Source: Bdellovibrionales bacterium Ga0074137
GTDB taxonomy: Bacteria > Bdellovibrionota > Bdellovibrionia > Bdellovibrionales > JAMPXM01
Reading direction: 5' to 3'
Assembly: GCA_001464715.1 (NCBI GenBank)
Contig: LNDT01000018.1
Location: 19,625-83,624 of the forward strand
Length of the DNA: 64,000 nucleotides
Below are positions 1 to 64,000 of the stretch, piece after piece; within the stretch, counting starts at the first letter, position 1, and the number at the start of each line of letters is the position of its first letter. The translations under genes were made by a program, and so were the position numbers. The notes below the pieces were generated by a model. That model saw only the letters and a list, made by a program, of their open reading frames with translations. It was not told the DNA's origin and made no database searches.

Positions 1-32
1 TGTGTGGTATCGAACGGCACCAGCTTCAGGCT

Positions 33-293
33 TTGAAAAGTGGAGTTGGCGATAGCCGCCAAATTAGTTCAGTTCTTGATCGGGTGGACGAACTGGCGCG
101 TATGATTGTTGGCGCGGATCCTCGCTTGGCAGCGATCGAGCGATGGTGGAGCACCGAAAAAGTAAGAATGGCGCCGGCTTCAAAAGAGAATTTGATTGAA
201 ATGAACAATGTGCTCAACGACCGCTTGAACTCGGTCCTTCAAGGCATGAACCAAATCGAGGAACAACGTGACGGACATCAGCTGGACATCTGA
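33..293 (+). CDS. hypothetical protein (possibly 5'-truncated by the window edge)
   Basis: The frame is open from nt 3 to 293 with no in-frame stop before the TTG at 33, so the gene may start upstream of the window. No recognisable motif. It overlaps the next ORF by 26 nt. Confidence 0.35.
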   Translation: MKSGVGDSRQISSVLDRVDELARMIVGADPRLAAIERWWSTEKVRMAPASKENLIEMNNVLNDRLNSVLQGMNQIEEQRDGHQLDI

Positions 294-897
294 TCAAATA
301 GCTACGGAATTTACAGATTGCGCCACAGTGGGAGAGGTCATTCATCGACTGGAGTCGATCATCGCGGCGAAGGGTGAAGTTATCTGCGAAATTCGCGTCA
401 ACGGACAAGTCATCGACGAGCAAGCCGAACTCGGTTTGTCCGATGATCCCCAAAAACTGAACCCGCGAACAGAGATTCAGTCGTTATCGATTCGATGTGA
501 TCGGCCCGAACATCTCATCGGACAAGCCCTGCGCTCGACGTTAAGTTTTATACCACTTTTGACGGCGGCGAGTGTCGACACAGCAACTCGCTTTCGCGAT
601 GGCGATATTCACGTTGGAAGCGAACAACTGAACGAAGCTCTGGAGGGTTGTCAGTGGTTTGTTGAAACAATCCACCACGCTCGTGGTGCGGCTTCGGGAA
701 TCGGAGCTAGCGTTGGTCAACCCGAGCGTTGGCACGAGGCTGAGAAGATGTTGTTCCAAGTTATCACCGAGCTGACCGCGACTTTCGACCGGAAGGACTA
801 TGTTCTGGCGGCCGACCTTCTCGAATACGAGCTCACAGCGGCACTTGAAATGTGGATTCCTGTCTTAAGACTCGAGGCGGAGCGCCGTCCTGTTTGA
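268..897 (+). CDS. hypothetical protein, possibly an Hpt-like phosphotransfer protein
   Basis: 209-aa ORF. The segment IHHARGAASGIGA resembles the HxxKGxxxxxG phosphohistidine motif of Hpt domains. It lies directly upstream of a histidine kinase and receiver pair. Confidence 0.5.
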   Translation: MTDISWTSDQIATEFTDCATVGEVIHRLESIIAAKGEVICEIRVNGQVIDEQAELGLSDDPQKLNPRTEIQSLSIRCDRPEHLIGQALRSTLSFIPLLTAASVDTATRFRDGDIHVGSEQLNEALEGCQWFVETIHHARGAASGIGASVGQPERWHEAEKMLFQVITELTATFDRKDYVLAADLLEYELTAALEMWIPVLRLEAERRPV

Positions 898-928
898 CGG
901 ATTGAACGGTTCTTAAGAGACTTGTGAG

Positions 929-2974
929 GTGAATAGCGACATCACCCCTACGCCTCTTTCATCGGTTTTTTACGAAGGTATAGATTCCGACGGTATTGTG
1001 CGCGAGGGAGCGTTCCGCGCACGTGTCAGCGTCTTGAAGCAAGAACCAAAAGAAGGCCAATCATTCATCGCGATCCTTGTCGCCTCAAATGTCACAGACC
1101 TAGAAAAGCGCGTTGCTGATTTACGCGACCGTCACCGCGATGTGCCCCTTTGGATTATTGGCGATGTTTCCGTTTCTCCCGACCACCTTCAACAGATGAT
1201 CAATACACATCGACTGAGGCGCTGGATTCCGCGTTCTTTTGAGGCTGTAGAAAAAGCAGTGCGCGAAAGTGTCAGTGAAATCGAAGCTCGTTCAACGTAT
1301 CAGAAAAGTCGCCGCGAGCTGGGCACAAGAAACCGTCAGCTGCACGATCTGCAAGAGAACCTTGAAAAAATCGTGACCGAACGAACATCTTATCTATCGG
1401 ATGCCGAGCGCGAGCTTCATAGCCGCACACAGGCCACGCGCGATCTTGTGCGCTTTATCAAAGAGCTCAGTCAAACTGAATCGATCGAAGAACTTCTCGT
1501 GCTTCTCAATCAAGAGATACGAAGCTTTCACGAAGTCCGCTCGCCCATTCTTGGTGTTGTTTCTCCTGAGTTCGGAGCACGTCTTCACTTTCAGCAGGCC
1601 CGAGCCGCCGGCGGCGGAAAGCACGCGGCGCGAGCTCTTGAAAAAGGCTGGGGATCAAAGTCAGTAAAAAAAGTGTGGACCCATCGTGTGACGATTCGGG
1701 TGGGTGATGCCGATGATCAGACCTACCTGGCTGATGAGCTCGGGCGCCCCGTCGCACGAACCATTTCGATTCCATTGGGACGCGAGTTTGGTGTTCCTGT
1801 CCGCGCCGTTCCACTTTTGTTTTTCGAACACAGTTTTGATGAGGCGAAATCCGAGCGCTTCAAACGATTTTTAATCCCGCGAATTGAACCCCTCTCAACC
1901 GCGCTGGATCGAATAATCATCAATCGTGAAATGCATGCGGCCTCGCGACTATGGGAGGCGACGTTTGACGGTATTGCGGATCCGATCGCGGTCATTACAA
2001 GTGGGTTTGAAGTTCTGCGCATGAACGAGGCTTTTTCTAGGTTTCCTGAAGCTGGAAAAAAGCTTTGTTACCAAGTGTTCGCAGATCGATCGTCACCGTG
2101 TGACGGCTGTGGCTTGAACGAAGTCGTCGCAAGCCGAGCCCCGGTTCACTGGCAAGCCCGGCGTTCGACCGATGTTTACGATGTGAATGGTTATCCGATC
2201 GAATTTGAAGACCAAGAAAGCCCGGTTCGCACCGTGATCCATCATTACTCGGACGTGACGAAATCTCTTGAGCTTAAGGGGCATGCTTTTCAAGGGGAAA
2301 AGATGGCAGCCATTGGTCTCATGGCTGGCAATATCGCCCACGAACTCAACAATCCATTGGCGGGCCTTCGTTCGCTGGCGCAGGTTCTTGCCTCCGACGA
2401 AAGTTATCCTGAGACCGTTCGCAATGATATGCGTGAAATTGAAAAAGCGGCCGAGCGGTCAAGCGCCATCATCAGAGACCTCTTAGACTTTTCGAAAGCC
2501 GACGATCGTATTCGCGAAAAAGTCTCTCTCAATGAAATCGCTGAACGGTCCTTGAATATGATCAAAACTGCTCTTCACGAGCACCGCGTAGAAACTGACT
2601 GGGCATCTCCTGAATCTGTGATGGTGGAGGTGGATCCTCATCTTCTTCAGCATGTTATTTTTAATATCGTCAACAATGCTTGTCAGGCGATGCGTGACCC
2701 AGGAGAAATTGCGATTCGAACGCGGCGCCTTCATGACCGCGTCGAAATCGAAATTGCCGACACAGGTCCTGGAATTCCCCCCGAGATTCAAAGTCGAATT
2801 TTTGAACCGTTTTTTACGACGAAAGAAGCGGGCCAGGGTACGGGACTTGGGCTCAGTATGAGTCGCTGGGTTGTCGAAAATTCCGGTGGCGTCATTGAAG
2901 TTGAAAACCGAAAAGACCAAGCCGGCACTGTCTTTCGTGTGCGACTTCCGGTCGCTCCGGAAGGATCCTCTTGA
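929..2974 (+). CDS. sensor histidine kinase (PAS-like + HisKA + HATPase_c)
   Basis: H-box IAHELNNPLAGLRSL. N-box VNNACQAM. G-boxes DTGPGIPPEI and GQGTGLGLSMS. PAS-like WEATFDGIADPIAVI. GTG start. Confidence 0.9.
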   Translation: MNSDITPTPLSSVFYEGIDSDGIVREGAFRARVSVLKQEPKEGQSFIAILVASNVTDLEKRVADLRDRHRDVPLWIIGDVSVSPDHLQQMINTHRLRRWIPRSFEAVEKAVRESVSEIEARSTYQKSRRELGTRNRQLHDLQENLEKIVTERTSYLSDAERELHSRTQATRDLVRFIKELSQTESIEELLVLLNQEIRSFHEVRSPILGVVSPEFGARLHFQQARAAGGGKHAARALEKGWGSKSVKKVWTHRVTIRVGDADDQTYLADELGRPVARTISIPLGREFGVPVRAVPLLFFEHSFDEAKSERFKRFLIPRIEPLSTALDRIIINREMHAASRLWEATFDGIADPIAVITSGFEVLRMNEAFSRFPEAGKKLCYQVFADRSSPCDGCGLNEVVASRAPVHWQARRSTDVYDVNGYPIEFEDQESPVRTVIHHYSDVTKSLELKGHAFQGEKMAAIGLMAGNIAHELNNPLAGLRSLAQVLASDESYPETVRNDMREIEKAAERSSAIIRDLLDFSKADDRIREKVSLNEIAERSLNMIKTALHEHRVETDWASPESVMVEVDPHLLQHVIFNIVNNACQAMRDPGEIAIRTRRLHDRVEIEIADTGPGIPPEIQSRIFEPFFTTKEAGQGTGLGLSMSRWVVENSGGVIEVENRKDQAGTVFRVRLPVAPEGSS

Positions 2975-3381
2975 GGACTTCGAGTTTTTCTTTTTTAGTC
3001 ATCGATGACGAGCCGCTGGTGCGACGATCTTTGGCGCGCGCGCTGCGGGCTCGCGGACATCAAACAGTCGAAGCGGTCGACGGGCACGAAGGACTCAAAG
3101 CTTGGAAGGAGACGCACTTCGACGCTGTTTTTGTCGATGTTCTGATGCCGGGTCTCAGCGGCCCGGATGTCGTTCGCCAAGCGCTGCAGGCAGGATCCGA
3201 CGCTCCCAACCAAAATCGTCCCGTGGTCGCACTCATTTCGGCCTTTTCAGGTGAAGATAGTGAAAAACTGGCTCTCGAATGTGGAGCAGATTGCTTTATC
3301 CCAAAGCCTTTTGAGGATATATTCGTCGTTGTAGACAGCGTAGCCGCAAGAGTCATGGACAAGATGCGATCGAGAGAGTGA
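2971..3381 (+). CDS. single-domain response regulator (CheY-like receiver)
   Basis: FLVIDDEPLVRRSL ... AVFVDVLMPGLSG ... KPF receiver signature. The TTG start overlaps the kinase stop (TTGA), suggesting translational coupling. Confidence 0.9.
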   Translation: MRTSSFSFLVIDDEPLVRRSLARALRARGHQTVEAVDGHEGLKAWKETHFDAVFVDVLMPGLSGPDVVRQALQAGSDAPNQNRPVVALISAFSGEDSEKLALECGADCFIPKPFEDIFVVVDSVAARVMDKMRSRE

Positions 3382-3780
3382 ATGGCCGAGAGTTCAAATG
3401 TAAGACGTGTAAAGCCGTATCCGTTCAAAGGTCAGCTCAAAGATGTCCGCGGAGCTTATCCCGGGCAGATTTTGAAATTGACCTTGCAGGGCTTGATGAT
3501 CGAAGTCGGTGGCTCTTCGGTGCAGCCCGGTGACAAAGTTGAAGTTTCTTTCACAACTCCCGTTTTGAACGGCGCTGTTATTTTGGCGGGCGTGGTTGTG
3601 AAAATTTACAACCAGCTCACTGGCGGCTCACAAGCCGTGACCGCGGGCGGTGCTGTCGGCAGTGTTGGGGGCGGATCCACCATTCACTTGATAGAAGTTC
3701 ATTACAAATCAGTTCCTCCCGATTCGATGTCGCGAATCGCGCATTTTTTGGAAAGCACCGGACAGGCAAAGCGAGGCTGA
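3382..3780 (+). CDS. small beta-rich protein, possibly PilZ-like
   Basis: 132 aa. N-terminal RRVKPYP and a central LTLQGLMIEVGG stretch loosely resemble the PilZ RxxxR / DxSxxG layout, but the motifs are degenerate. Same operon as the HK/RR. Confidence 0.45.
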   Translation: MAESSNVRRVKPYPFKGQLKDVRGAYPGQILKLTLQGLMIEVGGSSVQPGDKVEVSFTTPVLNGAVILAGVVVKIYNQLTGGSQAVTAGGAVGSVGGGSTIHLIEVHYKSVPPDSMSRIAHFLESTGQAKRG

Positions 3781-4349
3781 TGAGAATCATCTCCGGTAAA
3801 TTCAAAGGTCGGCGTTTGGTTTCGTTTAAAGCCGATCATATTCGACCCACCACGGACCGAGTTAAAGAGAGTGTGTTCAATAAACTTCAAGGCGACTGGG
3901 ATGGCGCTGAAGTCCTCGATCTTTTTGCAGGAACGGGAAACATTGGCCTTGAAGCCATTTCTCGAGGCGCCTTGTCTGTGACGGCGGTCGAACTCTCGTC
4001 GAAGTCGATCGATATCATTCGACGAAACGTCATCGAACTAAAGGTCGGTAAAGAACATCGCATCGTCAAAGACGACGTTTTAAAGTGGATCGCTCGCTAT
4101 AAGGGTGAGGCTTTTGATATCATCATGGCGGACCCTCCCTTCACCGAAAGTCTTGCGCATGCGACGCTCGAACTTTTGGCATCGTCCTCAGCCGTCGGTA
4201 CGAAGACGACTGTTGTTGTCGAGGCGTCGTCTCACGAACGGGTGGACGAGTCTTATCCTAACCTTGTTTGTTGGGATCAACGCGATTATGGAGATAAGAA
4301 AATCAGCTTTTGGTCTCGCCCCCAACCAGAACCCTCCGAAGGGAGTTAG
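3780..4349 (+). CDS. rsmD: 16S rRNA (guanine966-N2)-methyltransferase RsmD
   Basis: MRIISGKFKGRRL, RPTTDRVKESVFN, SAM motif DLFAGTGNIGLEAISRG, and the DPPF catalytic motif. Confidence 0.85.
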   Translation: MRIISGKFKGRRLVSFKADHIRPTTDRVKESVFNKLQGDWDGAEVLDLFAGTGNIGLEAISRGALSVTAVELSSKSIDIIRRNVIELKVGKEHRIVKDDVLKWIARYKGEAFDIIMADPPFTESLAHATLELLASSSAVGTKTTVVVEASSHERVDESYPNLVCWDQRDYGDKKISFWSRPQPEPSEGS

Positions 4350-4352
4350 CCG

Positions 4353-4865
4353 ATGGAAAAAGCTCGAAGAGTCGCTGTTTACCCCGGAAGTTTTGATCCG
4401 ATCACTCTTGGTCATCGCGACATTCTCACGCGCCTGGCGCCCTCGTTTGATCGTGTGGTTTTGCTCATTTCTAGCAATCGGCAGAAAGATGGACTTTTCA
4501 CTCCTGAGGAGCGAGCCGATATGGCCCGCGAAGCTTTGAAAGACATTCCGGGTGTTGAAGTGGCGATTCACGATGGCCTGACGGTCGATTATGTGAAGAA
4601 AATCGGCGCCGGAGTGATTCTACGGGGCCTACGCGCCGTCACGGACTTCGAATACGAACTCGTCATGGCCAATATGAATAAGAAGCTCGCTCCACAAATT
4701 GAGACGATGATTGTCTTTGCGAGCCCAGAGTTTTATTACGTATCCAGCAAAACCGTAAAAGAAGTGGCGCTCCACGGCGGCAAAGTTTCCGACCTGGTTC
4801 CGGCCGTCGTTGAGAAAGCGCTTCTGAAGAAGTTTCGCCAAAAAAGCGAAACGCAGCAAAGTTAG
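4353..4865 (+). CDS. coaD: phosphopantetheine adenylyltransferase
   Basis: VAVYPGSFDPITLGHRDI (the T/HxGH nucleotidyltransferase motif), about 160-aa size, conserved RGLRAVTDFEYE. Confidence 0.95.
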   Translation: MEKARRVAVYPGSFDPITLGHRDILTRLAPSFDRVVLLISSNRQKDGLFTPEERADMAREALKDIPGVEVAIHDGLTVDYVKKIGAGVILRGLRAVTDFEYELVMANMNKKLAPQIETMIVFASPEFYYVSSKTVKEVALHGGKVSDLVPAVVEKALLKKFRQKSETQQS

Positions 4866-4882
4866 AACAAGAGGAAAAGCGT

Positions 4883-6124
4883 ATGACATCATCAAAAGAA
4901 TCAACGGCCGGCGCGAACCCAGCGGCTATTTCGCTGGCGAAGCGCGCGCAACTTCTAAAGCCATCGCCGATCCTGATGTTGGCCGCTCGTGCCGGTGAAA
5001 TGAAGGCCGCAGGAAAAGATGTGATTTCACTTTCGATTGGTGAACCGGATTGGGGAACTTTCGACCGCATCAAAGAAGCGGCGATCGCCTCGATTCGAAA
5101 AGGTCAGACCAAGTACACGCCGTCTTCTGGCATCCCAGAACTTCGCAAAGCCGTTGCGGCTCAGGCCTCGGCCGATCTGGATATGAAATTCGATTTCACA
5201 GAAGTGACAGTTTCGTCGGGCGCAAAATTCGTTTTGTTTGCAGCACTGCAAGCCATGGTTGATCCAGGTGACGAAGTCATTCTTGTTGCACCTTTTTGGG
5301 CGAGTTATACGACCATGGTGGAATTGGCCGATGGAGTGCCTCGCATCGCGATCTGCGATGAAGATACGAACTTCAAGCTCACACCGGCGATCCTTGAAAA
5401 AGCGATCACACCAAAGACCAAAGTTCTACTTCTCAATTCGCCGTCCAACCCGACGGGTCTCATCTACACGCGTGAGGAATTGGCTGCGATTGCAGAAGTC
5501 CTTCGAAAGTATCCAAAGATTGCTGTGATCAGCGACGACATTTATAATCGCCTTTGTTTCACCGACAAGTTGGCGCCGCATCTTTTGCACGTCGCTCCTG
5601 ATTTACGTTCGCGCGTTGTCATACTTAATGGCGCTTCTAAAACTTACTCGATGACCGGATGGCGAATTGGCTGGGCGATCGGTCCGAAAGCGGTCATCAC
5701 GGCGATGTCGAATTACCAGTCGCAATCGGTCAGTTGTGCCTCGGCATCGGGACAGTACGGAGCTTTAGAGGGTGTTTTGAACTGCGATGATGATGTCGCA
5801 CGAACTGTGACTGTGCTGAAAGACAAGCGCGACTTCTTGGTCGCAGAACTTTCGAAAGTTCCCGGTCTGAAAACGGTTGTTCCTGAAGGTGCTTTTTATC
5901 TTTGGGTCGGCATCAAACCGTACTTGGGGAAAAAGTATAAAGGCGAAGTGATTCACGGTAGTGCGGATCTTTGCCAGCGCCTTCTTGAAGACAAGCTTGT
6001 CGCTGCGGTTCCTGGTGTTGAATTTGGTCTCGAGGGTTACTTGCGACTCAGCTACGCGCTTGAAAAAGAAAAAGGTCAGGAAGCCATCCGTCGGCTCGGA
6101 GCGCTGGTCGCCGAGTTTACTTAG
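4883..6124 (+). CDS. class I/II PLP-dependent aminotransferase (aspartate aminotransferase-like)
   Basis: LNSPSNPTG, and the PLP-lysine context NGASKTYSMTGWRIGW. Length 413 aa. Confidence 0.9.
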   Translation: MTSSKESTAGANPAAISLAKRAQLLKPSPILMLAARAGEMKAAGKDVISLSIGEPDWGTFDRIKEAAIASIRKGQTKYTPSSGIPELRKAVAAQASADLDMKFDFTEVTVSSGAKFVLFAALQAMVDPGDEVILVAPFWASYTTMVELADGVPRIAICDEDTNFKLTPAILEKAITPKTKVLLLNSPSNPTGLIYTREELAAIAEVLRKYPKIAVISDDIYNRLCFTDKLAPHLLHVAPDLRSRVVILNGASKTYSMTGWRIGWAIGPKAVITAMSNYQSQSVSCASASGQYGALEGVLNCDDDVARTVTVLKDKRDFLVAELSKVPGLKTVVPEGAFYLWVGIKPYLGKKYKGEVIHGSADLCQRLLEDKLVAAVPGVEFGLEGYLRLSYALEKEKGQEAIRRLGALVAEFT

Positions 6125-6266
6125 GCCCCTCGGCGCTCGGCTTTGGTCGAGTTTGTCTTGGCGAAACCGGGTCATTCCGACAATTTGTCGCTGTTCAGGT
6201 CTTACGTCCGTCGACGAAAAGTCAGGTCCCCGTCACACTAAGAGAAGTGAGAAGGGGGCCTGAAAA

Positions 6267-7388
6267 GTGTCTTTCACTCTATTTCTACAAATTTTCGCCA
6301 ATGTGTTTTTCGCGGTTTGCATCTTCGTTATTTTTGCGCGTCTAAGAAGGCCCGCAAAAGATGACCCAAGACTTTCAAAAGGCCTTCAACTTCTTTCGAG
6401 CAAAATCGCCGTGCTTGAAGATTTGAGTGACCGAACTGAAACACAAGTGCAGCAAATGCTTTTGCTGCTTGATCAAAAGTCGAAAGAGCTTCAATCAAAA
6501 ATCGCTCTCGCGGAACAACAAGTTTTAGCCGTGCGACAGTCGATGGATCAGAGTTTGGAAGTCGCTCAGATCTTTCAAGACAAAATTCCTCATAGCGAAA
6601 TCATCGAACGCCAGAATTCCGTCAAGTACATCAAAGCCGCGCGAATGGCCCACGCGGGGGTATCGGTCACCGACATCGCCCGAGAGGTCGATCTCCCGAT
6701 GGGCGAGATCGAGTTCATCGCGAAGGTAAATCAGGACAGCTTGTCTTTCCGCGAGGAAGACTTGCCGGCCTGGGCGCGCGACCCACGTGCTGTGACTTCG
6801 CAAGAGGCTTCGCCCACAATCGATCCGATACCCGGATTTTCGGATGCTTCCGACAGCTCGGGTTTGGTTCAGAAGCTGAGTAAACTTCAGTTTGAAATGA
6901 AAAATCTTGATCTCGAGCTCGCTCACCGAGCGCAAAGAAATGTCGTTCCCGATATGACTCAGGCCTTCGAATCGCCACGCGCGGACTCGACAAGTCTTGA
7001 ACGCTTGGGTGAAGAGTTCCGCCGCGCCGTCGAGCAGGCCGAGCGCGATGCTCAACCGACACCGCACTTTATGATGACACCTGAATCGCCAGCTATCGAG
7101 CATTATGCAGTAGGCCCGGGCCCCACGGTGTCCGCAGAAACTGTTCCGTCGCAAGCTACGCCGGCCAATCCAACAGCGGCGGTCGCAAAAGCAACGGCCG
7201 TCGCCGGCAGATCACCGGCGACAACTGAAAAGTCAGCGGCTTATACCGCACCGACTAAATCTCTAGCTCGTGAAGTTTCAATTCCTGAACTCGAAGCCGC
7301 TCGCGCGGCCGCGGCGGCCCTTCGCGCGAGCGAACCAACTCCACCCGCACCCAAGAATATTCGGCGTGTCGAGTTCCCTAGAATTTAA
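6267..7388 (+). CDS. membrane-anchored coiled-coil protein, unknown function
   Basis: GTG start preceded by GGGGG. N-terminal TM helix (FANVFFAVCIFVIFA), a long heptad-like region, and an Ala/Pro/Thr-rich C-terminal half. Confidence 0.6.
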   Translation: MSFTLFLQIFANVFFAVCIFVIFARLRRPAKDDPRLSKGLQLLSSKIAVLEDLSDRTETQVQQMLLLLDQKSKELQSKIALAEQQVLAVRQSMDQSLEVAQIFQDKIPHSEIIERQNSVKYIKAARMAHAGVSVTDIAREVDLPMGEIEFIAKVNQDSLSFREEDLPAWARDPRAVTSQEASPTIDPIPGFSDASDSSGLVQKLSKLQFEMKNLDLELAHRAQRNVVPDMTQAFESPRADSTSLERLGEEFRRAVEQAERDAQPTPHFMMTPESPAIEHYAVGPGPTVSAETVPSQATPANPTAAVAKATAVAGRSPATTEKSAAYTAPTKSLAREVSIPELEAARAAAAALRASEPTPPAPKNIRRVEFPRI

Positions 7389-7441
7389 ACGGCAATGAGT
7401 GAGGATCCACGACGATGAGGCGTGTCTGGCAAAGGGGAGAA

Positions 7442-7678
7442 ATGCTTGAGGCCGCGATCGTCGAAATGATCGACGAGATCGATTTCATCGTCCGCTTCGG
7501 CGGTGGCCCTGACGAGCCCGACTCACAACTCCTGCGCGTCTCAAACCAAACCCATCAGCACTTAAAAGTCGGCGGCATCGTTCGCCTGCGCGTGATGGAA
7601 GTTCAACCGCTAAAATTCCAATACGTAGAACCCACCACCGAGCAACGCCGAAAAGGCCGCATCGACATCTCAATCTGA
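7442..7678 (+). CDS. small hypothetical protein
   Basis: The ATG at 7442 is preceded by GGGGAGAA. The ORF track starts at 7415. No recognisable motif. Confidence 0.35.
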   Translation: MLEAAIVEMIDEIDFIVRFGGGPDEPDSQLLRVSNQTHQHLKVGGIVRLRVMEVQPLKFQYVEPTTEQRRKGRIDISI

Positions 7679-7792
7679 CACTGCCGTGGCTCGACGAACG
7701 CACTGAATACCCCATTGTGAACAGCGAAACGAGGCCGGTGCTTTAAATAATTTTGAATGTCGTTTAACATATCCAAACGGAGGCAATTCTAA

Positions 7793-8278
7793 ATGAAATA
7801 TATTTTCCTTTCCTTTCTCTTTTTCTGGATTTCCGTAAAAGCCGATGCGCTCACTCTTCGACCCGGCGATCAAATCACTATGACTCAAACCGGCACCGAA
7901 GCTTCAAACTGGGAAATAAAAAGTCGTCTCGTGGGAAAGGCCAACGGCGAACATTTCGATCTTATATTGGGCGATGTCGGGCCGGATGGTCAGAATGACT
8001 TGGCCTATGCCACGCAAGTGACGGACACGACTTTGATCTCGAGTTACCTAGCGGCGGGTCAAACCGTGACACTCAGTGAGCCAGTGACGACTGTTGTGCT
8101 TTCGAACACCGCGAAGAGTCTCCGTGCAAAACTCAAGACAGACGCGAAGGCGGCAGCCATCTATGCCGAAAAACTCGAAGCACAATACTATGGTTCGAAG
8201 AGTTTGTTGGGCGACTGCTACCGCAATAAACGTAAACTAGATGAAAAGAGCCCACCGGCGTCCGAGATTAGGCGATAG
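7793..8278 (+). CDS. secreted hypothetical protein
   Basis: GGAGG lies 9 nt upstream of the ATG. N-terminal signal-like MKYIFLSFLFFWISVKA. Confidence 0.6.
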   Translation: MKYIFLSFLFFWISVKADALTLRPGDQITMTQTGTEASNWEIKSRLVGKANGEHFDLILGDVGPDGQNDLAYATQVTDTTLISSYLAAGQTVTLSEPVTTVVLSNTAKSLRAKLKTDAKAAAIYAEKLEAQYYGSKSLLGDCYRNKRKLDEKSPPASEIRR

Positions 8279-8330
8279 TCACCACTCGCAATTACGGTTG
8301 CACGAACCTGTTAGGGCGGAACACAAAAAA

Positions 8331-8374
8331 TCAGTTCGAGTTCGAACTCAAATCTCAGTTCGAACCCGAACTAG
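8331..8374. repeat. GTTCGAAC-containing low-complexity array (2 palindromes)
   Basis: tCAGTTCGAGTTCGAACtcaaatctcaGTTCGAACccgaactag. GTTCGAAC occurs at 8340 and 8358. The same 16-mer is found at 21401, 23202 and 24413. Confidence 0.7.
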
Positions 8375-8427
8375 AAATTTACCCCGGAATCTGACAATAA
8401 GAAGAAACTGAACAATCAGTATTGAGG

Positions 8428-8561
8428 CCGCGGGATTTTACCTTTTTCCGCGACCTCCGAATCGGGAAGGTCGCGTATGCCGCGACCCGAGGCCAGGAAG
8501 GCCGAGCCGATGCGGCAGAGGGTACGACGCCCGTGTCGCGGAAAAAGGTAAAATCCCGCGG
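8428..8561 (-). repeat. structured inverted-repeat element, copy A (possible ncRNA or MITE-like element)
   Basis: The arm at 8428-8454 (CCGCGGGATTTTACCTTTTTCCGCGAC) is the exact reverse complement of 8535-8561. The 80-nt core, once reverse-complemented, aligns along its whole length with the core of copy B at 21125-21203. Confidence 0.8.
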
Positions 8562-8587
8562 ACACAAAATCGTCGTTCAATTTATGA

Positions 8588-9211
8588 CTATTTTGCGCTC
8601 TCGCGGACAAAGCGAGTGAGATAATACCGAACGAGGTAATCAGTCTTGATCGCCTGTTCGCGGTAGGTCCAATTGAGATCGCCGAAGGCGCCCCAGCGAG
8701 CGATCAAGAGATCTTCTTCACCGACATGGCTTGATACGGAAACTCCGCCGGGAGCTGCCGAAGCGCCGGCAGGTTGGAATCCCGCGCCGACGTAATGGAA
8801 GCGCACAGAAACTGCGCCGGGCTCTTTCAAAGAGAAAATTAGCTTAAAGCCGTTTCGGAACAGCATGAAGTCGGCGTGAGTGTTGGCGATGCCATAAATT
8901 TTCACTCGGCCAAGAGACGAACCTTTGAGTTGATTGAAGGCCGAAGCCGCATCGACAAAAGCCGTTTTGAGTTCGTTCATGAATGCGACCGATTCACCAA
9001 CAAGAATTTGAGCAGGATCGAAGGCCGGACCGAATTCGATGACTCCGGACTCTTCCATGCGCTGCTCGGCGCGAACCAGATCTTTGATCCAACCAAGACG
9101 GTCTGAGCGTAGGCCCTGCGAATTCGTGTTTGTTCCCGGTCGACTGCCTAAGATTTCCATTCCGTCCATGGAAGAACCCCCCTGAAAAATAGAGCTAATC
9201 GCTCCTCTCAT
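8588..9211 (-). CDS. hypothetical protein
   Basis: 207-aa ORF downstream of ssb on the same strand. No recognisable motif. The opposite-strand ORF is shorter and Arg-rich. Confidence 0.6.
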   Translation of the reverse strand: MRGAISSIFQGGSSMDGMEILGSRPGTNTNSQGLRSDRLGWIKDLVRAEQRMEESGVIEFGPAFDPAQILVGESVAFMNELKTAFVDAASAFNQLKGSSLGRVKIYGIANTHADFMLFRNGFKLIFSLKEPGAVSVRFHYVGAGFQPAGASAAPGGVSVSSHVGEEDLLIARWGAFGDLNWTYREQAIKTDYLVRYYLTRFVRESAK

Positions 9212-9240
9212 AACTTTCCGCGTTGCCGCAATAAGAAGTC

Positions 9241-9261
9241 AAGAGCCATCCGGTGGCTCTT
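9241..9261 (-). terminator. weak hairpin downstream of ssb
   Basis: AAGAGCCAtccggTGGCTCTT is an 8-bp stem. On the minus strand it is followed by gacttcttatt, only a partial U-tract. Confidence 0.3.
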
Positions 9262-9280
9262 GCGAAGGGTCCTCGGCGCT

Positions 9281-9712
9281 TCAATTCAGAGCCAGCGCGC
9301 TTTCATCGCTACTTCTAAGAGGAGCGAGGCTTGAAATGGATAAAATAGATTCGAATTCGCCGCGCTCTGAGGACAAGGCCATCTTGGAGCCCGGGATGAA
9401 CTGAATCTGATCGGCGACGATGTTTATTTGCGTCTGACTTCGGCCGTTCTCTTCGCGCACGTAGGTGGCAAGGTGGCCTTCAACGTAAAGGGGCGAGCCC
9501 TTTTCGCAGTAGGTCGAGCAGAGCTCGGCGTTCTTCCCCCAGATCATGACCTTGTGCCACTGGGTATCGCGCTTAGCATTTCCGTCGGCATCCTTGAAGC
9601 GCTTGTGGGTGGCGAGGCTTAGGCTCACGTAGGGTTTTCCACCCCGCGATGTTTTAAGCTCCGGCTGCTGGCCGATGACTCCCAAAATCATAACTCGATT
9701 GATTGAACCCAT
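9281..9712 (-). CDS. ssb: single-stranded DNA-binding protein
   Basis: OB-fold N-terminus INRVMILGVIGQQPELK ... TQWHKVMIWGKNAE ... LYVEGHL parallels E. coli SSB. The C-terminus lacks the usual acidic D-D-D-I-P-F tip. Confidence 0.9.
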   Translation of the reverse strand: MGSINRVMILGVIGQQPELKTSRGGKPYVSLSLATHKRFKDADGNAKRDTQWHKVMIWGKNAELCSTYCEKGSPLYVEGHLATYVREENGRSQTQINIVADQIQFIPGSKMALSSERGEFESILSISSLAPLRSSDESALALN

Positions 9713-9821
9713 AGAAAAGAACTCCCATCTTCCAAAGAAGAAAATCGGCGGCGGTGAATTCCGCGCCGAAGTGAGAGCTCAAGCGAAAACGGGACCGAAT
9801 TCGGTCCCGCTTCTGGAGACA

Positions 9822-12800
9822 TCAGAGAGCGATCGAGATGATGGGGTAGGCGCCGTTCGGATTGGCTCGTTTGTCGAAGCCCCAGTGGTAGCCCAGAATG
9901 AACTGAACCGGCAGATGATAAAACAGCGTCGTGTCGATGCGAGCTTCAGCGCCAATGGTGCCAAACATATTGCCGATGCCGCTCGAGCGATAGTTATCGA
10001 TCTCAAAGTCGAAGAACGCACCTTCGATCGTCACGAGATCGGCAAAGACGGCTCCATGCCAGCGTTTGATGAACGCAGGGTTGGTTCCGAATCCGTGATA
10101 CGAACTTGAAAGGGGAAATCGATGTTCGAGCGAGCCACGCACAAATTTTCGCGCAAGAAAAGTTCCCGAAGGATAGCCGCGCATGACGAAGCTTGTGCTT
10201 GAAGCGCCAAGTGCTACGGTTTCCACGGGAAGACTGACGCTGGAAGGACCCAAAAGCAGGCGATCGAGCCCGGGAAGCCAGCTAGCTGTCAGCGACGCAT
10301 TGAAGACGTGGCGCTCGGGAAGCCATCCGAAAAGTTTCGCTCCGAAAACATCAGGCGTCGATACTCGCGACAAATATGACGAGATCGAAACGTCCGTTTT
10401 GTCGTAAACAAGATTCCCCAGCTCCGGAAGAAAGCGTGCGTGCGTGAGTCGCCAGTGCCCGCCTTTTTCAGGAGAGATCTCAAAACCTTTTTGTTCAAGA
10501 TCTTGCCACAAAACTCCAACGCGCGGGCCACCGCGGATGCGGACGTCAGAACCGCCAGCGGTGAGGGGAATTTCCGTTCGCTGGTGACTGAGCCCAAGCT
10601 CACCTCGCCACGAATTGGACAGCGCGGGAATAAAAAACGTTCCCGAAAGATCGCCCGTCGACGAGCGTCGATCAAAACCCGACGATGAAAGTCGCTGCCA
10701 GAAATCATCGACCATCAACGTCGTGCGAACCCGTGTCGTCGCGTTTGAATAGGCCGCAAAAAAGTTCGGCTTACCGATACGCGTATCGGTGGAAATAGAC
10801 GTCGCCAAAAGATGGCGTCCCATCGGATCTCCTGACGACGTTGATGCCGACAAAAACGCACCGCCAGGAACAAAGGCCGCATAAGGCATCCAGTAGCGCG
10901 GAAGCAGGTAAGGCCAAACTGAAAAGTCCTCGCCCGCCAATGCTGATTCGGGAATCGCCGCATCGGGAACAATGTGCGGCGCTTCGGTCCGTTCAATCAA
11001 AAGCGGAATTTTGATCAGCCGATTTTCTCGCACCGTTTGGTTTTGTCCACGATCGCTGGCGGTCAGGCGACGAAGCCGCGAGCCATTGCCATCGAGTCGC
11101 GAGTAAATCAAAGTTTCGTTCGAGAGATCATAGTCGGCGCTCCATGCGCGCGTGACCGAGTTGGTAAGAGGACGAATATTTTCAAGAGCAAAGCTTCGCG
11201 AAGTTTCTTGACTCACGTCGCGCAAAAGATCGGCGATGTAAATATTCGAAACACCGGTTCTGTTCGAAGTGAAAAGCAAATTGCGGCGCCCGGTTCTCGC
11301 ATCCAAAACAAGGCGCGGAAACGTGACAGATCCGCCGCTGTTGACAAGGCGAGGCGCTGCGGCACTGGGGGCTATGACCGACGTGCCGGTTCGCAAATCG
11401 AGCACTTTCAAAACTTCTTTCGCATCGGGGCTTCGCTCGACAAAGACCAGTGTTCGGGGCCCCGTGAACGTCGGCCACGAGACACGGTGATCCTTTTCAG
11501 GCGCGTACAAAACGGCCGGAGGTCCAAGCTCCATTTTGCCCGAAGCGTTCGGTGCAAGATCGGCGATTGCAATGTGAGTTTGTCCGGGGCGCAGCTGTAC
11601 GAACGCGACTTTTTTTCCGTCAAGACTGACATCGGGTTCGCGCGCACGAAGTCCTTTTGAGAGGCGAATTTTCTTTTTGTCGCTCCGCCGGTAAAGCCAA
11701 AGATCGCTTCGCTCTTCATAGCGGCCAAAGCTGTCGATGCCGTCGTGGATCAATTCCTGGCCGCCGGGGAGCCAGGCAATCCGGTGCGCGCTTGTCGGTT
11801 CAGCGGCGCGTTTTGCGTTGGCGAAATCAAAACCACCGTCGAGCGAATCCGCGGCTCTCTCGACGATCATCACAACAGAATCGTGATTGTGCTCTCGTGT
11901 CAGGAACGCCAAAGCTTGTTTTTCAAAAGGAAGTGCATGCGTGATCACGGGCGCTCGCGAGAAAAATCCTGCCTCACCAAGTTTTGCTCCCTCAAGGCAG
12001 CCGTTCTCACAAAGCAGTTCAATCTGCCCAACCGCTCGCTGTTCGATCTCTGTGTAAGTGGACTCAAGATAGCTTTGCCAATTTTTCCCGGTCCGCTCTT
12101 CAAGAGGAGTGTCGATGAAAAATGGCATACGACGAGCGTAGTGATCGTTCAGATCACCAACGATCGAGGGGCTCTCTTTAATTAATTTTTGCCAGATGAA
12201 ACCACCAAGAAGATAAGGCCTCGCACCGCCAGGCCAATCAGGAATCGACGTTTCGCCAACGCGTGCGATATCTTCCTGACGCAAAATATTGTCTTGCACC
12301 ATCGCGCGTGGGATCGCTGTAAAATCTGGAGATCTGAGGCGCCCGCCCGAGGGTGAAAATCGCGTTTCAATTTCAACCGCCAATCCCTCGAGGTACCAGC
12401 GCGGAAGCAAGAGATTCGGTCGCACGATGGTTCCGAAAATATTGCGAAGTGTGTGGAAAATTCCGTGGGCTGGTTGAAAGTTCAGCACGTGAGCGTACTC
12501 GTGAGTCATCAGCTCGAGTCCCCAGGGCCCCGTGTCGCCAATGGTCTCTCCCGGCGAAGGTGAAGCGGGGTACAGGTGAATCTGTGGATAGGGAAGTCCG
12601 GTCGCCATCCCATTGGCTTCATCGCCACTATCATCGATCAGAACGACAGTTTTATCCGGCCAAGTTCGAAAAATAGGCACAAGCGTAGTCCATGCAGTCT
12701 CCGCGTGGCGAGCGAAGTCCTTTGCCAGCTGGTGATGCCTCGAGTCATACACGATCTCGAAATGTTCAGTTTCGATTTTTTTCCATTCGACGCTGGGATC

Positions 12801-12986
12801 TGCGCCGAAACTCTTCTGAGCTGCTGCAAAAAACAAAATCACAAAAAGAAACAGCGGGAGAATCGCTGTGAGCGGGCGTTTCCCGTGGCGTGCGATCTGT
12901 TTAAGATTTTTTTTCGCTAGGATATGCATCATTCTGTGCGGCCCTCTTAGAATATTAAGGCGTGGATGACTGCGGCACTCGCCCAT
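9822..12986 (-). CDS. large envelope protein: HExxH metallopeptidase-like N-domain, beta-propeller-like repeats, C-terminal beta-rich region
   Basis: Signal/TM LTAILPLFLFVILFFAAAQ. Zinc motif MTHEYAHVLN. Central repeats resembling TolB/PD40 propeller blades (DGKKVAFV, GRRNLLFTSNRTG). The C-terminal 300 aa have an alternating beta-strand pattern. The start could be Met19 (12932). Confidence 0.8.
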   Translation of the reverse strand: MGECRSHPRLNILRGPHRMMHILAKKNLKQIARHGKRPLTAILPLFLFVILFFAAAQKSFGADPSVEWKKIETEHFEIVYDSRHHQLAKDFARHAETAWTTLVPIFRTWPDKTVVLIDDSGDEANGMATGLPYPQIHLYPASPSPGETIGDTGPWGLELMTHEYAHVLNFQPAHGIFHTLRNIFGTIVRPNLLLPRWYLEGLAVEIETRFSPSGGRLRSPDFTAIPRAMVQDNILRQEDIARVGETSIPDWPGGARPYLLGGFIWQKLIKESPSIVGDLNDHYARRMPFFIDTPLEERTGKNWQSYLESTYTEIEQRAVGQIELLCENGCLEGAKLGEAGFFSRAPVITHALPFEKQALAFLTREHNHDSVVMIVERAADSLDGGFDFANAKRAAEPTSAHRIAWLPGGQELIHDGIDSFGRYEERSDLWLYRRSDKKKIRLSKGLRAREPDVSLDGKKVAFVQLRPGQTHIAIADLAPNASGKMELGPPAVLYAPEKDHRVSWPTFTGPRTLVFVERSPDAKEVLKVLDLRTGTSVIAPSAAAPRLVNSGGSVTFPRLVLDARTGRRNLLFTSNRTGVSNIYIADLLRDVSQETSRSFALENIRPLTNSVTRAWSADYDLSNETLIYSRLDGNGSRLRRLTASDRGQNQTVRENRLIKIPLLIERTEAPHIVPDAAIPESALAGEDFSVWPYLLPRYWMPYAAFVPGGAFLSASTSSGDPMGRHLLATSISTDTRIGKPNFFAAYSNATTRVRTTLMVDDFWQRLSSSGFDRRSSTGDLSGTFFIPALSNSWRGELGLSHQRTEIPLTAGGSDVRIRGGPRVGVLWQDLEQKGFEISPEKGGHWRLTHARFLPELGNLVYDKTDVSISSYLSRVSTPDVFGAKLFGWLPERHVFNASLTASWLPGLDRLLLGPSSVSLPVETVALGASSTSFVMRGYPSGTFLARKFVRGSLEHRFPLSSSYHGFGTNPAFIKRWHGAVFADLVTIEGAFFDFEIDNYRSSGIGNMFGTIGAEARIDTTLFYHLPVQFILGYHWGFDKRANPNGAYPIISIAL

Positions 12987-13047
12987 TGACCTTTGACAAA
13001 GCCCAAGCCCTTTTCAACAATGTTCACTCATGAAGGAGAACTACGCC

Positions 13048-13599
13048 ATGCAAAAAAATCTTGTTCTTTCGGTCGCCTCGTCTCGCAAATCTGTTTTCAT
13101 CGCAATGTGCTTGATGTTGGTTCTCACTGTCGCATCCTGCACGAAGCCAAAACGTGCCGATGGGGAAGGTGGAGCTGAAGGTGCTGGAATGAGCGAGTCC
13201 GCTTCGCCAATGCTCGCCGATAAAGATATCGGTCTCGATGCGCAAGGTTCCGATTCTGGAAACATCAGCGGCCTAGAGACGATTTTTTTCGATTATGATA
13301 AAGCCGCTCTGACATCAGCTGCAAAAGCAACGCTCCGGTCCAATGCCGACTGGATGAAAGCAAATGCAAAGCTCACGCTTCAGATCGAGGGTCACACGGA
13401 TTCTCGCGGTTCGACCGAGTACAATCTTTCGCTGGGTGAACGCCGCGCGAAGTCTGTTCGCACTTACCTCGAAGGCTTGGGCATCGAGAGCCGTCGCCTC
13501 ACGGTCCTCAGCTACGGCGAGGAAAAACCGTTGGCCCAGGGCGATTCGGAAACAGCGTATTCGAAAAACCGCCGTGCGAACTTTGTTCCGCTTCAGTAA
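13048..13599 (+). CDS. pal: peptidoglycan-associated lipoprotein Pal (OmpA family)
   Basis: AAGGAG precedes the ATG at 13048. Lipobox LTVASC. OmpA-like core IFFDYDKAAL ... IEGHTDSRGSTEYNLSLGERRA ... NRRANF. Confidence 0.9.
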   Translation: MQKNLVLSVASSRKSVFIAMCLMLVLTVASCTKPKRADGEGGAEGAGMSESASPMLADKDIGLDAQGSDSGNISGLETIFFDYDKAALTSAAKATLRSNADWMKANAKLTLQIEGHTDSRGSTEYNLSLGERRAKSVRTYLEGLGIESRRLTVLSYGEEKPLAQGDSETAYSKNRRANFVPLQ

Positions 13600-13900
13600 G
13601 AGTTTTTGTCTCTCGATTTTAGCCCTCACGTTCAGTGGGGGCTGCGTTTCTTTTATTCCTGTTGATGATTATACGATTGCTCGGGCTGCAATGGACGGTG
13701 CGCGTGAGTCCGAAGCTCCGAGGTTTGCTCCTGCGCTTTGGTATCGAGCCGAGCAGGCTTACCGAGAAGGCGAAACTTTTTTCCGTGAACGCGACTACGA
13801 AAATTCGGCCAAGCGTTTTGCACAGGCCCGCACTCTCGCCGAGCAGGCCGAGAATGCGGCGCGCCTCTCACGATTTGAATCTGGGGAACTCGCACCCTAA
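13574..13900 (+). CDS. DUF4398-like lipoprotein
   Basis: Lipobox LTFSGGC, followed by ARAAMDGARESEA ... WYRAEQAYREGE ... YENSAKRFAQARTLAEQAE. The tracked ORF start (13364) overlaps pal in another frame, so I chose the GTG at 13574 (TTG at 13583 is an alternative). Confidence 0.5.
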   Translation: MRTLFRFSKSFCLSILALTFSGGCVSFIPVDDYTIARAAMDGARESEAPRFAPALWYRAEQAYREGETFFRERDYENSAKRFAQARTLAEQAENAARLSRFESGELAP

Positions 13901-13921
13901 AGTGCGAAGGACGGGGTAACT

Positions 13922-14707
13922 ATGACCACTGCAAAGTTTCATGCGAAGACAAAAATACCTGTAACGAAATCTTCTCGTTGGTGGCGCACCCGCCGGTGGA
14001 GAGCGATCGCCGCGACAGCCTTTCTGCTGGCCGGATTAACCGGCTGTCTTGAGACCCGCACGGGTGCGAAAGAGCACGAAGAGAAGCAAGTTCTTCGAAA
14101 ACAGGTGACGACGCTGCAGCAGTCGACGGCCGACGTCTCTTCAAAATTTAGCGAGATCGACGATGAGCTGCGAAAGAACAGCGGTCGCACCGAAGCTCTT
14201 GATGCACGTATGACTCAGATCAAGGACCGCGCAGAAAAGAATGATTTTGCGCTTGAGAATAAACTTAAAGAGCAGGATGCGAAGTTTGTCGCATTTCGTG
14301 AAGAAATATCGAAGCTGCAAACAGAGCTGAACGAAGTTAAAGCGACGAATCAAGCGCTTCAAAATGCTATTCAGGCCGGTGCTTCGGGCGGGGGTGCGGC
14401 GAACAGTGGCTCTGCCGCCAGCACTGACAAAAATCCATTTGAACGAGGCGAAGCGAAGTTCGAAGCAAAGGCTTGGCGCGACGCTATTTTTGCCTACGAG
14501 GAATATCGAAAGGCTTACCCAAAAGGGAAAAGCTTCAACGCCGCGACCTACAAGATCGGTGTCTCTTTCCAAGAACTTGGAATGAACGAGGATGCGAAGC
14601 TTTTTTATGAAGAAGTCATTTCACGCGCTTCGAAATCAAAAGAGGCCGATCGCGCTCGCTCTCGTTTGAAGGCCCTAACGAAGTCGGCGACTTCGAAAAA
14701 GAAGTAG
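13922..14707 (+). CDS. cpoB: Tol-Pal system protein CpoB/YbgF-like (coiled coil + TPR)
   Basis: Signal/TM, a long coiled coil, and a C-terminal TPR-like AWRDAIFAYEEYRKAYPKGKSFNAATYKIGVSFQELGMNEDA. Located after pal. Confidence 0.7.
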   Translation: MTTAKFHAKTKIPVTKSSRWWRTRRWRAIAATAFLLAGLTGCLETRTGAKEHEEKQVLRKQVTTLQQSTADVSSKFSEIDDELRKNSGRTEALDARMTQIKDRAEKNDFALENKLKEQDAKFVAFREEISKLQTELNEVKATNQALQNAIQAGASGGGAANSGSAASTDKNPFERGEAKFEAKAWRDAIFAYEEYRKAYPKGKSFNAATYKIGVSFQELGMNEDAKLFYEEVISRASKSKEADRARSRLKALTKSATSKKK

Positions 14708-14709
14708 AA

Positions 14710-15816
14710 ATGATCCGGCGTGTACTCGCTGTCGAGACGAGTTGCGATGATACGTCGGTCGCTGTTGTTGAGGCCGATGGGCGTGTGCTCGCATGCCTTA
14801 TGGCCGGTCAAGATCTTCATCACGCAAGATTTGGCGGAATCGTTCCCGAAATAGCATCTCGAAATCACACCCATCATTTGCTTCCTCTGATCGAAGAAAC
14901 ACTGGCCCGTGCGGGAATGACTCTTGCGGATGTCGACGGTTTTGCAGTGACTTCAAGACCAGGCCTCATCGGTGCGCTGCTTGTTGGGTTGGTCACAGTA
15001 AAGACGTTAAGTCTAACAACTGGAAAACCATTTATTGGAGTCAATCATCTCGAAGGCCATCTCATGGCTCCGTTTCTTAAAGACGAAAACTACTCGGCAC
15101 CACAGGGCTTCGATTTTCCCTATGTGGCGTTGGCCGTCAGCGGAGGGCACACGACACTGTACCGAGTCGATGGATTTGGAAAGTACCGGATTTTAGGGCG
15201 CACTTTGGACGACGCCGCCGGCGAGGCGTTTGATAAATTCGCCAAACGTGCGGGCCTTGGTTTTCCGGGCGGTGCTCGCGTGGATCGACTCTCGACGGTC
15301 GGAGATTCGAAGAGATTTGATTTCCCAAGAGCTATGCTCCGGGATGAGCGAGACGATATGAGTTTTTCGGGTCTAAAGACTTCCGGCGCACGACTGATTG
15401 AAGAACTGATGCCGCACGACCGCGATGAATTGAAAAAACAAGCCGACGAGTTTTTGGCTCGTGGTTCGAAAGACCCTGTTCCGGGCCTGCTCGCGGATCT
15501 TTGTGCAAGTTTCCAGGAAGCCGTTGTCGATGTTCTCTGCGCCCGACTTTTTCGAGCGGCCTTAAGAGAAAACGTCTCGCGTGTTGTTCTAACAGGTGGG
15601 GTTGCGGCCAATTCTCGCCTTCGGGCTCGCGTCGAGACATGGAGTCGCCAGAATGCAATTATTCCCGCGATTCCTCCACTTCGATTTTGCACTGACAATG
15701 CGGCCATGATCGGATTTGCGGGTATTCAAAGACTGAACATGGGCGAGATTTCGCCGCAAGCCTTGCGCCCCGAACCCAAAGCCCCACTCGACAAAGAACG
15801 GACCGGTGGGGTTTGA
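14710..15816 (+). CDS. tsaD: tRNA N6-adenosine threonylcarbamoyltransferase TsaD
   Basis: VLAVETSCDDTSVAVV, GVNHLEGH, ALAVSGGHT, TGGVAANSRLR. Confidence 0.95.
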   Translation: MIRRVLAVETSCDDTSVAVVEADGRVLACLMAGQDLHHARFGGIVPEIASRNHTHHLLPLIEETLARAGMTLADVDGFAVTSRPGLIGALLVGLVTVKTLSLTTGKPFIGVNHLEGHLMAPFLKDENYSAPQGFDFPYVALAVSGGHTTLYRVDGFGKYRILGRTLDDAAGEAFDKFAKRAGLGFPGGARVDRLSTVGDSKRFDFPRAMLRDERDDMSFSGLKTSGARLIEELMPHDRDELKKQADEFLARGSKDPVPGLLADLCASFQEAVVDVLCARLFRAALRENVSRVVLTGGVAANSRLRARVETWSRQNAIIPAIPPLRFCTDNAAMIGFAGIQRLNMGEISPQALRPEPKAPLDKERTGGV

Positions 15817-16673
15817 GTCGGCGCGAGCGCCTTCTTGAAAAAATTCGAGCCACAGGGCAGGGGCCAAAAAGATCTCTTGGACAGAACTTTTTGATTTCAG
15901 ATCACGTGATTGATCGCATTTTAAGTCATGCGACGAACGAACCATGGCCGGCCTCGCTGATTGAAATCGGTCCCGGCCTCGGCGCGCTGACCGAGGGCCT
16001 CATTGAGTTTGCGAGTGCGAAAAAAATTTCTTTTCAAGTGATCGAACTCGACAGTGCGTTCTCTGCGAATTGGCGTGAAGCCGGACTTAAGGTTATTGAA
16101 ACCGATGCCCTTCAATTGAATTGGTCCGATTTGAATTTACCACCTGGAAGTCGCCTGGTTTCGAACCTTCCCTATCAAATTTCGTCGAGTCTTGTCATCG
16201 ATCGCTCGGTTGATCCGGCTGGGATTACTTCGATGATTCTGATGTTTCAAAAAGAAGTTGCTCGCCGGATTGCGGCTCGCGCTGGGACGGAAGACTTCGG
16301 CCTTTTGACAGTGATTGCGCAAAATGGGTGGACGGTCGATACCGTTTGCGATGCCAGTGGGCAGGACTTTTTTCCTCCGCCACGAGTCTCAAGCCGAGTT
16401 TTGAGGTTTCGCCGGCGCGCGGATGCGCCTGAAAAGAAGGAATTCGCAGATTTTTTGAAATTTGCGAAAATGGCGTACTCGCATCGAAGAAAGCTTTTGG
16501 CGAGCAATCTTTCCGGCCTCAATTGGTCACGTTCGATCGAAACCGCGATGTTGGCTCCGCTCGACCGTGGACGACTTGAAGAAGTTATTGAGGCGATGGG
16601 TTTTACCAAGACAGCCCGGGCCGAGGAGTTCTCACCCGAGCAGCTTCTTGAGCTGTCGCGGCGCCTGCGCTAA
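15813..16673 (+). CDS. rsmA: 16S rRNA (adenine1518/1519-N6)-dimethyltransferase RsmA/KsgA
   Basis: LGQNFLISDHVIDRI, EIGPGLGALT, SNLPYQISS. 4-nt overlap with tsaD. Confidence 0.9.
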   Translation: MSRRERLLEKIRATGQGPKRSLGQNFLISDHVIDRILSHATNEPWPASLIEIGPGLGALTEGLIEFASAKKISFQVIELDSAFSANWREAGLKVIETDALQLNWSDLNLPPGSRLVSNLPYQISSSLVIDRSVDPAGITSMILMFQKEVARRIAARAGTEDFGLLTVIAQNGWTVDTVCDASGQDFFPPPRVSSRVLRFRRRADAPEKKEFADFLKFAKMAYSHRRKLLASNLSGLNWSRSIETAMLAPLDRGRLEEVIEAMGFTKTARAEEFSPEQLLELSRRLR

Positions 16674-16682
16674 GACTGACCT

Positions 16683-17222
16683 ATGGCTGGCGATAAGACG
16701 TCCGGAAATAAATCAGGTCGAAACCCAAAAGCGGGCAGTGCCAAGGGCGGAAAGCCGCAGGACCTTCGCGTTCTTTTGGTCGCCGAAAATCGCAAGGCTC
16801 GTTTCGATTATATTATCGTCGATACGATTGAAGCCGGTGTCGCTCTTCGCGGAAGTGAAGTGAAGTCGCTTCGCGAAAATGGAATTCAGCTGAAAGACTC
16901 TTACGTCGTCATCAATAAAGGCGAAGCTTTTTTACAAGGAGCTCACATCGGTCCTTACCGCGCGTCGAGCTACCTCAATCACGAGCCCGAGCGACTGAGG
17001 AAGCTACTTTTGTCTTCGGCGCAGATCGACCGTTTGGACCGTTCGATGAGCGAGAAAGGTCTAACGTGCGTCCCGTTGAAATTGTATTTCAAAGGGCGGT
17101 GGGCCAAAATTGAGCTTGGGGTCGCCAAGGGAAAAAATTCTGGCGACAAGCGTGAATCGATGAAAAGCCGCGATGTCGATCGAGAGATTCGACAAGCCAA
17201 AGCCCCACGCACGAGAAAATGA
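16683..17222 (+). CDS. smpB: SsrA-binding protein SmpB
   Basis: ENRKARFDYIIVDTIEAGVALRGSEVKSLR ... LLLSSAQIDRL ... GLTCVPLKLYF. It has a basic N-terminal extension of about 27 aa. Confidence 0.9.
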   Translation: MAGDKTSGNKSGRNPKAGSAKGGKPQDLRVLLVAENRKARFDYIIVDTIEAGVALRGSEVKSLRENGIQLKDSYVVINKGEAFLQGAHIGPYRASSYLNHEPERLRKLLLSSAQIDRLDRSMSEKGLTCVPLKLYFKGRWAKIELGVAKGKNSGDKRESMKSRDVDREIRQAKAPRTRK

Positions 17223-17240
17223 TCGATAGGAGTCTTAAAA

Positions 17241-18176
17241 ATGCCGCAACGAAATGCTCTCATAATGGCCGCAATTTTACTGACGACCGCTCAACTTCTG
17301 ACGGGCTGTGCAACGTCTAAAAAATCTACGGACAATGAAGCTCCCTCGCCAATCCTTTTAGATGCCAAGGGTGACACGGTCGATGAGATTAGCCTTCGTG
17401 CCGACCGGTCGGAACTCGACAAACTTCGCGGCGAAGTTCCCGAAGAAGTAAAAAAACAAAATGACGAAATCGCAATGCTTATGTCGTTTGTCGTTCGAGA
17501 GTCCGAGGAGGATCCTGGGCGACTTCGCGACCGATTCAGTACAGCTCTTCGAAAAAAGCGAGAAGCTGTGAATAAGAAGGTTCGCACTGCCCGCGAGCAG
17601 TTTTCTCGAAAAGAAAAAGCGGACCGCGCGCAGTTTCTAAAAGAGAGTAAAGAGCAAAGAGACTCATTTGTTGGAGGGCGAAAGCGATCGTCCGACGACA
17701 GAAAAGATTTTTTTGCAGAACAAGACGACAAGCGCCGTTCGTTTTTTGCGGATCAACAAGAAAAACGAAAAGACTTCGAACTTCAGGTCCAAGACGAGCG
17801 TAAGTCTGTCGAAGACTCGATGAGAGAGGCGCAAAACACTTTCAATCAAGAGCTTCGTGCCTACCAAGTTCGGTACACCGAACGTCGCAAGCAGCAGGAT
17901 CTAAAGAAAAAGATGGAAGAAAAAGCCCGACGGCTTGAGCGAAACGGCCAACCGACTTCGCCCGTGACGCCGCGAGCGGACGCTTCTGGAGACGCCTCTC
18001 AGGGCGTTTCCGGTAATGTTTCTGGCTCTAGCTTTTCAAGTACGCCGTCGGCCGCGCCGAACTCTCCGGCGAAGGCATCGTCTCCGACGCTTTCTCCGAA
18101 AGATCCTTTGGCAGAATTCGAAAATATTCCGGCCGGGCCGGGAATCCCACTGGCGCCGGGTAAAACCGGCCCCTAA
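17241..18176 (+). CDS. lipoprotein, highly charged and low complexity
   Basis: AGGAG RBS. Lipobox LLTGCATS. Lys/Arg/Glu/Asp-rich middle and a Ser/Pro-rich tail. Confidence 0.6.
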   Translation: MPQRNALIMAAILLTTAQLLTGCATSKKSTDNEAPSPILLDAKGDTVDEISLRADRSELDKLRGEVPEEVKKQNDEIAMLMSFVVRESEEDPGRLRDRFSTALRKKREAVNKKVRTAREQFSRKEKADRAQFLKESKEQRDSFVGGRKRSSDDRKDFFAEQDDKRRSFFADQQEKRKDFELQVQDERKSVEDSMREAQNTFNQELRAYQVRYTERRKQQDLKKKMEEKARRLERNGQPTSPVTPRADASGDASQGVSGNVSGSSFSSTPSAAPNSPAKASSPTLSPKDPLAEFENIPAGPGIPLAPGKTGP

Positions 18177-18189
18177 TTATCTGCCTAAA

Positions 18190-19206
18190 TTACTTGGAAG
18201 TACGTCGTGACGCCGCTTGAGGGCGACCCGAAACTTGTTTCAGACCCGATGGCTTCGATGTCTTAATTCCGCGGCGAGAGGACTCATCGCGGGCCAATGC
18301 TTTTGCCGACTTAGGTCGTCGTCCGTCGCGGTCCGCGTTTTTGAACGATCTCTTTTTGGGCGGTAACGTTCCATCCATGCGAGGCTGAGGTCGGTTTCGG
18401 CCTTCAAAACTTTCCGCATCAGCAGCGAAGATTTTTTCGACTTCTTCTTCCGACAGCATCGCCCACTCACCGCGAGCGAGACCGCCCATTTTGAGTTTGC
18501 CGATGGCGATTCGCTGAAGCTTCATCACGTCAAAACCGATCTTTTCGAACATGCGCCGGATCTGACGATTTTTACCCTCGCCGATCACGATTTTAAACCA
18601 ATCGTATTTGTCGGAGGCAGTTCCGCGAAGGCGTTCCACCTCACGAGCGGCGACGCGACCTCCGATGATCGTGACTCCCGTTCGAAGCTTGCGCAAATGC
18701 TCTTCGGTGGGCTGTCCATCGACTTTCACGAGGTAGGTTTTAAAAACTTCGTGTTTTGGATGGGTCACGCGCTGGGCGAATTCCCCATCATTGGTCATCA
18801 ATAGAAGGCCTTCACTGTCGTAATCCAAGCGGCCCACGGGGTAGACGCGCGATTCGAGTTTGGTAAAGTACTCGGCAATGCAGGGACGACCCTCGGGGTC
18901 CTCCATCGTCGTCATCACACCTTTTGGTTTGTTGAAGAGGATATAGAGTTTCCGTTTGTCAGGGGTGACGGGCTTCCCGTTCACGACGACGCGGTCATCT
19001 TTCAAATTTACTTTGATGCCGAGTTCGTAAACTTTTTTTCCGTTCACGGTGACGAGACCTTCAGTGATCATATCATCGGCTCCGCGGCGACTTGCGACGC
19101 CACTTTCAGCCAAGAAACGATTCAGGCGCATCTCTTCGGGATTGGATGGTTTTATCGAACGAGTTGGGCTTTTGGGTTTAGATTGACCGGAGCGATTGTT
19201 TCGCAT
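18190..19206 (-). CDS. rluB: 23S rRNA pseudouridine synthase, RluB/RsuA family (S4 domain + catalytic domain)
   Basis: S4 motif MRLNRFLAESGVASRR. Catalytic GRLDYDSEGLLLMTNDGE. Basic C-terminal tail. The start at 19206 (AAGAGG RBS) overlaps the upstream gene by 55 nt, and an alternative ATG lies at 19131. Confidence 0.85.
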   Translation of the reverse strand: MRNNRSGQSKPKSPTRSIKPSNPEEMRLNRFLAESGVASRRGADDMITEGLVTVNGKKVYELGIKVNLKDDRVVVNGKPVTPDKRKLYILFNKPKGVMTTMEDPEGRPCIAEYFTKLESRVYPVGRLDYDSEGLLLMTNDGEFAQRVTHPKHEVFKTYLVKVDGQPTEEHLRKLRTGVTIIGGRVAAREVERLRGTASDKYDWFKIVIGEGKNRQIRRMFEKIGFDVMKLQRIAIGKLKMGGLARGEWAMLSEEEVEKIFAADAESFEGRNRPQPRMDGTLPPKKRSFKNADRDGRRPKSAKALARDESSRRGIKTSKPSGLKQVSGRPQAASRRTSK

Positions 19207-20408
19207 GCTTCTGCCTCTTGAAATCTGGTTTCTTGAAGTTCAACCAGGTCGGGCCCGATCGGCTCGATAAACTCTTCGCCGGGTTTCAGTCGTAGACCTA
19301 AATGACTGCCCACCTTATCGCCCACTTGTTGTGCAATATCAACGTTCAAAGGTGGCAAATTAGCGAGATCTCCCAAGGGAGAGGCCGCCGATGAACCAGC
19401 GACGGGTGGGTCCGAGAACGGCCGCTTCTCAAGCAGCAGGGCTCGCTCCAAATTTTCAAGAAGGAGGCGCAAAAGGCGATCTTCAACAAAAACTTGCTCG
19501 AAGGCGAGCCGCCCGCGCTCCATCGCAGCTTCGGCAAAACGAAGACTTTCGGGGTGCTTTTGTGAAAGAAGATCGGAAGCTTTTTCAAGAAGGCCCGTCA
19601 GTTCGATGTACATCGGGTCCGTGCTCCGATTGACGAAAAACTGCTCGATGCGCTTGAGCGGATAGAACAGCGTCGGATGTCGGTGAAGTTCGCCACCCTC
19701 AAAGACCGAGGCCTTTTGATAAGTGAAACCGCGAACCGCGATCCCACGAAGGCCAGAAGCCGCGGCCGCGTCGTTTCGAAAGCGCGCCACTGTATGGCGG
19801 GCGATCTCGATCTGACTAATTCTGTTGGAATCAATCAAAAGCTCGGGCGTGTAATGGACAGCCATATCGTCAGCGAGCGGCGCAAGCTGACCGTCACTGA
19901 GCGCTAGCCATCGATCAAAAACGTAAACCGAAAGTGACCGATCAATGGCGAGTCGGCAGACGATGAGTTTTTCTTCATGGTCTCGTAAGACTTTAATTTG
20001 ATCTGTCGGGCTTTGATGCTGGTGGATCCAGTTCTCAACCACGCGTTCAAGAGTTCGAAAGCTCTCGGCACGCACAACTTGCAGATCACTGGGCGTCGCA
20101 AAAGGTGGCAGCGGCAGAGCTTCGCCGGTTTGATTGGAAAAGTGCTGAAGACTGCTTGCGACCTCATTGAACAGAGCGGTTTTGTTTTCCACCCAGTGCG
20201 AGTGGGTCATGCTTCGACGAAAGAAACGATCCAGAGTTGCCGTCGAAAGAGGCTCCCCGGGTTCGCACATGTTTTTTAGAAAATGATAGAACGCGAGCCG
20301 AGCGGCATCGACTTTCGGGATTGCTCCACCCGATGAACTAGAGGCCTCCGTTGCGGGAGGCTGCAGCAAACTTAAAAGATGACTTGCGAGGCCGGTGACA
20401 GTTGCCAT
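19152..20408 (-). CDS. hypothetical protein
   Basis: 418-aa uninterrupted ORF. No motif recognised. Confidence 0.6.
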   Translation of the reverse strand: MATVTGLASHLLSLLQPPATEASSSSGGAIPKVDAARLAFYHFLKNMCEPGEPLSTATLDRFFRRSMTHSHWVENKTALFNEVASSLQHFSNQTGEALPLPPFATPSDLQVVRAESFRTLERVVENWIHQHQSPTDQIKVLRDHEEKLIVCRLAIDRSLSVYVFDRWLALSDGQLAPLADDMAVHYTPELLIDSNRISQIEIARHTVARFRNDAAAASGLRGIAVRGFTYQKASVFEGGELHRHPTLFYPLKRIEQFFVNRSTDPMYIELTGLLEKASDLLSQKHPESLRFAEAAMERGRLAFEQVFVEDRLLRLLLENLERALLLEKRPFSDPPVAGSSAASPLGDLANLPPLNVDIAQQVGDKVGSHLGLRLKPGEEFIEPIGPDLVELQETRFQEAEACETIAPVNLNPKAQLVR

Positions 20409-20474
20409 GCTATGACCTTAGGAAGATTTGAATTTTTCGTCCAGCGAATTTAGAGTTGTGTCGAGGGGGCCCGA

Positions 20475-21074
20475 ATGAACACAGATCACACCAACAACCC
20501 ATCGCCACACACTGCCAATGTGACTCGCGAGCTCGATCCTGGGCTCTTCGGAGGGTCCACGTCGACACCGGCGCAGGGACACGGTTCGACGCCCACCCAT
20601 GGACTTCATCCCGGTATCGCTCCGCCAACGACGCAGCCAGGACGTGCGATTCCTTATCCACCGATTGATATGCGAGTGCTTGAAGCGCAGGTTCTGCAAA
20701 TCAAAGCTGTGCTTTCGCAGTTCGATCGTCGTCTTGATCAGATGGCGGCCCAAATCAACGAAACGAACCGCGACAATCAAGGTCGTCTCGACCGCTACGG
20801 GCAACAGCTTTTGCGACTCGAAGATGGAATTCAGCGACTGACGTCCGACACCAGCAATCGTCTCGCCTCGCTTGCAGGCCGTGTGAACGAACGAAAAGTC
20901 AGCGACAGTAAGCTTCAAGATTTGATCGATCGCCATAATCTTTTGGTCCGCAATTTCGAAAACCGGCTCTCGTCGTTGCAAAAACTTGCGGGCGATCAAG
21001 AGCAGGCACTTTTGAGCGCGTTCGCGGCTCTTGAAGATGCTCGCGCGGATTTGGCGCGCCTAAAAAGAATGTAA
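20475..21074 (+). CDS. hypothetical coiled-coil protein with Pro/Thr/His-rich N-terminus
   Basis: 199 aa. The C-terminal 140 aa are heptad-like (LEAQVLQIKAVLSQFDRRLDQM...). The antisense ORF 20418-20999 looks like Arg-rich noise. Confidence 0.55.
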   Translation: MNTDHTNNPSPHTANVTRELDPGLFGGSTSTPAQGHGSTPTHGLHPGIAPPTTQPGRAIPYPPIDMRVLEAQVLQIKAVLSQFDRRLDQMAAQINETNRDNQGRLDRYGQQLLRLEDGIQRLTSDTSNRLASLAGRVNERKVSDSKLQDLIDRHNLLVRNFENRLSSLQKLAGDQEQALLSAFAALEDARADLARLKRM

Positions 21075-21093
21075 AAAAGCTGTTCTTCGACGT

Positions 21094-21234
21094 GGGATCG
21101 CTTCGGCCTCTCTCTTTCCGCGACACGGGCCTCCGTGCCCTCGCTGCGACGGCTCGGCCTTCCTGGCCTCGGCCCGCGTTTACGCGGACTTCCCATCGCA
21201 GAGGTCGCGGAAAGAGAGAGGCCGAAGCGATCCC
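21094..21234 (+). repeat. structured inverted-repeat element, copy B (possible ncRNA or MITE-like element)
   Basis: The arm at 21094-21124 (GGGATCGCTTCGGCCTCTCTCTTTCCGCGAC) is the exact reverse complement of 21204-21234. The 79-nt core is homologous to copy A and shares an identical 23-nt block, CGGCTCGGCCTTCCTGGCCTCGG. Confidence 0.8.
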
Positions 21235-21285
21235 TGATTCGTGCTTTGTTTGCTTTTTTATTTTTTTGGGGATGGGAGTTGGGCT

Positions 21286-21420
21286 CGGGTTGTGGTTCGA
21301 ACTGCGGGTTCTGTTCGAGTTTAGATTCGGTTTGAGTTCGCACTCGAGTCTGAGTTCGAGTTCGAACTGCGGGTTCGGAGTTTGGTTCGAGCTTGTGTTT
21401 CAGTTCGAGTTCGAACTGCT
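21286..21420. repeat. GTTCGAAC / GTTCGAG low-complexity array (3 palindromes)
   Basis: GTTCGAAC occurs at 21295, 21360 and 21409. The internal duplication GGTTCGAACTGCGGGTTC appears twice. AGTTCGAGTTCGAAC occurs at 21353 and 21402. Confidence 0.7.
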
Positions 21421-21522
21421 GGAATTCGTGGCCGCTTGCATATTGAAGCGGCCTGCCTCGTTGATTGAACGACCTTAGTTTATTTTTTCGACTTCTTGGT
21501 ATTCTTCGGAAAAATATATATT

Positions 21523-22461
21523 TTAAATTGGAAGAAGGCGATAGCGCCACTGGTTTAGCTCTGAGGCGATGTTGGCTTTTGCGTTGGCTTCATACTTTTC
21601 CTGCATTTGCGAAATCCTAAAAATTCGGCCTCTCATTAATTTTTTTAGTAGGCGCTTCCTGCCAGCGTAAAAAACGACCGACGGAATCATTTTGTACTCC
21701 TCTCTCACGTCGTTCGCGTAGGTCTCATACAAGAAACGGCAGGCACCCAGGACTGAAAGATCAATATCGAGAAACAAATTAGTATCCACATCGCCCCTAA
21801 GATCATCTCTGGCATCGCCCCTCACATCACTTTCGTGCTTGGACGCCAGGATCATCAATTCCACTGCCGGAAGCGATATATCTGACTTAAAAGTGCCAAG
21901 ATCTTGGTGTAGTCTTCTGGCGCTGTTTTCTTCATTTTTCTTCGAAGCGGGGACGTAGACCAAATCGTGGTACCAGATCGCAAGTTCAATTTTTTCCTTG
22001 TCGACATAGCCGTCGGTTGAAGTGTCCAGCTCATACAAACATTGGTTGATGTGGGTGAGCGAATGGTAGGCCCTTGCGCCATCGTCGTAGGTTTCGATAA
22101 TTGACTTCGACAGTGACTCGGACTGCTTAGTCTCCATCGAAAAGTGCCGGCGAAAAAAACCATCAAGACGTGCGAGAAGCTCGGTCTTTCGAGAAGTCGT
22201 AACGATAAGTTCGGGGTGCTTCGTCCAAATGAGAAAGAAAGCATTGTCTGTGCTGAACTGCGAAAGCGTAAGACTTTCTAGATCGATACTTGGCAGCGAC
22301 TTCACCCAGTCCATGGAAACCTGGGAAGCCGGAAGTCTCCAGCTTCTTTTGACTCCGTAAATTCGATAGAACCTATCTTCAACAAAGGGCCCGCGGTTTG
22401 TGGTTTCCACAAACACAAAGTCGATCTCGCTGGCGGTCAGTTTCTCTATTTCATTGTTCAT
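21523..22461 (-). CDS. HD-superfamily phosphohydrolase-like protein (COG4339-like C-domain) with an unknown N-terminal domain
   Basis: ARAYHSLTHINQCL ... LAIWYHDLVYVP ... NEENSA matches the H...HD pattern of the small HD family. The first 120 aa or so are unassigned. Confidence 0.6.
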   Translation of the reverse strand: MNNEIEKLTASEIDFVFVETTNRGPFVEDRFYRIYGVKRSWRLPASQVSMDWVKSLPSIDLESLTLSQFSTDNAFFLIWTKHPELIVTTSRKTELLARLDGFFRRHFSMETKQSESLSKSIIETYDDGARAYHSLTHINQCLYELDTSTDGYVDKEKIELAIWYHDLVYVPASKKNEENSARRLHQDLGTFKSDISLPAVELMILASKHESDVRGDARDDLRGDVDTNLFLDIDLSVLGACRFLYETYANDVREEYKMIPSVVFYAGRKRLLKKLMRGRIFRISQMQEKYEANAKANIASELNQWRYRLLPI

Positions 22462-22567
22462 TCAGAGAGTCCTCCTTATCAAGTGCTCCGCAGACGTTCC
22501 TCATCAAGTTAGGTTCTTCAGGCACAAAGCTATTGTCGGCGCCATAGATTGGTCCTACAACCAATCT

Positions 22568-23119
22568 ATGGGGCGTAAAAGCGAAAGAGAAAATCGAAGG
22601 CGAGAGATTATCGCGGCCTTTGGTCGGGTTCTGGCCGATCACGGTTTTGCCGGCGCCACAATGACGGCCGTGGCAGAAAATGCCGGCTTGTCGCCGGGGC
22701 TACTCCACCATCACTTTAAAGACAAAAATGAAATGTTAGAGGAGCTGTTGACCAGTTTGATTGGTGGATTCAAAAAGCGATTCTCTGACTTTTGCAAAGA
22801 TCAGCCGGCCGAGCAGAAATTAGAATGTTACATCGATGCCGCTTTAAAACTTGATCAGCATTCCGATTCAATTTCAGCGAAGTGCTGGGTGGGGCTTCTG
22901 GCTGAAGCGCTACGTAATCCGGTGCTTTTTAATCGAGTGAAACGGCACTTAGAAAATGAAGTAAAGATAGTTTCCGAAATCTCTGGAAATAAATTAAGCG
23001 AGCAGAAGAGCAGCGCAGTTATCTCATTCATATTTGGTGCTCTCGTTTTTGGAGCCTTCGCACCCCGCAAAGCCGCAGGATTTGCGGCACCTGCTGCAAA
23101 ACGCCTAGCGAAGAGCTAA
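22568..23119 (+). CDS. TetR-family transcriptional regulator
   Basis: RRREIIAAFGRVLADHGFAGATMTAVAENAGLSPGLLHHHFKDKNEML is a typical TetR HTH. I chose the ATG at 22568 rather than the tracked 22400 start. Confidence 0.85.
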   Translation: MGRKSERENRRREIIAAFGRVLADHGFAGATMTAVAENAGLSPGLLHHHFKDKNEMLEELLTSLIGGFKKRFSDFCKDQPAEQKLECYIDAALKLDQHSDSISAKCWVGLLAEALRNPVLFNRVKRHLENEVKIVSEISGNKLSEQKSSAVISFIFGALVFGAFAPRKAAGFAAPAAKRLAKS

Positions 23120-23180
23120 TGTTGCGGCTATTTGAAAATCGCGGTGAAAATTTGTATCGATTGGTTGATTGCCTGGTTGA

Positions 23181-23228
23181 TTCAAGTTCGAACCTGAAAT
23201 TCAGTTCGAGTTCGAACCTGAACTTGAA
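23181..23228. repeat. GTTCGAAC array (2 palindromes)
   Basis: ttcaaGTTCGAACctgaaattCAGTTCGAGTTCGAACctgaacttgaac. Located in the 470-nt gap after tetR. Confidence 0.65.
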
Positions 23229-23591
23229 CTGGCGTCAGTTGCAGCCGCTTGCTTTTTGTTACCTGCTTCGATTTCTGAGATTCGGCCTTGCAGGATTCTT
23301 CCAGGGCTCAGTGGTTATTATCTTCGAGTTTTGACGCATCATCGTCGGTTCGATAAATTTCCAAAAATAAAAATTGACGGTGTTTTCAGCCGCCATTTGA
23401 AAATATTTTTCCGCGTATCAACATGGCTCTCGAGCCAACTTCAAAAGCGCATATCGGCTCATGGTTCAGCGGCTGGTGGTGAATTCACGAAGCGGCTCGA
23501 GTTAAAAATTTTGGCCCTCTGGTGAGACTTCTAACGCAAAAAATCTCATTTAAAAAACCGATGGTAGGGTTTTTTCGGAGGAGAAACCAAT

Positions 23592-24719
23592 ATGAATCTC
23601 AAAATCCTATCGGACGAAACTTTGACTGAAAAACTTCGCGATCTTTCAAAGCGTGATCTGGCGCTCACGGCAGAGATCGTCTCGCACATTCATGAGTTTA
23701 TGGTGCGACGATTGTACCTCGATCACGGGTGCACCAGTATTTTCGGATATCTCACAGATCACCTTGGCTATCCGCGTGCCACCGCCCAAAACCGAATCGA
23801 TGCGGCTCGGTTGTTGGACGCTGTTCCGGAAATTAAAGAAGAGCTCGCCAATGGAAAGATTAGTCTTGGGCAAATCACTTTGATCTCGATGGGTGTTCGG
23901 CAGGCCGAGAAAGAAAATCCTGGGATGAAAGTGTCCGTCGATCAAAAGCGACATTTGGTCGAGAAGATCGCAAATCGCGGGAACGCTGAGACGGGCAGTG
24001 GATGCCTTTATGGCGAGCATGCCGAAAGTGGTGAAAAAACTGCGAAAAGCGGTAACGGTGGGTCGGTTAGGTCCGAACATGCATCTGCTCAAATCATAGC
24101 GCAGGAACTCGATATCAAAATCATTCCCGTTGAAAGAGTTCGTGTGCATCAAGACGGTTCGGTCACTATCGAAGTCCACCTTTCCAAAGAAGAATTCGAA
24201 AACCTAAAACGGGTCCGCGATCTAAACACGCACAAAAACCACAACGCAAAACTCGGCGAAACTGTCGCTGAGGCGGCGAAGTTCTTTTTAGAAAAAAAGG
24301 ATCCACGAAAATTAAAAACCAAAATTGACCTGCAGCAGGCGAAAACCGATTCGATTTCAGAAACTGGTTCGGATTCGAACTTGGAGGTAGGCTCGGGACC
24401 GAACCAAAATTTCAGTTCGAGTTCGAACTCGAAAGATGATTTGCCAAAAACCAGTACGGTCGCCTTGAGGCCGAGCGCCCAACTTCCAAAACGCATCCAG
24501 CGTAACTATATTAGTGTGCACGTTGTTCGCGCCCTTCATCAGCGAGACAAATCATGTCGGTGGCGGGACTCAACGGGCCACTTTTGCGGATCGACGTACC
24601 AGCTGCAAATCGATCACATCAGAGGACTTGCCGATGGTGGCGCCGACGCGATCGAAAATCTTGAGCTAAAATGCTCAATACACAACCGACGGAAGTTCGA
24701 ACTCGAACAACGTCAGTGA
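23592..24719 (+). CDS. HNH endonuclease (DUF222-like N-domain + C-terminal HNH)
   Basis: C-terminal LQIDHIRGLADGGADAIENLELKCSIHNRRK is an H-N-H motif. The N-terminus (LLDAVPEIKEELANGKISLGQ) resembles the DUF222/13E12-type family. GGAGGAG RBS. Confidence 0.85.
   Translation: MNLKILSDETLTEKLRDLSKRDLALTAEIVSHIHEFMVRRLYLDHGCTSIFGYLTDHLGYPRATAQNRIDAARLLDAVPEIKEELANGKISLGQITLISMGVRQAEKENPGMKVSVDQKRHLVEKIANRGNAETGSGCLYGEHAESGEKTAKSGNGGSVRSEHASAQIIAQELDIKIIPVERVRVHQDGSVTIEVHLSKEEFENLKRVRDLNTHKNHNAKLGETVAEAAKFFLEKKDPRKLKTKIDLQQAKTDSISETGSDSNLEVGSGPNQNFSSSSNSKDDLPKTSTVALRPSAQLPKRIQRNYISVHVVRALHQRDKSCRWRDSTGHFCGSTYQLQIDHIRGLADGGADAIENLELKCSIHNRRKFELEQRQ
24366..24432. repeat. GTTCGA-type repeat embedded in frame in the HNH gene linker
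   Basis: ggttcggATTCGAACttggaggtaggctcgggaccgaaccaaaatttCAGTTCGAGTTCGAACtcg, translated as GSDSNLEVGSGPNQNFSSSSNS. Confidence 0.6.
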
Positions 24720-24722
24720 CCA

Positions 24723-25718
24723 TCACTTGTTCTGTTTCGCTATTTCCTTCTGCACAAAGTTATTTGGGACGCATACTTTTTGATACCAGTCGGCGGTGCG
24801 GTCAAAACTAGAATCTCGAGTCTTCCAAAGGCAAAATTCTGTCGAGGCAGAGATGGAGCTCATGAATAGCATTGTCGCGACGAGCGTACCTGACATCGAT
24901 TTGTACATGAAATCAATATTTCTCAGCTGACTTTGGCTATATCGACCGGCTGCATGTTCTGCTTGGATATAGGCGGCTCGATCGAGCGACGCATTCTGCA
25001 GGGCGCGGATCATGAATGCTTTCACGGATTTTCTCAGCTTCGGATCCGCTTCGATTGCCGCAATGGTCTGTTGACGAATTTCAACCGGAATAGACTGAAG
25101 CATATTCCACTCGGCTCGCATCGCCGCAAGCTCGTCATTGAATCGAATGCGATTCCAACCGAACTGGTGTGTTGAAGCAATTCCTGGTCGTCCGTAAATT
25201 GTGCGGTGAGTTTGATCTATCAGAGCATGTTCAAATTCGTGAGCGCGTATGCCGAGGCCTTCAATGTTTCTCACGTACCGGTCCGGGCCTATAATTCGAA
25301 TGGTTTGAGTCCAGGGGTTGTAGTGACTTCCCATCAAGCCCTTCTCGGTGACAACCAATCTTTCTTTGAGCAGCCGACGTAAAGGTTGGGCGATTTCTTC
25401 GCCGACATCTCTCAATCGTGCATCGACGTAAATCGCGAATGCCTGGTCAACAGCTTCGGCGCCAGGTATTTGCGGATTTCGCAATATGTCTTCAATCTTA
25501 GCGATGTCACTGGCGACAAAAATTTCGCGATCAATTTCTCGCGCCATCCTGGCGAAGTGTTCAATACAAAGCTTTTTGGCAAACCCATCAACCGGATAGG
25601 TTAGGAGAACGGAGACGGCTAAAGCGATAATGAAACGGCAGACACGCTTTAGATAAAATCCCATGTTATTGAGATCGGAATAAGTCGCCGTTTGAAAGAG
25701 TCCGAGACTAACGTCCAT
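24723..25718 (-). CDS. secreted or membrane-anchored protein with an HExxH motif (putative zinc metallopeptidase)
   Basis: IRAHEFEHALID motif. A hydrophobic signal-like segment FIIALAVSVLLTYPVDGFA follows Met19 (alternative start 25664). Confidence 0.6.
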   Translation of the reverse strand: MDVSLGLFQTATYSDLNNMGFYLKRVCRFIIALAVSVLLTYPVDGFAKKLCIEHFARMAREIDREIFVASDIAKIEDILRNPQIPGAEAVDQAFAIYVDARLRDVGEEIAQPLRRLLKERLVVTEKGLMGSHYNPWTQTIRIIGPDRYVRNIEGLGIRAHEFEHALIDQTHRTIYGRPGIASTHQFGWNRIRFNDELAAMRAEWNMLQSIPVEIRQQTIAAIEADPKLRKSVKAFMIRALQNASLDRAAYIQAEHAAGRYSQSQLRNIDFMYKSMSGTLVATMLFMSSISASTEFCLWKTRDSSFDRTADWYQKVCVPNNFVQKEIAKQNK

Positions 25719-25733
25719 GTAAGAATCGAAGAT

Positions 25734-26720
25734 TTAGTTCGGCTTTTCGCTGTCAGCGATTTTTTCCAGGGCGCGAAGCATTTCTTGGAATTCCTCGGGG
25801 TCTTTTGTGTTTCGGTAAACGGATTCGAAGATGTAGGCCGTGCCTTCGGAGGTGTTTTGCCAACGCTCGACCATGTACGGGGCGCTAATTTCGTCGACAC
25901 TTTCGGGGATGGTGCCGTTTTCGATGGCGCGCCGGAAGGCTCGGTAGAAAGCCATTCCATCGCTGAACTTCTCGTCGACCTTTTTCATCACTCGGCGCGT
26001 TTCGCGATAGACACCGCGAAGCTCTGGGTCGGTCAGCACGCGAGTTTCGATGGGAACTTGGATGTAGGCGGCGTCATGCGGATCTGTGGCACGATCTTCT
26101 GCGCGGTTTTTTACAACGGTGCGTTCGTCGATGGGAAGGCCACGAGACTTTAATTGTTTGATTCCGTAATCGAGGTTCTCTGCGCCGCCGGGATATGTTC
26201 CGGATGAATTATCGATAAGCATGGTTCGTCCGTTGCGACGAACGATTTCGCCGGTGGCCAAAAACTGCGAATCTTTGCCGAATTCATTTTGCAGAACCCG
26301 CATGAGGCCCGAGTGAGACCCCAGAAACTGCGGGCTCGGATTTCGACCATTGGGATTCAAGTTTCGGTTGAGGATCACCACGTGGCCGCGGCTATCGATG
26401 CCCCAAACGTAAATTCCGTCCTCCAGCTGAACCAACGCGTCTGCGTGATTCGTATTTGATGTTGAAAGCACTCGTGTGGATTTTCGTAGCCTCGAAAGAT
26501 CAGTGACTTTTGCGGCCTGCGCTTTTTTTGCAGCGACTGATTGTTTGGGTCGTCGCCATTTAAGTGCTGCGGGCTTTTGTTCGGGAACAAGTTTTTGAAA
26601 GGCGAGATTGCACGGACCTTCGGTGCCCGCCGTCGGGCTTGCGGCTGAGATTTTGTAAGGGAACAAAACCCCTGCGAAAGCAGACAACACGATTGCGAGC
26701 GCCCCGAATTTTAAATTCAT
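25734..26720 (-). CDS. secreted hypothetical protein
   Basis: Signal peptide MNLKFGALAIVLSAFAGVLFPYKISAA. No recognised catalytic motif. Immediately upstream of, and co-oriented with, the HExxH protein (15-nt gap). Confidence 0.6.
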   Translation of the reverse strand: MNLKFGALAIVLSAFAGVLFPYKISAASPTAGTEGPCNLAFQKLVPEQKPAALKWRRPKQSVAAKKAQAAKVTDLSRLRKSTRVLSTSNTNHADALVQLEDGIYVWGIDSRGHVVILNRNLNPNGRNPSPQFLGSHSGLMRVLQNEFGKDSQFLATGEIVRRNGRTMLIDNSSGTYPGGAENLDYGIKQLKSRGLPIDERTVVKNRAEDRATDPHDAAYIQVPIETRVLTDPELRGVYRETRRVMKKVDEKFSDGMAFYRAFRRAIENGTIPESVDEISAPYMVERWQNTSEGTAYIFESVYRNTKDPEEFQEMLRALEKIADSEKPN

Positions 26721-26738
26721 CGCTGGCGCCGATCGCTA

Positions 26739-28601
26739 TTAATTGGCTTCACTTGCTGCCGAGCGCGGCACTGGTTCAGCGGCTTTATTCATGAGATCCA
26801 AGAAGGCAGGTGCCTCCATAAATCCAGTCACCGTGAGATCCGTGCGAAGCTGACCATTGCGATCATAGAACACCATCGTGGGAAGTCCCATAACGCTGTA
26901 CTTTTTCTTGAGGCGATCGATTTCGGGAGAATCGTTGGTCGCATCGATTTTAAATAAGACGAATTTTTTCGACAGTTCTTGGATGCGAGCATCCGGAAAA
27001 GTTTTTTCCTCGAGCTCGTGGCAAGCTCCGCACCAGTCCGCCCAGAAGTCGAGAAGTACGGGCGTATTTGAATCAATGGCCGCTTGAAGAGCTTGATCCG
27101 AGTACGGCTGCCACTCAAGCTTTGCGACCGAAGTTTTCTGCGCTCCGCCGCCGGTCGACGCGATCTGAAATCCAGTTTTCTCAAGGGTCGAAGCCATCAT
27201 CAGTGCGATACCGATACAAAACGCAGCGACGGCGGCTCCTTTTTTAACTTGGGCGCCGCCGGTGGTGGCCGGAGCGAAAACTCCGTACGCGCTGGCGATG
27301 AGAATCATCGCAAGACCAATTAGCGCGCGAACAGCCCAGTCAGGATAAACGGGGGCGACATAATAGATCGCCATGCCCACCATCGTGGTCCCGAAGACAA
27401 ATTTGACTCCATCCATCCATGCGCCCGCCCTCGGAACTTTTCCAAGAAGTGAAGACGATGTGCCAAGAGCCACAAAGAGAACGCCCATTCCCATGGCGAA
27501 ACTGAACAGTAGAATAAAGCCCAGCATTTTGTCTTGAGTCTGCGCGATGTACGCGAGGACACTGACAAGAACAGGTCCGATACAGGGACTTGCAACAATA
27601 CCGGCAGCAAGGCCCGTTAAGTACGAACCAGCGAATCCAGTTTCAGTCTTACCTTGTCCCATACGGTCGCGAATAAACGCAGGCGCCTGGATTTCAAAGA
27701 GCCCATACATCGAAAGGCCCATGACTACAAAAAGCAGAGCGAGGCCCGAGACGACGTAAATATTGGAGAGTGCCGAACCAAAAAGTGCGCCGGTGCTGGC
27801 GGCAGTCACTCCAAGAATCGAGTACGTGGTTGCGATTCCAAGCACATAAATGATCGAGATTAAAAAGCTGCGAGCCTTCGACTGGTTCTTCGCGCGGGCA
27901 CCGAGGATGGCGAGAGTGATCGGAATCATCGGATAAATGCAAGGCGTGAGAGACGTCAAAAATCCAGCGACCAACATAAAAAGAACCGCGGACAATAATC
28001 CGCCGCTGATGGCCTTTTCGAATTCTCCGGATCCACCACCGACACTTGTTTCGCTGACGACTGGATCCGCTTGAGCGGGGCGGCGATCGCCCTTTACAGA
28101 ATCAGTCTTCGCGACCGAATTGGTCACGACAACAGCGGGCGCCAGCGAGATATGTTTTGGGAAAAGACAGTGCTCTGTCGTGCACGCTTGATACGTGAGC
28201 TTTAATTTCACTGATTTAGGATCGGGCGTCGGAAGAGTCAGCTTTGCCGACATTGTTCCGGTCTTCTGAATTCCGTCCTTCATTTTTTTACTGAAGGTAT
28301 CCATAAACTGAACAAGCGGAGTCAGCTGAATAGCTTCAAGTTTCGCTCCGGGGGGCTCTTCAACGACGAGTTTAAATTTGTCGGCGTAAGCTTTGTAAGG
28401 AGCGTCCAATTGGATGTCGATAAAGACATTTCCGGTTTTCGATTCTTTTGAACCAAGTTCGATCCGTGCGGTTGCTTTTAGTGGGGCGTCATTAACGTCT
28501 TCAGAAGCGGCCACGGGCGCAGAGAATGACAAAGCTCCGACAAAGGTCGCCATTAATCCGACGATGAAACTCAAACGATGTGTCGACATTTTTAACCTCA
28601 C
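26739..28601 (-). CDS. dsbD: thiol:disulfide interchange protein DsbD
   Basis: N-terminal periplasmic domain, a polytopic core with LTPCIYPMIP and ASPCIGP Cys motifs, and a C-terminal thioredoxin fold LLDFWADWCGACHELE. Confidence 0.9.
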   Translation of the reverse strand: MRLKMSTHRLSFIVGLMATFVGALSFSAPVAASEDVNDAPLKATARIELGSKESKTGNVFIDIQLDAPYKAYADKFKLVVEEPPGAKLEAIQLTPLVQFMDTFSKKMKDGIQKTGTMSAKLTLPTPDPKSVKLKLTYQACTTEHCLFPKHISLAPAVVVTNSVAKTDSVKGDRRPAQADPVVSETSVGGGSGEFEKAISGGLLSAVLFMLVAGFLTSLTPCIYPMIPITLAILGARAKNQSKARSFLISIIYVLGIATTYSILGVTAASTGALFGSALSNIYVVSGLALLFVVMGLSMYGLFEIQAPAFIRDRMGQGKTETGFAGSYLTGLAAGIVASPCIGPVLVSVLAYIAQTQDKMLGFILLFSFAMGMGVLFVALGTSSSLLGKVPRAGAWMDGVKFVFGTTMVGMAIYYVAPVYPDWAVRALIGLAMILIASAYGVFAPATTGGAQVKKGAAVAAFCIGIALMMASTLEKTGFQIASTGGGAQKTSVAKLEWQPYSDQALQAAIDSNTPVLLDFWADWCGACHELEEKTFPDARIQELSKKFVLFKIDATNDSPEIDRLKKKYSVMGLPTMVFYDRNGQLRTDLTVTGFMEAPAFLDLMNKAAEPVPRSAASEAN

Positions 28602-28734
28602 CCGAAGCCTTTCGGCGACTCAGCCCGATATCTAAATATAGCACGTCTCAACACGATGCAATTGTGTGGATTTTCCGATAGTTTAATTATTTGCGTCTGA
28701 AACTTCGACAGGGCTTAGGCCGTGCCTCAAGTGA

Positions 28735-29616
28735 TCAACGCACCACCGTCGCGACATCATCGCAAAGTCGGCCAAATTCTTGCCTTGCTGCGACTCGCTC
28801 CTGGCGCGATGCCACGATGGAAAAATAGCCCATTTGCCCGAAGTGATCGAGGCGATAGGGTCCGTGGGCTCGACCCCAGTTCTGGCTTCCGATCGGAATG
28901 AAGCCATCGCTGGGTGCAAAGACATCGCTCGAAGTCAGGAGCCCGCGTATCATTTCGAGACGCCCGACGCCGTGGAGGCGGGGATAGAACCCAAGGAAAT
29001 AGCGAGAGACCAACCGCAATGGAACCGCACAAATAAACGCGTGTTCGGCGGAGGCGTTTCCTATGGGGTATTTCAAATTAAAAGTATCGAGGCTCTGCGG
29101 ACTGTAGTGCCGAAATGTTTCCGAATTTTCAGCGACGTCATAGCCGACTGAAGCCAGGAGACGCGCGAGAGTCGGGTTCTTTTCAGTAAAGTCGACGGCG
29201 AAGTTCGCAGCGAGGGTGCCACGATGAGGCGTGCCGATCGAGATAATGTTTTTCACAAGAAGGTTCGAGGGATTCGACTTTAAATCTGTCGATAAGCGAT
29301 GGGCAACGACGCGCGCAACAAGACCGCCCATCGATTGTCCCAAGAGATGAACTGCAGTTCCCGGAGTGAAGCCCGGAATCGTCAAAATTTTTTTAGACAG
29401 CTGCTGAAGCGCCAGATCGGCCTGAGCCTCCGGCGACCCAAGTCCAAGACCGTCGATAGAAATAAAGCTGAAACCGCGGCTTTCAAAAGCCGACTGTAAG
29501 TGAAGATCCATGCGGCCCAGCGTGACTGGACCTAAGTGCAGCAGGTCGTCGCCAAAAGTATTAAGGCCATGAAAGAACACGACGATTGGATTTGAGCTCA
29601 TAGAATTTGGCCTCAC
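28735..29616 (-). CDS. alpha/beta-hydrolase, lipase/esterase-like
   Basis: VVFFHGLN oxyanion region and the nucleophile elbow HLLGQSMGGLV (GxSxG). Confidence 0.8.
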   Translation of the reverse strand: MRPNSMSSNPIVVFFHGLNTFGDDLLHLGPVTLGRMDLHLQSAFESRGFSFISIDGLGLGSPEAQADLALQQLSKKILTIPGFTPGTAVHLLGQSMGGLVARVVAHRLSTDLKSNPSNLLVKNIISIGTPHRGTLAANFAVDFTEKNPTLARLLASVGYDVAENSETFRHYSPQSLDTFNLKYPIGNASAEHAFICAVPLRLVSRYFLGFYPRLHGVGRLEMIRGLLTSSDVFAPSDGFIPIGSQNWGRAHGPYRLDHFGQMGYFSIVASRQERVAARQEFGRLCDDVATVVR

Positions 29617-29650
29617 AACGAGACTGAAGTCTCAAAAACCTCATCGCTTA

Positions 29651-29678
29651 TCAACACGTTTCTCAAAAGAGCCGAAAG
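29651..29678 (+). promoter_or_regulatory. weak sigma-28 (FliA)-like promoter candidate upstream of motA
   Basis: TCAA-N16-GCCGAAAG compared with the consensus TAAA-N15-GCCGATAA. Only a partial match. Confidence 0.2.
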
Positions 29679-29696
29679 AACAGATGAGGTGTTTTC

Positions 29697-30557
29697 ATGG
29701 GTATAGTTGGCGCGGTCATGGTGTTCGTCTGTGTGTTTGGAGCCTACGTGGCCCACGGCGGACATTTGTACATTTTATGGCAACCACTCGAATTGGTCAT
29801 CATCGGCGGAGCCGCTCTGGGCGGATACGTCATCGGAAATCCGATTTCGACGATGAAGATGGGTCTCAAAAAAGCAATGCACGGGTGGATTGGAAAAGGC
29901 CCTTCGAAGTCAGATTATCTGGAGCTTCTGCAGCTGCTCTTTCAGCTTTTTCAGATCTTTCGAAAAGATGGACCTCAGGCTGTTGAACGTCACATTGAAG
30001 AGCCCGAGAAGTCTGAGATATTCAAAGCGTATCCATCGTTTCTAAAAAATCACCACGCCGTCGATTTCTTGTGCGACACAATGAAGATCACTCTTTCGGC
30101 AGATCTTTCGCAGTATGATGTCGACGATCTTTTGACCAATGATATTAAAGCCGCTCACGTCGAAGAGCACCAAGCGTCACATGCCGTGAATCAAATTGCG
30201 GAAGCTCTGCCTGGTCTTGGAATCGTCGCGGCCGTTTTGGGTATCGTTCATACAATGGGTCTTCTTGATCAGGGTACCGAGGTTATTGGTAACTCAGTGG
30301 GTGTCGCCCTCGTCGGAACGTTCCTTGGAGTTTTGATGTGCTACGGCTTCGTCGGACCCACGGTCACAAAGATGAACAACGATATCGAGGCCGAAGGCCG
30401 CTATCTTGAAGTTATCAAATCAGCTCTGATCGCTCTTCAGCGTGGATCTCCTCCACTGGTTTGTGTGGAGTTCGCCCGAAGAACGATTCTTCCCAACGAA
30501 CGTCCGACATTCTCGGAAGTCGATGCAGCATCTAAGGGAGCAAAGAAGGCCGCCTAA
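29697..30557 (+). CDS. motA: flagellar motor stator protein MotA
   Basis: The N-terminus GAYVAHGGHLYILWQPLELVIIGGAALGGYVIGNP parallels E. coli MotA. 4-TM layout. Canonical length of 286 aa. Confidence 0.9.
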   Translation: MGIVGAVMVFVCVFGAYVAHGGHLYILWQPLELVIIGGAALGGYVIGNPISTMKMGLKKAMHGWIGKGPSKSDYLELLQLLFQLFQIFRKDGPQAVERHIEEPEKSEIFKAYPSFLKNHHAVDFLCDTMKITLSADLSQYDVDDLLTNDIKAAHVEEHQASHAVNQIAEALPGLGIVAAVLGIVHTMGLLDQGTEVIGNSVGVALVGTFLGVLMCYGFVGPTVTKMNNDIEAEGRYLEVIKSALIALQRGSPPLVCVEFARRTILPNERPTFSEVDAASKGAKKAA

Positions 30558-30576
30558 TCGCAGTCTTTAGAAAACT

Positions 30577-31482
30577 ATGGCAGAAAAAAAAGCGACCATC
30601 GTCATTAAAAAAATCACAGTCGTCGGGGGCGGAGCCCACGGCGGAGCATGGAAAGTTGCATTTGCAGATTTCATGACGGCGATGATGGCGTTCTTTCTCG
30701 TCATGTGGCTTCTCGCGACACAAAGTGAACAGTCAAAGAAAGCTGTCGCCGACTATTTCTCGACACCCTCCGTGATCGAATACGAATTCAACAACTACGG
30801 TGTCGAACTCACTCTTGAAAAGCTCTTCATGGATCTCGTGAACGAGCCTCTGAAAGTGTTCCAAGCCTTTGTTAATCCCATGGATCGTACGCCCAACGTG
30901 ATGGCGATGGGTATGAAGAAGGTTGTCGCAGCTCACTTGATGTCTCAGCTGGGAGAAGTGGCCACAAACATCAACGTGACTCCCGACACGATTGTTTTTG
31001 AAATCCCAGATCTCTTTTTGTTTAAACCCGGTACGACAATGCCTTCGGCCCAGTTTGTCGCGGTGATGGATAAGGTCAAAGGAATCACGACGGGTCTTCA
31101 AGACGCCGACATTCAAATTACGTCGGTTGTTTTTACAGAATCTGTCTACGGCGGTGATGCTCGAGTCGCACAAAATGTCGCCGAAGAACGTCTTGCTGTT
31201 GTTGAACTTCAAGTGAAGGGTTCGCTCGAGCACGAGTCTGTCGGCGTCTCGGGCACGGCCGTTCAGCAGCCGGACTCTCGCGGCGCGGGAGAAAATCAGG
31301 CCGGCGGTGGACTGCTTCGAATCGAAATCCGTCAGCGCCCCGAAACCTCGACCGGAAAAAAACCGCGCGCACTGGAAGAAGGCGTGTTCGGGGCCAAAAG
31401 TCCCGAGCAAAAAACCTACAGTGAGTACGTTAAAAAACTTTCCGAGAAAAAATCTGTTCGCCGACCTGCCCGCAAAGAGTAA
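30577..31482 (+). CDS. motB: flagellar motor stator protein MotB (divergent C-terminal domain)
   Basis: [25 protein letters not shown] contains the conserved plug/TM region with the essential Asp. The OmpA-like motifs are degenerate: there is no GHTD and no SNWELSxxRA. Confidence 0.8.
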
Positions 31483-31500
31483 TCACCAAAGGAGGCGTGC

Positions 31501-31896
31501 ATGAATTTCTATTCGGCATTTTTCTTTCGTGGTGTGCTTTTGACGGTGGTGCTCACGGTGGCACCGTGGGCCCTTGCCAATCCTTCGAGTTCGATTCCCA
31601 AGGCCCAGTTTCGTCAGCAGTTTGAAGTCAATTTGCTAAAAGGATTCTGCGAGGAATCTAAGTTTGCGAGCGAATGCTTCGATATGGACACCCAAACGTG
31701 CAAGGCCAACGTAAAGTCGTCTCTCGTCAAGTGCTTTAGTCAAAATCCAAGTCTCGAAAATATCCCCCAAGATAAAGCCGCGGACTACGGAATTAAATTG
31801 GGCCGATGTGTTGGCAAAAACTTTGAGATGCGAAACAAGTCGAAGCTTCGCAAAACAAACGAGTGCCAGAATCCACTAGAATGGTTGGGAAAATGA
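31501..31896 (+). CDS. secreted Cys-rich hypothetical protein
   Basis: Signal peptide ending APWALA, multiple Cys. Begins 18 nt after motB. Confidence 0.55.
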   Translation: MNFYSAFFFRGVLLTVVLTVAPWALANPSSSIPKAQFRQQFEVNLLKGFCEESKFASECFDMDTQTCKANVKSSLVKCFSQNPSLENIPQDKAADYGIKLGRCVGKNFEMRNKSKLRKTNECQNPLEWLGK

Positions 31897-33740
31897 AACT
31901 TATCAGTGTGACATCAGTGATCGTCATAATGAGCATGATGCCAGCCGCTGCATCTGCCAACTGCGCTAGCGACGCCAATTGGTCCAAAACATCCCGGCAG
32001 ATTGATGAACTCGCTCAAATTGCTCAGTGCGGAAAAACATTTTCGCAGAGCGAATGTCGATCAAATCTGGCATTGACGGCCGGTGGTGTGGCCGCAACCC
32101 TTGGAGCCTCGGTCGGTGCGAGCGCCGCCTACCGAATACGCCGTAGGCCGAAGCTTTGTGGAATCCGCGGATTTTCGGGATCTGATTTTGAGACGTCGAC
32201 GAAACCATTCACAGTTTTTTTGTTGGAAAAGTTTGCTTCAACGGCTCACGCAGCGACCTGTGCCGATCCTGCTCAAGAGATGGCTCGTCACGTACGGAAC
32301 CACTTTGGACAGGCGGCGGATGAAATTGAAGACTCCGTTCGTAAAGCGGGCCGTGCGAAGCTGGCTGCAGAACATCCAAGACTCACTCAAATCGCCGATG
32401 AACAGATTAGTATCCAGCGAACAATCGCAAGTGCAAAGCCCGATGTGAAGGCGCGAGATGCAGATTCGAGACGAGCTTGGCTGGAAGCGGACAACAAGCG
32501 TTACAGAGCTCTTCAAGATGAAGCCGATCAGCTGATGGGCCGACTTAAAATCACAAATGAAAACGGTCGCGTCGTTCGCACAACAATTCCTTCCTTTAAT
32601 AACCCAGAAGTAGCAAAAATGAATGCTATCTTCGATGACTTGATTCGGTCTCGAGACGGCGCTCTTGATCCCAATGGAACCGAGCGCAAGCATGTCGTCA
32701 AAAGTTTTGTCTCTCGCTATCCCAACGAATTTTCAAAGTCGGCCACATCGCTCAAAGAACTTTCCGTTTTGCAAACAGAGATCAATACGAAGTCTGTATC
32801 TCCAGAGCGACTGGCTGCAATGCTAGATTCGCTAGCGGAAAAAGTGCCGTCACATCAGCTGGCTCGGCTGGCTTATCTGCGCACGGAGCTCACTCAGCGT
32901 TTTCCAAAAATTCCCGGCGCAGGTGCGGCCAGTCGGATGGCGCGGGAAGGGTTCAAACTTCTCGGTAAAGCCGGTGGCGGTGCCTTCGCTCTTGCTACTG
33001 GAGCCGCTGCCTATGCGTCGGACCGCGATTCAAGCCGTTCTTTGGGAGACCGCGTCCTCACAGACTTCGTCGGAGCGAGCTCGGTTGGATGTGCGCAGGT
33101 CGATTCGGAATGGGCGACCGTCGAAGGTGATGGTGATTGCAGCTACCGTCCGCGTTGGAACGCGAAAACGACGGACTTCGCTCTTCAACCAGAAGAGGTT
33201 CAGCGACGAGAGCTGACACGGCATCCAAAGATGTGTGACGTCATCGCAAAAGTGCACGCTGAGCTTTTGTCATCGTCGATCGAAGTGAGCTGCAAAGACG
33301 GCGGGGCGTTGATTCGCGATAACCGACGACGGTTTTCGATGGATGTTTCGTACGATTCAAAGGGTCTTGTGAAGCGCGCTGTGGTGACCGGTGCTGGAAG
33401 AAGGCACGAAGAGTACGATATGAGGTTTGATGGTGATCAACTGGAACTCGTTCGTTTTCCAGAGACGTCAGCCTTCGGCAATGCCGGTCGGTCTGTGGAT
33501 TTCGACGATCCGAAATTTAAGACGTCTGAAATCCGAAGAGGTGTCGCCAGCACCAAAGACTCTCCCACCGCACTTTTAGAGAATGCCGAAGAGCATTTTG
33601 CGATGATGCAGCCGCAAGTACATCATGCTCAAGCGTGCTGCAGTGGAGGACTTGATTCTTCGGACACGAGGTGTGCGAATCTTTCCAAAGGGTCTTCGAC
33701 GGGAAAAAATCCCGCCAGTGGCTCCGGCACAAATCGCTAA
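31893..33740 (+). CDS. secreted hypothetical protein (615 aa)
   Basis: The ATG at 31893 overlaps the upstream stop (ATGA). Signal MKLISVTSVIVIMSMMPAAASA. Two Gly/Ala-rich hydrophobic stretches. No recognised domain. Confidence 0.6.
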   Translation: MKLISVTSVIVIMSMMPAAASANCASDANWSKTSRQIDELAQIAQCGKTFSQSECRSNLALTAGGVAATLGASVGASAAYRIRRRPKLCGIRGFSGSDFETSTKPFTVFLLEKFASTAHAATCADPAQEMARHVRNHFGQAADEIEDSVRKAGRAKLAAEHPRLTQIADEQISIQRTIASAKPDVKARDADSRRAWLEADNKRYRALQDEADQLMGRLKITNENGRVVRTTIPSFNNPEVAKMNAIFDDLIRSRDGALDPNGTERKHVVKSFVSRYPNEFSKSATSLKELSVLQTEINTKSVSPERLAAMLDSLAEKVPSHQLARLAYLRTELTQRFPKIPGAGAASRMAREGFKLLGKAGGGAFALATGAAAYASDRDSSRSLGDRVLTDFVGASSVGCAQVDSEWATVEGDGDCSYRPRWNAKTTDFALQPEEVQRRELTRHPKMCDVIAKVHAELLSSSIEVSCKDGGALIRDNRRRFSMDVSYDSKGLVKRAVVTGAGRRHEEYDMRFDGDQLELVRFPETSAFGNAGRSVDFDDPKFKTSEIRRGVASTKDSPTALLENAEEHFAMMQPQVHHAQACCSGGLDSSDTRCANLSKGSSTGKNPASGSGTNR

Positions 33741-33745
33741 GGCGT

Positions 33746-35206
33746 CTACTTTTTGAGGATAGCCTTTGGCAGTAAGCCGTCGGTGTAGCCACCACGGCGA
33801 AGCTCGCGGGGATGTTTGTAATTTACGAAACGTCCTTCATCGACCAAGAATTCACCCTGGAACGACTTCTCTGGAAGATCGTAAAGATTTGCTTCCGCGC
33901 GAACAATTGTGGCTGTGAGTTTGTCAGCGGTGACAGTTTTCTTAAATGTGACGGCCGAAGGCATCGAATCAACTTCATATGTTCCGGTTTCGATAACTGA
34001 AGAGTCATCTGCTAAGCGAAGGATCTGTTTTGGTCGCGAGCTCGAGTTCGGTTTTTCGACGCGGACTTCATCTTTCGTCAGAATCCACTCAAAGATCTCT
34101 GGTGACGAAGCGGTTTTGTAGCGAGTGAGCGCTGAATCACCCAAGGACTCTTTTGCGTAAACTTTTATGACTCGAGTCCCAGCGGGAAGAAGGTCTTGAA
34201 GAAACGCAATGGCGCGGTTTTCAACGCGTGTGCAGCCAAAACTGCGCGGGTCCGAATAGAACTGAGCCAGCTGAGATTTAGAAAGTTGAATGAAAGAGTC
34301 TTTGTCGGCGCCCCAACCAAGTGTTCCATGAGTCCACTGAGCATCGGCATTAGGTCCGATCTTAGCGGTGTACCATCCGAAAGCTCCACGCACGAGACCT
34401 TTGGATTTGTCGCTTGGGTTTGGCATCAGATATTTTTGAGTCCAGGCTTCAAGTCCCGCGCCCGGCATTGGGACCGACGCAAGCTTCGCATCGTACCAAG
34501 ATGGAAAAAGTCCCTGCGAATCCTGGTAGAATTTGATCCACTTTTCAATCTTGTAACTGCCAAGAGACGTGCGGCGTGTTTTCGCAGGATCATTTTCTCC
34601 TGCAATCATATCTGTTTCAAAAATCAAGCGATGAGGCGCGCCAGGTGACGTGGCGACCTCGTAAACACGCAGTTTTTCGGTCGCGATATTTTGGATCATA
34701 ATGTAGCGGTCCGCATTTGATTGTTCCGCCGTGATAGCGACGGGCGTCTTCTTCAAGTACTTAAGCGGTACGTAAGCCTGTTTGACTTTCGCTGGTGTTT
34801 TCTTAGGAACCTGGGCCGCCTTGGGCGCAGGTGTCTGGGCCACTCGTGGCGGTACAGGAGCCGAGTTGTCGTTAAACTCCACACGCACGACCTGATCTGG
34901 TCCGACGGGTGCCGGATCGACGATGCGAACGGGTTCATTTCTTTCAAGAACCTCTGTTGTGAGCTCTGGATTTTCATCGGGAGTGGTTCGTGTTCTCAAC
35001 CGGTCGGGAGCTACGTACGCGGTATCGCCAACTTCAGCGTCGCCGGGCCGAATGTCGCCAACAACTGTTTCAACGGCAACGTCGCCCGTGTTGGGAGCCT
35101 GAACTTCGCGCCATTCCGATTGTCCGCAAGCGCCAAGTACTAGAGCCAAGGCAGAGCCAATGAGACCCGAAGTCATATTTGTCATTTTCATCTTTTTCAT
35201 TTTCAT
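33746..35206 (-). CDS. L,D-transpeptidase-like lipoprotein (YkuD-type catalytic motif)
   Basis: Lipobox LVLGACGQ. WTHGT ... SFGCTRVEN resembles the YkuD H...S-x-G-C-x-R-x-x-N motif, although the His-Cys spacing is longer than usual. Confidence 0.7.
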   Translation of the reverse strand: MKMKKMKMTNMTSGLIGSALALVLGACGQSEWREVQAPNTGDVAVETVVGDIRPGDAEVGDTAYVAPDRLRTRTTPDENPELTTEVLERNEPVRIVDPAPVGPDQVVRVEFNDNSAPVPPRVAQTPAPKAAQVPKKTPAKVKQAYVPLKYLKKTPVAITAEQSNADRYIMIQNIATEKLRVYEVATSPGAPHRLIFETDMIAGENDPAKTRRTSLGSYKIEKWIKFYQDSQGLFPSWYDAKLASVPMPGAGLEAWTQKYLMPNPSDKSKGLVRGAFGWYTAKIGPNADAQWTHGTLGWGADKDSFIQLSKSQLAQFYSDPRSFGCTRVENRAIAFLQDLLPAGTRVIKVYAKESLGDSALTRYKTASSPEIFEWILTKDEVRVEKPNSSSRPKQILRLADDSSVIETGTYEVDSMPSAVTFKKTVTADKLTATIVRAEANLYDLPEKSFQGEFLVDEGRFVNYKHPRELRRGGYTDGLLPKAILKK

Positions 35207-35412
35207 TCCGCCTCTGGAGGCAAACTATTCAAAAATAGGGCCCACTGCCGCGAATTTCGGCTGAAAGCCTAGTGGTTTTAGCGAGCCCTGGATCGTGCCG
35301 TATGGACACTCTTTGTCACTTCGTCGTGCCTTCAGTGCCGCGTTTGCGCCGAGGCCAATTTCCCATTTGCAAACCTCTTGATCTTGATGACCGGCTCCCT
35401 TACTTTCGATCC

Positions 35413-35970
35413 ATGTCGACAACAAGTGCTGCCAGTGAAAATTGTGTTTGTGGAAGTGGTCTTGAGTTTTCGAAATGTTGTGAGCCTTATCTTTCTGGCG
35501 ATAAAAATCCGCCGACGGCCGAAGCTCTTATGCGGTCTCGTTACGTCGCCTATGTGCAGGCAAACATCAGCTACATAAAAAGCACTTTAGCGCCTGAAAA
35601 ACGCAAAGAGTTCGATGAAGCCGGTGCTCGCGAATGGGCCACTAAATCGAAGTGGCTTGGACTTGAAATTATGAGCACCAAGCAAGGGCAGGCCGGCGAT
35701 AAAAAAGGCGTTGTTGAATTTACGGCCATTTACAAATTTAACGGTAAAAAAATTGGACATCACGAAGTCGCAGAATTTCGCCGCGATGAAAAAGACGATC
35801 GTTGGTACTTTGTCGATGCAGAGTCTCACGAGCACGCCGACGGCCAGGGGCATCACCATCACCATGCGCCGACGGCTCCCGTCGTTCGCGACCAACCCAA
35901 AGTTGGCCGCAACGATCCATGCACTTGTGGAAGTGGCCTGAAGTACAAAAAGTGTCATGGCGCCGCCTGA
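35413..35970 (+). CDS. ychJ: YchJ-family protein (SEC-C motifs flanking a UPF0225 domain)
   Basis: [13 protein letters not shown] ... [10 protein letters not shown] at the N-terminus and [16 protein letters not shown] at the C-terminus. I chose the ATG at 35413. Confidence 0.85.
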
Positions 35971-36838
35971 TCTGAGTTCTATGAATCTCACCGAACGAAC
36001 TTGGACAGAGGCTTCTTGGGTTTCATTTGATACTGAAACCAGCGGACGTTACCCGATAGAGAGCGAAATCTGTGAGATTGCGGCCGTCAAGTGGCAGGGG
36101 GGACGAGAGGTTGATTCCTTTTCGTCTCTCGTGAAGCCGACACGCCAAATGTCTGAGCAAGTGATCCGCATTCACGGCATCACCAATGAAATGGTAGCGA
36201 CGGCTCCGAGTCTAAAAGAAGTCCTCCCAAAATTTTTAGAGTTTATTCGAGGCTCTGTTCTACTCGCTCACCACAGTCAGTTTGATCTTGGCTTTGTGGC
36301 GGCCGCACTTGAAGACTGTGGGCTGGAACTTCCCGAAGAGCCTACGATCTGCACGTCACTTTTGGCGCAAGCAACTGTGCCTGAGACCGTGAATCACAAG
36401 CTTCAAACATTAGTTCCTTTTTTTAATGTGGATCCCGGACAAGCGCACCGAGCGCTGGATGATGCTCGCGCCTGTTTGAATGTTGCACTTCGCATTTTTG
36501 AACGATTGCAGAATCAATCAGCGACGCCGCTCACGGTGATGGACATTTCAAACCGGATGCTTCGACGGAACACGACCGATCAAGGTCCGATGTATTTCTC
36601 GAGATTTTCGATTTCAGAGTTGCGGAAGGATCCATCGATCGAAAAGTTTATAGCTGCGATTCGAAGTGGTCAGCCTGTGCAGCTCACTTACGCAGGCGGG
36701 AGTCGCCCCGGTCAGCCGCGCCAGATTCAACCGGTGGGTCTTATACGGCAGCTAGATGGCGACGCTTTGGTCGCCGTCGAAGACGGCGATATTATTGCCA
36801 AAAGATATTGGCTTAAGAGCGTTCAGTCGATCGTTTGA
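35957..36838 (+). CDS. DEDDh 3'-5' exonuclease (DnaQ/epsilon-like) with an extra C-terminal domain
   Basis: Exo [10 protein letters not shown]. Exo [14 protein letters not shown]. Exo [12 protein letters not shown]. The C-terminal 100 aa or so (PVQLTYAGG...RQIQPVGL...KRYWLKSV) resemble a WYL-type beta domain. Confidence 0.85.
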
Positions 36839-37841
36839 GTGGCCTGACATTCGAACCCGAACTTGGGTTCGTCGGTTCGATCGTCGGGGGATTGGGCGAA
36901 ACAGGTTCTTCGGTAACAACGACAACTTCTGTGAGTGTCTGTTTTAATATTTGATTTTCAATCACTTGCTGGCTCAAACGTGCGGCGATATTTTCGAGAT
37001 GTTTAAACTCATCGCCAGCGCGAAGCTTGAGCGTCCGCGGTTTTCCTGCCGCCAAATCATCGAGGAATTTTTCAAAAGCATACAGCGGACCTGCGATGCG
37101 ACTCGATAGAACACGACCCACCAAAAAGAGGACTGCGGCAAATGCGACACTCACAATGGCAAACGTCATGACGAACGGAGCGAGGTAGTGATCGAGGAGC
37201 TTTTGGTTGTTTCCCACCAAATCGATGATTGTGACTCTCAAAAAAGTGTACGAGAAAACGCCGGCAATCAAAGCAAAACCAAGTCCAACACCTGTCAAGA
37301 TGAAGCAGTACCGAAGCTGAAAGCGGACATTGATCCACATTCTTTTTCGAGTGTTGTCGGCGGGCCACAATATTTCTGACTCTCGCACAAGAGCAATCGC
37401 GATCATCGCATAGCCAACCCACTGTAATGCATCAGCGAGGTTGAAGGCCGGTGTTGCATTTTGCGGGGATCCGATGAGTAAAAAGTCGATCACGTAGCCG
37501 TTGATGATCCGGTCCGTAACGTTCCCAAGAATTCCGCCCAACAAAACGCTCATTCCGGAGCGAAGCAAAAGTGACTTGATCGGAAGGAGGTACTGAATAA
37601 TGGCGAACGAAAATATGAGAAACGCGCCACCTGTCGAAAGCGTCACGATGCGAAGAACGGCGGGAAGGTCACTAAAAAGTCCAAGCATGGCGCCGTGGTT
37701 GTGATGAAGCACGAAGCCAAAAGGTCCAAAAAACTGAAGACCACGAATGCCCTCAGCAAAATTTTTCGTAACCTGGTCGATACCCCAAGTAAAAAACAAT
37801 GGGAATAGAACTATCAACCAATCCAATCGACGTAGCTGCAT
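36813..37841 (-). CDS. signal peptidase II (LspA) paralog fused to 2 TM helices and a HAMP-like domain
   Basis: LspA motifs IDQVTKNF, GNVTDRIINGYVIDFL and PAFNLADA, with both catalytic Asp present. Two further TM helices follow, then RIAGPLYAFEKFLDDLAAGK...GDEFKHLENIAARLSQQV, which fits a HAMP pattern. Confidence 0.75.
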   Translation of the reverse strand: MQLRRLDWLIVLFPLFFTWGIDQVTKNFAEGIRGLQFFGPFGFVLHHNHGAMLGLFSDLPAVLRIVTLSTGGAFLIFSFAIIQYLLPIKSLLLRSGMSVLLGGILGNVTDRIINGYVIDFLLIGSPQNATPAFNLADALQWVGYAMIAIALVRESEILWPADNTRKRMWINVRFQLRYCFILTGVGLGFALIAGVFSYTFLRVTIIDLVGNNQKLLDHYLAPFVMTFAIVSVAFAAVLFLVGRVLSSRIAGPLYAFEKFLDDLAAGKPRTLKLRAGDEFKHLENIAARLSQQVIENQILKQTLTEVVVVTEEPVSPNPPTIEPTNPSSGSNVRPLKRSTERS

Positions 37842-37942
37842 CGAAACACCCCAGTTCGTCTGAACTTATCGGCAACTCATCGAACCGAGTGAATCGATTT
37901 CGAATCTAGATCTAGCGTCCGGTCGGTGTCATTTTTTGGATG

Positions 37943-39475
37943 CTATTTTTTCTGGACCTTCGTCAATGACGTGAAATCCCCGTTCTTTGATGGTGCGTAG
38001 TCTTGTACGCGTGAGCTGGCGACGGCGACCTCAAAGTCGTACCAGAGCGGGATCATTGGAAGCTCCTGATAAACGACACGCTGAACTTTTTTGTAGTGTG
38101 TGATTCGCCGGCGAACATCCTCAATCGCTCGGCCCGTATCGACCAGTTTATCAATTTCAGGATTCGAATATGAACCGCGATTTCGTCCCTTGGGAGGTAC
38201 TTCTTGCGAATGAAACGCAGTTTTATAAATGTCAGGATCCGTCGTTCCAACCCATTTCATAGTGGCCAGTTGGAAATTTCCTTGGTCCATGTCTTTATAA
38301 AACGTGGCCCATTCAAAACTTTGAAGTTTCACATTGAGACCCGCGGCTGTCAGCTGATTGGCCAAGACCTTCCCATTTTCTACAGCTTGAGTAGAATTGG
38401 ATGTCTTTAAAATGACCTCTTTCCCTTTAAGGCCGCTGGCTTCGATAAGCAGTTTGGCCTTCTCAAGATCGAACGAGGGCGGAGTGAGTGAAACGTCGTG
38501 ATAGGGATTGATGGGGGATAGAATACTTGTCGCAGCTTGCGCCAAGCCTTCGAGTTTAAACCGAATAATTTCATCGCGATTAATGGCTAGCGACAGGGCC
38601 TGCCGCGATTCAAGCCTCTTAAACGTCGGATCTTTGAGATTCACCAACATGTAAGTCATAGAGAGACCTGGATACTTAAAGACTTGAAATCCGCCCTTGG
38701 CCTCGATTTCTGTTACTTTCGCAGGAGGTAGCTCTTGTTGGACAAGGTCGAGTTCGCCCTTCATCAATTTTAAAAACCGCGTGTTGTCTTCGCGCACGAT
38801 TTTGAAAACAAGATTTTTCATTTTCGGCGGCGAGTAAGTGTTGAGCGGATTGAGCCGCAGACGAATTTCATTGGCATCCGAAGAGACGAAAGAAAAAGGA
38901 CCTGTTCCGATTGGAAGATTTCTAAAATCGTCGCCTTTTTCTTTGACGATTTTTGCGGGCATTAATTTGACAGGTGTCAGGTCTGTAAGGAGTGTCGCTG
39001 AGTACTGCTTCAATTTAATTGTCAGTTTGCCACCGGCGGGTCCGTACTCAACTTGATAAGACTCGATCGCCTCCAGTGAGCTAGCAAATCGCCCGGATTT
39101 TCGGAAGGACTCTAGAGAAAACTCGAAATCTTCTTTCGTTACCGGTAGCCCTTCTGGCGAGCCGTCATCAAACTTTAGTCCAGGTCGCAGAGTGAACGTG
39201 TAGACCAAATTTTTATACGACCACTGAGTCGCCGCTTCGCCGATGATTTCAAGATCCGGTCCCAGACGCACGATGGAAGAGAAAAGTAGGTTCGTGATTC
39301 GCATTCCGCCAGCGTCCATCGCATTGCGAGGATCTAAAGTCGACGGTGCAGCCGACAGACCAACGTAGAGAGTCGAATCGTCGTTTTTAGACTTTTTTGT
39401 GCAGCTCACCAAAGTCACGAGGGCGAGCATTGTCAGGATGGCTTTAAGGAATGAGCGCGTCTTGTTTGTCGTCAT
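37943..39475 (-). CDS. ABC transporter substrate-binding lipoprotein, family 5 (peptide/nickel, OppA/DppA-like)
   Basis: Lipobox LVSCTK. LYVGLSAAPSTLDPRNA ... TFTLRPGLKFDDGSP is typical of SBP_bac_5. Confidence 0.85.
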   Translation of the reverse strand: MTTNKTRSFLKAILTMLALVTLVSCTKKSKNDDSTLYVGLSAAPSTLDPRNAMDAGGMRITNLLFSSIVRLGPDLEIIGEAATQWSYKNLVYTFTLRPGLKFDDGSPEGLPVTKEDFEFSLESFRKSGRFASSLEAIESYQVEYGPAGGKLTIKLKQYSATLLTDLTPVKLMPAKIVKEKGDDFRNLPIGTGPFSFVSSDANEIRLRLNPLNTYSPPKMKNLVFKIVREDNTRFLKLMKGELDLVQQELPPAKVTEIEAKGGFQVFKYPGLSMTYMLVNLKDPTFKRLESRQALSLAINRDEIIRFKLEGLAQAATSILSPINPYHDVSLTPPSFDLEKAKLLIEASGLKGKEVILKTSNSTQAVENGKVLANQLTAAGLNVKLQSFEWATFYKDMDQGNFQLATMKWVGTTDPDIYKTAFHSQEVPPKGRNRGSYSNPEIDKLVDTGRAIEDVRRRITHYKKVQRVVYQELPMIPLWYDFEVAVASSRVQDYAPSKNGDFTSLTKVQKK

Positions 39476-39539
39476 GTCTTAAACTTCCCACTCGGTTCTG
39501 TTCGACGCAAGCTCTGGTACTCGTTACACTTTGAGAACG

Positions 39540-40997
39540 ATGAAGATTCTTTTGTTTGTGGCAGCCCTATTTTTTCCAATGCTCATTGCGCCAGCATCTA
39601 ATGGCCAGACGCCACTCGGATCGCGCCTCGAGAAACAATTCAAAGACGCAAAGTTCAAGTCGGGTGAGATCAGCGTCTGGATTGCTGAAGGAGAAACACC
39701 CATCTTCTCAATGGAAAGCAAAAAGCTTTTTATCCCAGCCTCCACTTCAAAGATACCGACAGCCGCGGCGGTCCTGGGGCTTTTACCGCCGGGTCACAAG
39801 TTCAAAACGGTCTTTGCTGTCGATGGGGACACGCCGAACCTTTTGGGCAATCAAACTTTTAAAGGTGGCACTTTAAAAGGGTCCCTCTATCTCATTGGCG
39901 GTGGTGATCCGTCGTTCGTGTCTGAAAGTCTTTGGTTTCTAGTCAACGAACTGCAGCGCTCGGGGTTGACGGAAGTGGATGGAGATCTTGTCGTCGATGA
40001 CTCGCGATTTGATAATGTGCGGTTTGGAGAAGACCGCCAAGACCAGCGTGTCGATCGAGCGTATGATGCACCTCTGGGAGCTATGTCGCTCAATTGGAAT
40101 TCGGTCACGGCTTGGATTCGACCCGGTGGAAAGACGGGAGATCCAGCGGAAGTGTCATTGGATGTCATGAGTCCCTTTCTCCAGCTCCAAAACAGAACGA
40201 AAACTCAAGGTGGCAGCGCTAACTCGGCGCAAGTCGAACGGCTGAATACAAAGACGCCGAAGTCTGCAGAAGTCTTTCTCGCCAGCGGAACTGTCGGGCA
40301 AACGGCCGCGGAGAAAGCAATTTACAAAAGTATTCGCGAGCCCGCTCTTTGGTCTGGTCATGCCGCCGTTCAATTTCTCGCTCAACGCGGCATTCGCGTG
40401 AAGGGAAGTGTCAGAGAGGGTGTCGCGCCAGCGGGAGCTAAAATTCTTGCGACCGCCGAAAGTAAACCTCTCGCTCATATTGTCTCGGATATGATGAAGT
40501 GGTCGAATAATTACGTCGCAGATATGCTGGTTAAAAATCTTTCGGCCGAAGCTGGCGATCGACCCGCAACCACCGCAAAAGGAATCTTGAGGGTTCGAAA
40601 TTACATCGAAAAAACTGCGGGACTCAAACCCGGAACCTATGAATTTCTAAATGGCGCAGGGTTTACGCGCGAAAACAAAATGTCGGCCGAACAACTCGGT
40701 CTCGTTTTAACAGCGATGAGAAGAGATTTTAGAATTTTTCCTGAGTTTTTAACGTCACTCCCGATTTCGGGAATCGACGGGACTTTGCGGAGCCGCTTTC
40801 AAGGCCTCGAGTCTGTCGGTTGGGTTCGTGCAAAATCAGGCTTACTCAACGGCGTCATCGGTCTTGCTGGATACACGGGTGACGAGCATGGAAAGATTCT
40901 GACCTTCGTATTTTTGTTCAACGGAGCGGCCGGTCGGGAAGATGCAGCAAGGCGACTTTTTGACCGCATGGCAAACACACTGGTGATTAACCACTGA
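39540..40997 (+). CDS. dacB: D-alanyl-D-alanine carboxypeptidase/endopeptidase (PBP4, peptidase S13)
   Basis: SxxK as PASTSKIPT. SxN as WSNNYVADM. KTG-like AKSGLLNGV. Signal peptide from the ATG at 39540. Confidence 0.85.
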   Translation: MKILLFVAALFFPMLIAPASNGQTPLGSRLEKQFKDAKFKSGEISVWIAEGETPIFSMESKKLFIPASTSKIPTAAAVLGLLPPGHKFKTVFAVDGDTPNLLGNQTFKGGTLKGSLYLIGGGDPSFVSESLWFLVNELQRSGLTEVDGDLVVDDSRFDNVRFGEDRQDQRVDRAYDAPLGAMSLNWNSVTAWIRPGGKTGDPAEVSLDVMSPFLQLQNRTKTQGGSANSAQVERLNTKTPKSAEVFLASGTVGQTAAEKAIYKSIREPALWSGHAAVQFLAQRGIRVKGSVREGVAPAGAKILATAESKPLAHIVSDMMKWSNNYVADMLVKNLSAEAGDRPATTAKGILRVRNYIEKTAGLKPGTYEFLNGAGFTRENKMSAEQLGLVLTAMRRDFRIFPEFLTSLPISGIDGTLRSRFQGLESVGWVRAKSGLLNGVIGLAGYTGDEHGKILTFVFLFNGAAGREDAARRLFDRMANTLVINH

Positions 40998-42694
40998 TGG
41001 CGAAGGTACAGCAGCCCGGCTTGCGGGGCTTCATTCTAATTGTGATTTTCGAAGTTGCGCTCATGGGCGTCAGTGCATTTCTCATCTCCGGAACGCCATC
41101 GAGAGCCGACGAGTTTGGTGCTGACGGTGGTCCCGAAGTAGCGGCACCAGATGCTGGTTCGGCCGAATTTGGACAACCTCAAGTTTTGTCTGAGGAAGAG
41201 GCCGCGACCGATCCGGAACTTTTCGAAAAGAATTTAGAAATTCTCCCCGAGCGCTACTTGATTCGTTCCACACCGTGGCGTGCTCCGAACTATTCGGGCC
41301 AAGACGGGGCCCTGGGATGGGAGCCCGATCTATTTAAAATTCCCCAGTCCCTTAAGATCAGAGTCGAATTTTGGAAAGGCATCTACTCGAAGTACACAAC
41401 CGACCAAGGTGTTCTCCACGACATCGATGACCTTGGAATCGTGTACGAGGCTTTGGATTTTCAATCCATCATGAGTGACTCGCAGATGTCTTTAAGGTCA
41501 AAGGCTCGTGCTCGAACAAAGCTTGTCGACTCGCGGCGGGCCGACATTTCAAAACGACTGGAACGGCTTTCTCGAATTAAATCTGAAAAAGATTTGAAAG
41601 ACGACATCGACAAAAAACTTTTTTCTCAGTTCGCCCCAGAAAAAGCACAGTACTACTTCCAAAAAAACCGGACGAAGGAGTTAAAGGCTTTGCGATCGAA
41701 GCTTCAAACATCCGCTCGCAGGAAAAAGATCCGATTTCAGCTTGGGCAAAAAGATAAATTCATCCTCGGAATCTACTACTCCGGTCGGTATCTGCGAGAG
41801 ATGGAAAAACACTTTCGAGCCGAACGTCTTCCGATCGAGCTGACCCGACTGCCGTTTGTCGAGAGCAGTTTCAATATTCAAGCGCGCTCACGCGTCGGAG
41901 CGAGTGGTGTATGGCAATTCATGCCGCGAACAGCGAAGCCATGGATGATGGTTAATAAAGATGTCGATGAGCGAAACGATCCCATGGCATCAACGGTCGC
42001 GGCCGCTCGGTTGATGCGGGCTAATTTCGATCGTCTCAAGACCTGGCCGCTGGCACTGACGGCCTACAATCACGGTGCGACCGGCGTCGCTCGCGCCGTT
42101 CGAAAGACCGGAACCAGAGACCTTGCTGTTATCATCGACAATTATTCGACGCGACGGTTTGGATTTGCGTCGAGTAATTTCTATGCCTGCTTTTTAGCGG
42201 CGCTCGCCGTCGAAAGAGAGGCTCGAACTCTTTTGGGTGACGTGAAATGGAGCCTCGAGTTTAACGGAGCAGAAGTTGATATTTCAAAGCCGGCGCGCTG
42301 GAAAACTTTGGTTGATCTTTATGACGGCGAAGCGCCGTTGGCCGAGCTTCAGAATCCACATTTAACTCAGCAAATTAAGAAGCAGAATCGAGAAATTCCG
42401 CGCGGTACATTCGTGCGTGTTCCGGCCTCACGCGCTGAACTGATGCGAGACTTTACAATGGGAAAAATTGCGGAAGTCGAACTGCAGCGTAGAATCGCCG
42501 TGACGCCGATACCGAGGATGGCTGCGGGACCTGGTGGAGAAGAAAGTTTACGCGACAAGATCGGCATTATCAGCGAGGCGGCGAAATCACTTTTGCCACT
42601 CTTGTCTCCGAGTACGGCAGAATCATCGACAAATTCAAGCCCCAGCAGCGATTCCTCTGTCAGTCCGGACGGTGGTGAAGGGTTTCCAGAATGA
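40997..42694 (+). CDS. lytic murein transglycosylase (SLT domain, MltD-like)
   Basis: PFVESSFNIQARSRVGASGVWQFMPRTA contains the catalytic Glu-Ser and the GxWQFM motif, followed by AYNHG. The start overlaps the dacB stop by 1 nt (TGATG). Confidence 0.85.
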   Translation: MAKVQQPGLRGFILIVIFEVALMGVSAFLISGTPSRADEFGADGGPEVAAPDAGSAEFGQPQVLSEEEAATDPELFEKNLEILPERYLIRSTPWRAPNYSGQDGALGWEPDLFKIPQSLKIRVEFWKGIYSKYTTDQGVLHDIDDLGIVYEALDFQSIMSDSQMSLRSKARARTKLVDSRRADISKRLERLSRIKSEKDLKDDIDKKLFSQFAPEKAQYYFQKNRTKELKALRSKLQTSARRKKIRFQLGQKDKFILGIYYSGRYLREMEKHFRAERLPIELTRLPFVESSFNIQARSRVGASGVWQFMPRTAKPWMMVNKDVDERNDPMASTVAAARLMRANFDRLKTWPLALTAYNHGATGVARAVRKTGTRDLAVIIDNYSTRRFGFASSNFYACFLAALAVEREARTLLGDVKWSLEFNGAEVDISKPARWKTLVDLYDGEAPLAELQNPHLTQQIKKQNREIPRGTFVRVPASRAELMRDFTMGKIAEVELQRRIAVTPIPRMAAGPGGEESLRDKIGIISEAAKSLLPLLSPSTAESSTNSSPSSDSSVSPDGGEGFPE

Positions 42695-43884
42695 TCAATT
42701 CAAAGAACTTCTACTCAGAGATGAAGGCGTTTCATCGGTTTTCGGAGCTGACGGAAGCTTCCAATTACAAACGGGCTCCCGACGACTGGTGGATTCTTAT
42801 TACCGACGTCAAAGGTTCTACGCGGGCGATCGAAAACAATCGCTACAAGGACGTAAATCTTCTTGGCGCTTCATCGATTATTGCCATTCTCAATATTCTT
42901 AAAGGCCAACAAGTTCCCTTCGTCTTCGGTGGGGATGGCGCGACTTTGCTTGTTCACGAATCTGATGTCGAGCGAGTGAAGCCGGCACTTTTGGGAACTC
43001 AGCGCCTTGCAAAAGACGTCTTCGGATTCGAACTTCGTATCGGATTGGTTCCTGTTGCGATGCTTACTCAAAGTGGTGCTGTTGTTGAGGTTGGGAAATT
43101 TGCTATCTCCGAGAAGTCGACAATTGCAACTCTTCGCGGTGGCGGTCTGAGCTTAGCTGAGAAAATGGTGAAGGACCCACGGCCTGAAAATTCGAAGTAT
43201 CGCCTCGACTTCGATGGATCAATCGCCGCCGACGTAACAAGTTTCGAAGGTCTGTCGTGCCGTTGGAATCCCATCAAAGCAAAACCAGGCTGTGAATTCA
43301 TCAGTCTCTTGGTTGTAGCCATCGATCTCAGTACATCTGAAACTGTTTATCGACGAATCATAAAAAAGATTGAAGGCATTCTCGATGAAAAAGGGAGTTG
43401 CCCGATTTCTCCAGAAAAGCTGGACCGCGGCTTAAACATCGCAAGCCTCATTAAAGAAATGCGAATTCATACCATCGGACGGTCGTTCCTCGCGAAGGCG
43501 GGACGTCTCTTTAAGATCTTCTTTGAAGTCGGCGTTATGAGAATCTTCATGGCGACCGGAGCGAAAACCAAAGACTTCTCGGCTGAAAAGTACATCCAAG
43601 AAATGTCCGACAACACCGACTTTCAAAAATTCGACGACATGATTCGAATGGTCCGCGACTGCACGACTCAACAGCGCGAACAAATTCTGAGTCTTTTGAG
43701 AGCCGAAAGAGACGCAGGCCACATCGCCTACGGGCTCCACACCTCAAACGAAGCGCTCCTCACGTGCCTGGTCTTCCAACTAGACAACCACATCCACTTC
43801 GTCGACGGAAGCAACGGTGGCTACGCCCTCGCCGCTAAACAGCTCAAAGAGCAATTGAAGATGCCTCTCACCGCAGAATACTGA
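42691..43884 (+). CDS. DUF3095-like protein (nucleotide-cyclase-like fold suspected)
   Basis: N-terminal pattern PDDWWILITDVKGSTRAIENNRYKDVNLLGASSIIAILN...PFVFGGDGATLLV, as I recall it for DUF3095. ATGA overlap with the upstream gene. Confidence 0.65.
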   Translation: MINSKNFYSEMKAFHRFSELTEASNYKRAPDDWWILITDVKGSTRAIENNRYKDVNLLGASSIIAILNILKGQQVPFVFGGDGATLLVHESDVERVKPALLGTQRLAKDVFGFELRIGLVPVAMLTQSGAVVEVGKFAISEKSTIATLRGGGLSLAEKMVKDPRPENSKYRLDFDGSIAADVTSFEGLSCRWNPIKAKPGCEFISLLVVAIDLSTSETVYRRIIKKIEGILDEKGSCPISPEKLDRGLNIASLIKEMRIHTIGRSFLAKAGRLFKIFFEVGVMRIFMATGAKTKDFSAEKYIQEMSDNTDFQKFDDMIRMVRDCTTQQREQILSLLRAERDAGHIAYGLHTSNEALLTCLVFQLDNHIHFVDGSNGGYALAAKQLKEQLKMPLTAEY

Positions 43885-43933
43885 TCGCAAACTGACGCCG
43901 CGATCTCAGTTTCAGTCGTCAGTTTGTGATCAG
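43881..43933. terminator. 17-bp inverted repeat spanning the stop codons of two convergent genes (possible bidirectional terminator)
   Basis: CTGATCGCAAACTGACG (43881-43897) pairs with CGTCAGTTTGTGATCAG (43917-43933) with one G-U pair. The loop is 19 nt. There is no U-tract. Confidence 0.35.
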
Positions 43934-46900
43934 TATTTCAGTGGTGCGAAGATCACTCTGTCTTCGCACATGAAGACGATCTGGGACGCGGTTGTTTGCG
44001 TTGCTTCGACTGTGTCGCCCATGGTTTGGCAGCCTTTGGGGGCGGCCATCCGTAATCGTGCGGGTCTTGCGAACGAGATCAGACGGCCGCCTTCATAGCG
44101 GGGAGTGAGGATCTCGAAGGAATCGGATCCTGTTAGTCCGTCGATGACGTAGATCATCGGGAGTCGGTCTGCGTTTGCGTTTCGAACATCGCCCAGCACC
44201 GGGAAGAAAAGCTGTGCAAAGAAGAATTCTGGCATAAAGCTAAAACGCTTCAGTGACGTCGACACGCGGTCGCCCGTATTCAGATCCTCGTACTGCATTT
44301 CATAAATCGTCTGTGCAATGAGCGACTTCTCTTTTGTCCCCGTGAAGGTTCCGATGATCGCCCCGACGCCGTCTACTTTCGCCATCGGCTCGACAACTTT
44401 ATCGAAGACAACTCCCTTGTCGTATTTGAAGGCCGTCACTCGGTTGGCCGAGCGATAGCTTTTGCTGAAGAAGCCTGATCCCACGATGTCGCCGGCGTTA
44501 GATAGGCCAGGCGAGCTTGCGTCAAACAGAGGCGCCATTTTCGTAACTCGAACTTGGCGATAACCACCCAAATCCATCGGTCTCATGTCCGACAACTTCA
44601 TATCTTCAAGCCGGGAAAGCTCGTAGACGGCATCAGTGCCTTTGCCGGAAATCCACATCACTTGTCGCTCACCCGTGCGCATTTGTTCACGCGACGCTGT
44701 CAGAAATGCGATTGGCGTGCGCTCATCGTCGCGAACCAATCTCACACCCTTCGGCCCCCACACATAGATTCTAAAATCAGGAAGATCCGCAGGGGTCGGA
44801 TTCCACGGATCATACGGAGCTTTTTCGAGCTCTGGAGTCGTGCCTCGGTTGATCCACGCTGGAACTTTCCTTTGACCCAAAGAGATCCACTGGAAATTCT
44901 CATCCATGACCGAGAATTCATTCTTGAAAATGATTTCTGAGGCCGTGGTCCCATCGAATTCGAGCGGTTTTGGATTCAATGATGAATCAAAAAATCGGAA
45001 TAAAAAGTCCGGCGTCATTTTACCAGACGGGGGCTTTTGTTGCCATACAAGAACGTAGTCCGGCGATCCGTCACCATCGAGGTCGACACGGTGACGGGCT
45101 TGAAGAATACCGTCCGTCGCCGGAAGAATTGCGGTGTGACGGACACCAAATTGAGTTTTCTCCTCGGTCGCAAGAATCAACTGTAGTCCTACGTCGGTCG
45201 TCTTTATGCCGATGAAGTCTCTCTCGGTCCGACCATCGCGGCTGACGACGCTTCCGATGTCTGAATCACCGAAGGCGGAGATCAGTTTCGAGTCGCCGCG
45301 CAAAGGACGGGTGAGAAGCTCGGGGTCCGACGCCGTCGGTGTCGATCTTGTTTCAATCGCCACGAGTCGCTTTTCCGTTTTCCGCGCACCCGTTGCCGCA
45401 TCGGTCGATGTGATAATGAGTTCTGCTTGAATCTCACTTTCAAATCGATCGGACAGAACTTCGAGATATACAGCGAATTCGCGTTTTTCAAGAGACTTCC
45501 ACTGAGTGGCTGTCAGTGTGCTCGGGTAAGCTCGCACGTCTCGACCGTCAACGCCGTCGAATTGAATTTTTATTGAGACTTCAGAAGCTTCGCGCCAAAG
45601 GTTTTCGAATTTGATTTTCAGCGGAATTCGATTTGACTGCCGATCCCACGAAGCCGCGATAGCACGTTTCTCGCTTGGAAAGATGAGCGGTTGTGGTTTA
45701 ACGGCAAACGCTTTTCCAAGATCAGCATTTCCTGATTGAACCTTTGCCTGGCGATTTGGAGGCGCCCTTGGGTTCGGCGCGGCGGGGCGTGCGCCAAGAA
45801 GAAGTCGTGCGCGAGCTTCCGTCGGTGAATAGCCAGCGTTCAGCAATCTTGCCAAGAGCCCAGCGACCAGCGGACTCGATGCGCTCGTTCCGTTTTTCAA
45901 CTCGTAACCGACTCGCTCGTTAAAAACCCTTGATCGTAAGTTAAGAGGAAATGCACTTAACAGACTCAATCCCGGCGCTGCAATGTCAACGCCCGGACCG
46001 TGGTTTGAGAAGTGAGATATCGCGCCATCGGGATCATGCGATCCGACGCAGATGACACCTTGAAAAATGCAAGGACGGATCAGCAGATCGGTCCCGTCAT
46101 TGCCGGAAGCTGCAACGACAAGTATTCCTCGTGACGTGGCAAGATCGATCATCTGCTGCATCAAATTTGAATCGATAGCTGCAGGCCAGCCAAGGGACAT
46201 ATTTATGACATTGGCACCCGAGCGAATCGCGTAAAGCATTCCACGAGCGGCAAGATCTGCAAGACCTCTTTCAGCGTTCGGATCTTTCTCGATGGGTGTG
46301 GGTAAATTTGTAAGATCGATATCTCGCGGGCCACCAAGACTTGGGCTGTTTTGAGGCCGAATCGGTTCGGTGGTTCCTCCGCGCATGACCTTCACGGGAA
46401 TAATACGAGTGTTCTGTAGGATGCCCTGAATGCCGTCGCCGTCGTCGGAACGTGCTGCGATCAGTGCTGCGACATGAGTTCCGTGACCTGTGATGTCTGA
46501 GACATCGCCGTCGCCCCAAACTTGGCTGGTCGCGGATGTTTTTGCCGTTAGATTCCAGCCGACACAATCCAGCGGATAACCATTACCGTCGAAGTCTTTT
46601 CCAGCATAAGTACTGTTGCATTTTTCTTTGGCTACGGAAACTTCGCCAGCCTTCAGTTTCTCAGCCTCTTTTGTGCACTTCGAAAATTGCACGACGGCTC
46701 GGCACTCAGCACTGCTTTCGTTCAATCTGTCGCGGAGCTCCGGGTGAGTGATATCAAGGCCGCTATCCATAATTGCGATTTTTATTCGACGGTCTGGATT
46801 CGCGGATTCCGCCGGAGCTTGATCCAAACCCAGATCCTCACCAGGTTTTCCTTTTACAAAAAGACTGGTCAAGTCATCCAGTGCAACGGCCACTTCTTGT

Positions 46901-47331
46901 CCGACATTCTTAAGCGCCCACTGAAGGGTCTGAAAGCTTGAACCAATAACTGGCTTCGGCGCTGTTGTTTGTAGAGCCGTCGGCAATTCGAAGCTAAATT
47001 CAAGCTCAGCAGCTTCAAGCTGAACGCGGTAGCCGCGCTTTCGCACAGTTCTTTGCAATTCAGGAAAGTGTCTCGCCGACGGAAGTCGAAACTTTTTTGA
47101 GGCCGCGAGAAGTTGGCGGCCCGCACTTGAAAGCATTCTGGATTCATCGGGCGAAAATACCGGACTTACTTTTGAGACGTGCGGAAGTCGAGTCACAGCG
47201 GCGATTTCGGCCTCTGTCCCCCCGGGCCGAGCGCTGACAATAACGTCGAAAGCGTTGGCCCGCGAAGTTAGGGACAAGGTCACAGCAAAGAGCAAAAAAT
47301 ATCTAATCAGCGAGGTCGGCGAATGATTCAT
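43930..47331 (-). CDS. secreted subtilisin-like serine protease (peptidase S8) with a long C-terminal extension
   Basis: Signal peptide. Catalytic triad contexts IAIMDSGLD, GHGTHVAALIAA and NGTSASSPLVAG. The C-terminal 600 aa or so include an FG-GAP/VCBS-like DLDGDGSPDYVLV. Confidence 0.9.
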   Translation of the reverse strand: MNHSPTSLIRYFLLFAVTLSLTSRANAFDVIVSARPGGTEAEIAAVTRLPHVSKVSPVFSPDESRMLSSAGRQLLAASKKFRLPSARHFPELQRTVRKRGYRVQLEAAELEFSFELPTALQTTAPKPVIGSSFQTLQWALKNVGQEVAVALDDLTSLFVKGKPGEDLGLDQAPAESANPDRRIKIAIMDSGLDITHPELRDRLNESSAECRAVVQFSKCTKEAEKLKAGEVSVAKEKCNSTYAGKDFDGNGYPLDCVGWNLTAKTSATSQVWGDGDVSDITGHGTHVAALIAARSDDGDGIQGILQNTRIIPVKVMRGGTTEPIRPQNSPSLGGPRDIDLTNLPTPIEKDPNAERGLADLAARGMLYAIRSGANVINMSLGWPAAIDSNLMQQMIDLATSRGILVVAASGNDGTDLLIRPCIFQGVICVGSHDPDGAISHFSNHGPGVDIAAPGLSLLSAFPLNLRSRVFNERVGYELKNGTSASSPLVAGLLARLLNAGYSPTEARARLLLGARPAAPNPRAPPNRQAKVQSGNADLGKAFAVKPQPLIFPSEKRAIAASWDRQSNRIPLKIKFENLWREASEVSIKIQFDGVDGRDVRAYPSTLTATQWKSLEKREFAVYLEVLSDRFESEIQAELIITSTDAATGARKTEKRLVAIETRSTPTASDPELLTRPLRGDSKLISAFGDSDIGSVVSRDGRTERDFIGIKTTDVGLQLILATEEKTQFGVRHTAILPATDGILQARHRVDLDGDGSPDYVLVWQQKPPSGKMTPDFLFRFFDSSLNPKPLEFDGTTASEIIFKNEFSVMDENFQWISLGQRKVPAWINRGTTPELEKAPYDPWNPTPADLPDFRIYVWGPKGVRLVRDDERTPIAFLTASREQMRTGERQVMWISGKGTDAVYELSRLEDMKLSDMRPMDLGGYRQVRVTKMAPLFDASSPGLSNAGDIVGSGFFSKSYRSANRVTAFKYDKGVVFDKVVEPMAKVDGVGAIIGTFTGTKEKSLIAQTIYEMQYEDLNTGDRVSTSLKRFSFMPEFFFAQLFFPVLGDVRNANADRLPMIYVIDGLTGSDSFEILTPRYEGGRLISFARPARLRMAAPKGCQTMGDTVEATQTTASQIVFMCEDRVIFAPLKY

Positions 47332-47332
47332 G

Positions 47333-50300
47333 TTAGTAGCCCTCGCTCAAGTAGCTGGCATTCATTTCCGACGACGTGATTTTGTAATCCGACACAAAGT
47401 CTTTGAAAACTCCGGCTTTGTCTTTTGTGTTGTAGGTGCCGATCGTCGACGAACGATATTCGGCTGTATCCCCATTTTCATCGCGAGTGCGAAAGCCTGA
47501 TATTTTAATTTGGTAGAACAGATTGTCTTTCCCGATCCACGTAACAAGCTTTGCCAAATCAACGTTTCGCTCGAGGTGAGTGATCAATCTTGTGGCCCAC
47601 TTGACGCGCTCTTCTGGATTTGTGGGATACGACCTTCGCAAATCCAAAATGGTCCACATCCACGGAAGTAAGCAGTCATAGGTCACCGCATGGTAGGAGT
47701 CTTTTCGATCTGAACCGCGGTTCCCGTTTTGATTTTTACGGACGTAACATTCGTCGTCGAAACGTTTTTTTCCGTAAAGAGGAATCAGAACTTTTTCGAC
47801 GATCTCGGCATCGCGGCCCGAATACGCATCCCAGCCGACCATGCGTTCGAAAGCATTTCCTTTCGAACCACCTTTAACCAGGAGTTTAGATCGAAGCTTG
47901 TCCATTCCCTCTTGGTAAATGATTAGAGTCGAACGAATTTCGTAGAGCTGAAGTCGACGCATATCATTGAAAGTTTCTCGGTCGATCAGTGGAAGTCCCA
48001 GCTTGAGCCCTTTTACCTTTCGGTCGAGCTCATCAAAAGTTTTGAAGAGATCAGCCTTCGAAAGGTCCCAACCTGCCCAATAATTTTCAACCGTGGTCAC
48101 CGGCGGACTCTGCCGACTTTTCGTCACTTCGGCTTCAGTGCTCACTACGCTCCAACGAGAGTTTCCAAAGAAACTATCTTTGGGATTTGAGCCGCCGCCG
48201 CCCGCAAGAAGACCCGGCTTCCAAAAATCGGAATTCTGCACGAGCCCATCAAGAACGTCCGAAAGGAATGAGTAGTAGTTTTTCCCGCTTCTCTGAAGAA
48301 TTCGGTGACTGAACAAGGTTCGTTCGAATTTTTTCGGATCAAAATCTTGTGCTGGATCTTTGGGTGGTTGAACCTTTACCCGATGCCACTCTTCGATATT
48401 GGTCCATTGCCAGAAAAGAAATTTGCCTTCGCTGATCTCTGACTTGGTACGGTGATTCAGCTGATAGGGATGAAAGTTCTTTTCCAGAATCTCCGAGTTG
48501 TTCGAAGAAAGTATGCCGACCATCGCAAGCACAGTGTTTCGAAGCTTAACTTCGTCGGTTGGCTTTTCATCGAGGTGAAAGGCGCGCGTGCGGGCCTGGC
48601 CCCACTTGTGTTGGTAAGAGAGGCGCATAATATTCATCCAAAAATTCACGTCCAAAGCGACGCCGGCCATCTGCGACTGGATGTTTTGAAGGTATATTTT
48701 GATCAATCCATTTTCGCGAGTGAACGTCGTTCGCCGCAAAACAATTTGATTCGCCGAAGCACCGATGGAAATCGTGGCCGCGTAAGAAACTGGATCAATC
48801 CCGAGAAGGGTTGTCAGCGGAATGGTGAGCGTCGCATTTTGACCAAGAGCCAAAGTATCTGTGATCGTGAATGTTTCGTTCTCTTTGAGTTCATCTAAGA
48901 ATTTCGTGAGTCCGTCGTTTAAGACTTTGAGGCGATTTTCTGGTTTTGGATCAGCCGATGTTTCAAGGATGCCACCGAGGTTTTTCATGAACTTCGGAAC
49001 AAAGAGTTCGCTCCAGCTTTTTTTAGAAGCGGCTTCAAGACTTGGAACTGGTCTTGCGTGTACATAACTACGAATGACCGAGAGATTAGCTCCGAAGCCC
49101 GGAATGACTTTGGGATATCCGTCGACACCCAAGAAGTATCCGACTCGTGCGCCGGCCGAAACTTGATCCACAAGGCTCACACGGAAGTCGCTCGACTCGT
49201 TTCCATAGTAGGACCCTGTGACCAAAGATCGCGACGCGTTTAAGATCACGCCGCCGACAGGTCCGCCCCAAGTAGAAATGGGCTGCACATACGGTTTTGT
49301 TGGTCGAGTTTTGATGTAGTTAAAGAAATCAGTGCGAAGCGCTTCGCTTCTTTTCTGTAAGAGATTGTCCATCGGGAAAAATTCTAATTTTTCAGCCACC
49401 ATGGATGTCATTTGGCGAATGAGACCCGACGTCGCTTCGATCTTTACAAATCGAACGATGTCGTCGGTCTGAAGCGGCGATTCGGGATCGCCGTGGGTGA
49501 AGCGAAGGGCGTAGCCTTCATATCGCTCCTGTGTGACTTTTCCTTCGCGGACGGAACCGATAGTTAGCCCCAAGTTATACGGGAAGTCCGCCTCGGAACC
49601 TCCCGACTTTACTCCGGTAATGGCAACGAGCTTATTTCTACGGGCCAGGGTTTTTTGAAGAATGATCGCTTCGATATCGGGTGGATATTTTCCTTCCGCT
49701 ACGACTTCGCGAAAATCCTCGCGAGAAAGTTTGCCGATGCGTTCTGAAATCCAGCGAACGTCATCAAGAGTCGTTTCTTCAAAAGCCGTCGCGTACTTAT
49801 GAGTGAAGACCAGATTTTCGCTGAGAACCTGAGCCGGTTCCCACGAGAACATGTTCACACTCTCGGGGACATCCAACAGGGTTGTTGGAACCAGCAGTGC
49901 GCGTGTGGCGCGACGACCTTTGATTAAAACGTCGCTGACGACGCCGTAGTTAAAAGTTGTCGGGAAAATTATTGTCGCCGGCTCCAACATGACATCTTGA
50001 AGCTGGATTTCGTTGAGTTCGGCGTTGTCTTTTAGAACCCACCGAGTGTTGTCCGCCAATGTTCGAAGCGAGAGCTGCGTGACAAAATTCTTTCGATCCT
50101 CGGAATTTGAAAATCGGATCCGTGAATTTTTGTACCACTTCGGAGATTGAGCCGAATAGCCGAGCTTTCTCAAGAGGGCTGCGCGCATCAGGGCTTGGTG
50201 GGTATTGAGGCTTAAGACCAATCGGTAGACACGAGTTTGTCCGTCGGACCCCACGCTTTGCACTTGAACGCGGTACCAACCTTCCGGGTTAAGAGGCATG

Positions 50301-50662
50301 ATCGAAACGAAATCCAGCGGAGTGCCGTCGGTTGGAAATGCCGACGTCTCGGCGTCGCTCGCAGAAAGTTTTGTGTCGGACCAAATATCGTTCGGAGTCG
50401 GATTGAGGAGACTGAGATCTGTTCCGTCTTTTCGAAGATCGGCGGCACGATCTGCATCGAGTGGTTGGCCGTTGAGCGAGAGATCGACTGCAGGATCTTG
50501 TTTGTTGCCGAGTTCAACGGCGGTGGTCGGAATCGCTTTACTTTGTGCGACGGCGATTTGCGGTGCGACGGTTAGAAAAACCAAAGTGGCGAGAAGTGCT
50601 AAAGTGGGTGACGAAGTCGCGCGGTTTTCTGAGAACTTTGGTGCCTGAAAAATCCCGTTCAC
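47333..50662 (-). CDS. giant secreted or outer-membrane hypothetical protein (1109 aa)
   Basis: GTG start preceded by GGAGGG. Signal LALLATLVFLTVAPQIAVAQ. No recognised domain. Its stop lies 1 nt before the S8 protease ATG. Confidence 0.7.
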   Translation of the reverse strand: MNGIFQAPKFSENRATSSPTLALLATLVFLTVAPQIAVAQSKAIPTTAVELGNKQDPAVDLSLNGQPLDADRAADLRKDGTDLSLLNPTPNDIWSDTKLSASDAETSAFPTDGTPLDFVSIMPLNPEGWYRVQVQSVGSDGQTRVYRLVLSLNTHQALMRAALLRKLGYSAQSPKWYKNSRIRFSNSEDRKNFVTQLSLRTLADNTRWVLKDNAELNEIQLQDVMLEPATIIFPTTFNYGVVSDVLIKGRRATRALLVPTTLLDVPESVNMFSWEPAQVLSENLVFTHKYATAFEETTLDDVRWISERIGKLSREDFREVVAEGKYPPDIEAIILQKTLARRNKLVAITGVKSGGSEADFPYNLGLTIGSVREGKVTQERYEGYALRFTHGDPESPLQTDDIVRFVKIEATSGLIRQMTSMVAEKLEFFPMDNLLQKRSEALRTDFFNYIKTRPTKPYVQPISTWGGPVGGVILNASRSLVTGSYYGNESSDFRVSLVDQVSAGARVGYFLGVDGYPKVIPGFGANLSVIRSYVHARPVPSLEAASKKSWSELFVPKFMKNLGGILETSADPKPENRLKVLNDGLTKFLDELKENETFTITDTLALGQNATLTIPLTTLLGIDPVSYAATISIGASANQIVLRRTTFTRENGLIKIYLQNIQSQMAGVALDVNFWMNIMRLSYQHKWGQARTRAFHLDEKPTDEVKLRNTVLAMVGILSSNNSEILEKNFHPYQLNHRTKSEISEGKFLFWQWTNIEEWHRVKVQPPKDPAQDFDPKKFERTLFSHRILQRSGKNYYSFLSDVLDGLVQNSDFWKPGLLAGGGGSNPKDSFFGNSRWSVVSTEAEVTKSRQSPPVTTVENYWAGWDLSKADLFKTFDELDRKVKGLKLGLPLIDRETFNDMRRLQLYEIRSTLIIYQEGMDKLRSKLLVKGGSKGNAFERMVGWDAYSGRDAEIVEKVLIPLYGKKRFDDECYVRKNQNGNRGSDRKDSYHAVTYDCLLPWMWTILDLRRSYPTNPEERVKWATRLITHLERNVDLAKLVTWIGKDNLFYQIKISGFRTRDENGDTAEYRSSTIGTYNTKDKAGVFKDFVSDYKITSSEMNASYLSEGY

Positions 50663-50808
50663 TCACCCTCCGATAACGGCGCAGAAATGCGCTGTCTAAG
50701 GAGGCGAATTTAGTCCTAATTAACGCAAATAGCCATTTTCTATAACGTATTGAAACAAGTGGAAAAATTTTGGAAGAGCTTTCACTTTTTAAAGGCCGTT
50801 TTGGAAAC

Positions 50809-50837
50809 AAAAAAGCCCCGCAAGTTGCGGGGCTTTT
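50809..50837 (-). terminator. Rho-independent terminator (bidirectional shape)
   Basis: AAAAAA-GCCCCGC-AAGTT-GCGGGGC-TTTT. On the minus strand the stem is followed by TTTTTTGTTT. It lies about 70 nt downstream of the 50905-51657 gene. Confidence 0.8.
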
Positions 50838-50904
50838 ACACTCATTCGAGATGAGATTCTAAGTGGCCCAAGCGTCGATGAGAATCGTCGCTGAAAGCCG
50901 TCTC

Positions 50905-51657
50905 TTAGAGAAGCTGACCAGCTTCTTTTCCGTACCAAGTCTTGATGATCGTTTTCACGTTCTCAGGAGTTGTCGACCATGTTGTCGCGAGCTCTTGAAC
51001 CATACCGTTGACGGGAGCTTTATTACCCTTCATAGATTCGCCCAAAGCAGCCTTGATTTCATTCAAGTCTTGTCCGTACAGACGCTGACTGAAATCAGCA
51101 AAATCGGCCTCTGTGCGTGCGCGAGACTTTCCGATTTGGTTGTAATCATGAGTCACAGTCGCGATCGACATAGCGACTTGTGGTTCAAGGTCGTACTTAT
51201 TAGCTAGGTGATCAGCCGCAGTTCGAACAATGTTCTGCTCAAGCTGAGCCACATCGCCTGCGAGATCTCGGCCTGTGCCGCTGTCGTCGTTCAAAGCATC
51301 GCCGTAGTAGTCATATAGGATTCCGTTGGGCGAAAGCCATGCGAAGCCTTCGTAGCTCGCAGAGAATCCGTAAGAATCGACGTAATTATACTTTGCGTAC
51401 TCAAGAGCGTAGAACGAGTTGAAGTAGGGATCTTCGATGTCACCGATCTTGAAGCCGTTTGCGTAGAAGTTGCAACCAGGCGATGGGCCACCAGTTCCGC
51501 AACGGAAACCGTAAACGTCGTACCAAGCCTGATAGCCCGGATCGAAAATGATGCCGCCGCCGCCACTGCCGCTTCCGCCGCCGCCACCGCCACACGCTGA
51601 CACTAGAACTGCTGCTGCAAGTGCCGCTACGACACTACCTATCGACTTTTTAAACAT
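50905..51657 (-). CDS. lipoprotein with a poly-Gly linker, unknown function
   Basis: Lipobox LVSACGGGGGGSGSGGGG. Tyr/Gly/Asp-rich N-terminal half. Confidence 0.65.
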   Translation of the reverse strand: MFKKSIGSVVAALAAAVLVSACGGGGGGSGSGGGGIIFDPGYQAWYDVYGFRCGTGGPSPGCNFYANGFKIGDIEDPYFNSFYALEYAKYNYVDSYGFSASYEGFAWLSPNGILYDYYGDALNDDSGTGRDLAGDVAQLEQNIVRTAADHLANKYDLEPQVAMSIATVTHDYNQIGKSRARTEADFADFSQRLYGQDLNEIKAALGESMKGNKAPVNGMVQELATTWSTTPENVKTIIKTWYGKEAGQLL

Positions 51658-51886
51658 GAAGCCCCCTTAATTGGTTTCACTCTGGTTTTGATGAACTCTC
51701 CGCACCCGTTTGAGCAACGACTGTACCAGCTAGAACGGAGACATTCCGCCCCTGGCCCATCGAAAAACGGATCAAGAGATCCTCAGTCCGAGGTGTCTCA
51801 GGTGTGACGTGGGATATCAATTTGAAGGGAGCGTGCAGAAAAACCAACACATCGACCTATGAAGGATCTGTCAGGCAGGTGTAATT

Positions 51887-52705
51887 TTACTTAATTTTTT
51901 GCTTGGAGCGAAGCGAGAAGCAACTGAAGTAGGGTTGAGCCATTGAAACGCGGTCCGGAAACATCGCGTTTAAGCAGTCTTTCCATTCCTTTGCTTCGTT
52001 GAGTGCACCAATCTCGTCGCCCTCTGCCAGCTTCTGTTGAGCTCCATAAAAGGAAGCCCAGCAGCTGCGATCCATTGAAACGAGAGGCACTGTATCTGGC
52101 ATCGATCCGGCTGCGAAAGTGCCGATGCGCTCGCGGAACTGGACGCGCCTTTCAGCATCAATAGCCGGTGGGGTTTTTTCGGACGACGTCCCAGAAACAC
52201 TTCCGGAAATGCCCCCACCCGCATTTTGAGTTGTTGCAGCATTTGTCGTGGGCGTTTCTGCGGTCGCGGACGGCGAAGTTGGAGCCACTGTTGGCGAGGT
52301 GTTCGTCGAGTTGCTTGATGGAGTGGTCGATGGATTCGTAAGAGCCGTCGGCAGTTCGATTTCACTCGCAAGTTCGTTTTCAGTGTCGAGCGTAATTTTC
52401 GCAAGCACCGCCAGACGATCTAAACGGTTCATTGGCGTCGGACTGTCGCAGCCTTCAAAGCCGCCAGGCGTGCTGCCAGAGGTACTGGCCGGTTTCTTCG
52501 ATCCTGCCCCAGAGGGTGATGCCGACGGCGAAGGAGAGGGGGCTGGCGAAGGCGACGGCGTTGCCGATACAGATGGTACCGGTGATGGAGATACGGTTTT
52601 CGAGGCGGCGAACCCAGCGCAGGAAACGAGAAGTGTGAGGCTTGCGCCAAGAGCACTGATTCGGTGGAAGGACGACTTCATTTCTGTGGCGTTTCGTGAC
52701 TTCAT
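51887..52705 (-). CDS. lipoprotein, Ser/Pro/Thr-rich, unknown function
   Basis: Lipobox LLVSCAG. PSPSP/TPS low-complexity region. 4-nt overlap with the upstream SLT gene. Confidence 0.6.
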   Translation of the reverse strand: MKSRNATEMKSSFHRISALGASLTLLVSCAGFAASKTVSPSPVPSVSATPSPSPAPSPSPSASPSGAGSKKPASTSGSTPGGFEGCDSPTPMNRLDRLAVLAKITLDTENELASEIELPTALTNPSTTPSSNSTNTSPTVAPTSPSATAETPTTNAATTQNAGGGISGSVSGTSSEKTPPAIDAERRVQFRERIGTFAAGSMPDTVPLVSMDRSCWASFYGAQQKLAEGDEIGALNEAKEWKDCLNAMFPDRVSMAQPYFSCFSLRSKQKIK

Positions 52706-54108
52706 TTTTTCACCGGCGCGGCCTTTGCCGCAGGTTTCGTTGTCGTTTTAGGAGCCGATTTTGCCGCCGGCTTCGCTGCGGGCTTTGCGGCGGGCTTTGC
52801 GGCGGGCTTTGCGGCGGGCTTTGCGGCGGCTTTCGCTGGGGTTCCAGAAGCTCCTGCTTTCGGAGCCGCCTTTTTCGCTGGCGCCGACCTCTTCAGTGTC
52901 GCCGATTTTACGCCGCTCCGATACTCCCTTGGTAAAGGATTCGCACCGCTTATCGTGGTGCGTTTCCCGTCGGGACTTCGGTCCTCACAATTGTAGTTCG
53001 GACTTCCGATCGGGCCGACCCAGGGGTTTTCATCTTTCTTACCGGGGGCACGAATGCAGTTTTGAATTGAGAGAACATGTGCGGCCGTTTCTTCATTGGA
53101 TTTTGCCAGGGCCTCGACCCACTTTTTGCGGTTGGGCGGTTCGATGGGGCCGAGAATTTTCTGTGCAGCTCCATAACCCATATTATAAGCGCCGGCCGCC
53201 GCAAGAGTCAGGTAGTAGTTCGGATCGTTGTCGTCGTTTTGATCAATGCGCAAACTTTGATCGAGTGTCTTTTTGAAATGATAGATAATCATTCGCATGT
53301 ACATGGCCGTTGCGCCGATGGCGATTTTCGGATCCTTGATCGTCGCGACATTCACTACACGCGGAACGCCGCCTCGATGTAATTTTGCTTCCTCGAGGTT
53401 TTCAAAGTAGGACTCCCATCCCATTCGATGCTCGCGGTCCTCAAGCTTCGTTCTGGCATAACGAAGACTTTTTCTTGCCTCGCCCGCTGTCCGCTTTTTT
53501 GCAGCCATTTGCTCTTCGATGGACATCTTTGAGATTTCTAAAAGATCAGCAGTGAGTTTCGGATTTCCCGGTTTTAAAATATTTGAGATGTGGGTCATTG
53601 TTCCTCGAAGATGTTGACCAAGTCCGATGGCGCCGGCCGACGACTTTGCGTTAATATCGAAACGGCTTTCTCGGAAAATGAGACACGCTAATAATGTCTC
53701 CGGAATATCGAACGAGGCGGCGGCTGTTTTAATTAGAGGGAGATACGATTTTTCAACAACGTTCCAACGCCCCGGTTCGACCAAGTAGCACTCAAGGTAC
53801 TGCCTGAGATCACCCTCGGATTTGAACTCGTCTTTTCCGCCGCTGAACGCAGCAGGGATAAACCTTTGCATTGTCTGCGTGGTTTTTGGAACAGTCGATT
53901 TTGTCACCGCTTCGGGCGGATCGTCAGCGCAAATTTTTTCTTTCACGCCGTTGAGTGCATCGATGATCCCGAAGAAGCGTTTACCTTCGTCGGCCCGCGC
54001 ATTTTCAGGGGTGAAGACTAAACCGCCAAACATGGTTACGGTCAGCACCCCAGAAAAGGCCACGGACCGGAGCATCGACAAATTTCGTCGTACGAACGTG
54101 CAAGACAT
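52702..54108 (-). CDS. lytic transglycosylase (SLT domain) with a C-terminal (AAKP)n tail
   Basis: LIFRESRFDINAKSSAGAIGLGQ contains the catalytic Glu and a GLGQ motif, followed by AGAYNMG. C-terminal AAKPAAKPAAKPAAKPAAKPAAKS. Confidence 0.8.
   Translation of the reverse strand: MSCTFVRRNLSMLRSVAFSGVLTVTMFGGLVFTPENARADEGKRFFGIIDALNGVKEKICADDPPEAVTKSTVPKTTQTMQRFIPAAFSGGKDEFKSEGDLRQYLECYLVEPGRWNVVEKSYLPLIKTAAASFDIPETLLACLIFRESRFDINAKSSAGAIGLGQHLRGTMTHISNILKPGNPKLTADLLEISKMSIEEQMAAKKRTAGEARKSLRYARTKLEDREHRMGWESYFENLEEAKLHRGGVPRVVNVATIKDPKIAIGATAMYMRMIIYHFKKTLDQSLRIDQNDDNDPNYYLTLAAAGAYNMGYGAAQKILGPIEPPNRKKWVEALAKSNEETAAHVLSIQNCIRAPGKKDENPWVGPIGSPNYNCEDRSPDGKRTTISGANPLPREYRSGVKSATLKRSAPAKKAAPKAGASGTPAKAAAKPAAKPAAKPAAKPAAKPAAKSAPKTTTKPAAKAAPVKK
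52781..52828. repeat. 4 perfect tandem copies of a 12-bp unit (GGCTTTGCGGCG) inside the SLT gene
   Basis: Read directly from the sequence. Degenerate copies flank the run. It encodes the AAKP repeats on the minus strand. Confidence 0.85.
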
Positions 54109-54220
54109 CGTTTAGGTATCGGTTGATCAACGTGCAACCTTGCGGAAGAACAAACGATCTTTACAAAATGAATCAAAGTTTTCGGAGGTAGGTCCAGGTC
54201 GGTGTCTCCAATTGGGACAC

Positions 54221-55015
54221 CTAGGGCTGATGCGCCTCAGGCCGGAGGGTCCTTCGGAGCTGAAAAGCGCCGAAAAACAAAAGCACGAAACTCATAGCCA
54301 TTGAAATCGTCAGTGGTCCGAAGGCTGGTCCGCGCGGGTCAGCACGCAGAAGCTCCATTGCGATGCGACCCACGCCGTGAAGTGAAATCCATGTGAAAAA
54401 AACCACGCCCGGTTGACGTCGCGACTTTTCTTGCCGGAGGAGCCAAAGGCCTACTGAAAGCTCCCACAAAACCGCGAATCCTTGTGTTGGAAACCGAAAG
54501 GCCAATGGCCAGTCGCAAACCGCGCCAAAGCAGCAACCCGTCAGCACACACGCCATCCGTCCGCCGGCATAGCCAAACGCTGCGACTGGCGAAAAAAAAT
54601 CGAGCCACTTGAGGATCAGAGATTTGTCGGCCTTTTTCCACCGAAGCATCGCCAAGATGGTGGCGACGCCTCCGGCCGCTCCACCCATCCAAACAAATCC
54701 ACCGCTGGCGACATCGAACACGCGCCACAGATCCTCGGCGTAGTACCGGGGTTCTTCCCAGACGATATGAAGAAGGCGGGCACCGAGGAAGCCACCGATC
54801 ATTGCACCGATAAAAAGGTCGAGGGCACTACTTGTGCTGAGACCATTTTTTTGGAAGATCGGACGCTCAGATCTTTTAAAAATAAAAAAAGCGCAAAGCG
54901 ACAAGACCAGACTAACGACAACGAAGTAGCTCTGTAAGCGAAAGTCGCCAATTTCGATCCAGGGAAGAAATCCTGACGTCGAGTGAACGTGCGATTCGAT
55001 ACGCGCCCCGCTCAC
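54221..55015 (-). CDS. lgt: prolipoprotein diacylglyceryl transferase
   Basis: Polytopic protein. GGFLGARL and GRMACVLTGCCFG motifs. Positioned after lspA with a 4-nt overlap. Confidence 0.9.
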   Translation of the reverse strand: MSGARIESHVHSTSGFLPWIEIGDFRLQSYFVVVSLVLSLCAFFIFKRSERPIFQKNGLSTSSALDLFIGAMIGGFLGARLLHIVWEEPRYYAEDLWRVFDVASGGFVWMGGAAGGVATILAMLRWKKADKSLILKWLDFFSPVAAFGYAGGRMACVLTGCCFGAVCDWPLAFRFPTQGFAVLWELSVGLWLLRQEKSRRQPGVVFFTWISLHGVGRIAMELLRADPRGPAFGPLTISMAMSFVLLFFGAFQLRRTLRPEAHQP

Positions 55016-55527
55016 GTCGCCTTAGATTCTTCAGTCGCGTCAGGAGCGCGCTTGGTCCGCGTCAGCTCGATGTAAAGTAAAACGGCGACGCCGACGACAA
55101 TGGCACTATCGGCAATGTTGAACGCGGGCCAAGTGTAGGATTTCTGAATGTGAAAATCTAAAAAATCGATCACATAACGAAAGCGAATGCGGTCGATGTA
55201 ATTTCCAATTGCTCCGCCGAAAACCATCGACAGTGAGACGACGCTCCATCGATCGGACTCCGCCACCGAACGGAAGATTGCCAAAATAATCAAAAGTGCG
55301 ATGGGAGGCATGGAAAGAAAAAAGATCTCTCGAAATGAGGGGTGGCTGTCGGCCAAGAAACCAAAAGCAGCGCCGTAGTTTCGAACATACGTCAGATTAA
55401 AAAAGCCTTGGATCACGTCGATGGACTCGTGAAGCTGGAAGTGAGTGTGAACGTACATCTTAGTCGCCTGATCGAAGGTCACGATAGCGCCGGCGATGGC
55501 TGCGAGGATGAGATACTTCAGTTTCAC
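55012..55527 (-). CDS. lspA: lipoprotein signal peptidase II (canonical copy)
   Basis: FDQATK, NYGAAFGFL, GGAIGNYIDRIRFRYVIDFLDF and WPAFNIADSAIVVG. The GTG at 55527 overlaps the ileS stop (GTGA). The tracked start is 55560. Confidence 0.9.
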   Translation of the reverse strand: MKLKYLILAAIAGAIVTFDQATKMYVHTHFQLHESIDVIQGFFNLTYVRNYGAAFGFLADSHPSFREIFFLSMPPIALLIILAIFRSVAESDRWSVVSLSMVFGGAIGNYIDRIRFRYVIDFLDFHIQKSYTWPAFNIADSAIVVGVAVLLYIELTRTKRAPDATEESKAT

Positions 55528-58379
55528 AAGTCGTCCTTTTCCGTAAGCGCCGTCGAACACTTTCCACAGACGGTCGGGTGCTTTTTATCAGCACCGATTT
55601 CCTCACTCCAGTACCAGCAGCGCTCGCACTTTTCGCCCACAGCGTGTTCGGCGTTAATACCAAACTGTCCCACGTGAAGTTGAACTTGTGAAACAATAAA
55701 GAACTCGGGCAGCAAGGCTTCGTACTTTTTCAGCGCGGCCGCTTTTTCTCCGTCGGCCGTGATTTTGATGAGAGCATCAAGGCCCGACCCGATTGTTTTG
55801 GTCTGGCGCAGCTCCTCAAGTTTCTTAGTTACATCCGAGCGAACTGAAAAAAGCTCGCTCATTTCTCGGTCGAGAGCCTCATTGTCCCATTTGGAATCAG
55901 GCTTTGGGAACTCGCGCAGAAAAACGCTCTCGGACTTCGAACCGGGGAGGTAGCTGTAAGTTTCCTCGGCCAAAAACGAAGTGATGGGCGCCATGACACG
56001 AGTCAGGGTTTCTGCAATCGTGTAAAGGGCGGTTTGCGCCGAGCGACGTTCAATGCCGTCCCTCTTGAAGGTGTAAAGACGGTCTTTCAGCATATCCAGG
56101 TAACCCGCCGAAAGTGCGACGGTGAAGTACTGGGTCAGCGCGTGATAGACCTTGTAGAACTCGTAGCTATCAAAGGCCGTCGTCGCTTCACGGATCAGGC
56201 CGTTCAGACGACCCAATGCCCACTGATCAAGGAGAGTCATCTTCTCGAACGGGACAGAGTCTTTCACCGGATCGAAATCAGAAATATTGCCAAGGAAAAA
56301 CCGCATCGTATTTCTAAAGCGACGATACGTCTCGGTGACGCGGTCGAAACTTTCTTGGCCCGACGCCATGTCTTGACCGAAGTCGACATAGGAACACCAA
56401 AGCCTCAGAATTTCAGCGCCAGATTTTTTTGTCATCTCGACCGGATCGAGAGCGTTCCCCAGCGACTTTGACATTTTTCGCCCCTGGGCATCGTTGACGA
56501 AACCGTGGGTGACGAGCGCCTTGAATGGAGCTCGTCCTTCGGTCGCCATCGAAGCAAGAAGTGACGTCTGAAACCATCCGCGGTGCTGATCGCTGCCTTC
56601 AAGATAGATATCGGCTGGGTACTCCATTCCGTCGCGCCGCTTTTGAACTGCAGACCATGCGACACCGGAATCGAACCAAACATCTAAGATATCTTTTCCG
56701 CGCGTAAACTCGGTGCCGCCGCACTTCGAGCAGGGCAGAGGTTTCCCGTCTTTCGACTTCATGAAGTCAGATTCGGGATGCGCGTGGTAGGCCTCGATGC
56801 CGCCTTCTTTTTCGATCGCATCGGCCACACGGTCCATGACTTCGGCATCAGCCATAATGTGCTTGCAGGGCTTTCCAGCGACAACAGCGTTACATTCAAA
56901 AACGGGAATCGGAACACCCCAGATGCGTTGGCGCGATAAGCACCAGTCCGGACGATTCTCGATCATCGCGCGGAGACGCGCTTCCCCCCAAGCGGGGACG
57001 AATTTGATTTTTTCTATTTCTTTAAGAGCTCGGGCTCGCATTTGAGCGGCCTCTTTTGAAATCGTACGACCGCTATCGTCTTTTGCTCCTTCGACGAGGT
57101 CCATTCCAAGAAACCACTGCGGCGTCGCCCGGAAGATCAACGGAGTTTTAGAGCGCCAGTTGTGCGGGTACTGATGAACGAACTCTGTGAAGGAAAGAAG
57201 CGATTTATTGTCGCGCAAGCGCTGAACCACTAACGGGTTCGCGTCCCAAATTTTTGTGCCTAAATATTCGGGAACTTCTTCGGTGTATTTTCCTGCAGCA
57301 TCCACCGGTGACAAAACTTTAAGTCCGTACTGAAGGCCCACCCGGTAATCGTCTTGTCCGTGGCCGGGAGCCGTGTGAACCGCGCCCGTTCCTGCTTCCA
57401 TGGTCACGTGGGATCCGAGAACAATCAGCGAATCGCGATCATAAAAGGGGTGTCGCGCGTTCATTTTTTCAAACGCAGAACCCTTCGCAGTGACTCCTGT
57501 TGGAGTCAGCGTGAGGCCGGTGTTTTTCTCGACAGCTTCCTTGAGGCCTACGGCCAAAATTAAGATCCGGTCACCGGCATCAAAAAATCCGTAATCAAAA
57601 TCGGCATTCAGCGCCAATCCTAAGTTTGCAGGTAATGTCCAAGGTGTTGTCGTCCAGACCGCAAATCCCACGGGCTTTGATCCAAACTTTTCGGCGTCTT
57701 TGGCGAAAGCCGTCTTATGAGCCGCCGTAAATGCCGCCGTAAAATCCATGGTGAAGTAAATCGATGGCGACTTGTGTTCGTGGTACTCGACTTCAGCTTC
57801 AGCGAGCGCCGTCTGCAAAGTCGGGCACCAGTAAACGGGCTTCTCGCCACGGTACAATGTTCCTTTTCGCAACGCGCGCGCTAAGACGCGCACTTCTTCC
57901 GCCTCGTAGGCCGGATCCATTGTCAGGTAGGGATTGGACCAGTCGGCCATAACTCCGAGGCGACGAAATTGCTCACCTTGGTGCGAGACCCACTTCGCCG
58001 CTTCCGCGCGGCACATCGACCGAATTTCTGAATCCGATTTTTCTTTACGTTTTGCGCCCAGCGCTTTTGTGACATTCATCTCGATCGGAAGACCGTGACA
58101 ATCCCAACCCGGAATGAACGTCGCCGAAAACCCAGCCATGTTTTTGTATTTGACCGTGAAATCTTTGAGGCACTTGTTCAGAACGTGGCCCGTGTGAATG
58201 CTCCCGTTGGCGTAAGGTGGGCCGTCGGGCATCGTGAATGGCGTTCGGCCTTTGTTTTTGGCCATGAGCTTTTGATAAATCTGCTTCTTATCCCAATCCG
58301 CAATCATCAGCGGCTCGCGCTCGGGCAAATTCGCTTTCATCGGAAAGTCTGTTTTCGGAAGCTGGATAGTTTCTTTCAT
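55524..58379 (-). CDS. ileS: isoleucine--tRNA ligase
   Basis: PPYANGSIHTGH (HIGH motif), KMSKSLGN (KMSKS motif), and a C-terminal zinc motif CERCW...CGKC. The ATG at 58379 has an AAGAGG RBS. The tracked GTG start is 58409. Confidence 0.95.
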   Translation of the reverse strand: MKETIQLPKTDFPMKANLPEREPLMIADWDKKQIYQKLMAKNKGRTPFTMPDGPPYANGSIHTGHVLNKCLKDFTVKYKNMAGFSATFIPGWDCHGLPIEMNVTKALGAKRKEKSDSEIRSMCRAEAAKWVSHQGEQFRRLGVMADWSNPYLTMDPAYEAEEVRVLARALRKGTLYRGEKPVYWCPTLQTALAEAEVEYHEHKSPSIYFTMDFTAAFTAAHKTAFAKDAEKFGSKPVGFAVWTTTPWTLPANLGLALNADFDYGFFDAGDRILILAVGLKEAVEKNTGLTLTPTGVTAKGSAFEKMNARHPFYDRDSLIVLGSHVTMEAGTGAVHTAPGHGQDDYRVGLQYGLKVLSPVDAAGKYTEEVPEYLGTKIWDANPLVVQRLRDNKSLLSFTEFVHQYPHNWRSKTPLIFRATPQWFLGMDLVEGAKDDSGRTISKEAAQMRARALKEIEKIKFVPAWGEARLRAMIENRPDWCLSRQRIWGVPIPVFECNAVVAGKPCKHIMADAEVMDRVADAIEKEGGIEAYHAHPESDFMKSKDGKPLPCSKCGGTEFTRGKDILDVWFDSGVAWSAVQKRRDGMEYPADIYLEGSDQHRGWFQTSLLASMATEGRAPFKALVTHGFVNDAQGRKMSKSLGNALDPVEMTKKSGAEILRLWCSYVDFGQDMASGQESFDRVTETYRRFRNTMRFFLGNISDFDPVKDSVPFEKMTLLDQWALGRLNGLIREATTAFDSYEFYKVYHALTQYFTVALSAGYLDMLKDRLYTFKRDGIERRSAQTALYTIAETLTRVMAPITSFLAEETYSYLPGSKSESVFLREFPKPDSKWDNEALDREMSELFSVRSDVTKKLEELRQTKTIGSGLDALIKITADGEKAAALKKYEALLPEFFIVSQVQLHVGQFGINAEHAVGEKCERCWYWSEEIGADKKHPTVCGKCSTALTEKDDL

Positions 58380-58448
58380 CGGCCAAGCACCTCTTGATAA
58401 GGTACCCACGCTAGCATACGGCGAATTGATTCGTAAGAGCTGTTCGGA

Positions 58449-59135
58449 TCAAGTTAAGAGGGGCTTCAGACTTTTATACCCGATCGCGACCAGAGCGTTG
58501 ATAGCCTCAGCGTCGCTTGAAAGATTCAGTTTCTCTCGGACTTCGCTAATGATAGCGGCCGTCGTCGGAAGATTTGCCTGTGGGTTCACCTGTAGACTCG
58601 CCTGGGGATTCGCCGACGGATTCGTCCAGGCATTCGCGCTTGCGCCGGTGTTAAGGCCCATCGTCGAAACCTTTGATTGAGTTTTCACTTCGCCGTGAGC
58701 CGCCGACTGTGACAAAGCGCTGGCCATCGAAGCTGACATTGTGTGACCGGAACCACTTCCGGAACTGATCGCCGAACCATGACCCACCGGGCGATCGAAC
58801 TGACGCATTGCCTCATTGATCTGACGGAGATCCGAGAGAAAGTTTTGGCTACTGACGGGAGCTTCGGTTTCCATTCGGGGCGATTCCGGAACGCTTGGTT
58901 CCGGGCGAGCCATTTCGGGGCGGCCGCTCGATCGATAATAAAGCGTCATCAATCGGTCGGGATCCGAAGCCTGTTTGCGAATATGTTCGGGTTGATTAAC
59001 GAGCCAGTTGAACGCCGCTTGAAGATCGCCACGACCATAAGTGGCTGACGAAATGCCAGAAGAGACGCCAGAAGAAACGCCAGAAGACATGCCAGAAGAT
59101 GAGTTTGGGTGCGGCGGAAAACCTGAGGTCGACAT
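58449..59135 (-). CDS. hypothetical Ser/Gly-rich protein
   Basis: 228-aa ORF downstream of the sigma-54 activator. The N-terminal SSGMSSGVSSGVSSGISS is encoded by four 12-nt tandem units at 59053-59100. No recognised domain. Confidence 0.55.
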   Translation of the reverse strand: MSTSGFPPHPNSSSGMSSGVSSGVSSGISSATYGRGDLQAAFNWLVNQPEHIRKQASDPDRLMTLYYRSSGRPEMARPEPSVPESPRMETEAPVSSQNFLSDLRQINEAMRQFDRPVGHGSAISSGSGSGHTMSASMASALSQSAAHGEVKTQSKVSTMGLNTGASANAWTNPSANPQASLQVNPQANLPTTAAIISEVREKLNLSSDAEAINALVAIGYKSLKPLLT

Positions 59136-59262
59136 AAGGGAGCGACGTTAACGACGCGCCTACGTTTCACTCAAGAAAAAACAAGCTTTGATCAAGTTTT
59201 AAGCACCGCAATCAGCGTCAAATTCTCAACCGCAACCACCGCCGATTTGGTGGCCGTGATTT

Positions 59263-60852
59263 CTATTTTGGATCAGCGTAGTCGCGCGCAATGATGCCGT
59301 ACTTTTCGATTTTTCGAAGAAGTGTCTTCTTCGGAATGTTGGCGTGAAGCGCGGTTTGGTTGATCCGACCTTTGAAAGTCTTCAGAGCTTTGACGATGAA
59401 TTCACGCTCGAAAGCTTCTTTGTGTTTATTGAAATCAAGTGTGTCGCCACCGATGGAAACGCTCGGAATAGATTCATCGATATCGCTCGAGTCGATGGCG
59501 TCTCCGCCATTCAAAGAACCAAGGGACGATTCGTCATCGCAGTCTTCATCCTCTGTCCCGCGAGCCAACCCAGTGTCCGAGTGGGCCGTCAATCTCTGAG
59601 TCGCCATTGGCGAACTCATCGCAGCCATCTCGTTGGAAGTTTGGATCAGCGCTTCGAGTCCCGCGCCGTTCAATTGAACGCCGACGGCATTCAAAACATT
59701 TTCTGGAATCGAAGTGAGCGAAAGTGTGTTGGAGCTTTCAAGAATAAAGCAGTGCTCGATCACATTCTCGAGCTCTCGAATATTTCCGGGCCAGCTGTAG
59801 CGCTTTAATACAACCATCGCGTCCGGAGCGACATTCGTGATGCGCTTACTGTGCGCCAAGTTGAACTTTTTGATGAAGCCCGAAACAAGATTTTCGAGAT
59901 CGTTTTTACGCTCGCTCAGAGCCGGCAAATAAATTGGCACAACGTTGAGACGGTAATAGAGGTCTTCCCGGAATTTACCCTCGGCGATCATTGTCTCAAG
60001 GTTCCGATTGGTCGCAGCGATCACGCGAACATTGGATTCGATCTCGCGATTCGAACCAACGGGCGTGAAGACCTTTTCTTGAAGAACTCGAAGAAGCTTA
60101 ACCTGCATCGTGATCGGCATTTCGCCAAGCTCATCAAGAAAAAGCGTTCCACCTTCGGCATATTGAAACCGCCCGATTTTTCTTTCGTGGGCACCTGTGA
60201 AAGAGCCTTTTTCGTGACCGAAAAGTTCACTTTCAAAAAGATTCTCAGGAATCGCAGAGCAGTTGATGGCGACGAACTTGCCGTCTTTTCTTGAGCTATT
60301 AAAATGAACAGCGCGGGCGACGAGTTCTTTTCCAGTTCCAGAAGCGCCGCGAATCAAAACCGGAGTGTCGACTTTTGAGAGCCGGTTGATGATGTTAAAG
60401 ACCTTCTGCATTTCGTTCGAAGAGCCAATAATTTTCCGACCGGCTTCAGTCAAAATCGGGGCACTTGCAGCGATACTTGAAATCAGCGACTGAGCCTTAA
60501 GTGCTCGCTCGGTCATGCTGAGTAGGTCTTCCGAAGCGACGGGTTTTGACAAATAGTTGTAGGCGCCCTCTTTTACGACGGCGACAGCATCATCAATGTT
60601 GGCGTAGGCGGTCATAATAATGACCTGAATAGAGGGATCGAATTCTTTAATGAGTTTCAGAGCTTCCAGACCAGATAGGCGAGGCATGTCGACATCAAGA
60701 ACCACAAGATCAAAGCGACCTGCGCGAACCTTTTCGACGGCTTCTAGGCCGTCATGAGCCTCATGGACATCGTAGCTTTTGACAGAAGCGAGAGCTTCTC
60801 TGACCGAGAATCGAAGTCCAGCATCATCATCGGCAACGAGAATTCGAAGCAC
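59263..60852 (-). CDS. sigma-54-dependent response regulator (REC + AAA+ + Fis-type HTH, NtrC family)
   Basis: Receiver LVVLDVDMPRLSG. Walker A GASGTGKE. ESELFGHEKGSFTGA (the GAFTGA loop). C-terminal HTH NQTALHANIPKKTLLRKIEKYGI. An acidic insert precedes the HTH. Confidence 0.9.
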   Translation of the reverse strand: MLRILVADDDAGLRFSVREALASVKSYDVHEAHDGLEAVEKVRAGRFDLVVLDVDMPRLSGLEALKLIKEFDPSIQVIIMTAYANIDDAVAVVKEGAYNYLSKPVASEDLLSMTERALKAQSLISSIAASAPILTEAGRKIIGSSNEMQKVFNIINRLSKVDTPVLIRGASGTGKELVARAVHFNSSRKDGKFVAINCSAIPENLFESELFGHEKGSFTGAHERKIGRFQYAEGGTLFLDELGEMPITMQVKLLRVLQEKVFTPVGSNREIESNVRVIAATNRNLETMIAEGKFREDLYYRLNVVPIYLPALSERKNDLENLVSGFIKKFNLAHSKRITNVAPDAMVVLKRYSWPGNIRELENVIEHCFILESSNTLSLTSIPENVLNAVGVQLNGAGLEALIQTSNEMAAMSSPMATQRLTAHSDTGLARGTEDEDCDDESSLGSLNGGDAIDSSDIDESIPSVSIGGDTLDFNKHKEAFEREFIVKALKTFKGRINQTALHANIPKKTLLRKIEKYGIIARDYADPK

Positions 60853-60861
60853 TTGATCCCC

Positions 60862-62727
60862 TTAGATAGTTGGTAATTCAACAGTGAACGTAGACCCTTG
60901 CCCCTCGGTCGAATCCACACTGATCCGGCCTTTATGCAATTCCACGAAGTATTTAGCAAGATAGAGACCGAGACCGGAACCTTTAATGGCGGATCCTTTG
61001 GCGTTTCGACTGCGATAAAATTTCATAAAGATGCGAGGAAGTTCATCCTCAGGAATGCCAGGGCCCTGATCAGCGACCTGAACGACAATCCAGCCGTCGC
61101 GCTCTTCGGTCGTCACGAGGATCGAACTATTTTCAGGGCTGTACTTGATGGCGTTTTCTACCAGGTTCGAGAGCACTTGTTTCATGAGGTCCACATCGAA
61201 ACGAATGCTGAAAAGGGTCTCAAGCTCGGTTCTAATCTCGATTTGCTTCGACCGAGCGAGGTAATCCAGTTTGGCAACAACGTCGCGGACCACGCTATTG
61301 ACGTCTTTTGAATGAAAGTGCAGCTGGATCGCCTTGGATTCGATCCGCCCAAGATTCAGAACTCCGGTGATAAATTCTAAAAGCTCGTCGCTGGAGCGCC
61401 TTAATGTGTCGACCGCCTCTTTCTGACGTGGCGACAATGGGTTTGGATCCGACTTCACGACGTCGGCCATACCTTGGATGCGAGCAATCGGAGTTTTCAG
61501 ATCGTGCGACATCATCGAGAGAAAATTGGTTTTCAGTTCTTCGACCTGAGTGAGCAATTTGTTTTTCTGGTAATACTCCCAGCTTCGCCGATTCTCGAGA
61601 ATGAGGCGGTAGGGAATAAAAAAGTAGTAGCAGATGAAGATGGCCAAAAACGGATGAGCCATGTCGATCCACGTTTGACCGATCCAAAGCGTGAGTAAGG
61701 CCACGACAAAGTAGCCAAAAATGGTGGAACCTAACGTTAAGAGGCCGGTCGTTGGAGTCAGCGTCAGCACGACAATCACTGTCAGGTAAGAGATGAGCCC
61801 GGTGATGAGAATATTCACCCAGCGGGGGGCGCGTGTCGTCGCATCATTGCGAATGACCGTATCGAACATGTTTGCGCTGAGTTCGACAATGGTCATGGCA
61901 ACAATGTCGCGGGAGTAGGGCGTCCGAACGTAGTCTTTTGAGGTTGTCTGAATGTCGCGACCGACGATGACGATCTTACCTTTAAACTTTTTAAGACTTT
62001 CTCGAGATTCCTCGGCAAGCAAACTTGAATAGCTGCTGGGAACGTAAGTTCCGGTGGGGGCGAACTGAATGTAGAGCTGATCGCTTTGCAAATATTCAAA
62101 AACGCCACGAAAAGCGTCGCGCTGGTAACCTTCAGCCGTTTGGAATTTAGACTTTAGATCAGGATTAAATTCGCCGGCAATGATCGGGTGAAGCGTCGGT
62201 AACCCTTGGTAGGCGAGCATCATTCGGCGCGAGACATCGTCTCGGGCAAAAATATTTCGGTCGACCGGAACCGGCGCACTGGCGGCACGCACGTTTTCGA
62301 ATGGAGGTGATAACTGAAGGGCGTTTTTTTCTCCACTTAAGGGAACGTCGTCGACGGCCACATAAAAGTTTGTGAGGCTCGCAGCTGTTTTTGCGAGAGA
62401 TCGCACCTCATCAAGAGACCCGACAGCTTCGTTCGGGTTTACGAGCGAGACGATGCTATGGGCCCCTGCCTCATGAAGTCGTTCAATCAGGACCCGAAAG
62501 TCATTGGCGTTTGGCACCCGCCCAAGATTTTGAATCGTTGCCGCATCGATAACGATAGTTTCGATAAAGCCTGAAGGTGCTGGAGGCGGGCGAAGCCGGA
62601 CGCGAGCGTCGTAGAGAAATGATTCGATATAATCAAAAGGGAACTGTGTGAGGATCGCTGTGATCGCAAAAGCAAACGCAAGTCGCGACAAGTGAACTAA
62701 AATCTTGCGCCAGCGACTTGCGGTCAT
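60862..62727 (-). CDS. sensor histidine kinase with a CHASE2-like periplasmic domain
   Basis: The N-terminal TM plus IVIDAATIQNLGRVP... fits a CHASE2 layout. Three TM helices follow. H-box MSHDLKTPIARIQG. HATPase DQGPGIPE...GSGLGLYLAK. Confidence 0.85.
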   Translation of the reverse strand: MTASRWRKILVHLSRLAFAFAITAILTQFPFDYIESFLYDARVRLRPPPAPSGFIETIVIDAATIQNLGRVPNANDFRVLIERLHEAGAHSIVSLVNPNEAVGSLDEVRSLAKTAASLTNFYVAVDDVPLSGEKNALQLSPPFENVRAASAPVPVDRNIFARDDVSRRMMLAYQGLPTLHPIIAGEFNPDLKSKFQTAEGYQRDAFRGVFEYLQSDQLYIQFAPTGTYVPSSYSSLLAEESRESLKKFKGKIVIVGRDIQTTSKDYVRTPYSRDIVAMTIVELSANMFDTVIRNDATTRAPRWVNILITGLISYLTVIVVLTLTPTTGLLTLGSTIFGYFVVALLTLWIGQTWIDMAHPFLAIFICYYFFIPYRLILENRRSWEYYQKNKLLTQVEELKTNFLSMMSHDLKTPIARIQGMADVVKSDPNPLSPRQKEAVDTLRRSSDELLEFITGVLNLGRIESKAIQLHFHSKDVNSVVRDVVAKLDYLARSKQIEIRTELETLFSIRFDVDLMKQVLSNLVENAIKYSPENSSILVTTEERDGWIVVQVADQGPGIPEDELPRIFMKFYRSRNAKGSAIKGSGLGLYLAKYFVELHKGRISVDSTEGQGSTFTVELPTI

Positions 62728-62748
62728 TTTTCGATAACCACCCTAAAA

Positions 62749-62967
62749 CTAAAGATCGATTCCCGAGACTGGAATACAGCCTCCGCCGGGCCGAGTACCA
62801 GTGCCTGACGCGTGCGACGGCGGCTGAATCTTCGAGTTCTCCATTTGCACAGCGGTCGAATCCGACGCACCAGCAGTGGTGGAGCTTGAATTCTGTCCAG
62901 AAATAGTACCGACGTTCGAACTCGCATTCGACGACGTGTGCTTATTGAGGACTTTAATGAATTTCAC
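62749..62967 (-). CDS. candidate small ORF (72 aa, Ser/Thr/Gly/Asn-rich, single Cys near the C-terminus); speculative peptide substrate
   Basis: The GTG at 62967 is preceded by GGAG-N6 and lies 10 nt before the radical-SAM stop. It ends in ...TRPGGGCIPVSGIDL. It fills the 226-nt gap before the kinase gene. It also contains a GTTCGAAC repeat motif, so it may be non-coding filler. Confidence 0.25.
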   Translation of the reverse strand: MKFIKVLNKHTSSNASSNVGTISGQNSSSTTAGASDSTAVQMENSKIQPPSHASGTGTRPGGGCIPVSGIDL

Positions 62968-64000
62968 TGGCGGCTCCGTTCTGATTCCGGTCTGTGTGAT
63001 ATCTTGCTTCGGCATAACGTTCAATTCCTTTGGCAATGATCGTTCGAGTTCGCTCACAGTAGGCCTGGTCGACCTTGTGTTTATTTCCTGTTTTCACTTT
63101 ATTGACGTGCATACAGCCGCCGCCGCAGATGTGGCGGGCCCAGCACGTGTTGCAACCGCTTTTCTCGACGAGAGGCTCTTGAAATGTCGTGAACTTCGGA
63201 TTTTGTGGAGAAAGATCAAGTGTCGTTCCCTGGCCCAGTATTTCGTCAGCTTGGCCTACGAACCACTGACAAGCCGTGAAGCGGCCATCGGTGTCGAGCT
63301 GCAAGTGATTCTTTCCCGCGAGGCAGTGGTTCTCGACCCGAAGCCCACTATCGAGTGTTTCAAAGAGATGGTTGAAGGTGTGAAGTCTTCGAAGTTCGGT
63401 CTCTCCGCCGCGAAGAAACGCCAACTCGGCCACGTCCACAACGCCTTGAGCGAATCGTCGCGACGCGAATTCATCACCGGCTTCGGCCGCAAAGTCGAAT
63501 TTCATCGAGTCAAACGGAAGCTCGGAGAGAAACTTCCAAGCGGCGACGACATTCAAATTGTGGGAACCAAAAACGGCACCTGCAGTGAGCGATCCCAAAC
63601 GATCTTTCACTTTGATGAGCTCGGCCAATCCCTTTAAAATCATAGCACTTGATCCACGTCCCGATTTTGTGAGGCGCGCGCGGTCATTGTCTTCCGGCGC
63701 ACCGTCGATCGACACAGTGACGTTCGCTTGAAGTTTTGCCAGGAGCTCTGCGATTTCAGGCGTAACGAGAGTTCCGTTGGTCACGATATCGAAACGAAGT
63801 TTGATATCGCGGCCGACAACGAGAAGTTGAGCCTCTCTCGCCAGAGACGAAATTAATTCTGGAACCAAAAGTGGTTCGCCGCCCAAAAACGTGATGGCAA
63901 AGCGTCCGCCCGTGGGCACTTTTTCAAGAAGCATCGCAAGCTGTAAGCGTGTGCGTTCAAGTTCGGGAGTTTTAATTTTCGAACCATAGGTTCCGTCGCC
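62954..64000 (-). CDS. radical SAM protein with a C-terminal SPASM domain (5'-truncated by the window edge)
   Basis: The frame is open to nt 64000. ITFLGGEPLL and IVTNGTL are radical-SAM core strands. SPASM cysteines: C-x20-C (HCLAGK...RFTAC), then CNTCWARHICGGGC, then AYC. The CxxxCxxC cluster would lie outside the window. Confidence 0.85.
   Translation of the reverse strand, partial: GDGTYGSKIKTPELERTRLQLAMLLEKVPTGGRFAITFLGGEPLLVPELISSLAREAQLLVVGRDIKLRFDIVTNGTLVTPEIAELLAKLQANVTVSIDGAPEDNDRARLTKSGRGSSAMILKGLAELIKVKDRLGSLTAGAVFGSHNLNVVAAWKFLSELPFDSMKFDFAAEAGDEFASRRFAQGVVDVAELAFLRGGETELRRLHTFNHLFETLDSGLRVENHCLAGKNHLQLDTDGRFTACQWFVGQADEILGQGTTLDLSPQNPKFTTFQEPLVEKSGCNTCWARHICGGGCMHVNKVKTGNKHKVDQAYCERTRTIIAKGIERYAEARYHTDRNQNGAASEIH

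What the first reader, a model, noticed from the sequence alone, without database searches (positions are those of the whole stretch)
8331..8561. Both element copies sit just after a stop codon in the same relative orientation, within a larger homologous module; the copies are inverted around 12.5 kb of housekeeping genes
Copy A begins 26 nt after the stop of the minus-strand gene 8588-9211. Copy B begins 19 nt after the stop of the plus-strand gene 20475-21074. In both cases the element is co-oriented with the upstream gene. Homology continues past the hairpin. After the stem comes CTGATT, then a T-rich tract (B: ctgattcgtgctttgtttgcttttttattttttt; A, read on the minus strand: ctgattgttcagtttcttcttattgtc). 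Next comes GGGG, then cgggtt..GTTCGAACTG and a variable number of GTTCGAAC units (2 in A, 3 in B). This layout fits a complex 3'-UTR, terminator or sRNA module. It equally fits a composite mobile unit that targets gene ends. Because the two modules of about 200-330 nt are in inverted orientation, they could also mediate inversion of the intervening segment (ssb to rluB).
Basis: partly seen in the sequence, partly recalled or inferred. Interest (0 to 1): 0.55.

Follow-up and report, generated by a model that had tools for sequence, protein, structure and literature searches.

The report
Mobile hairpin repeat behind gene ends
The two copies belong to a small, lineage-restricted family of about 190-base hairpin-forming repeats that inserted just downstream of gene ends in an uncultured Bdellovibrio-like bacterium; this is a new example of a known kind of bacterial "junk-or-terminator" repeat, and it does not act as an inversion switch.

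Summary
Two copies of a roughly 145-nt GC-rich hairpin lie at 8421-8567(-) and 21092-21237(+). They start 26 and 19 nt after the stops of co-oriented genes, and each is followed by a T-rich tail ending in GGGG.

A covariance model found five more copies on LNFM01 metagenome contigs. These contigs have the same tetranucleotide signature as the window. Orthologous copies at both sites occur in a relative with 90-97% aa identity.

Relatives at 81-88% aa identity keep the gene order but have empty sites. At site A they carry ordinary intrinsic terminators. At site B the sequence simply lacks hairpin and tail.

The GTTCGAAC arrays are present in the empty site and elsewhere in the window. They are native flank and not part of the element.

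The fold is a 27-31 bp outer helix closing two three-way junctions. It is strongly supported: 96% of cells paired and 20 of 54 pairs with double changes. The changes are almost purely Watson-Crick, and there is no RNA-strand bias.

There is no hit in Rfam, among tRNAs, or in the plasmid or phage collections.

Best reading: a non-autonomous, MITE/SPRITE/ERIC-like palindromic repeat that sits in 3' UTRs. There it probably acts as a terminator-like or decay-barrier hairpin.

Inversion is not supported.

Verdict: a new member of a known kind, of moderate interest.

The parts
8421..8567 (-). Element copy A. The hairpin has a continuous outer stem at 8561-8428. It closes two three-way junctions (helices P2-P5).
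   Evidence: Covariance model R1 gives 157.6 bits. Fold energy is -89 kcal/mol, z = -9.1. Covariation is shown.
8382..8420 (-). Tail of copy A: ACTGATT, a T-rich tract, then GGGG. About 43% T when counted from the stem end at 8427. It is probably part of the inserted unit.
   Evidence: Sequence read. Similar to tail B beyond shuffles. The corresponding tail at site B belongs to the insertion.
8322..8377 (-). Native flank, not part of the element. Two GTTCGAAC-containing arms form a 17-bp hairpin (8373-8332) followed by TTTTTT. This looks like the intrinsic terminator for the gene A transcript.
   Evidence: Terminator scan and motif positions.
8588..9211 (-). Upstream co-oriented gene A, a conserved Bdellovibrionota hypothetical protein. 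Its stop is 26 nt before the stem.
21092..21237 (+). Element copy B. The hairpin has a perfect 31-bp outer stem (21094-21124 paired with 21204-21234) and the same branched core.
   Evidence: R1 gives 144 bits. Inverted repeat I2 is 100% complementary. Fold energy is -103 kcal/mol, z = -9.5.
21235..21271 (+). Tail of copy B: TGATTCG, a T-rich tract (62% T), then GGGG. It is part of the inserted unit.
   Evidence: Aligning empty site L115 against filled L111 and the window places the tail inside the insertion.
21290..21420 (+). Native flank, not part of the element. This is a degenerate (GTTCGA)n hexamer array. It is present at the empty site of L115 and is expanded in the window.
   Evidence: TRF finds period 6, 17 copies. 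Alignments.
20475..21074 (+). Upstream co-oriented gene B, a conserved hypothetical protein. Its stop is 19 nt before the stem.

Best explanation
The two copies are members of a lineage-restricted family of non-autonomous, palindromic interspersed repeats of the MITE / SPRITE / ERIC kind.

Anatomy: the unit is about 185-190 nt. It consists of a GC-rich (62-72%) hairpin of about 145 nt, in which a 27-31 bp Watson-Crick helix closes two stacked three-way junctions, followed by a T-rich tail of about 40 nt.

History: it inserted once at each of the two sites in the ancestor of the window's species-level clade. The landing point lies between the stop codon and the native downstream sequence. The copies have since diverged.

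Inferred function: because it lies 17-35 nt after a stop codon, with no promoter in between and ahead of the native terminator, it is co-transcribed as part of the 3' UTR. There the long hairpin plus U-rich tail probably acts as a terminator-like structure or an exonuclease barrier, or, with about 30 bp of dsRNA, as an RNase III site.

The near-exclusive Watson-Crick pairing lets the structure fold equally well on transcripts from either of the two convergent genes.

Shown here: family membership, fold and covariation, filled versus empty sites, and placement. Inferred only: transcription, the effect on RNA 3' ends, and the mobilising enzyme.
For: Family: 7 independent copies plus orthologous copies were found with model R1.

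Structure: 96% of cells are paired, against 39-51% when partners are slid. 20 of 54 pairs have changes on both sides, and 0 of 500 shuffles reach this.

Orthologous pair winB vs L111: the four changed positions of each arm of the outer stem fall in the same four pairs. Three of these restore a Watson-Crick pair.

Insertion polymorphism:
- Site A relatives carry ordinary intrinsic terminators instead.
- Site B relative L115 aligns on both flanks and lacks exactly the hairpin plus tail.
- Twelve other relative loci contain no copy.

Placement:
- In 6 of 7 independent sites the element is co-oriented with a gene whose stop lies 17-35 nt upstream. Most of these sites are between convergent genes.
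- The upstream genes are functionally unrelated.
- No promoter-like site was found near either copy.
- At L032:6507-6651 the element fills the gap between convergent lgt and ppk2, 17 and 19 nt from their stops.

Orientation: copies A and B have opposite orientations within one replichore, where GC skew is uniformly positive. Orientation therefore follows the gene and not replication.

Published analogue: SPRITE in pneumococcus is an 18-bp duplex plus a U-rich tract. It is enriched between convergent genes and close to CDS 3' ends, has no known TSD or parent IS, and is lineage-restricted (PMC3049150).
Against: - No target-site duplication could be defined. Only a TCGA-containing 5' flank recurs, in 5-6 of 7 sites against a background of 0.15.
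- No transposase or parent IS with matching ends was found. The window holds no Y1 transposase.
- Copies are only 64-88% identical, so there is no sign of recent activity.
- No U-tract abuts the stem, so the element is not a canonical intrinsic terminator.
- There is no strand signal for RNA. Variable G-T pairs number 2, against 7 C-A/A-C pairs. Forward-minus-reverse fold energies scatter from -5.4 to +8.2 kcal/mol.
- One copy (L092) lies antisense between tandem genes.
- The strongly conserved branched core is more elaborate than a terminator or a MITE needs.
- No expression data exist.
Confidence: 0.55

Rival explanations
1. A purely DNA-level selfish element of the REPIN or IS200/IS605-derived kind. 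On this view the hairpin forms in single-stranded DNA and is the substrate of a Y1 (RAYT-like) transposase acting in trans. Arm-to-arm template switching in the palindrome, not host selection, keeps the stems perfectly complementary. The element has no RNA function.
For: - Covariation is almost exclusively Watson-Crick to Watson-Crick: 45 cells changed on both sides against 3 changed on one side.
- It includes C-G to G-C swaps that cannot pass through a wobble intermediate.
- Fold energies show no RNA-strand bias.
- Y1_Tnp-like genes exist in close relatives (L115:3478-3915, L016/L017).
- REPINs likewise show long hairpins with compensatory changes (PMC3116915).
Against: - The ends are the least conserved part: mean identity is 65% in the outer stem and 79% in the core. 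In REPINs the ends are the most conserved 16-mers.
- The core is not two inverted REPs.
- No Y1 gene occurs in the 64-kb window. The relatives that carry one lack the element at the sites examined, and no hairpins flank those genes.
- Orientation tracks the adjacent gene and not the replication strand.
- Both orthologous copies were retained with an intact structure after about 15% sequence divergence (reading).
Confidence: 0.25
2. A new structured RNA class carried at gene 3' ends, for example a 3'UTR-derived sRNA, a protein-binding scaffold or a self-cleaving ribozyme. The conserved two-junction core would be the functional part and the long helix a stabilising clamp.
For: - The core sequence, junction nucleotides and all five helices are conserved across copies that differ by up to 36%, while the loops vary.
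- In 6 of 7 sites the element is sense to the upstream gene, at a narrow distance from its stop.
- There is no match to any of the 4227 Rfam families, so if it is an RNA it is undescribed.
Against: - There are no G-U pairs beyond one invariant, doubtful pair.
- C-A mismatches, which would be G-U on the opposite strand, are more frequent.
- Conservation lies mainly in helices rather than in loops or junctions.
- The element is absent from relatives at 81-88% aa identity, which manage with plain terminators.
- Host genes are unrelated.
- The L092 copy is antisense.
Confidence: 0.15
3. The inverted pair is a recombination substrate that flips the 12.5-kb ssb-rluB segment.
For: The only support is the inverted arrangement of the two copies.
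Against: - The copies are 66% identical overall, and the longest shared run is 23 nt.
- The inner and outer neighbours of both junctions are arranged the same way in genomes with and without the element.
- Other copies occur singly or in direct orientation (L032).
- No recombinase gene is adjacent.
Confidence: 0.03

Closest known systems
[quoted passage not shown] 2011, PMC3049150)
   Same: - A small interspersed repeat made of an unusually long duplex followed by a long U-rich tract.
- Strongly enriched between convergent genes and close to CDS 3' ends.
- No clear TSD and no parent IS.
- Restricted to a narrow lineage, with old and slowly moving copies.
- Proposed to have been co-opted as a terminator.
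   Different: - SPRITE is AT-rich and about 105 bp, a simple 18-bp stem in a Firmicute.
- This element is GC-rich (62-72% in a 51% GC genome).
- It has a 27-31 bp stem enclosing a conserved core of about 85 nt with two three-way junctions.
- There is no sequence relationship.
ERIC / IRU and related enterobacterial MITE-like repeats (YPAL/RU-2, RU-3); Delihas 2011, PMC3184786
   Same: - Imperfect or perfect palindromes of 100-170 bp in transcribed intergenic regions.
- They fold into long RNA hairpins.
- They show presence/absence polymorphism between relatives.
   Different: - ERIC has TA-flanked TIRs and TSDs; none are seen here.
- The ERIC core sequence is absent from the window (the consensus was taken from memory).
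- The host phylum is different.
REPINs (REP doublets forming hairpins) with RAYT transposases; Bertels & Rainey 2011, PMC3116915
   Same: - A long hairpin with frequent compensatory changes.
- Extragenic location and non-autonomous status.
- An alternative 'clover' fold with internal small hairpins.
   Different: - In REPINs the ends are the most conserved part and the spacer varies; here it is the reverse.
- There is no REP doublet symmetry in the core.
- No linked RAYT gene was found.
Intrinsic (Rho-independent) terminators
   Same: - The same genomic niche. In relatives lacking the element, site A holds ordinary terminator hairpins.
- A GC-rich stem followed by T-rich sequence.
   Different: - The stem is three times longer and branched.
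- The U-tract starts 12-20 nt after the stem rather than abutting it.
- At site A a separate terminator-like hairpin follows the element.

Membership tests
MITE (as defined in PMC3184786) | Terminal inverted repeats straddling a core, small size, no transposase ORF, folds into a long hairpin | tested here: met
   The termini are 27-33 nt long and 94-100% complementary (I2 and I3). The unit is about 145-190 nt. There is no conserved ORF: the ORF the public annotation calls across copy B is not called at the orthologous site in L111.
MITE (as defined in PMC3184786) | Flanking target-site duplication (direct repeat) | tested here: inconclusive
   The empty versus filled alignment and the flanks of 8 copies show no consistent direct repeat. 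Only a TCGA-containing 5' flank recurs, in 5-6 of 7 sites against a background of 0.15.
MITE (as defined in PMC3184786) | Multiple dispersed copies with presence/absence polymorphism between related genomes | tested here: met
   There are 2 copies in the window and 5 on LNFM01 contigs with the same tetranucleotide signature. Filled and empty orthologous sites are shown.
MITE (as defined in PMC3184786) | A cognate autonomous IS with matching terminal repeats | not testable with these tools
   There is no transposase in the window next to the copies. The plasmid and phage collections give no match.
REPIN / REP-RAYT | Two inverted REP units whose ends are the most conserved part, separated by a less conserved spacer | tested here: not met
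   Mean identity is 65% in the outer stem and 79% in the core. The two halves of the core are not inverted copies of each other (reading).
REPIN / REP-RAYT | A RAYT (Y1 transposase) gene in the genome, typically flanked by the repeats | tested here: inconclusive
   tblastn with the Y1_Tnp-like protein of L115 finds nothing in the 64-kb window. Homologues occur in relatives (L016/L017) that lack the element at the sites examined, and no hairpins flank them. The whole genome is not available.
IS200/IS605-type single-strand transposition | Insertion orientation tied to the replication (lagging) strand | tested here: not met
   Copies A and B have opposite orientations within one stretch of uniformly positive GC skew. 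Orientation follows the adjacent gene.
SPRITE-like terminator-like repeats | Long duplex followed by a long U-rich tract | tested here: met
   The stems are 27-31 bp. The tails are 43% T (copy A, 44 nt) and 62% T (copy B, 37 nt). T-runs follow 8-25 nt after the stem in L092 and L032 copy 1, but not in every copy.
SPRITE-like terminator-like repeats | Enrichment between convergent genes and close to CDS 3' ends | tested here: met
   In 6 of 7 independent sites the element starts 17-35 nt after a co-oriented stop. At least 5 sites lie between convergent genes. The sample is small and no genome-wide census was possible.
Intrinsic terminator | U-tract beginning 0-2 nt after a GC-rich stem | tested here: not met
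   The stem of A is followed by CCUCAAUACUGAUUG. The stem of B is followed by UGAUUCGUGC before the U-runs. The scans list other hairpins, not the element. Note that the scan tool only allows loops of 3-8 nt.
Any Rfam 15 RNA family (ribozymes, sRNAs, riboswitches, tRNA-like) | Covariance-model match | tested here: not met
   No match at gathering thresholds in 64 kb. Only noise appears at E up to 10 on 8200-8650. ARAGORN finds no tRNA or tmRNA.
ERIC | Conserved ERIC core sequence | tested here: not met
   The 22-nt ERIC core, recalled from the ERIC1R primer, has no match at up to 3 mismatches.

The most novel reading that the evidence does not exclude
The element is a portable, strand-symmetric 3'-end module, which would be a previously undescribed structured nucleic-acid class. 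It consists of two stacked three-way junctions clamped by a 30-bp helix. It installs itself about 20 nt behind stop codons in sense orientation and functionally replaces ordinary terminators for both convergent genes. Its fast-evolving perfect helix might yield RNase III-processed small RNAs, or its core might recruit a dedicated protein.
Probability: 0.12. Interest if true: 0.7.

Novelty: new member of a known kind. Interest (0 to 1): 0.4.

Why it matters
Small palindromic interspersed repeats have been described mainly in enterobacteria, Neisseria, pseudomonads and streptococci. None is documented for Bdellovibrionota in the library searched.

This family gives a clean case with filled and empty orthologous sites. 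It also has a fold better supported by covariation than most such repeats, and it displaces ordinary terminators.

It has practical effects as well:
- It breaks short-read assemblies: contigs L015 and L112 end inside it.
- It induces a spurious gene call in the public annotation.
- It could be mistaken for an inversion switch or for a non-coding RNA gene.

If the core turns out to have a biochemical activity, the interest would rise.

Tried and rejected
- **Rfam.** Scans at gathering thresholds and at E up to 10 gave nothing beyond hairpin noise on the GTTCGAAC arms.
- **tRNA/tmRNA.** The ARAGORN scan found none.
- **Genome contigs pattern scan.** It gave one hit in Micromonospora with no stem around it, judged to be chance. 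The element is therefore absent, at this stringency, from the 185,579 species representatives.
- **Metagenome-contig scan.** It returned 87 loci. Only 4 were real, all LNFM01; the rest were high-GC coding sequence.
- **Viral contigs.** An 18-mer gave 13 loci that the covariance model rejects. A three-part pattern gave none.
- **Plasmid and phage BLAST.** No match.
- **Guide/target idea for the variable stem.** The variable arm sequences match nothing else in the window.
- **Cargo-gene idea.**
  - orf161 next to copy A has no homologue in any relative's locus.
  - The other copies abut housekeeping genes.
  - No consistent cargo emerges.
- **Y1 transposase link.** Such a gene was found only in relatives without the element.
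- **Strand assignment.** Neither G-U counting nor fold-energy asymmetry gave a signal.
- **Integron attC, retron and group II intron.** I considered these from general knowledge and dropped them. There is no integrase or RT, the flanking genes are convergent rather than arrayed, and the ends do not match the R''/R' core sites.

Full report
**1. What is in the sequence**

Read on the minus strand, copy A follows the TAG stop of gene 8588-9211. After 26 nt a continuous stem begins at 8561 and closes at 8428, with weak outer pairs extending to 8567 and 8422.

Copy B follows the TAA stop of gene 20475-21074. After 19 nt comes a perfect 31-bp stem, 21094-21124 paired with 21204-21234.

Each stem encloses about 80 nt that are well conserved between the copies: CCGCGACACGGGC ... 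CGGCTCGGCCTTCCTGGCCTCGG ... GAGGTCGCGG. The distal 20-24 bp of the two stems are only 43% identical, yet both remain fully complementary.

Both regions fold far better than shuffled sequence (z = -9.1 and -9.5). Each hairpin is followed by (C)TGATT, a T-rich tract and GGGG. The two tails resemble each other more than composition-matched shuffles do (37 of 2000 shuffles reach the observed score).

**2. The organism and the family**

- Gene A and gene B are conserved hypothetical proteins of Bdellovibrionota (names given by sources).
- The window comes from a 175-kb contig of a drinking-water activated-carbon metagenome.
- No Rfam family matches, and ARAGORN finds nothing.
- A pattern scan of 185,579 species-representative genomes gave only a chance hit.
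- A metagenome scan gave four true copies, all on long LNFM01 contigs.
- A covariance model built from six copies then found a fifth LNFM01 copy (L032:6507-6651). It found no further copy in the window, even with filters off.
- The LNFM01 loci correlate with the window in tetranucleotide usage (r = 0.96-0.97) as well as pieces of the window correlate with the rest of it (0.96-0.975). Relatives at 81-90% aa identity correlate less well (0.92-0.945 for L111, L116, L124 and L126; 0.83-0.86 for the site-A loci). The LNFM01 contigs therefore probably come from the same genome or population.
- Copies are 64-88% identical. The family is old and not recently active.

**3. The fold**

The consensus has five parts:
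- P1, a long outer helix whose inner 8 bp (CCGCGAC/GTCGCGG plus one pair) are nearly invariant.
- P2, a small hairpin.
- P3, an internal helix that closes a second three-way junction.
- P4 and P5, two hairpins carried on that junction.

On eight full copies, 96.1% of cells form standard pairs, against 39-51% when the partners are slid by 1-3 columns. Twenty of 54 pairs show changes on both sides, and no shuffle in 500 reaches any of the five measures.

Loops vary; helices and the short junctions are conserved.

The orthologous pair, window copy B and L111, is the most telling. The four changed positions in each arm of P1 fall in the same four pairs, and three of these restore a Watson-Crick pair. 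P3 also changes with compensation. Overall divergence between the two copies is about 12-17% in stem, core, tail and spacer alike (my count). The sequence drifts at roughly the local non-coding rate while the pairing is kept.

The covariation is almost purely Watson-Crick to Watson-Crick, with 45 cells changed on both sides against 3 on one side. Apart from one invariant and doubtful G-T, there are 2 G-T pairs against 7 C-A/A-C pairs. Forward-minus-reverse RNA fold energies range from -5.4 to +8.2 kcal/mol with no trend.

The data therefore do not say which RNA strand folds, or whether the relevant fold is in RNA at all. Three readings remain open:
- single-stranded DNA;
- arm-to-arm correction within a palindrome;
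- a structure that must fold on both convergent transcripts.

**4. Insertion polymorphism**

*Site A.* A relative with 97% aa-identical gene A has the element at the same place, and its contig breaks inside it (L015). Relatives at 85-88% aa identity keep the order large protein - SSB (not called in L018-L020) - gene A - (small gene) - DUF2802. Downstream of gene A they have short, ordinary intrinsic terminators and no element (L016-L020, L108-L110).

*Site B.* The relative at 90% aa identity has the element 17 nt after the stop (L111/L114). Relatives at 88, 86, 84 and 81% lack it (L115, L124/125, L116-121, L126-128).

L115 aligns with L111 and with the window on both flanks. It lacks about 190 nt: the hairpin plus the tail TGATCCG...TTTTTTATTTCTGGGGGGG(ATTCGGTT).

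The GTTCGA-type array that follows is present in L115 (GAGTTCACACTCGAGCTTGGATTCGAGTCTGTATTCAAGTTCG). It is therefore native sequence. In the window it has simply expanded into a degenerate period-6 array of 17 units.

Similar arrays occur at 23186-23223 and, in two different reading frames, inside the HNH gene. TCGA and TTCGAA are over-represented across the window.

At site A the two GTTCGAAC arms form a 17-bp hairpin followed by T6. This is a terminator-like site downstream of the element.

**5. Placement**

| Site | Distance from co-oriented stop to stem (nt) |
|---|---|
| Window copy A | 26 to the continuous stem, 20 to the outer pairs |
| Window copy B | 19 |
| L032 copy 1 | 35 |
| L032 copy 2 | 17 |
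| L046 | 19-20 |
| L061 | 20 |

- In these six of seven independent sites the model's forward strand is that of the upstream gene. The next gene is usually convergent.
- The upstream genes are unrelated: two hypotheticals, another hypothetical, lgt, a Ppx/GppA-family gene and an RlmL-like methyltransferase gene.
- L092 is the exception. It lies antisense between two tandem genes. Its outer stem is degenerate, but an A6/T8 inverted pair flanks it.
- L032 copy 2 fills the 181-nt gap between convergent lgt and ppk2, 17 and 19 nt from the two stops.
- A TCGA lies within 18 nt 5' of the stem in 5-6 of 7 sites (background 0.15). This suggests a preference for the TCGA-rich arrays or a target motif, but no target-site duplication could be defined.
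- GC skew is uniformly positive across the window. The opposite orientations of A and B therefore follow their genes and not the replication strand.
- No promoter-like site lies near either copy.

**6. Interpretation**

The combination points to the class of small non-autonomous palindromic repeats:
- short length and no ORF;
- long complementary termini;
- several diverged copies behind unrelated genes;
- clean filled and empty orthologous sites;
- restriction to one narrow lineage.

Within that class the nearest published analogue in behaviour is SPRITE of pneumococcus. SPRITE is a long duplex plus a long U-rich tract. It is enriched between convergent genes and hugs CDS 3' ends, with no TSD or parent IS known, and it was proposed to be co-opted as a terminator (PMC3049150). 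MITE criteria are taken from PMC3184786 and REPIN features from PMC3116915.

Membership in REPINs fails on the conservation pattern and on the lack of REP doublet symmetry. Canonical-terminator status fails on the missing abutting U-tract. IS200/IS605-style strand specificity fails on orientation.

How it works is inferred, not shown. Because it sits between the stop codon and the native downstream signals, it should be transcribed with the upstream gene. A hairpin of -90 to -107 kcal/mol with a U-rich tail would be expected to do one or more of the following (general knowledge of REP, ERIC and Correia elements):
- pause or terminate RNA polymerase;
- block 3'-5' exonucleases;
- be cut by RNase III.

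The minimum distance of 17 nt from the stop fits the need to leave room for a terminating ribosome (inference). Strict Watson-Crick pairing would let the same DNA serve both convergent transcripts (inference).

**7. Inversion**

The copies share at most 23 identical bases in a row and 66% identity overall. Gene A stays next to the DUF2802 side, and gene B next to the 418-aa and rluB genes, in every relative, with or without the element. The HD-protein gene lies beyond site B in both element-bearing genomes. Nothing supports flipping.

**8. Limits**

- Only eight full copies were available, and four of the five LNFM01 copies were found by a pattern that biases towards the conserved core.
- The genome-wide copy number is unknown.
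- No transcript data exist.
- The mobilising enzyme is unknown.
- That the LNFM01 contigs belong to the same genome rests on composition only.

**Verdict:** a real, well-structured, insertion-polymorphic palindromic repeat family. It is a new member of a known kind, of moderate interest, with a modest chance that the conserved branched core hides something more.

Noticed in passing
window 8324-8377, 21290-21420, 23186-23223, 24397-24434, 24695-24708: Degenerate (GTTCGA)n / GTTCGAGTTCGAAC arrays: 8 hits at up to 1 mismatch against 0.12 expected. They occur in intergenic DNA and, in two different reading frames, inside a coding gene. Across the window TCGA is 2.7x and TTCGAA 5.7x over-represented, while CTAG and TATA are about 6x under-represented. 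The array near copy A forms a terminator-like hairpin.
   Followed up: partly
window 23592-24719 (+): A gene with HNH endonuclease and weak DUF222 matches. It carries the GTTCGAGTTCGAAC motif twice, once in a Ser-rich linker and once at the C-terminus. It may be a mobile HNH gene and lies next to a TetR-family gene (22400-23119).
   Followed up: no
window 21268-21289 (+): A G-quadruplex-type run, GGGG AT GGG AGTT GGG CTC GGG, lies directly after the T-rich tail of copy B. It is not conserved: L111 has only G7, and copy A has only GGGG.
   Followed up: no
L115:3478-3915 (-); L016/L017:5485-5937 (-): Y1_Tnp-like (IS200/RAYT-type) genes of about 145 aa (33% identical to each other) sit in the variable neighbourhoods of sites B and A in relatives that lack the element. 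No flanking hairpins were found, and there is no homologue in the window.
   Followed up: partly
window 7793-8278 (+); L108:3577-3966 (-): The slot between gene A and the conserved 87-aa gene holds a different small gene with a hydrophobic, signal-peptide-like N-terminus in different relatives: orf161 in the window, an unrelated 129-aa gene in L108, and nothing in L016-L020, L109 and L110. The outer flank of site B is similarly variable: two extra genes in L111 and unrelated genes in L115, L116 and L124.
   Followed up: partly
window 20996-21550 (-): The public annotation (JGI and ENA records) calls a 184-aa gene that runs across the GTTCGA array, the tail and hairpin B, and overlaps both neighbouring genes. 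No gene is called at the orthologous site in L111, so it is probably spurious.
   Followed up: partly
L015:3595-3680; L112:3112-3220; L113 end: Several short-read (Logan) contigs of the close relative end inside or just before the element. The long GC-rich palindrome evidently breaks assemblies, so its frequency in metagenome assemblies is probably underestimated.
   Followed up: no
L092:8345-8530: The one antisense copy has a degenerate outer stem but is bracketed by a further inverted pair, AAAAAATTGAAA / TTTCAATTTTTT. This gives an A-tract - hairpin - T-tract layout like that of a bidirectional terminator.
   Followed up: no

Follow-up and report, generated by a model that had tools for sequence, protein, structure and literature searches.

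The window, a 64,000-nucleotide stretch of a 175 kb JGI metagenome contig from Bdellovibrionales bacterium Ga0074137, contains two copies of an element of about 140 bases, termed B (21094-21234 on the forward strand) and A (8428-8561 on the reverse strand), which lie 12.5 kb apart in opposite orientation and form the two longest inverted repeats within these 64 kb. The surrounding genes are largely housekeeping genes, encoding SSB, a pseudouridine synthase, TsaD, SmpB, MotAB, and peptidoglycan enzymes, and are accompanied by genes for a coiled-coil protein, a TetR protein, and hypothetical proteins. By the named homologs of its flanking proteins, the source belongs to the Bdellovibrionota. Each copy is composed of a core enclosed by a perfectly complementary stem, 31 bp long in B and 27 bp in A, and the arms of both stems were found exactly where the original prediction, which was made from the letters of the DNA alone, had placed them. 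The arms are spaced 79 nt apart in B and 80 nt apart in A, and the stem of A can be extended to 33 nt at 94% complementarity (8422-8454/8535-8567). The 5′ arm of B includes a 12-nt pyrimidine run, CTCTCTCTTTCC, along with the inner conserved segment TTTCCGCGAC. The cores of A and B (79-80 nt) are homologous and can be aligned end to end, and the 23-nt block that they had been predicted to share, CGGCTCGGCCTTCCTGGCCTCGG, is exact in both and occurs nowhere else in the window, even with up to three mismatches allowed (0 occurrences expected). Folding z-scores are -9.5 for B and -8.8 for A, with no shuffled sequence folding equally well, and copy B recurs without any difference in a second, independent assembly (ENA). 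The features of the two copies and their immediate surroundings are collected in Table 1.

Table 1. Features of copies B and A and of the sequences next to them; positions are those of the window.
Feature	Position	Strand	Basis or remark
B, 5′ arm of closing stem, 31 nt	21094-21124	+	100% complementary to 21204-21234; 31 Watson-Crick pairs, 0 G·U
B, core, 79 nt	21125-21203	+	MFE and consensus folds
B, P2 hairpin	21127-21140	+	MFE and consensus folds
B, P3 helix	21144-21152 / 21193-21201	+	Folds; covariation
B, P4 hairpin, GGCC-UUCCU-GGCC	21156-21168	+	Folds; invariant
B, P5 hairpin	21174-21187	+	Folds; covariation
B, invariant 23-mer CGGCTCGGCCTTCCTGGCCTCGG (P4 hairpin with flanks)	21150-21172	+	Identical in five of five full copies
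B, 3′ arm of closing stem	21204-21234	+	Complementarity to 5′ arm
T-rich tract TGATTCGTGCTTTGTTTGCTTTTTTATTTTTTT directly 3′ of B	21235-21266	+	About 90% conserved in ortholog
A, 5′ arm (element sense), 27 nt perfect; to 8567 with 2 mismatches	8535-8561	-	Complementarity
A, core, 80 nt; 23-mer at 8487-8509	8455-8534	-	Covariance-model score 113 bits
A, 3′ arm of closing stem	8428-8454	-	Complementarity
Gene upstream of B, 199-aa coiled-coil protein	20475-21074	+	Stop codon 19 nt before stem
Gene upstream of A, 207-aa protein conserved in Bdellovibrionota	8588-9211	-	Stop codon 26 nt before stem
Terminator-like hairpin, 17 pairs with ATTTTTTGTG tail	8322-8373	-	55 nt downstream of A; outside the family

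Beyond A and B, three further full copies and one partial copy are present in other Bdellovibrionota assemblies. An exact 20-mer scan of the 185,579 species genomes in the GTDB species set returned 54 hits, only one of which is a true relative (L024, in a Bdellovibrionales MAG, with a perfect 34 bp stem that again differs in sequence), and a 23-mer scan of metagenome contigs returned a single match (L058), which has a 31 bp stem. Homologs of the flanking proteins led to an ortholog of B in L059, termed B′, and to a truncated ortholog of A in L065, termed A′. A covariance model built on three copies and run with filters off located no further copy when applied to the window, to another 15 kb of the source contig, and to about 250 kb of relatives. 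The ~79 kb of source contig covered hold two copies. Likewise, an nhmmer search over 458 kb of family and relative loci yielded no further copy, divergent ones included, and collections of plasmid, phage, and viral sequences contained nothing similar to the element. No family of Rfam 15 reached its gathering score anywhere in the window, none matched the element at E ≤ 10 or the L024 and L058 copies at E ≤ 1, and ARAGORN identified no tRNA or tmRNA gene in the window. The earlier statement that the element belongs to no known family is therefore borne out against Rfam, and, of the findings that had been named in advance as speaking against the original reading, an Rfam hit, target-site duplications, and high copy number were looked for and are absent. 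The family is real, rare, and low in copy number.

Several short-read contigs from the Logan collection break off inside the element, namely L060, L061, and L062 at their 3′ ends and L065 at 9727-9794, and one of them ends in Illumina adapter sequence. Perfect 31-nt inverted repeats seem to break short-read assembly, and the element is probably under-sampled in MAGs because such contigs stop within it. The variant P4 with which L065 ends may reflect faulty assembly.

In the consensus fold of the family, the closing stem leads into a small hairpin (P2) and a helix of 9 bp (P3), the latter enclosing an invariant hairpin (P4) and a sequence-variable one (P5), with a predicted hairpin energy of -86 to -120 kcal/mol. 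Covariation was assessed over the five full copies, which represent four independent loci (A, B, L024, and L058). Standard pairs occupy 95.9% of the consensus pair cells and 17 of the 39 consensus pairs have changed on both sides, values for pairing and two-sided change that none of 500 shuffles attained, while controls with slid partners paired in 37-52% of cells. Several compensated changes are located in P3 and likewise in P5, one position of P3 is occupied by four different pair types, and P4 is invariant; the few G·U cells of the core sit at helix ends. The compensatory changes between A and B listed in the original prediction are present, though each 9 bp helix that it cited also contains a mismatch it did not mention (C·A in B and C·U in A). 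Covariation across the family is good evidence for the fold, at a level below R-scape grade with four independent loci.

The closing stems measure 27-34 bp across the family, and the five of them together have 153 Watson-Crick pairs and a single mismatch, with G·U pairs missing altogether. The middle portions of the arms had been taken as unrelated between A and B, a view that does not hold once more family members are added, as the arms of A′, L058, B, and B′ can be aligned over their whole length and differ by paired changes, with A as an outlier, around the consensus G[G/A]GATCGCG...pyrimidine run...TTTCCGCGAC. Judged by this full-length alignment with its paired differences, the arms are homologous but drifting, not unrelated. 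Every stem contains a homopurine/homopyrimidine run of 9-14 nt (e.g., 21109-21120 in the window and 6499-6512 in L024), which A, B, and L058 have in the inner part of the 5′ arm and L024 has, as purines, in the outer part.

The composition of these stems bears on the level at which the fold is selected. Terminators of Bacillus cereus, where selection acts on the RNA, have G·U at about 4% of their stem pairs, and AU↔GC changes make up 79% of their pair switches; in a terminator stem that serves both strands only Watson-Crick pairs are tolerated, such shared terminators being more conserved (PMC5381666). Only about half of the pair switches in the element are of the AU↔GC type. Fold strength is also approximately equal on the two strands in all five copies, with a difference of 0.4-7 kcal/mol that varies in direction, and because the strands fold equally well the sense RNA is not marked as the active strand. 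Stems restricted to Watson-Crick pairs, together with equal strands, suggest one of three possibilities: constraint acting on both strands, as in a bidirectional role; a fold at the DNA level; or copying from arm to arm.

Purifying selection acts on the element, and a decaying repeat is ruled out, since B and B′ are about 86% identical overall (87% in each arm and 85% in the core), whereas four-fold degenerate sites in six flanking genes, which serve as the neutral comparison, are 36-69% identical (about 50%). Four of the 31 stem pairs have changed between B and B′, all of them on both sides, and three of these are fully compensated while the fourth is a C·T mismatch. The compensated changes include C-G to G-C and T-A to G-C switches, for which no G·U intermediate is possible. 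The T-rich tract after the B stem and the 19-nt spacer before it are conserved, and the rest of the spacer has large indels. With the helix-level covariation in the added homologs and the conservation of B/B′ above neutral sites, the original inference of selection on a folded single strand, RNA or ssDNA, stands.

Two ORFs cross copy B, one of 184 aa at 20996-21550 on the reverse strand, which is annotated as a gene in two public assemblies, and one of 128 aa at 21092-21478 on the forward strand. A coding sequence across B was rejected on the basis of ortholog indels that break the frame (1 nt in the core, and spacer gaps not divisible by three), and by the same indels the annotated 184-aa ORF is spurious.

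At all four independent loci, the core is oriented as the nearest gene is, with a convergent gene on the other side, and the stem starts 19, 26, 60, or 65 nt past the upstream stop codon. The upstream proteins are unrelated to each other across loci, and for A and B the convergent ORFs are mutually unrelated as well, which rules out a duplicated unit of gene and element. Downstream of A, the terminator-like hairpin lies on the same strand, and would thereby place A inside the 3′ UTR of the 207-aa gene. The L024 stem ends in CCCUUUUU, with the convergent gene's own terminator coming before the element, and at L058 the element occupies the whole gap between two stop codons. A U tract adjoins the stem in L024 only, being 14 nt off in B and missing in A and L058; A-rich and T-rich flanks are found in L024 and B. 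The possibility that the arms act as guides for another locus was discarded, as their matches across some 100 kb of source genome do not exceed 11-12 nt.

A scan for promoter-like sites upstream of the element found none, a result that weighs on one rival explanation, in which the element would be a stand-alone small RNA gene whose stem is cut by RNase III, much as in rRNA precursors, and whose ~100-nt core acts in trans. A perfect duplex of at least 27 bp is of sufficient length for an RNase III substrate; the invariant single-stranded C/U-rich segments of the core (the UUCCU loop and CUUCCC), an inner stem that is conserved beside an outer one that varies, and strong selection on sequence would fit a trans-acting RNA too. 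Besides the missing promoter-like site, however, the element begins 19-26 nt past a stop codon in A and B, its copies are too sporadic among relatives for a housekeeping role, and its closing stems are devoid of G·U pairs. A small RNA with a processing stem is therefore regarded as an unlikely account of the family.

Other hairpins are present in intergenic regions of the window. The terminator-like hairpin that follows copy A is one of a set of GTTCGAAC-palindrome repeats (e.g., CAGTTCGAGTTCGAACTG), which form hairpins in three intergenic regions (8332-8373, 21290-21420, and 23180-23225) and have further sites at 24421, 24695, 51221, and 62914, with 11 exact GTTCGAAC sites compared to 2.4 expected. 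Both the source lineage and L059 carry them. Since none lies close to the element in L024 or L058 and others occur elsewhere in the window, they were set aside as a part of the element, and they look like a separate lineage-specific repeat family. Between convergent genes at 43877-43937 there is also a hairpin with 21-nt arms of 95% complementarity and a 19-nt spacer (AATACTGATCGCAAACTGACG...), which has no relation to the family and probably serves as a terminator.

The distribution of the element is patchy. Only the source organism and one close relative (L059, L065) carry the element at the A and B sites, and both sites are empty in the next relatives (L066, L074, L079, and L085): the A site is empty in relatives with a 207-aa ortholog that is 85% and 79% identical, and the B site in relatives with a 199-aa ortholog that is 84% and 81% identical. 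In other Bdellovibrionota, copies are found at unrelated loci (L024 and L058). A and B each lie at the edge of a block that is missing from those relatives, which at A is about 0.9 kb long with a 161-aa ORF and at B is about 4.8 kb long (21075 to ~25900), with a 312-aa ORF, a TetR gene, and a DUF222-HNH gene. The flanks contain no target-site duplication in B (GACGT|TGATT), A (TGTGT|CCTCA), L024 (CCGGC|TCAGA), or L058 (GATAC|TAGAT). Among the neighboring ORFs scanned there is no transposase, integrase, or reverse transcriptase, nor is there a recombinase gene near the element.

These observations are central to the main rival explanation, according to which the element is a non-autonomous, hairpin-type mobile DNA of the MITE/REPIN kind, folded as ssDNA, served by a transposase or recombinase encoded elsewhere, and gained recently in the lineage. 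Mobility would account for sites filled only in the source and its close relative, for copies at unrelated loci elsewhere, and for the location of A and B at the edges of variable blocks, and it is also compatible with stems of Watson-Crick pairs only and no strand asymmetry, as a DNA-level constraint would produce, and with long terminal inverted repeats in a convergent intergenic position, as in REP and MITE elements. Target-site duplications are nevertheless missing, copies are very few (two per ~79 kb, and one in 185,579 species genomes), and the scanned neighbors encode none of the mobility enzymes. Moreover, a selfish copy would be expected to decay neutrally, which is at odds with the identity of B and B′ relative to four-fold sites, and the arms are not conserved as would be expected of a transposase binding site. 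A mobile element is considered doubtful on this evidence.

Several features of the variable regions were recorded separately. The DUF222 and HNH endonuclease gene (375 aa, 23592-24719, forward strand) lies within the block missing from L079 and L085, a related DUF222/HNH gene is found at a different place in L066 (165-1145), and the gene may be a mobile HNH gene. A link between this gene, 2.4 kb from B, and the element found no support, as the ORFs scanned beside the element in L024 and L058 include no such gene. In L066, the empty A site carries a small G+C-rich terminator-like hairpin; insertion of the element into a pre-existing terminator hairpin was rejected because this hairpin is unrelated in sequence to the arms. 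The empty B site in L079 (10690-10790) contains two similar small hairpins (GCCGCCGAAAG...CTTTCGGC), which represent a different local repeat. In L059, two extra ORFs (98 aa and 234-250 aa, 2082-3400) are located between the convergent gene and B′, so that the region adjacent to the element varies even among close relatives.

The location of the element at block boundaries could also indicate a DNA recombination or inversion site, whose arms would be recombinase sites kept identical by mutual recombination and marking gene-block junctions. Such a site would explain why the arms are perfectly complementary despite transversion switches and why their inner and outer segments are conserved, but the covariation in P3 and P5 needs a folded single strand and not duplex DNA. 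The core also has a single orientation at all loci, with no sign of inversion, 80 bp would be very short for recombinase-mediated inversion, and no recombinase gene is nearby, and a recombination site of this type is thought highly improbable. A fold at the DNA level, or on both strands, could instead belong to a novel type of hairpin site for recombination or integration that follows the logic of attC sites, with perfect stems and a conserved, branched apex, and that marks the entry of foreign blocks beside conserved genes, its arms being kept complementary by arm-to-arm copying; this too would be improbable.

attC sites fold as single-strand hairpins of 57-141 nt, lie at the 3′ ends of cassettes, conserve their structure better than their sequence, and may branch at the apex. 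Their ends read RYYYAAC/GTTRRRY, they include extrahelical bases along with a central spacer that is unpaired, and they form arrays near intI. The ends of the element, conversely, are GGGATCGC...GCGATCCC in B and CCGCGGGAT...ATCCCGCGG in A, without RYYYAAC...GTTRRRY core sites, and its stems are composed of 27-34 consecutive Watson-Crick pairs with no bulges. In place of a one-orientation cassette array by intI, there are two isolated copies in opposite orientation among housekeeping genes. Unlike MITEs, the element has no flanking duplications, its arms differ between copies, and the invariant core has one match in the GTDB species set and one in metagenomes; unlike retron msr-msd regions, it has no RT domain encoded in neighboring genes. 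The defining features of Rfam families, MITEs, attC sites, and retrons that were tested for are absent from the element.

Other intergenic hairpins share more with it. Correia/NEMIS elements of Neisseria, ERIC, and RUP are ~100-150 nt long, form long hairpins in mRNAs, are targets of RNase III, and modulate mRNA stability. Correia elements resemble the element described here in their length and long hairpin fold, but they have conserved terminal repeats of 26 bp, duplicate a TA target, and number in the hundreds, none of which is true of the element. In BIMEs, a central motif is flanked by two inverted palindromic units, and REP, BIME, and REPIN sequences are, like the element, intergenic hairpins that often lie between convergent genes. 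REP arms are conserved, however, and a genome holds tens to hundreds of them, whereas the arms of the element drift, its center is conserved, and it numbers about two per 79 kb; the ORFs scanned in the 79 kb sample include no RAYT-type gene. Bidirectional intrinsic terminators likewise consist of a G+C-rich hairpin between convergent genes with flanking A/T tracts, though their loops are 3-8 nt and their stems 5-12 bp, compared to a multi-helix domain of 79-80 nt in place of the loop and stems of 27-34 bp here. The stem of the element is G+C-rich and very stable, and a U tract directly after it occurs inconsistently among the loci. In function, the closest analogy is with the REP hairpins of E. 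coli, which are combined 3′-UTR terminators and mRNA stabilizers and vary in position among strains (bioRxiv 10.64898/2026.03.23.713779).

The reading given the most weight, at a probability of roughly 0.45, is that the element is a structured 3′-UTR RNA module that ends, stabilizes, or insulates the transcript of its upstream gene. This reading is favored because of the covarying fold, the purifying selection between B and B′, and the uniform orientation 19-65 nt past stop codons, as well as the U-tract hairpin after A, the CCCUUUUU end of the L024 stem, and the hairpin at the empty A site. It is weakened by the inconsistent U tract, the stems of Watson-Crick pairs only, the share of AU↔GC switches (about half), and the equal fold of the two strands, and by the patchy distribution and the edges of variable blocks, which also fit a mobile element. 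Both the small RNA with a processing stem and the DNA recombination site are less likely.

As a 3′-UTR module, the element would be transcribed and would act as RNA, with transcription of the upstream gene continuing through it. The transcript would then fold into a stable hairpin, in which the perfect 27-34 bp stem is topped by P2 and by P3 enclosing P4 and P5. The stem may serve to terminate or insulate transcription between the convergent genes and to shield the 3′ end against 3′-to-5′ exonucleases, and the invariant P4 region, represented by the 23-mer, could be where a protein or another RNA docks. RNase III may also process the long perfect duplex and thereby free the core.

If true, these findings would add a covariation-backed structured element to the predatory Bdellovibrionota, a phylum with very few characterized regulatory RNAs. 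In practical terms, it is an element that would be under-sampled in metagenome-derived genomes, with short-read assemblies breaking inside it. Its design would be unusual, in that the center of the hairpin is conserved rather than the arms and the 27-34 bp stems remain strictly Watson-Crick through transversion-type double changes. Such strict stems bear on how long palindromes are kept up, whether through selection on both strands or through arm-to-arm copying.

Follow-up and report, generated by a model that had tools for sequence, protein, structure and literature searches.

A 14-bp inverted repeat associated with DUF222-HNH cassettes: a candidate recognition site for a family of repetitive nuclease genes

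In one source (PMC10589994, where Gordon et al., 1999 is cited), the DUF222-HNH or REP13E12 family is listed as a repetitive element. By membership, this is the closest known family to a gene unit described here from a window of 64 kb, by which we mean the whole stretch of DNA that was analyzed. Both the REP13E12 elements of mycobacteria and the window unit are genes of ~1.1-1.4 kb with a C-terminal HNH domain and a DUF222 (in the window unit, DUF222-like) N-terminal region, and in both cases several diverged copies, here on different contigs of one metagenome, have unrelated surroundings and are seen as repetitive or selfish. In contrast to REP13E12, the DUF222 match of the window protein lies below the Pfam cut-off and the associated sites overlap the coding sequence; further, the host here is not an actinobacterium, the contigs having a GC content of ~51% and coming from a drinking-water filter metagenome. 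We know of no cognate short palindrome described for the REP13E12 family, and the searchable literature on DUF222/REP13E12 and on GTTCGAAC, the palindrome that recurs in the window, yielded no report of a mechanism or a cis-acting site.

In its way of working, the closest known system would, by analogy, be the partnership of REP sequences with RAYTs. In the REPIN-RAYT systems, as in the HNH unit, inverted palindromes belonging to a single gene lie on either side of it (here with the central dinucleotide GT on the left and AC on the right). The same repeats are also dispersed outside genes, in many cases where convergent genes meet and as doublets whose inverted arrangement gives a hairpin (cluster A, below), and the repeat variant follows the protein clade. 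The differences lie in the protein, which is here a DUF222-HNH protein rather than an HUH/Y1 (IS200/IS605-like) transposase; in the gene, which is multi-copy and relocating whereas RAYTs are usually single-copy, and which also has sites within it; and in the solo clusters, which here look rare, with two or three in the total of ~250 kb sampled as metagenome contigs rather than as a complete genome. Other mobile systems share particular features with these units. Free-standing HNH homing endonucleases (phage mob, I-HmuI-type) are likewise discrete cassettes in different neighborhoods, presumably tied to a specific site; however, the target in classic homing is a single site, long and asymmetric, that lies within a conserved host gene and is destroyed by the insertion, while the sites here are short, symmetric and stay intact. 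As in insertion sequences with terminal inverted repeats, the 14-bp inverted repeats of the main clade of units bracket a promoter and an ORF, but here transposases of the DDE, HUH, serine and tyrosine types are all absent, we saw no duplication of a target site, and two units of a second clade (L127 and L211; related loci on other contigs are denoted by L and a number) have boundaries away from the repeats. Finally, the crossover sites of serine invertases and resolvases (hix, gix, res site I) also consist of inverted half-sites around a central dinucleotide, with a non-palindromic center (here GT or AC) that confers polarity and with left and right sites inverted; yet the half-sites here measure only 6 bp, and the units neither contain a serine recombinase nor have one close by.

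An earlier note on this DNA, made by eye, had claimed that GTTCGAAC is over-represented and clustered in the window, and exact search bears this out. There are 11 exact copies (8340, 8358, 21295, 21360, 21409, 23186, 23210, 24421, 24695, 51221 and 62914), as against about 2.5 expected (2.4-2.7 under Markov models of order 1-3; mean 2.43 and maximum 7 in dinucleotide shuffles), which makes it the top 8-mer of the window by z-score. The ten positions given in that note are all correct, with 51221 having been overlooked; its 15-mer AGTTCGAGTTCGAAC has exactly the five copies claimed, at the claimed positions and with a C before four of them, and the related ATTCGAACCCGAAC is indeed present at 36849. 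Nine of the 11 copies fall inside five clusters (8334-8371, 21289-21416, 23180-23223, 24367-24434 and 24695-24708). Masking these clusters and the HNH unit leaves two copies, which equals the background expectation, and the palindrome is thus a local feature rather than a genome-wide bias. The two are an isolated copy at 51221..51228 that lacks a second half-site, and another at 62914..62921 within a 14-mer with two mismatches (neither assigned a strand), both of which are background occurrences. The k-mer excess of the window, which seemed genome-wide, hence stems from one gene unit and two small arrays that look like relics.

Comparison of all copies, including those in related loci, defines the repeat unit as a 14-bp inverted repeat, GTTCGA-NN-TCGAAC, in which two 6-bp half-sites enclose a free dinucleotide. 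The 8-bp palindrome that had earlier been taken for the core is therefore not the real unit: it arises within the 14-mer only if NN is GT or AC. Perfect copies of the 14-mer number six in the window as against 0.02-0.06 expected, and those with at most one mismatch number nine as against 0.6-1.25 (Markov order 1-5 in both cases).

Three of the five clusters belong to the HNH unit, where they lie upstream of the gene, in a Ser/Asn linker and at the 3' end. The gene (23592..24719, plus strand), which forms the protein-coding core of the repeated unit, encodes a DUF222-like/HNH endonuclease of 375 aa. Its C-terminus matches the Pfam HNH domain (PF01844) with 27 bits (cut-off 21.4), and the HNH motifs (D-H...N...H-N and a Cys) are intact in the translation. 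The match to DUF222 (PF02720) reaches 20.4 bits, under the cut-off of 24.4 (E 3.6e-4), and covers profile positions 5-100 of 306 only; all nine aligned homologs match both domains, with a best E-value of 3.4e-6 for DUF222. Pfam searches with the window protein and the nine homologs gave HNH and DUF222 only and no recognized transposase class. A sequence search of the PDB returned nothing useful, an exact look-up of the window protein found no identical record, and its predicted structure (pLDDT 46) is too poor to reveal a DNA-binding surface.

The left sites of the unit (23180..23223, plus strand) comprise a perfect GTTCGA-GT-TCGAAC at 23204-23217 and decayed copies at 23180-23193 and 23210-23223. 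The left site lies 388 nt 5' of the ATG and marks the point at which DNA similarity to the paralogous units starts. It is followed by a promoter-like box, TTGACG-17-TAAATT (23331..23359, plus strand), which is preceded by an A/T-rich AAAATAAAA conserved in all units. Within the gene, the linker sites (24367..24434, plus strand) are translated as S-S-x-S-N and consist of GTTCGG-AT-TCGAAC (24367-24380), a perfect GTTCGA-GT-TCGAAC (24415-24428) and an overlapping GTTCGA-AC-TCGAAA (24421-24434). The right site, GTTCGA-AC-TCGAAC (24695..24708, plus strand), falls on the codons K-F-E-L-E, 11 nt 5' of the stop codon; with its spacer AC it is the exact reverse complement of the left site with its spacer GT, and both DNA and protein similarity to the paralogs stop there. 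The TetR gene at 22400-23119 was considered as a source of the site-binding protein and rejected, since no other unit has a TetR neighbor.

The 5' regions of the HNH units (window 23335-23590; L121, L123, L125, L206, L207 and L209) also share two conserved boxes. One is A/T-rich followed by TTGACG (AAAATAAAATTTGACG) and lies ~250 nt before the ATG; the other, CCGATGNTAGGGT, stands ~30 nt before the ribosome-binding site, and the leader between them is ~200 nt long. RNAalifold found no conserved RNA structure in this leader, and Rfam searches gave no match at gathering or relaxed thresholds.

Homologs of the window protein with 35-73% identity are encoded on other metagenome contigs, and together with the window we examined ten units, nine of them further distinct units from such contigs. 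By identity these fall into a main clade (at least 60%; seven units), a second clade (L127 and L211, ~48%) and L212 (35% at the amino-acid level). The positions of the sites are conserved across them. A linker site is present in ten of ten units and in all clades, in one to five copies with a 24-nt period. Six of the seven main-clade units have an upstream site at -313 to -388 relative to the ATG, and all seven have the 3' site on the KFELE codons (+968 to +1172). In the second clade, both units have an upstream site at about -100, in the leader, and one linker site each, with upstream and linker sites both reading GTTCGAATTCGAAC; L212 has an upstream site at -437 (one unit of one), reading GTTCGG-NN-CCGAAC, and related variants in its linker. 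At L121 9650-9693, the position of the left site of a paralogous HNH unit is occupied by a perfect (GTTCGA)7 followed by AC, the site having expanded there into a true hexanucleotide microsatellite.

The association of the site with these units is nearly exclusive: across the window and related loci, 21 perfect sites occur in 12.5 kb of HNH units as against four in 186 kb of other DNA, and none was present in ~38 kb of sequence from unrelated contigs of the metagenome. An isolated perfect GTTCGAGTTCGAAC at L211 499-512, which falls within a Gln_deamidase_2 gene at a distance of 4.5 kb from the HNH unit, could be due to chance given the total DNA searched or could be a stray site. Scanning a genome collection with the 16-mer CAGTTCGAGTTCGAAC, which occurs by chance in many phyla, returned 120 single matches in unrelated phyla, none of them with an HNH homolog or a site cluster, and relatives were not found in phage, plasmid and viral collections.

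The units have evidently changed location. Four copies with ~70% amino-acid identity lie on four contigs of the metagenome 3300002461 / LNFM01 in unrelated neighborhoods; their DNA similarity begins at the left site and ends just past the right site, beyond which the proteins have unrelated C-terminal tails of 3 to 38 residues, the tails differing because the ORF continues past the right repeat and ends in the flanking DNA. In the second clade, L127 and L211 are 89-90% identical over a sharply bounded 1.47 kb next to different neighbors. Here the boundaries (-420/-402 to stop+9) are free of sites, which implies that the sites are not universal termini of the cassette. The units have also been rearranged at their sites. 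The left site of the intact unit at L207 is preceded, at a distance of ~70 nt, by the 3' end of another, decayed copy (..RNWRKFDIER) with the site GTTCGA-TA-TCGAAC. L125 has, 340 nt downstream of its intact unit, a second copy with an internal deletion, which keeps the linker-site region (29 nt, 93% identical) and the 3'-site region (23 nt, 91% identical). In other loci, two solo clusters are recognizable as HNH copies in decay. Reading the flanks of six units by eye, we saw no direct repeat that would represent a target-site duplication, and an attempt to locate an empty site via the neighboring 331-aa gene recovered only two distant homologs, without synteny, and no such site.

Within the gene, the site is constrained at the level of DNA. 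Across seven units, of the 166 codon positions at which a degenerate amino acid never varies, only 21 (12.7%) use a single codon; in KFELE, the codons of K, F and L are each the same in seven of seven units. The only codon change, from GAA to GAG in L207, concerns the free spacer, and with it all three sites of that unit are identical. An exhaustive profile search recovered 553 representatives of the wider family (E<1e-30; clusters at 50% identity), in which the C-terminus reads K-[YF]-x-x-E with variable middle residues, while SSxSN is found in one of 135 full-length proteins. KFELE and SSxSN are hence traces that the DNA site has left, specifically in this clade, where the protein tolerates them, and the protein sequence is not the source of the DNA pattern. 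The 'Ser/Asn-rich filler' noted earlier where the motif falls in ORFs is the shadow of the DNA site at the protein level and not its cause.

The sites of a unit also vary together. The spacer is GC at three of three sites of L207 and AT at two of two sites in both L127 and L211, and the window unit and L209 both have the spacers GT, GT and AC; in L212 it is the half-sites that are altered, alike upstream and in the linker (GTTCGG..CCGAAC). Permuting the upstream sites among units gave p-values of 0.007-0.036 for this sharing of variants within units, values that are modest because of the small sample. The pattern would be expected if the sites co-evolve with a single binding protein, or else if gene conversion acts among the sites within each unit.

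The remaining two clusters are intergenic and stand apart from the HNH unit. Cluster A (8334..8371, plus strand) has a perfect GTTCGA-GT-TCGAAC (8334-8347) and, after a gap of 10 nt, GTTCGA-AC-CCGAAC with one mismatch (8358-8371). The two sites are inverted relative to each other, forming a hairpin of ~21 bp (DNA fold -13.3 kcal/mol, z -6.7), and lie between the convergent genes 7793-8278 (+) and 8588-9211 (-). Cluster B (21289..21416, plus strand), the region singled out in the earlier note, is a degenerate array of ~6 units spaced at 24-25 or 41 nt between the convergent genes 20475-21074 (+) and 21523-22461 (-). Two of its units are perfect GTTCGA-GT-TCGAAC (21354-21367 and 21403-21416), several others are decayed, and the array has no consistent reading frame. 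With the linker site of the resident HNH gene, cluster A has an identical stretch of 19 nt in common and cluster B one of 20 nt, and in nhmmer both match the element profile in its linker portion (E-values of 8.5e-5 and 1.2e-3, respectively). We take it that they would be relics or satellite arrays of the site family of the HNH unit. Since tblastn found no HNH coding remnants beside either, with matches at the motif level only, what points to such an origin is the motif itself and the 19-20 nt identity.

Both clusters adjoin another repeat, of ~140 nt, GC-rich and structured, with window copies at 8424-8562 (+) and 21100-21230 (-), others at L143:1118-1265, L156:1945-2090, L158:3292-3440, L160:5435-5585 (-) and L196:5295-5445 (-), and a partial one at L123:9375-9545 (-). 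A closing stem of ~30 bp surrounds three to four small hairpins, and CCGAGGCC.GGAAGGCCGAGCC forms the core. Folding energies of single copies are -87 and -109 kcal/mol (z -6.9 and -10.3), and compensatory changes are seen in 25 of 55 predicted pairs among seven copies. The copies lie 9-60 nt past the 3' ends of genes, mainly between convergent ones; the further copies are all on contigs of the same metagenome (LNFM01), three of the four contigs with the ~70% identical HNH copies share this repeat family, and there is no Rfam match. We rejected a tie between the GTTCGA clusters and this repeat: five further copies have no GTTCGA cluster within 400 nt, which sets it apart as a family of its own, perhaps of REP-like elements not described so far or of small RNAs. 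Elsewhere in the window, long minus-strand ORFs contain tandem repeats with a 12-nt period (52760-52833, TTTGCGGCGGGC x6.2; 59050-59099, GAAACGCCAGAA x4.2; 58571-58614, GATTCGCCTGTG x3.7) that presumably encode four-residue peptide repeats, and many large ORFs, such as 9822-12986 and 47333-50662, have no Pfam match.

We posit, with roughly even confidence, that the GTTCGA-NN-TCGAAC repeats are cognate binding or cleavage sites that promote the recombination or copying of a ~1.5-kb DUF222-HNH cassette. The near-exclusive association with the DUF222-HNH unit makes the unit's own protein the likeliest partner, and the clade-specific variants together with the DNA-level conservation inside the gene point to the same protein. 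The form of the site, with its 6-bp half-sites and free 2-bp center, is that of a site for a protein dimer, and some HNH restriction enzymes cut short palindromes as dimers. Under this proposal, a dimer of the cassette's own protein would bind the sites, which in main-clade cassettes lie upstream of the promoter, in the interdomain linker and on the last conserved codons, and would probably nick or cut them. Such action would drive recombination or copying of the cassette and so give rise to tandem copies, internally deleted copies and homogenized sites; autoregulation by the cassette protein might also be involved. Clusters A and B would derive from such cassettes, either as remnants or as copies. 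Several points weigh against the proposal: a protein that made double-strand cuts would find targets in its own gene, where the sites are intact; the cassette boundaries of L127 and L211 do not fall at the sites; and neither an empty site nor HNH coding remnants beside clusters A and B were found. Of the four candidates that the earlier note put forward without preference, the operator and the recombination or homing target fit the findings, but the note did not recognize the motif and the HNH gene as parts of one unit.

The main rival holds that the sites are purely autoregulatory operators, at which the DUF222 N-terminal domain or the whole protein represses its own gene without a role in mobility, clusters A and B being decayed leftovers. 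The 6-bp half-sites around a free 2-bp spacer have the classic form of a dimer operator, the upstream site of L127 and L211 sits in the leader right after a -10-like box, and two homologs give a weak winged-helix match. However, the upstream site of the main clade lies 60-130 nt before the -35 box and hence off the promoter, the 3'-end sites and solo intergenic arrays have no obvious regulatory role, and the tandem and deleted copies beside sites suggest recombination; we accordingly hold regulation as the sole role to be unlikely. A mini- or microsatellite that propagates itself independently of any protein, with a 6-nt or 24-nt repeat that expands by slippage, spreads by gene conversion and does no harm between genes or in a flexible linker, would explain the perfect (GTTCGA)7 of L121, the 24-nt period of the linker arrays with their one to five copies, and the 24-25 nt spacing in cluster B. 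Yet slippage does not account for a single upstream site at a conserved distance in six of seven units, nor for KFELE codons that carry the site in a different reading frame with synonymous positions frozen; the near-exclusive link to HNH units and the conservation of the half-sites while the central dinucleotide remains free also speak against such a satellite, which strikes us as rather improbable. The (GTTCGA)n microsatellite proposed in the earlier note applies at L121 alone, the array in the window being degenerate (58% matches, 11% indels).

Two further explanations fare worse. That the repeats act as hairpins in RNA or single-stranded DNA, either as terminators or stabilizers after convergent genes or through long-range pairing in the HNH mRNA, would suit the ~21-bp fold of cluster A, the location of both intergenic clusters between convergent genes and the perfect complementarity of the left and right sites. 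But a lone 14-mer forms a stem of only 5 bp, no T-tract follows the sites, the leader has no conserved structure by RNAalifold and the upstream site of the main clade precedes the promoter, which makes this highly unlikely. The idea, raised earlier, of a restriction-modification or methyltransferase target draws on the palindromic sequence and on TTCGAA being a known type II recognition sequence. With 84 copies, 73 of them outside the clusters, TTCGAA is the commonest palindromic hexamer of the window and is thus not avoided, its count agreeing with that predicted from dinucleotide composition (61-73). GTTCGAAC is at background outside the clusters, many copies of the repeat (those with spacer GC and the GTTCGG variants) lack TTCGAA at their center, and no DNA methyltransferase is found among the neighbors of any unit; the idea is thus left without support and is very improbable.

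Returning to sites recognized by the cassette's own protein, we may further consider, as a tentative and somewhat doubtful extension, that the units represent a REP/RAYT-like partnership built on another enzyme. Here a DUF222-HNH nuclease would maintain, homogenize and scatter its own 14-bp palindromes, including those in coding sequence, with the site and the protein clade co-evolving. The DUF222-HNH proteins form a large family that includes the REP13E12 repeats of M. tuberculosis and have been treated as selfish repeats. For this family the palindrome provides a concrete candidate for a recognition site, one that occupies conserved positions, is imposed on coding sequence and has variants that track the protein clade. 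If the REP/RAYT-like reading is true, it would offer the first cis-acting handle on the movement of the widespread DUF222-HNH (REP13E12-type) repeats.

What the first reader, a model, noticed from the sequence alone, without database searches (positions are those of the whole stretch)
36813..37841. Second LspA paralog fused to two extra TM helices and a HAMP-like domain with no output module
The window holds a canonical ileS-lspA-lgt operon (lspA at 55012-55527) plus this 342-aa protein. Its first 165 aa or so keep the LspA signature, including both catalytic aspartates (GNVTDR and FNLADA). It then continues with two further TM helices and a segment that fits the HAMP pattern (RIAGPL...AAGK...GDEFKHLENIAARL). 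HAMP domains normally relay signals in receptors. A HAMP attached to an aspartyl signal peptidase suggests regulated or specialised lipoprotein processing, or a peptidase-derived sensor. I am not aware of a characterised example. Extra lspA copies are known in myxobacteria in the context of antibiotic TA/globomycin-type resistance, so a resistance or decoy role is an alternative.
Basis: partly seen in the sequence, partly recalled or inferred. Interest (0 to 1): 0.55.

Follow-up and report, generated by a model that had tools for sequence, protein, structure and literature searches.

The report
LspA paralog with HAMP-like tail
This is a real, uncharacterised second lipoprotein signal peptidase, conserved across the predatory Bdellovibrionota, that keeps every catalytic residue and carries two extra membrane helices plus a cytoplasmic helix-connector-helix that looks like a HAMP domain by layout and predicted fold but fails all standard HAMP profile tests.

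Summary
The 342-aa ORF (36813-37841, minus strand) is real and is one gene. The whole architecture lies in a single ORF in 72 of the 80 Bdellovibrionota species loci retrieved (190 species genomes matched). It is an old paralog (35% identity) of the canonical lspA in the window's ileS-lspA-lgt operon. Residues 1-158 are a Peptidase_A8 domain (E=3e-20). All 14 published LspA signature residues are invariant, including the catalytic dyad D119/D137. Then follow two TM helices, a helix-connector-helix of about 50 aa, and a non-conserved disordered tail. The HAMP label is only partly supported. In favour are position after a TM helix, heptad register, Pro, connector Gly, two connector leucines, a D-E pair, the AF2 layout and a Foldseek match to WalK. 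Against it, Pfam HAMP never hits, family profiles find no HAMP structure, hhalign is marginal (P about 0.01-0.02), and the family's own signature departs from DExG. Most relatives end right after the hairpin. An orthologue in the same slot adds a SAM methyltransferase, and a paralogous subfamily adds a CxxC redoxin domain. Best reading: an active, specialised LspA with a HAMP-like dimerisation or coupling scaffold. Function is untested and undescribed.

The parts
36813..37841 (-). Whole gene: LspA paralog with C-terminal extension (342 aa plus stop)
   Evidence: ORF list. A 100% identical database protein, P0001, and more than 120 full-length homologues. Start context.
37368..37841 (-). Residues 1-158: Peptidase_A8 (LspA) domain with four TM helices and a beta-cradle
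   Evidence: Pfam E=3e-20. PDB LspA sequences E about 3e-10. Foldseek to 5dir/6ryo. All 14 published signature residues are invariant in A1.
37485..37487 (-). Codon of catalytic Asp119 (VIDF)
   Evidence: Aligns to the first dyad Asp of LspA. D in 82 of 91 diverse family members.
37431..37433 (-). Codon of catalytic Asp137 (FNLAD)
   Evidence: Aligns to the second dyad Asp. D in 89 of 91.
37317..37367 (-). Residues 159-175: basic cytoplasmic linker (WPADNTRKRMWINVRFQ) with near-invariant Q175
   Evidence: 4 K/R in 21 residues. W159, P160, R165, W169, F174 and Q175 are invariant in A1. Q175 is Q in 90 of 91.
37248..37316 (-). Residues 176-198: extra TM helix 5
   Evidence: Hydropathy. AF2 helix 172-209. 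Conservation 0.81.
37182..37247 (-). Residues 199-220: short periplasmic loop (conserved YTFLRVT motif)
   Evidence: Y198, T199, V203, T204 and G210 are invariant in A1. Conservation 0.76.
37113..37181 (-). Residues 221-243: extra TM helix 6, continuous with the following cytoplasmic helix
   Evidence: Hydropathy. AF2 helix 213-264; helix 54-105 in the module-only model, pLDDT 89.8.
36954..37112 (-). Residues 244-296: HAMP-like helix-connector-helix (S246, R248, G251, P252, G266, L271, L273, R274, D277, E278, L282, E283)
   Evidence: Alignment A1/A2. hhalign register against validated HAMPs, with empirical P of 4/200 and 2/200. AF2. Foldseek WalK, prob 0.98. Negative profile tests.
36816..36953 (-). 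Residues 297-342: variable, low-complexity, predicted disordered tail; no domain
   Evidence: Conservation 0.14. pLDDT below 50 for 321-342. The median tail in family representatives is 5 residues.
37943..39475 (-). Upstream same-strand gene: SBP_bac_5 solute-binding lipoprotein (lipobox LVSC); a facultative neighbour
   Evidence: Pfam E=4.7e-65. Directly upstream in 26 of the 59 loci with enough upstream DNA.
39531..42694 (+). Divergent PBP4 (Peptidase_S13) and SLT lytic transglycosylase pair; the most conserved neighbours
   Evidence: Pfam. Present in 59 and 57 of 80 loci. Also present in L001, L003 and L085.
35957..36838 (+). Convergent RNase_T-family exonuclease gene, overlapping the 3' end by 26 nt; a conserved neighbour
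   Evidence: Pfam E=1.9e-36. Present in 53 of 80 loci.
54221..58409 (-). Canonical ileS-lspA-lgt operon (housekeeping LspA at 55012-55560)
   Evidence: Pfam tRNA-synt_1, Peptidase_A8 (1.1e-41) and LGT. 35% identical to the fusion's LspA domain.

Best explanation
The gene encodes a catalytically competent, specialised second lipoprotein signal peptidase (an 'LspA2') that is a conserved component of Bdellovibrionota genomes.

Its N-terminal 158 residues form a normal LspA aspartyl-protease fold with the active site at the periplasmic membrane face. This is shown by sequence and model. From the cytoplasmic C-terminus of that fold the chain crosses the membrane twice more (TM5 out, TM6 in). TM6 continues without a break into a cytoplasmic helix, followed by a connector of 11-16 residues and a second helix. 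This layout is shown by prediction and conservation.

I infer that this hairpin pairs with the same hairpin of a second subunit into a HAMP-like parallel four-helix bundle. The protein would then work as a homodimer, with the bundle acting mainly as a dimerisation and coupling scaffold rather than as a classical signal relay.

In this window's lineage, and in most relatives, nothing follows the hairpin. In an orthologue at the same genomic slot it tethers a SAM methyltransferase. In a paralogous subfamily it tethers a CxxC redoxin domain.

The likely role is processing of a subset of prolipoproteins, or processing under particular conditions, alongside the housekeeping LspA of the ileS-lspA-lgt operon.

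My estimated likelihood of each step:
- real single gene: 0.97
- active peptidase: 0.75
- TM hairpin plus helix-connector-helix fold: 0.85
- HAMP-like dimeric bundle: about 0.5
- true evolutionary HAMP homology: about 0.4
- specialised or regulated substrate processing: about 0.4

The overall confidence of 0.45 refers to the whole chain taken together.
For: Peptidase_A8 E=3e-20. PDB LspA matches by sequence and by fold.

All 14 highly conserved LspA residues listed in PMC6952399 are invariant in 43 homologues. They are largely retained in 91 diverse representatives, with D137 in 89 of 91 and D119 in 82 of 91.

The extension is as conserved as the enzyme domain (0.66-0.81 against 0.80).

The module is found in 190 species genomes, and the top 80 are all Bdellovibrionota. 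72 of 80 loci hold it in a single ORF.

AF2 models are confident: pLDDT 80.8 for the full protein and 89.8 for the module alone.

The HAMP register matches at Pro, Gly, HR-like leucines, D-E and the a/d heptads. This is judged against cited HAMP criteria from PMC3570549.

The hhalign score exceeds 196-198 of 200 column shuffles.

Foldseek's only probable hit is the TM-HAMP kinase WalK: 81 columns, rmsd 2.0 A, prob 0.98.

There are recurrent weak NCBIfam hits to TM-HAMP receptor models: CtpM in 11 of 29, PorY in 6, AdeS in 3 (best 7.8e-5).

The methyltransferase-bearing orthologue sits in the identical SLT<PBP4<FUS>RNaseT< slot. The redoxin subfamily begins 10-15 residues after the hairpin.

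Most representatives (81 of 97) end at the hairpin.
Against: No experiment exists. Activity, dimerisation and substrates are all inferred.

Pfam HAMP never hits, even at E<=10. Family profiles find no HAMP chain in the PDB. The reverse control with a small HAMP profile does find remote HAMPs such as NarQ, HtrII and Aer. An 8-sequence HAMP HMM run unfiltered never reaches the module in 85 loci. hhalign probability is below 3%.

The family signature differs from canonical membrane HAMPs. Position 280 is never Gly, so there is no DExG. The aligned Glu is E in only 49 of 91. The near-invariant R274 and Q175 have no conserved HAMP counterpart. The connector is 1-2 residues shorter than in the reference HAMPs.

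The NCBIfam receptor hits have E-values similar to plainly spurious TM hits.

The Foldseek E-value is only 0.65, the target is itself an integrative model, and the aligned WalK residues were not shown.

LspA crystallises as a monomer; a dimer is my inference.

A few family members have Ser at the D119 position.
Confidence: 0.45

Rival explanations
1. True HAMP-mediated signalling. The LspA-like domain, or the TM5-TM6 pair next to it, senses substrate load, lipid state or an inhibitor in the membrane. The HAMP then relays this to the cytoplasm. The target would be the fused methyltransferase or redoxin domain in some lineages, and a separately encoded partner in this one. Alternatively a cytoplasmic cue could allosterically gate the peptidase.
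For: The topology is the same as TM2-HAMP in receptors, and the Pro, Gly and D-E register matches. WalK fold match. Recurrent weak hits to MCP and kinase TM-HAMP models. In L003 a response-regulator-GGDEF gene sits in the same operon-like array directly upstream. Cytoplasmic domains follow the hairpin in some relatives.
Against: 81 of 97 representatives have nothing after the hairpin. The domains that do follow are metabolic enzymes, joined by a short linker rather than a continuous signalling helix. There is no DExG, the motif reported as needed for coupling to TM signals. The periplasmic loop is only about 22 residues. No conserved partner gene was found: the SBP is adjacent in 26 of 59 loci, and the GGDEF gene was seen once. 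Profile tests for HAMP are negative.
Confidence: 0.2
2. The C-terminal extension is a family-specific membrane and helical appendage unrelated to HAMP. It might be a plain amphipathic hairpin that packs on the LspA core or on the membrane surface, or that docks a partner. It would have no four-helix-bundle dimer. The HAMP resemblance would be convergent or due to chance.
For: Every standard profile test fails. hhalign probability is below 3%. The family has its own distinct signature: Q175, R274 and D277 near-invariant, with no Gly at 280. The outputs seen are non-canonical.
Against: A 16-residue non-helical connector with two conserved hydrophobics is what a parallel, HAMP-type arrangement needs, and is far longer than an antiparallel hairpin needs. 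The register coincides at five independent landmarks. The empirical P is about 0.01-0.02. The only probable structural match is a TM-HAMP kinase.
Confidence: 0.3
3. A self-protection, resistance or decoy LspA against globomycin- or myxovirescin-type inhibitors, like the extra lspA copies of antibiotic producers.
For: Producers do carry extra lspA copies: M. xanthus has lspA1-4, with lspA3 and lspA4 in the myxovirescin cluster (PMC8689077). Bdellovibrionota share habitats with such producers; this last point is my own inference.
Against: The gene is found in 190 species genomes across the phylum, in a conserved housekeeping-type neighbourhood (PBP4, SLT, RNase_T, SBP) with no biosynthetic cluster. 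All 14 residues that the inhibitors contact are unchanged. That argues against an insensitive target.
Confidence: 0.05
4. An artefact: two genes joined by a sequencing or assembly error, or a pseudogene.
For: None found.
Against: The same continuous ORF occurs in 72 of 80 independent species genomes, including complete Bdellovibrio genomes, and in more than 120 protein clusters. Conservation is high across the junction.
Confidence: 0.01

Closest known systems
Canonical lipoprotein signal peptidase LspA (Peptidase_A8; structures 5DIR from P. aeruginosa, 6RYO/6RYP from S. aureus)
   Same: The four-TM aspartyl-protease fold, and all 14 highly conserved residues including the catalytic dyad.
   Different: It is only 35% identical to the housekeeping copy in the same window and scores below NCBIfam's LspA equivalog cutoffs. 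It carries a conserved C-terminal extension of about 140 residues (two TM helices plus a cytoplasmic hairpin) that canonical LspA lacks. It is not in the ileS-lspA-lgt operon.
Membrane-associated HAMP domains of sensor kinases and chemoreceptors (Af1503, Tsr/Tar, EnvZ, NarQ, WalK)
   Same: About 50 residues directly after a TM helix on the cytoplasmic side. Pro at the start of helix 1, a/d heptads, Gly starting a long connector with two hydrophobics, and an acidic pair at the start of helix 2. The predicted fold matches WalK TM-HAMP.
   Different: It is not detected by the Pfam HAMP model or by any profile search. There is no DExG glycine, the Glu is variable, and R274 and Q175 are family-specific invariants. 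The connector is shorter. It is attached to a peptidase rather than a sensor domain. It is followed by nothing, or by a redoxin or methyltransferase, rather than a kinase, MCP or cyclase.
Extra lspA paralogs of antibiotic producers (M. xanthus lspA1-4; Streptomyces)
   Same: More than one lspA per genome, with one copy next to lgt.
   Different: As far as the cited review describes them, those are plain LspAs, and two of them lie in a biosynthetic cluster. This one has a conserved extra module and a phylum-wide conserved non-biosynthetic context.

Membership tests
LspA / Peptidase_A8 | Match to the family profile above the curated threshold | tested here: met
   Pfam PF01252 scores 73.3 bits against a cutoff of 25, E=3e-20. 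Note that it falls below the NCBIfam equivalog cutoffs: TIGR00077 scores 42.9 against 73.95. It is therefore a divergent member.
LspA / Peptidase_A8 | Catalytic aspartate dyad plus the other 12 highly conserved residues (PMC6952399) | tested here: met
   D22, K26, N48, G50, G103, N107, D110, R111, V117, D119, F133, N134, A136 and D137 are all invariant in 43 sequences. They are mostly retained in 91 diverse representatives.
LspA / Peptidase_A8 | Four-TM fold with beta-cradle | tested here: met
   The AF2 model matches 5dir/6ryo: Foldseek E=2.6e-7, target TM-score 0.69-0.74.
LspA / Peptidase_A8 | Cleaves diacylglyceryl-prolipoprotein; inhibited by globomycin | not testable with these tools
   Needs biochemistry or complementation.
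HAMP domain (PF00672 and clan) | Match to HAMP sequence profiles | tested here: not met
   There is no Pfam HAMP hit at E<=10 in the protein, the isolated segment, 43 close members or 29 diverse members. Family profiles against the PDB find no HAMP chain. An 8-sequence HAMP HMM finds nothing. As a positive control, the HAMP profile does find NarQ, HtrII and Aer.
HAMP domain (PF00672 and clan) | Profile-profile similarity in the correct register | tested here: inconclusive
   hhalign aligns P-P, G-G and DE-DE, with P=0.015-0.04 and probability below 3%. 4 of 200 and 2 of 200 column shuffles reach the real score. The reference set could not be broadened.
HAMP domain (PF00672 and clan) | About 50 residues, two amphipathic heptad helices joined by a semi-structured connector with two conserved hydrophobics, directly after a TM helix (PMC3570549) | tested here: met
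   Core positions are L253/F256/L260/L263 and F279/L282/A286/L289. The connector runs from G266 to G276, with L271 and L273. AF2 gives helix 213-264, loop 265-280, helix 281-309.
HAMP domain (PF00672 and clan) | [quoted passage not shown] | tested here: inconclusive
   P252 is present in 90 of 91 and D277 in 89 of 91. E278 is E in only 49 of 91. Position 280 is K/Q/R/A/S among the commonest residues, and Gly is not among them.
HAMP domain (PF00672 and clan) | Homodimeric parallel four-helix bundle | not testable with these tools
HAMP domain (PF00672 and clan) | Links an input to a signalling output (kinase, MCP, cyclase, phosphatase) | tested here: not met
   There is no output in this protein or in 81 of 97 representatives. 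The others carry AhpC/TSA-Redoxin or a methyltransferase.

The most novel reading that the evidence does not exclude
The family is a new class of membrane-embedded bifunctional or allosteric enzymes. In it, a lipoprotein signal peptidase domain is coupled to the cytoplasm through a divergent HAMP-type four-helix bundle. Lipoprotein-processing state, or occupancy by signal peptide or inhibitor, would be transmitted to a cytoplasmic methyltransferase or redoxin domain, or in the short forms to a trans-acting partner. Alternatively the cytoplasmic state would gate the peptidase. That would be the first HAMP-like relay attached to a protease, and the first regulated step in lipoprotein maturation.
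Probability: 0.15. Interest if true: 0.75.

Novelty: new variant of a known kind. Interest (0 to 1): 0.5.

Why it matters
LspA is treated as a minimal, constitutive, essential four-helix enzyme and as an antibiotic target. This family shows that a whole phylum of predatory bacteria keeps a second, fully equipped LspA. It carries a conserved transmembrane and cytoplasmic appendage, and some relatives extend that appendage with redox or methyltransferase domains. If the appendage dimerises or regulates the enzyme, lipoprotein maturation would have a previously unknown control or specialisation layer. The family would also be a natural test case for how far the HAMP fold extends beyond receptors. 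Bdellovibrio is genetically tractable and cultured strains carry the gene, so the question can be tested directly.

Tried and rejected
1. Pfam and NCBIfam scans for HAMP on the protein, the isolated segment, 43 close members and 29 diverse members gave no HAMP hit. The NCBIfam hits to CtpM, PorY and AdeS recur. Their E-values overlap with clearly spurious TM-driven hits (FlhB-like, RsxD, CLC, ActD), so I count them only as weak support.
2. Family profiles A2 and A4 against PDB sequences gave no HAMP chain. The best hit of A2, 5-oxoprolinase 6yra at E=0.0028, vanished with the more diverse profile and is taken as chance.
3. I mined about 0.85 Mb of fetched Bdellovibrionota DNA for HAMP domains to build a broader local HAMP profile. 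Almost none were present.
4. I spent a homology search on the HAMP reference alignment to broaden it. It returned mostly enterobacterial fragments, and only one new sequence fell below 60% identity.
A2 worked.
7. Exact look-up of the window protein's own contig gave nothing on record.
8. 'Module plus AhpC without LspA' proteins (P0165, P0183) turned out to be gene calls truncated at contig ends, not a separate architecture.
9. SBP_bac_5 as an obligate partner was rejected. It is adjacent in only 26 of 59 loci.
10. Rfam and the promoter/terminator scans found nothing above background.
Full report
**1. What is there**

The minus-strand ORF 36813-37841 encodes 342 aa, starting at an ATG preceded by a G-rich stretch. 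An identical protein and more than 120 full-length homologues (59-100% identity, 300-385 aa) exist in public data. Several are named Bdellovibrionales or Pseudobdellovibrionaceae 'signal peptidase II'. A scan of species-representative genomes with two module-specific peptide patterns found relatives in 190 genomes. The best 80 are all Bdellovibrionota: Bdellovibrionaceae, Pseudobdellovibrionaceae, Bacteriovoracaceae and Oligoflexia, including the complete genome of Bdellovibrio sp. HCB-110. In 72 of those 80 loci the whole architecture lies in one ORF. A sequencing-error fusion is therefore excluded.

**2. The peptidase half**

Pfam Peptidase_A8 matches residues 17-152 (E=3e-20). The sequence aligns to the crystallised LspAs, and the AF2 model (pLDDT 80.8) superposes on 5dir/6ryo.

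The 14 highly conserved LspA residues listed by Olatunji et al. (PMC6952399) map by motif to D22, K26, N48, G50, G103, N107, D110, R111, V117, D119, F133, N134, A136 and D137. All are invariant in a 43-sequence alignment. Across 91 representatives clustered at 50% identity, D137 is kept in 89 and D119 in 82.

The catalytic dyad is D119/D137.

The window also holds the canonical ileS-lspA-lgt operon. The two LspA domains share 35% identity, so this is an old paralog. It scores below NCBIfam's LspA equivalog cutoffs, which marks it as a divergent branch.

**3. The extension**

- A basic linker (residues 159-175, near-invariant Q175) comes first.
- Two hydrophobic helices follow, at about 176-198 and 221-243, separated by a 22-residue loop with a conserved YTFLRVT motif.
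- TM6 runs on as a helix into the cytoplasm to residue 264. Residues 265-280 are non-helical. A second helix covers 281-309.
- A model of the module alone is more confident still (pLDDT 89.8).
- Conservation of the extension (0.66-0.81) equals that of the enzyme domain (0.80). The last 46 residues are unconserved (0.14) and predicted disordered.

Since LspA ends in the cytoplasm and the flanks of TM5 and TM6 are K/R-rich, the hairpin is cytoplasmic. This is an inference from the positive-inside rule and the counts.

**4. Is it HAMP?**

The cited criteria (PMC3570549) are: about 50 aa; AS1 and AS2 heptad helices; a semi-structured connector with two conserved hydrophobics; a parallel four-helix dimer; and, in membrane-associated HAMPs, a highly conserved DExG motif and a less conserved Pro before AS1.

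*In favour.*
- The position, length and layout fit.
- P252 is present in 90 of 91.
- Core positions L253/F256/L260/L263 and F279/L282/A286/L289 follow a 3-4 spacing.
- G266 starts the connector, and L271 and L273 are conserved in it.
- D277-E278 sit where AS2 begins.
- hhalign of a 148-sequence module alignment against eight HAMPs (validated by Pfam) aligns exactly these landmarks. Its score is reached by only 4 of 200 (local) and 2 of 200 (global) column shuffles.
- The only Foldseek PDB match with high probability is WalK, a TM-HAMP histidine kinase: prob 0.98, 81 columns, rmsd 2.0 A. 81 columns equals TM6 plus the hairpin, but the aligned WalK residues were not shown, so this reading is an inference.
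- Weak hits to TM-HAMP receptor models recur in diverse members.

*Against.*
- Pfam HAMP never hits.
- Family profiles find no HAMP structure, although the reverse control finds remote HAMPs.
- An HMM of the eight HAMPs never reaches the module.
- hhalign probability is below 3%.
- Position 280 is not Gly, E278 is variable, and R274 and Q175 are family-specific invariants.
- The connector is 1-2 residues shorter than in the references.

*Verdict.* This is a HAMP-like helix-connector-helix. Membership of the HAMP family is inconclusive.

**5. Relatives change the picture**

An exhaustive search with residues 160-300 found 749 representatives at E<=1e-3 and 155 at E<=1e-10. Of the 97 listed representatives with an intact LspA N-terminus:
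- 81 end a median of 5 residues after the hairpin.
- 10 continue, after only 10-15 residues, into an AhpC/TSA-Redoxin domain with a YRYxxC[PA]xC motif. The motif is present in 15 of 15 sequences, counting fragments.
- 6 continue into an extension of about 330 aa that is a Methyltransf_23 domain in at least three.

The methyltransferase form (P0137) lies in the same slot as the window's gene, SLT< PBP4< FUS> RNaseT<, so it is an orthologue with an added domain. The redoxin form is a coherent subfamily in other contexts. No member was seen with a kinase, MCP or cyclase. The hairpin is therefore usually terminal, and where something follows it is an enzyme. That fits a scaffold or coupling role better than a classical relay.

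**6. Context**

The commonest arrangement in 80 loci is SLT< PBP4< [SBP_bac_5>] FUS> RNaseT<. PBP4 is present in 59, SLT in 57 and RNase_T in 53. The SBP is directly upstream in 26 of the 59 loci with enough upstream DNA. The window has the SBP version. One relative has a response-regulator-GGDEF gene between the SBP and the fusion gene. No biosynthetic cluster is nearby. This argues against the producer-type resistance role known for M. xanthus lspA3 and lspA4 (PMC8689077). No Rfam element or convincing promoter or terminator was found.

**7. Mechanism proposed**

*Shown:* an intact LspA active site, two extra TM helices, a conserved cytoplasmic helix-connector-helix, no output domain, and conservation across a phylum.

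*Inferred:* the protein is an active prolipoprotein signal peptidase with a specialised or conditional substrate range. Its hairpin forms a HAMP-like parallel four-helix bundle with a second subunit. The bundle holds two peptidase domains together and, in some lineages, tethers a cytoplasmic enzyme.

*Rivals:* true HAMP signalling (0.2), a non-HAMP appendage (0.3 for the identity of the module), resistance or decoy (0.05), and artefact (0.01).

**8. Novelty**

Literature searches found no description of an LspA with such an extension, and none in Bdellovibrio. Databases call it plain 'signal peptidase II'; JGI calls one redoxin form 'lipoprotein signal peptidase/peroxiredoxin'. It is a new variant of a known enzyme family. 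It is moderately interesting, because it is robust, widespread, uncharacterised and testable. Its most exciting reading, a HAMP relay on a protease, is not established.

Noticed in passing
P0147/P0148/P0176 and about 28 clusters; loci L087, L090, L091: A subfamily fuses the same LspA plus 2TM plus hairpin to a cytoplasmic AhpC/TSA-Redoxin domain with a conserved YRYxxC[PA]xC (CxxC) motif, starting 10-15 residues after the hairpin. It lies in other genomic contexts, directly downstream of a gene with no Pfam hit (455-672 aa).
   Followed up: partly
L085 7001-8941 (P0137, 646 aa): An orthologue in the identical SLT<PBP4<FUS>RNaseT< slot carries a C-terminal Methyltransf_23 domain after a stretch of about 120 aa with no Pfam hit. 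Sister proteins P0125 and P0130 (624-636 aa) have an extension of about 330 aa with no Pfam hit at all.
   Followed up: partly
L003 6039-6995: In one 64%-identical relative, a response-regulator-GGDEF gene is inserted between the SBP_bac_5 gene and the fusion gene, ending 5 nt before the fusion's start. This may link it to c-di-GMP signalling in that lineage.
   Followed up: no
window 37943-39475 (-) and 33746-35206 (-): The upstream SBP_bac_5 protein (...LVSC...) and the nearby YkuD L,D-transpeptidase-like protein (...LGAC...) both have lipoboxes. They are candidate local LspA substrates.
   Followed up: no
window 36813-36838: The 3' end of the fusion gene overlaps the 3' end of the convergent RNase_T-family exonuclease gene by 26 nt. 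This convergent pairing is conserved (53 of 80 loci, median ORF gap about 10 nt).
   Followed up: partly
window 51887-54108 (-): Next to lgt lie two low-complexity proteins. One is 468 aa and ends in (AAKP)n repeats. The other is a 272-aa S/P/T-rich protein with a lipobox-like LVSC.
   Followed up: no
alignment A1, columns about 395-405 (C-terminal ends of close relatives): The tails are otherwise unconserved, yet many end in a short [ST]-E-[KR] (often followed by T-G-[TS]) motif. This could be a short linear docking or degradation motif.
   Followed up: no
PDB 9a5d_A (WalK) versus alignment A5: The 8-sequence HAMP profile recovers NarQ, HtrII and Aer but not WalK at E<=0.01. WalK is the only probable structural match of the module. 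This suggests that some HAMPs escape small sequence profiles.
   Followed up: no
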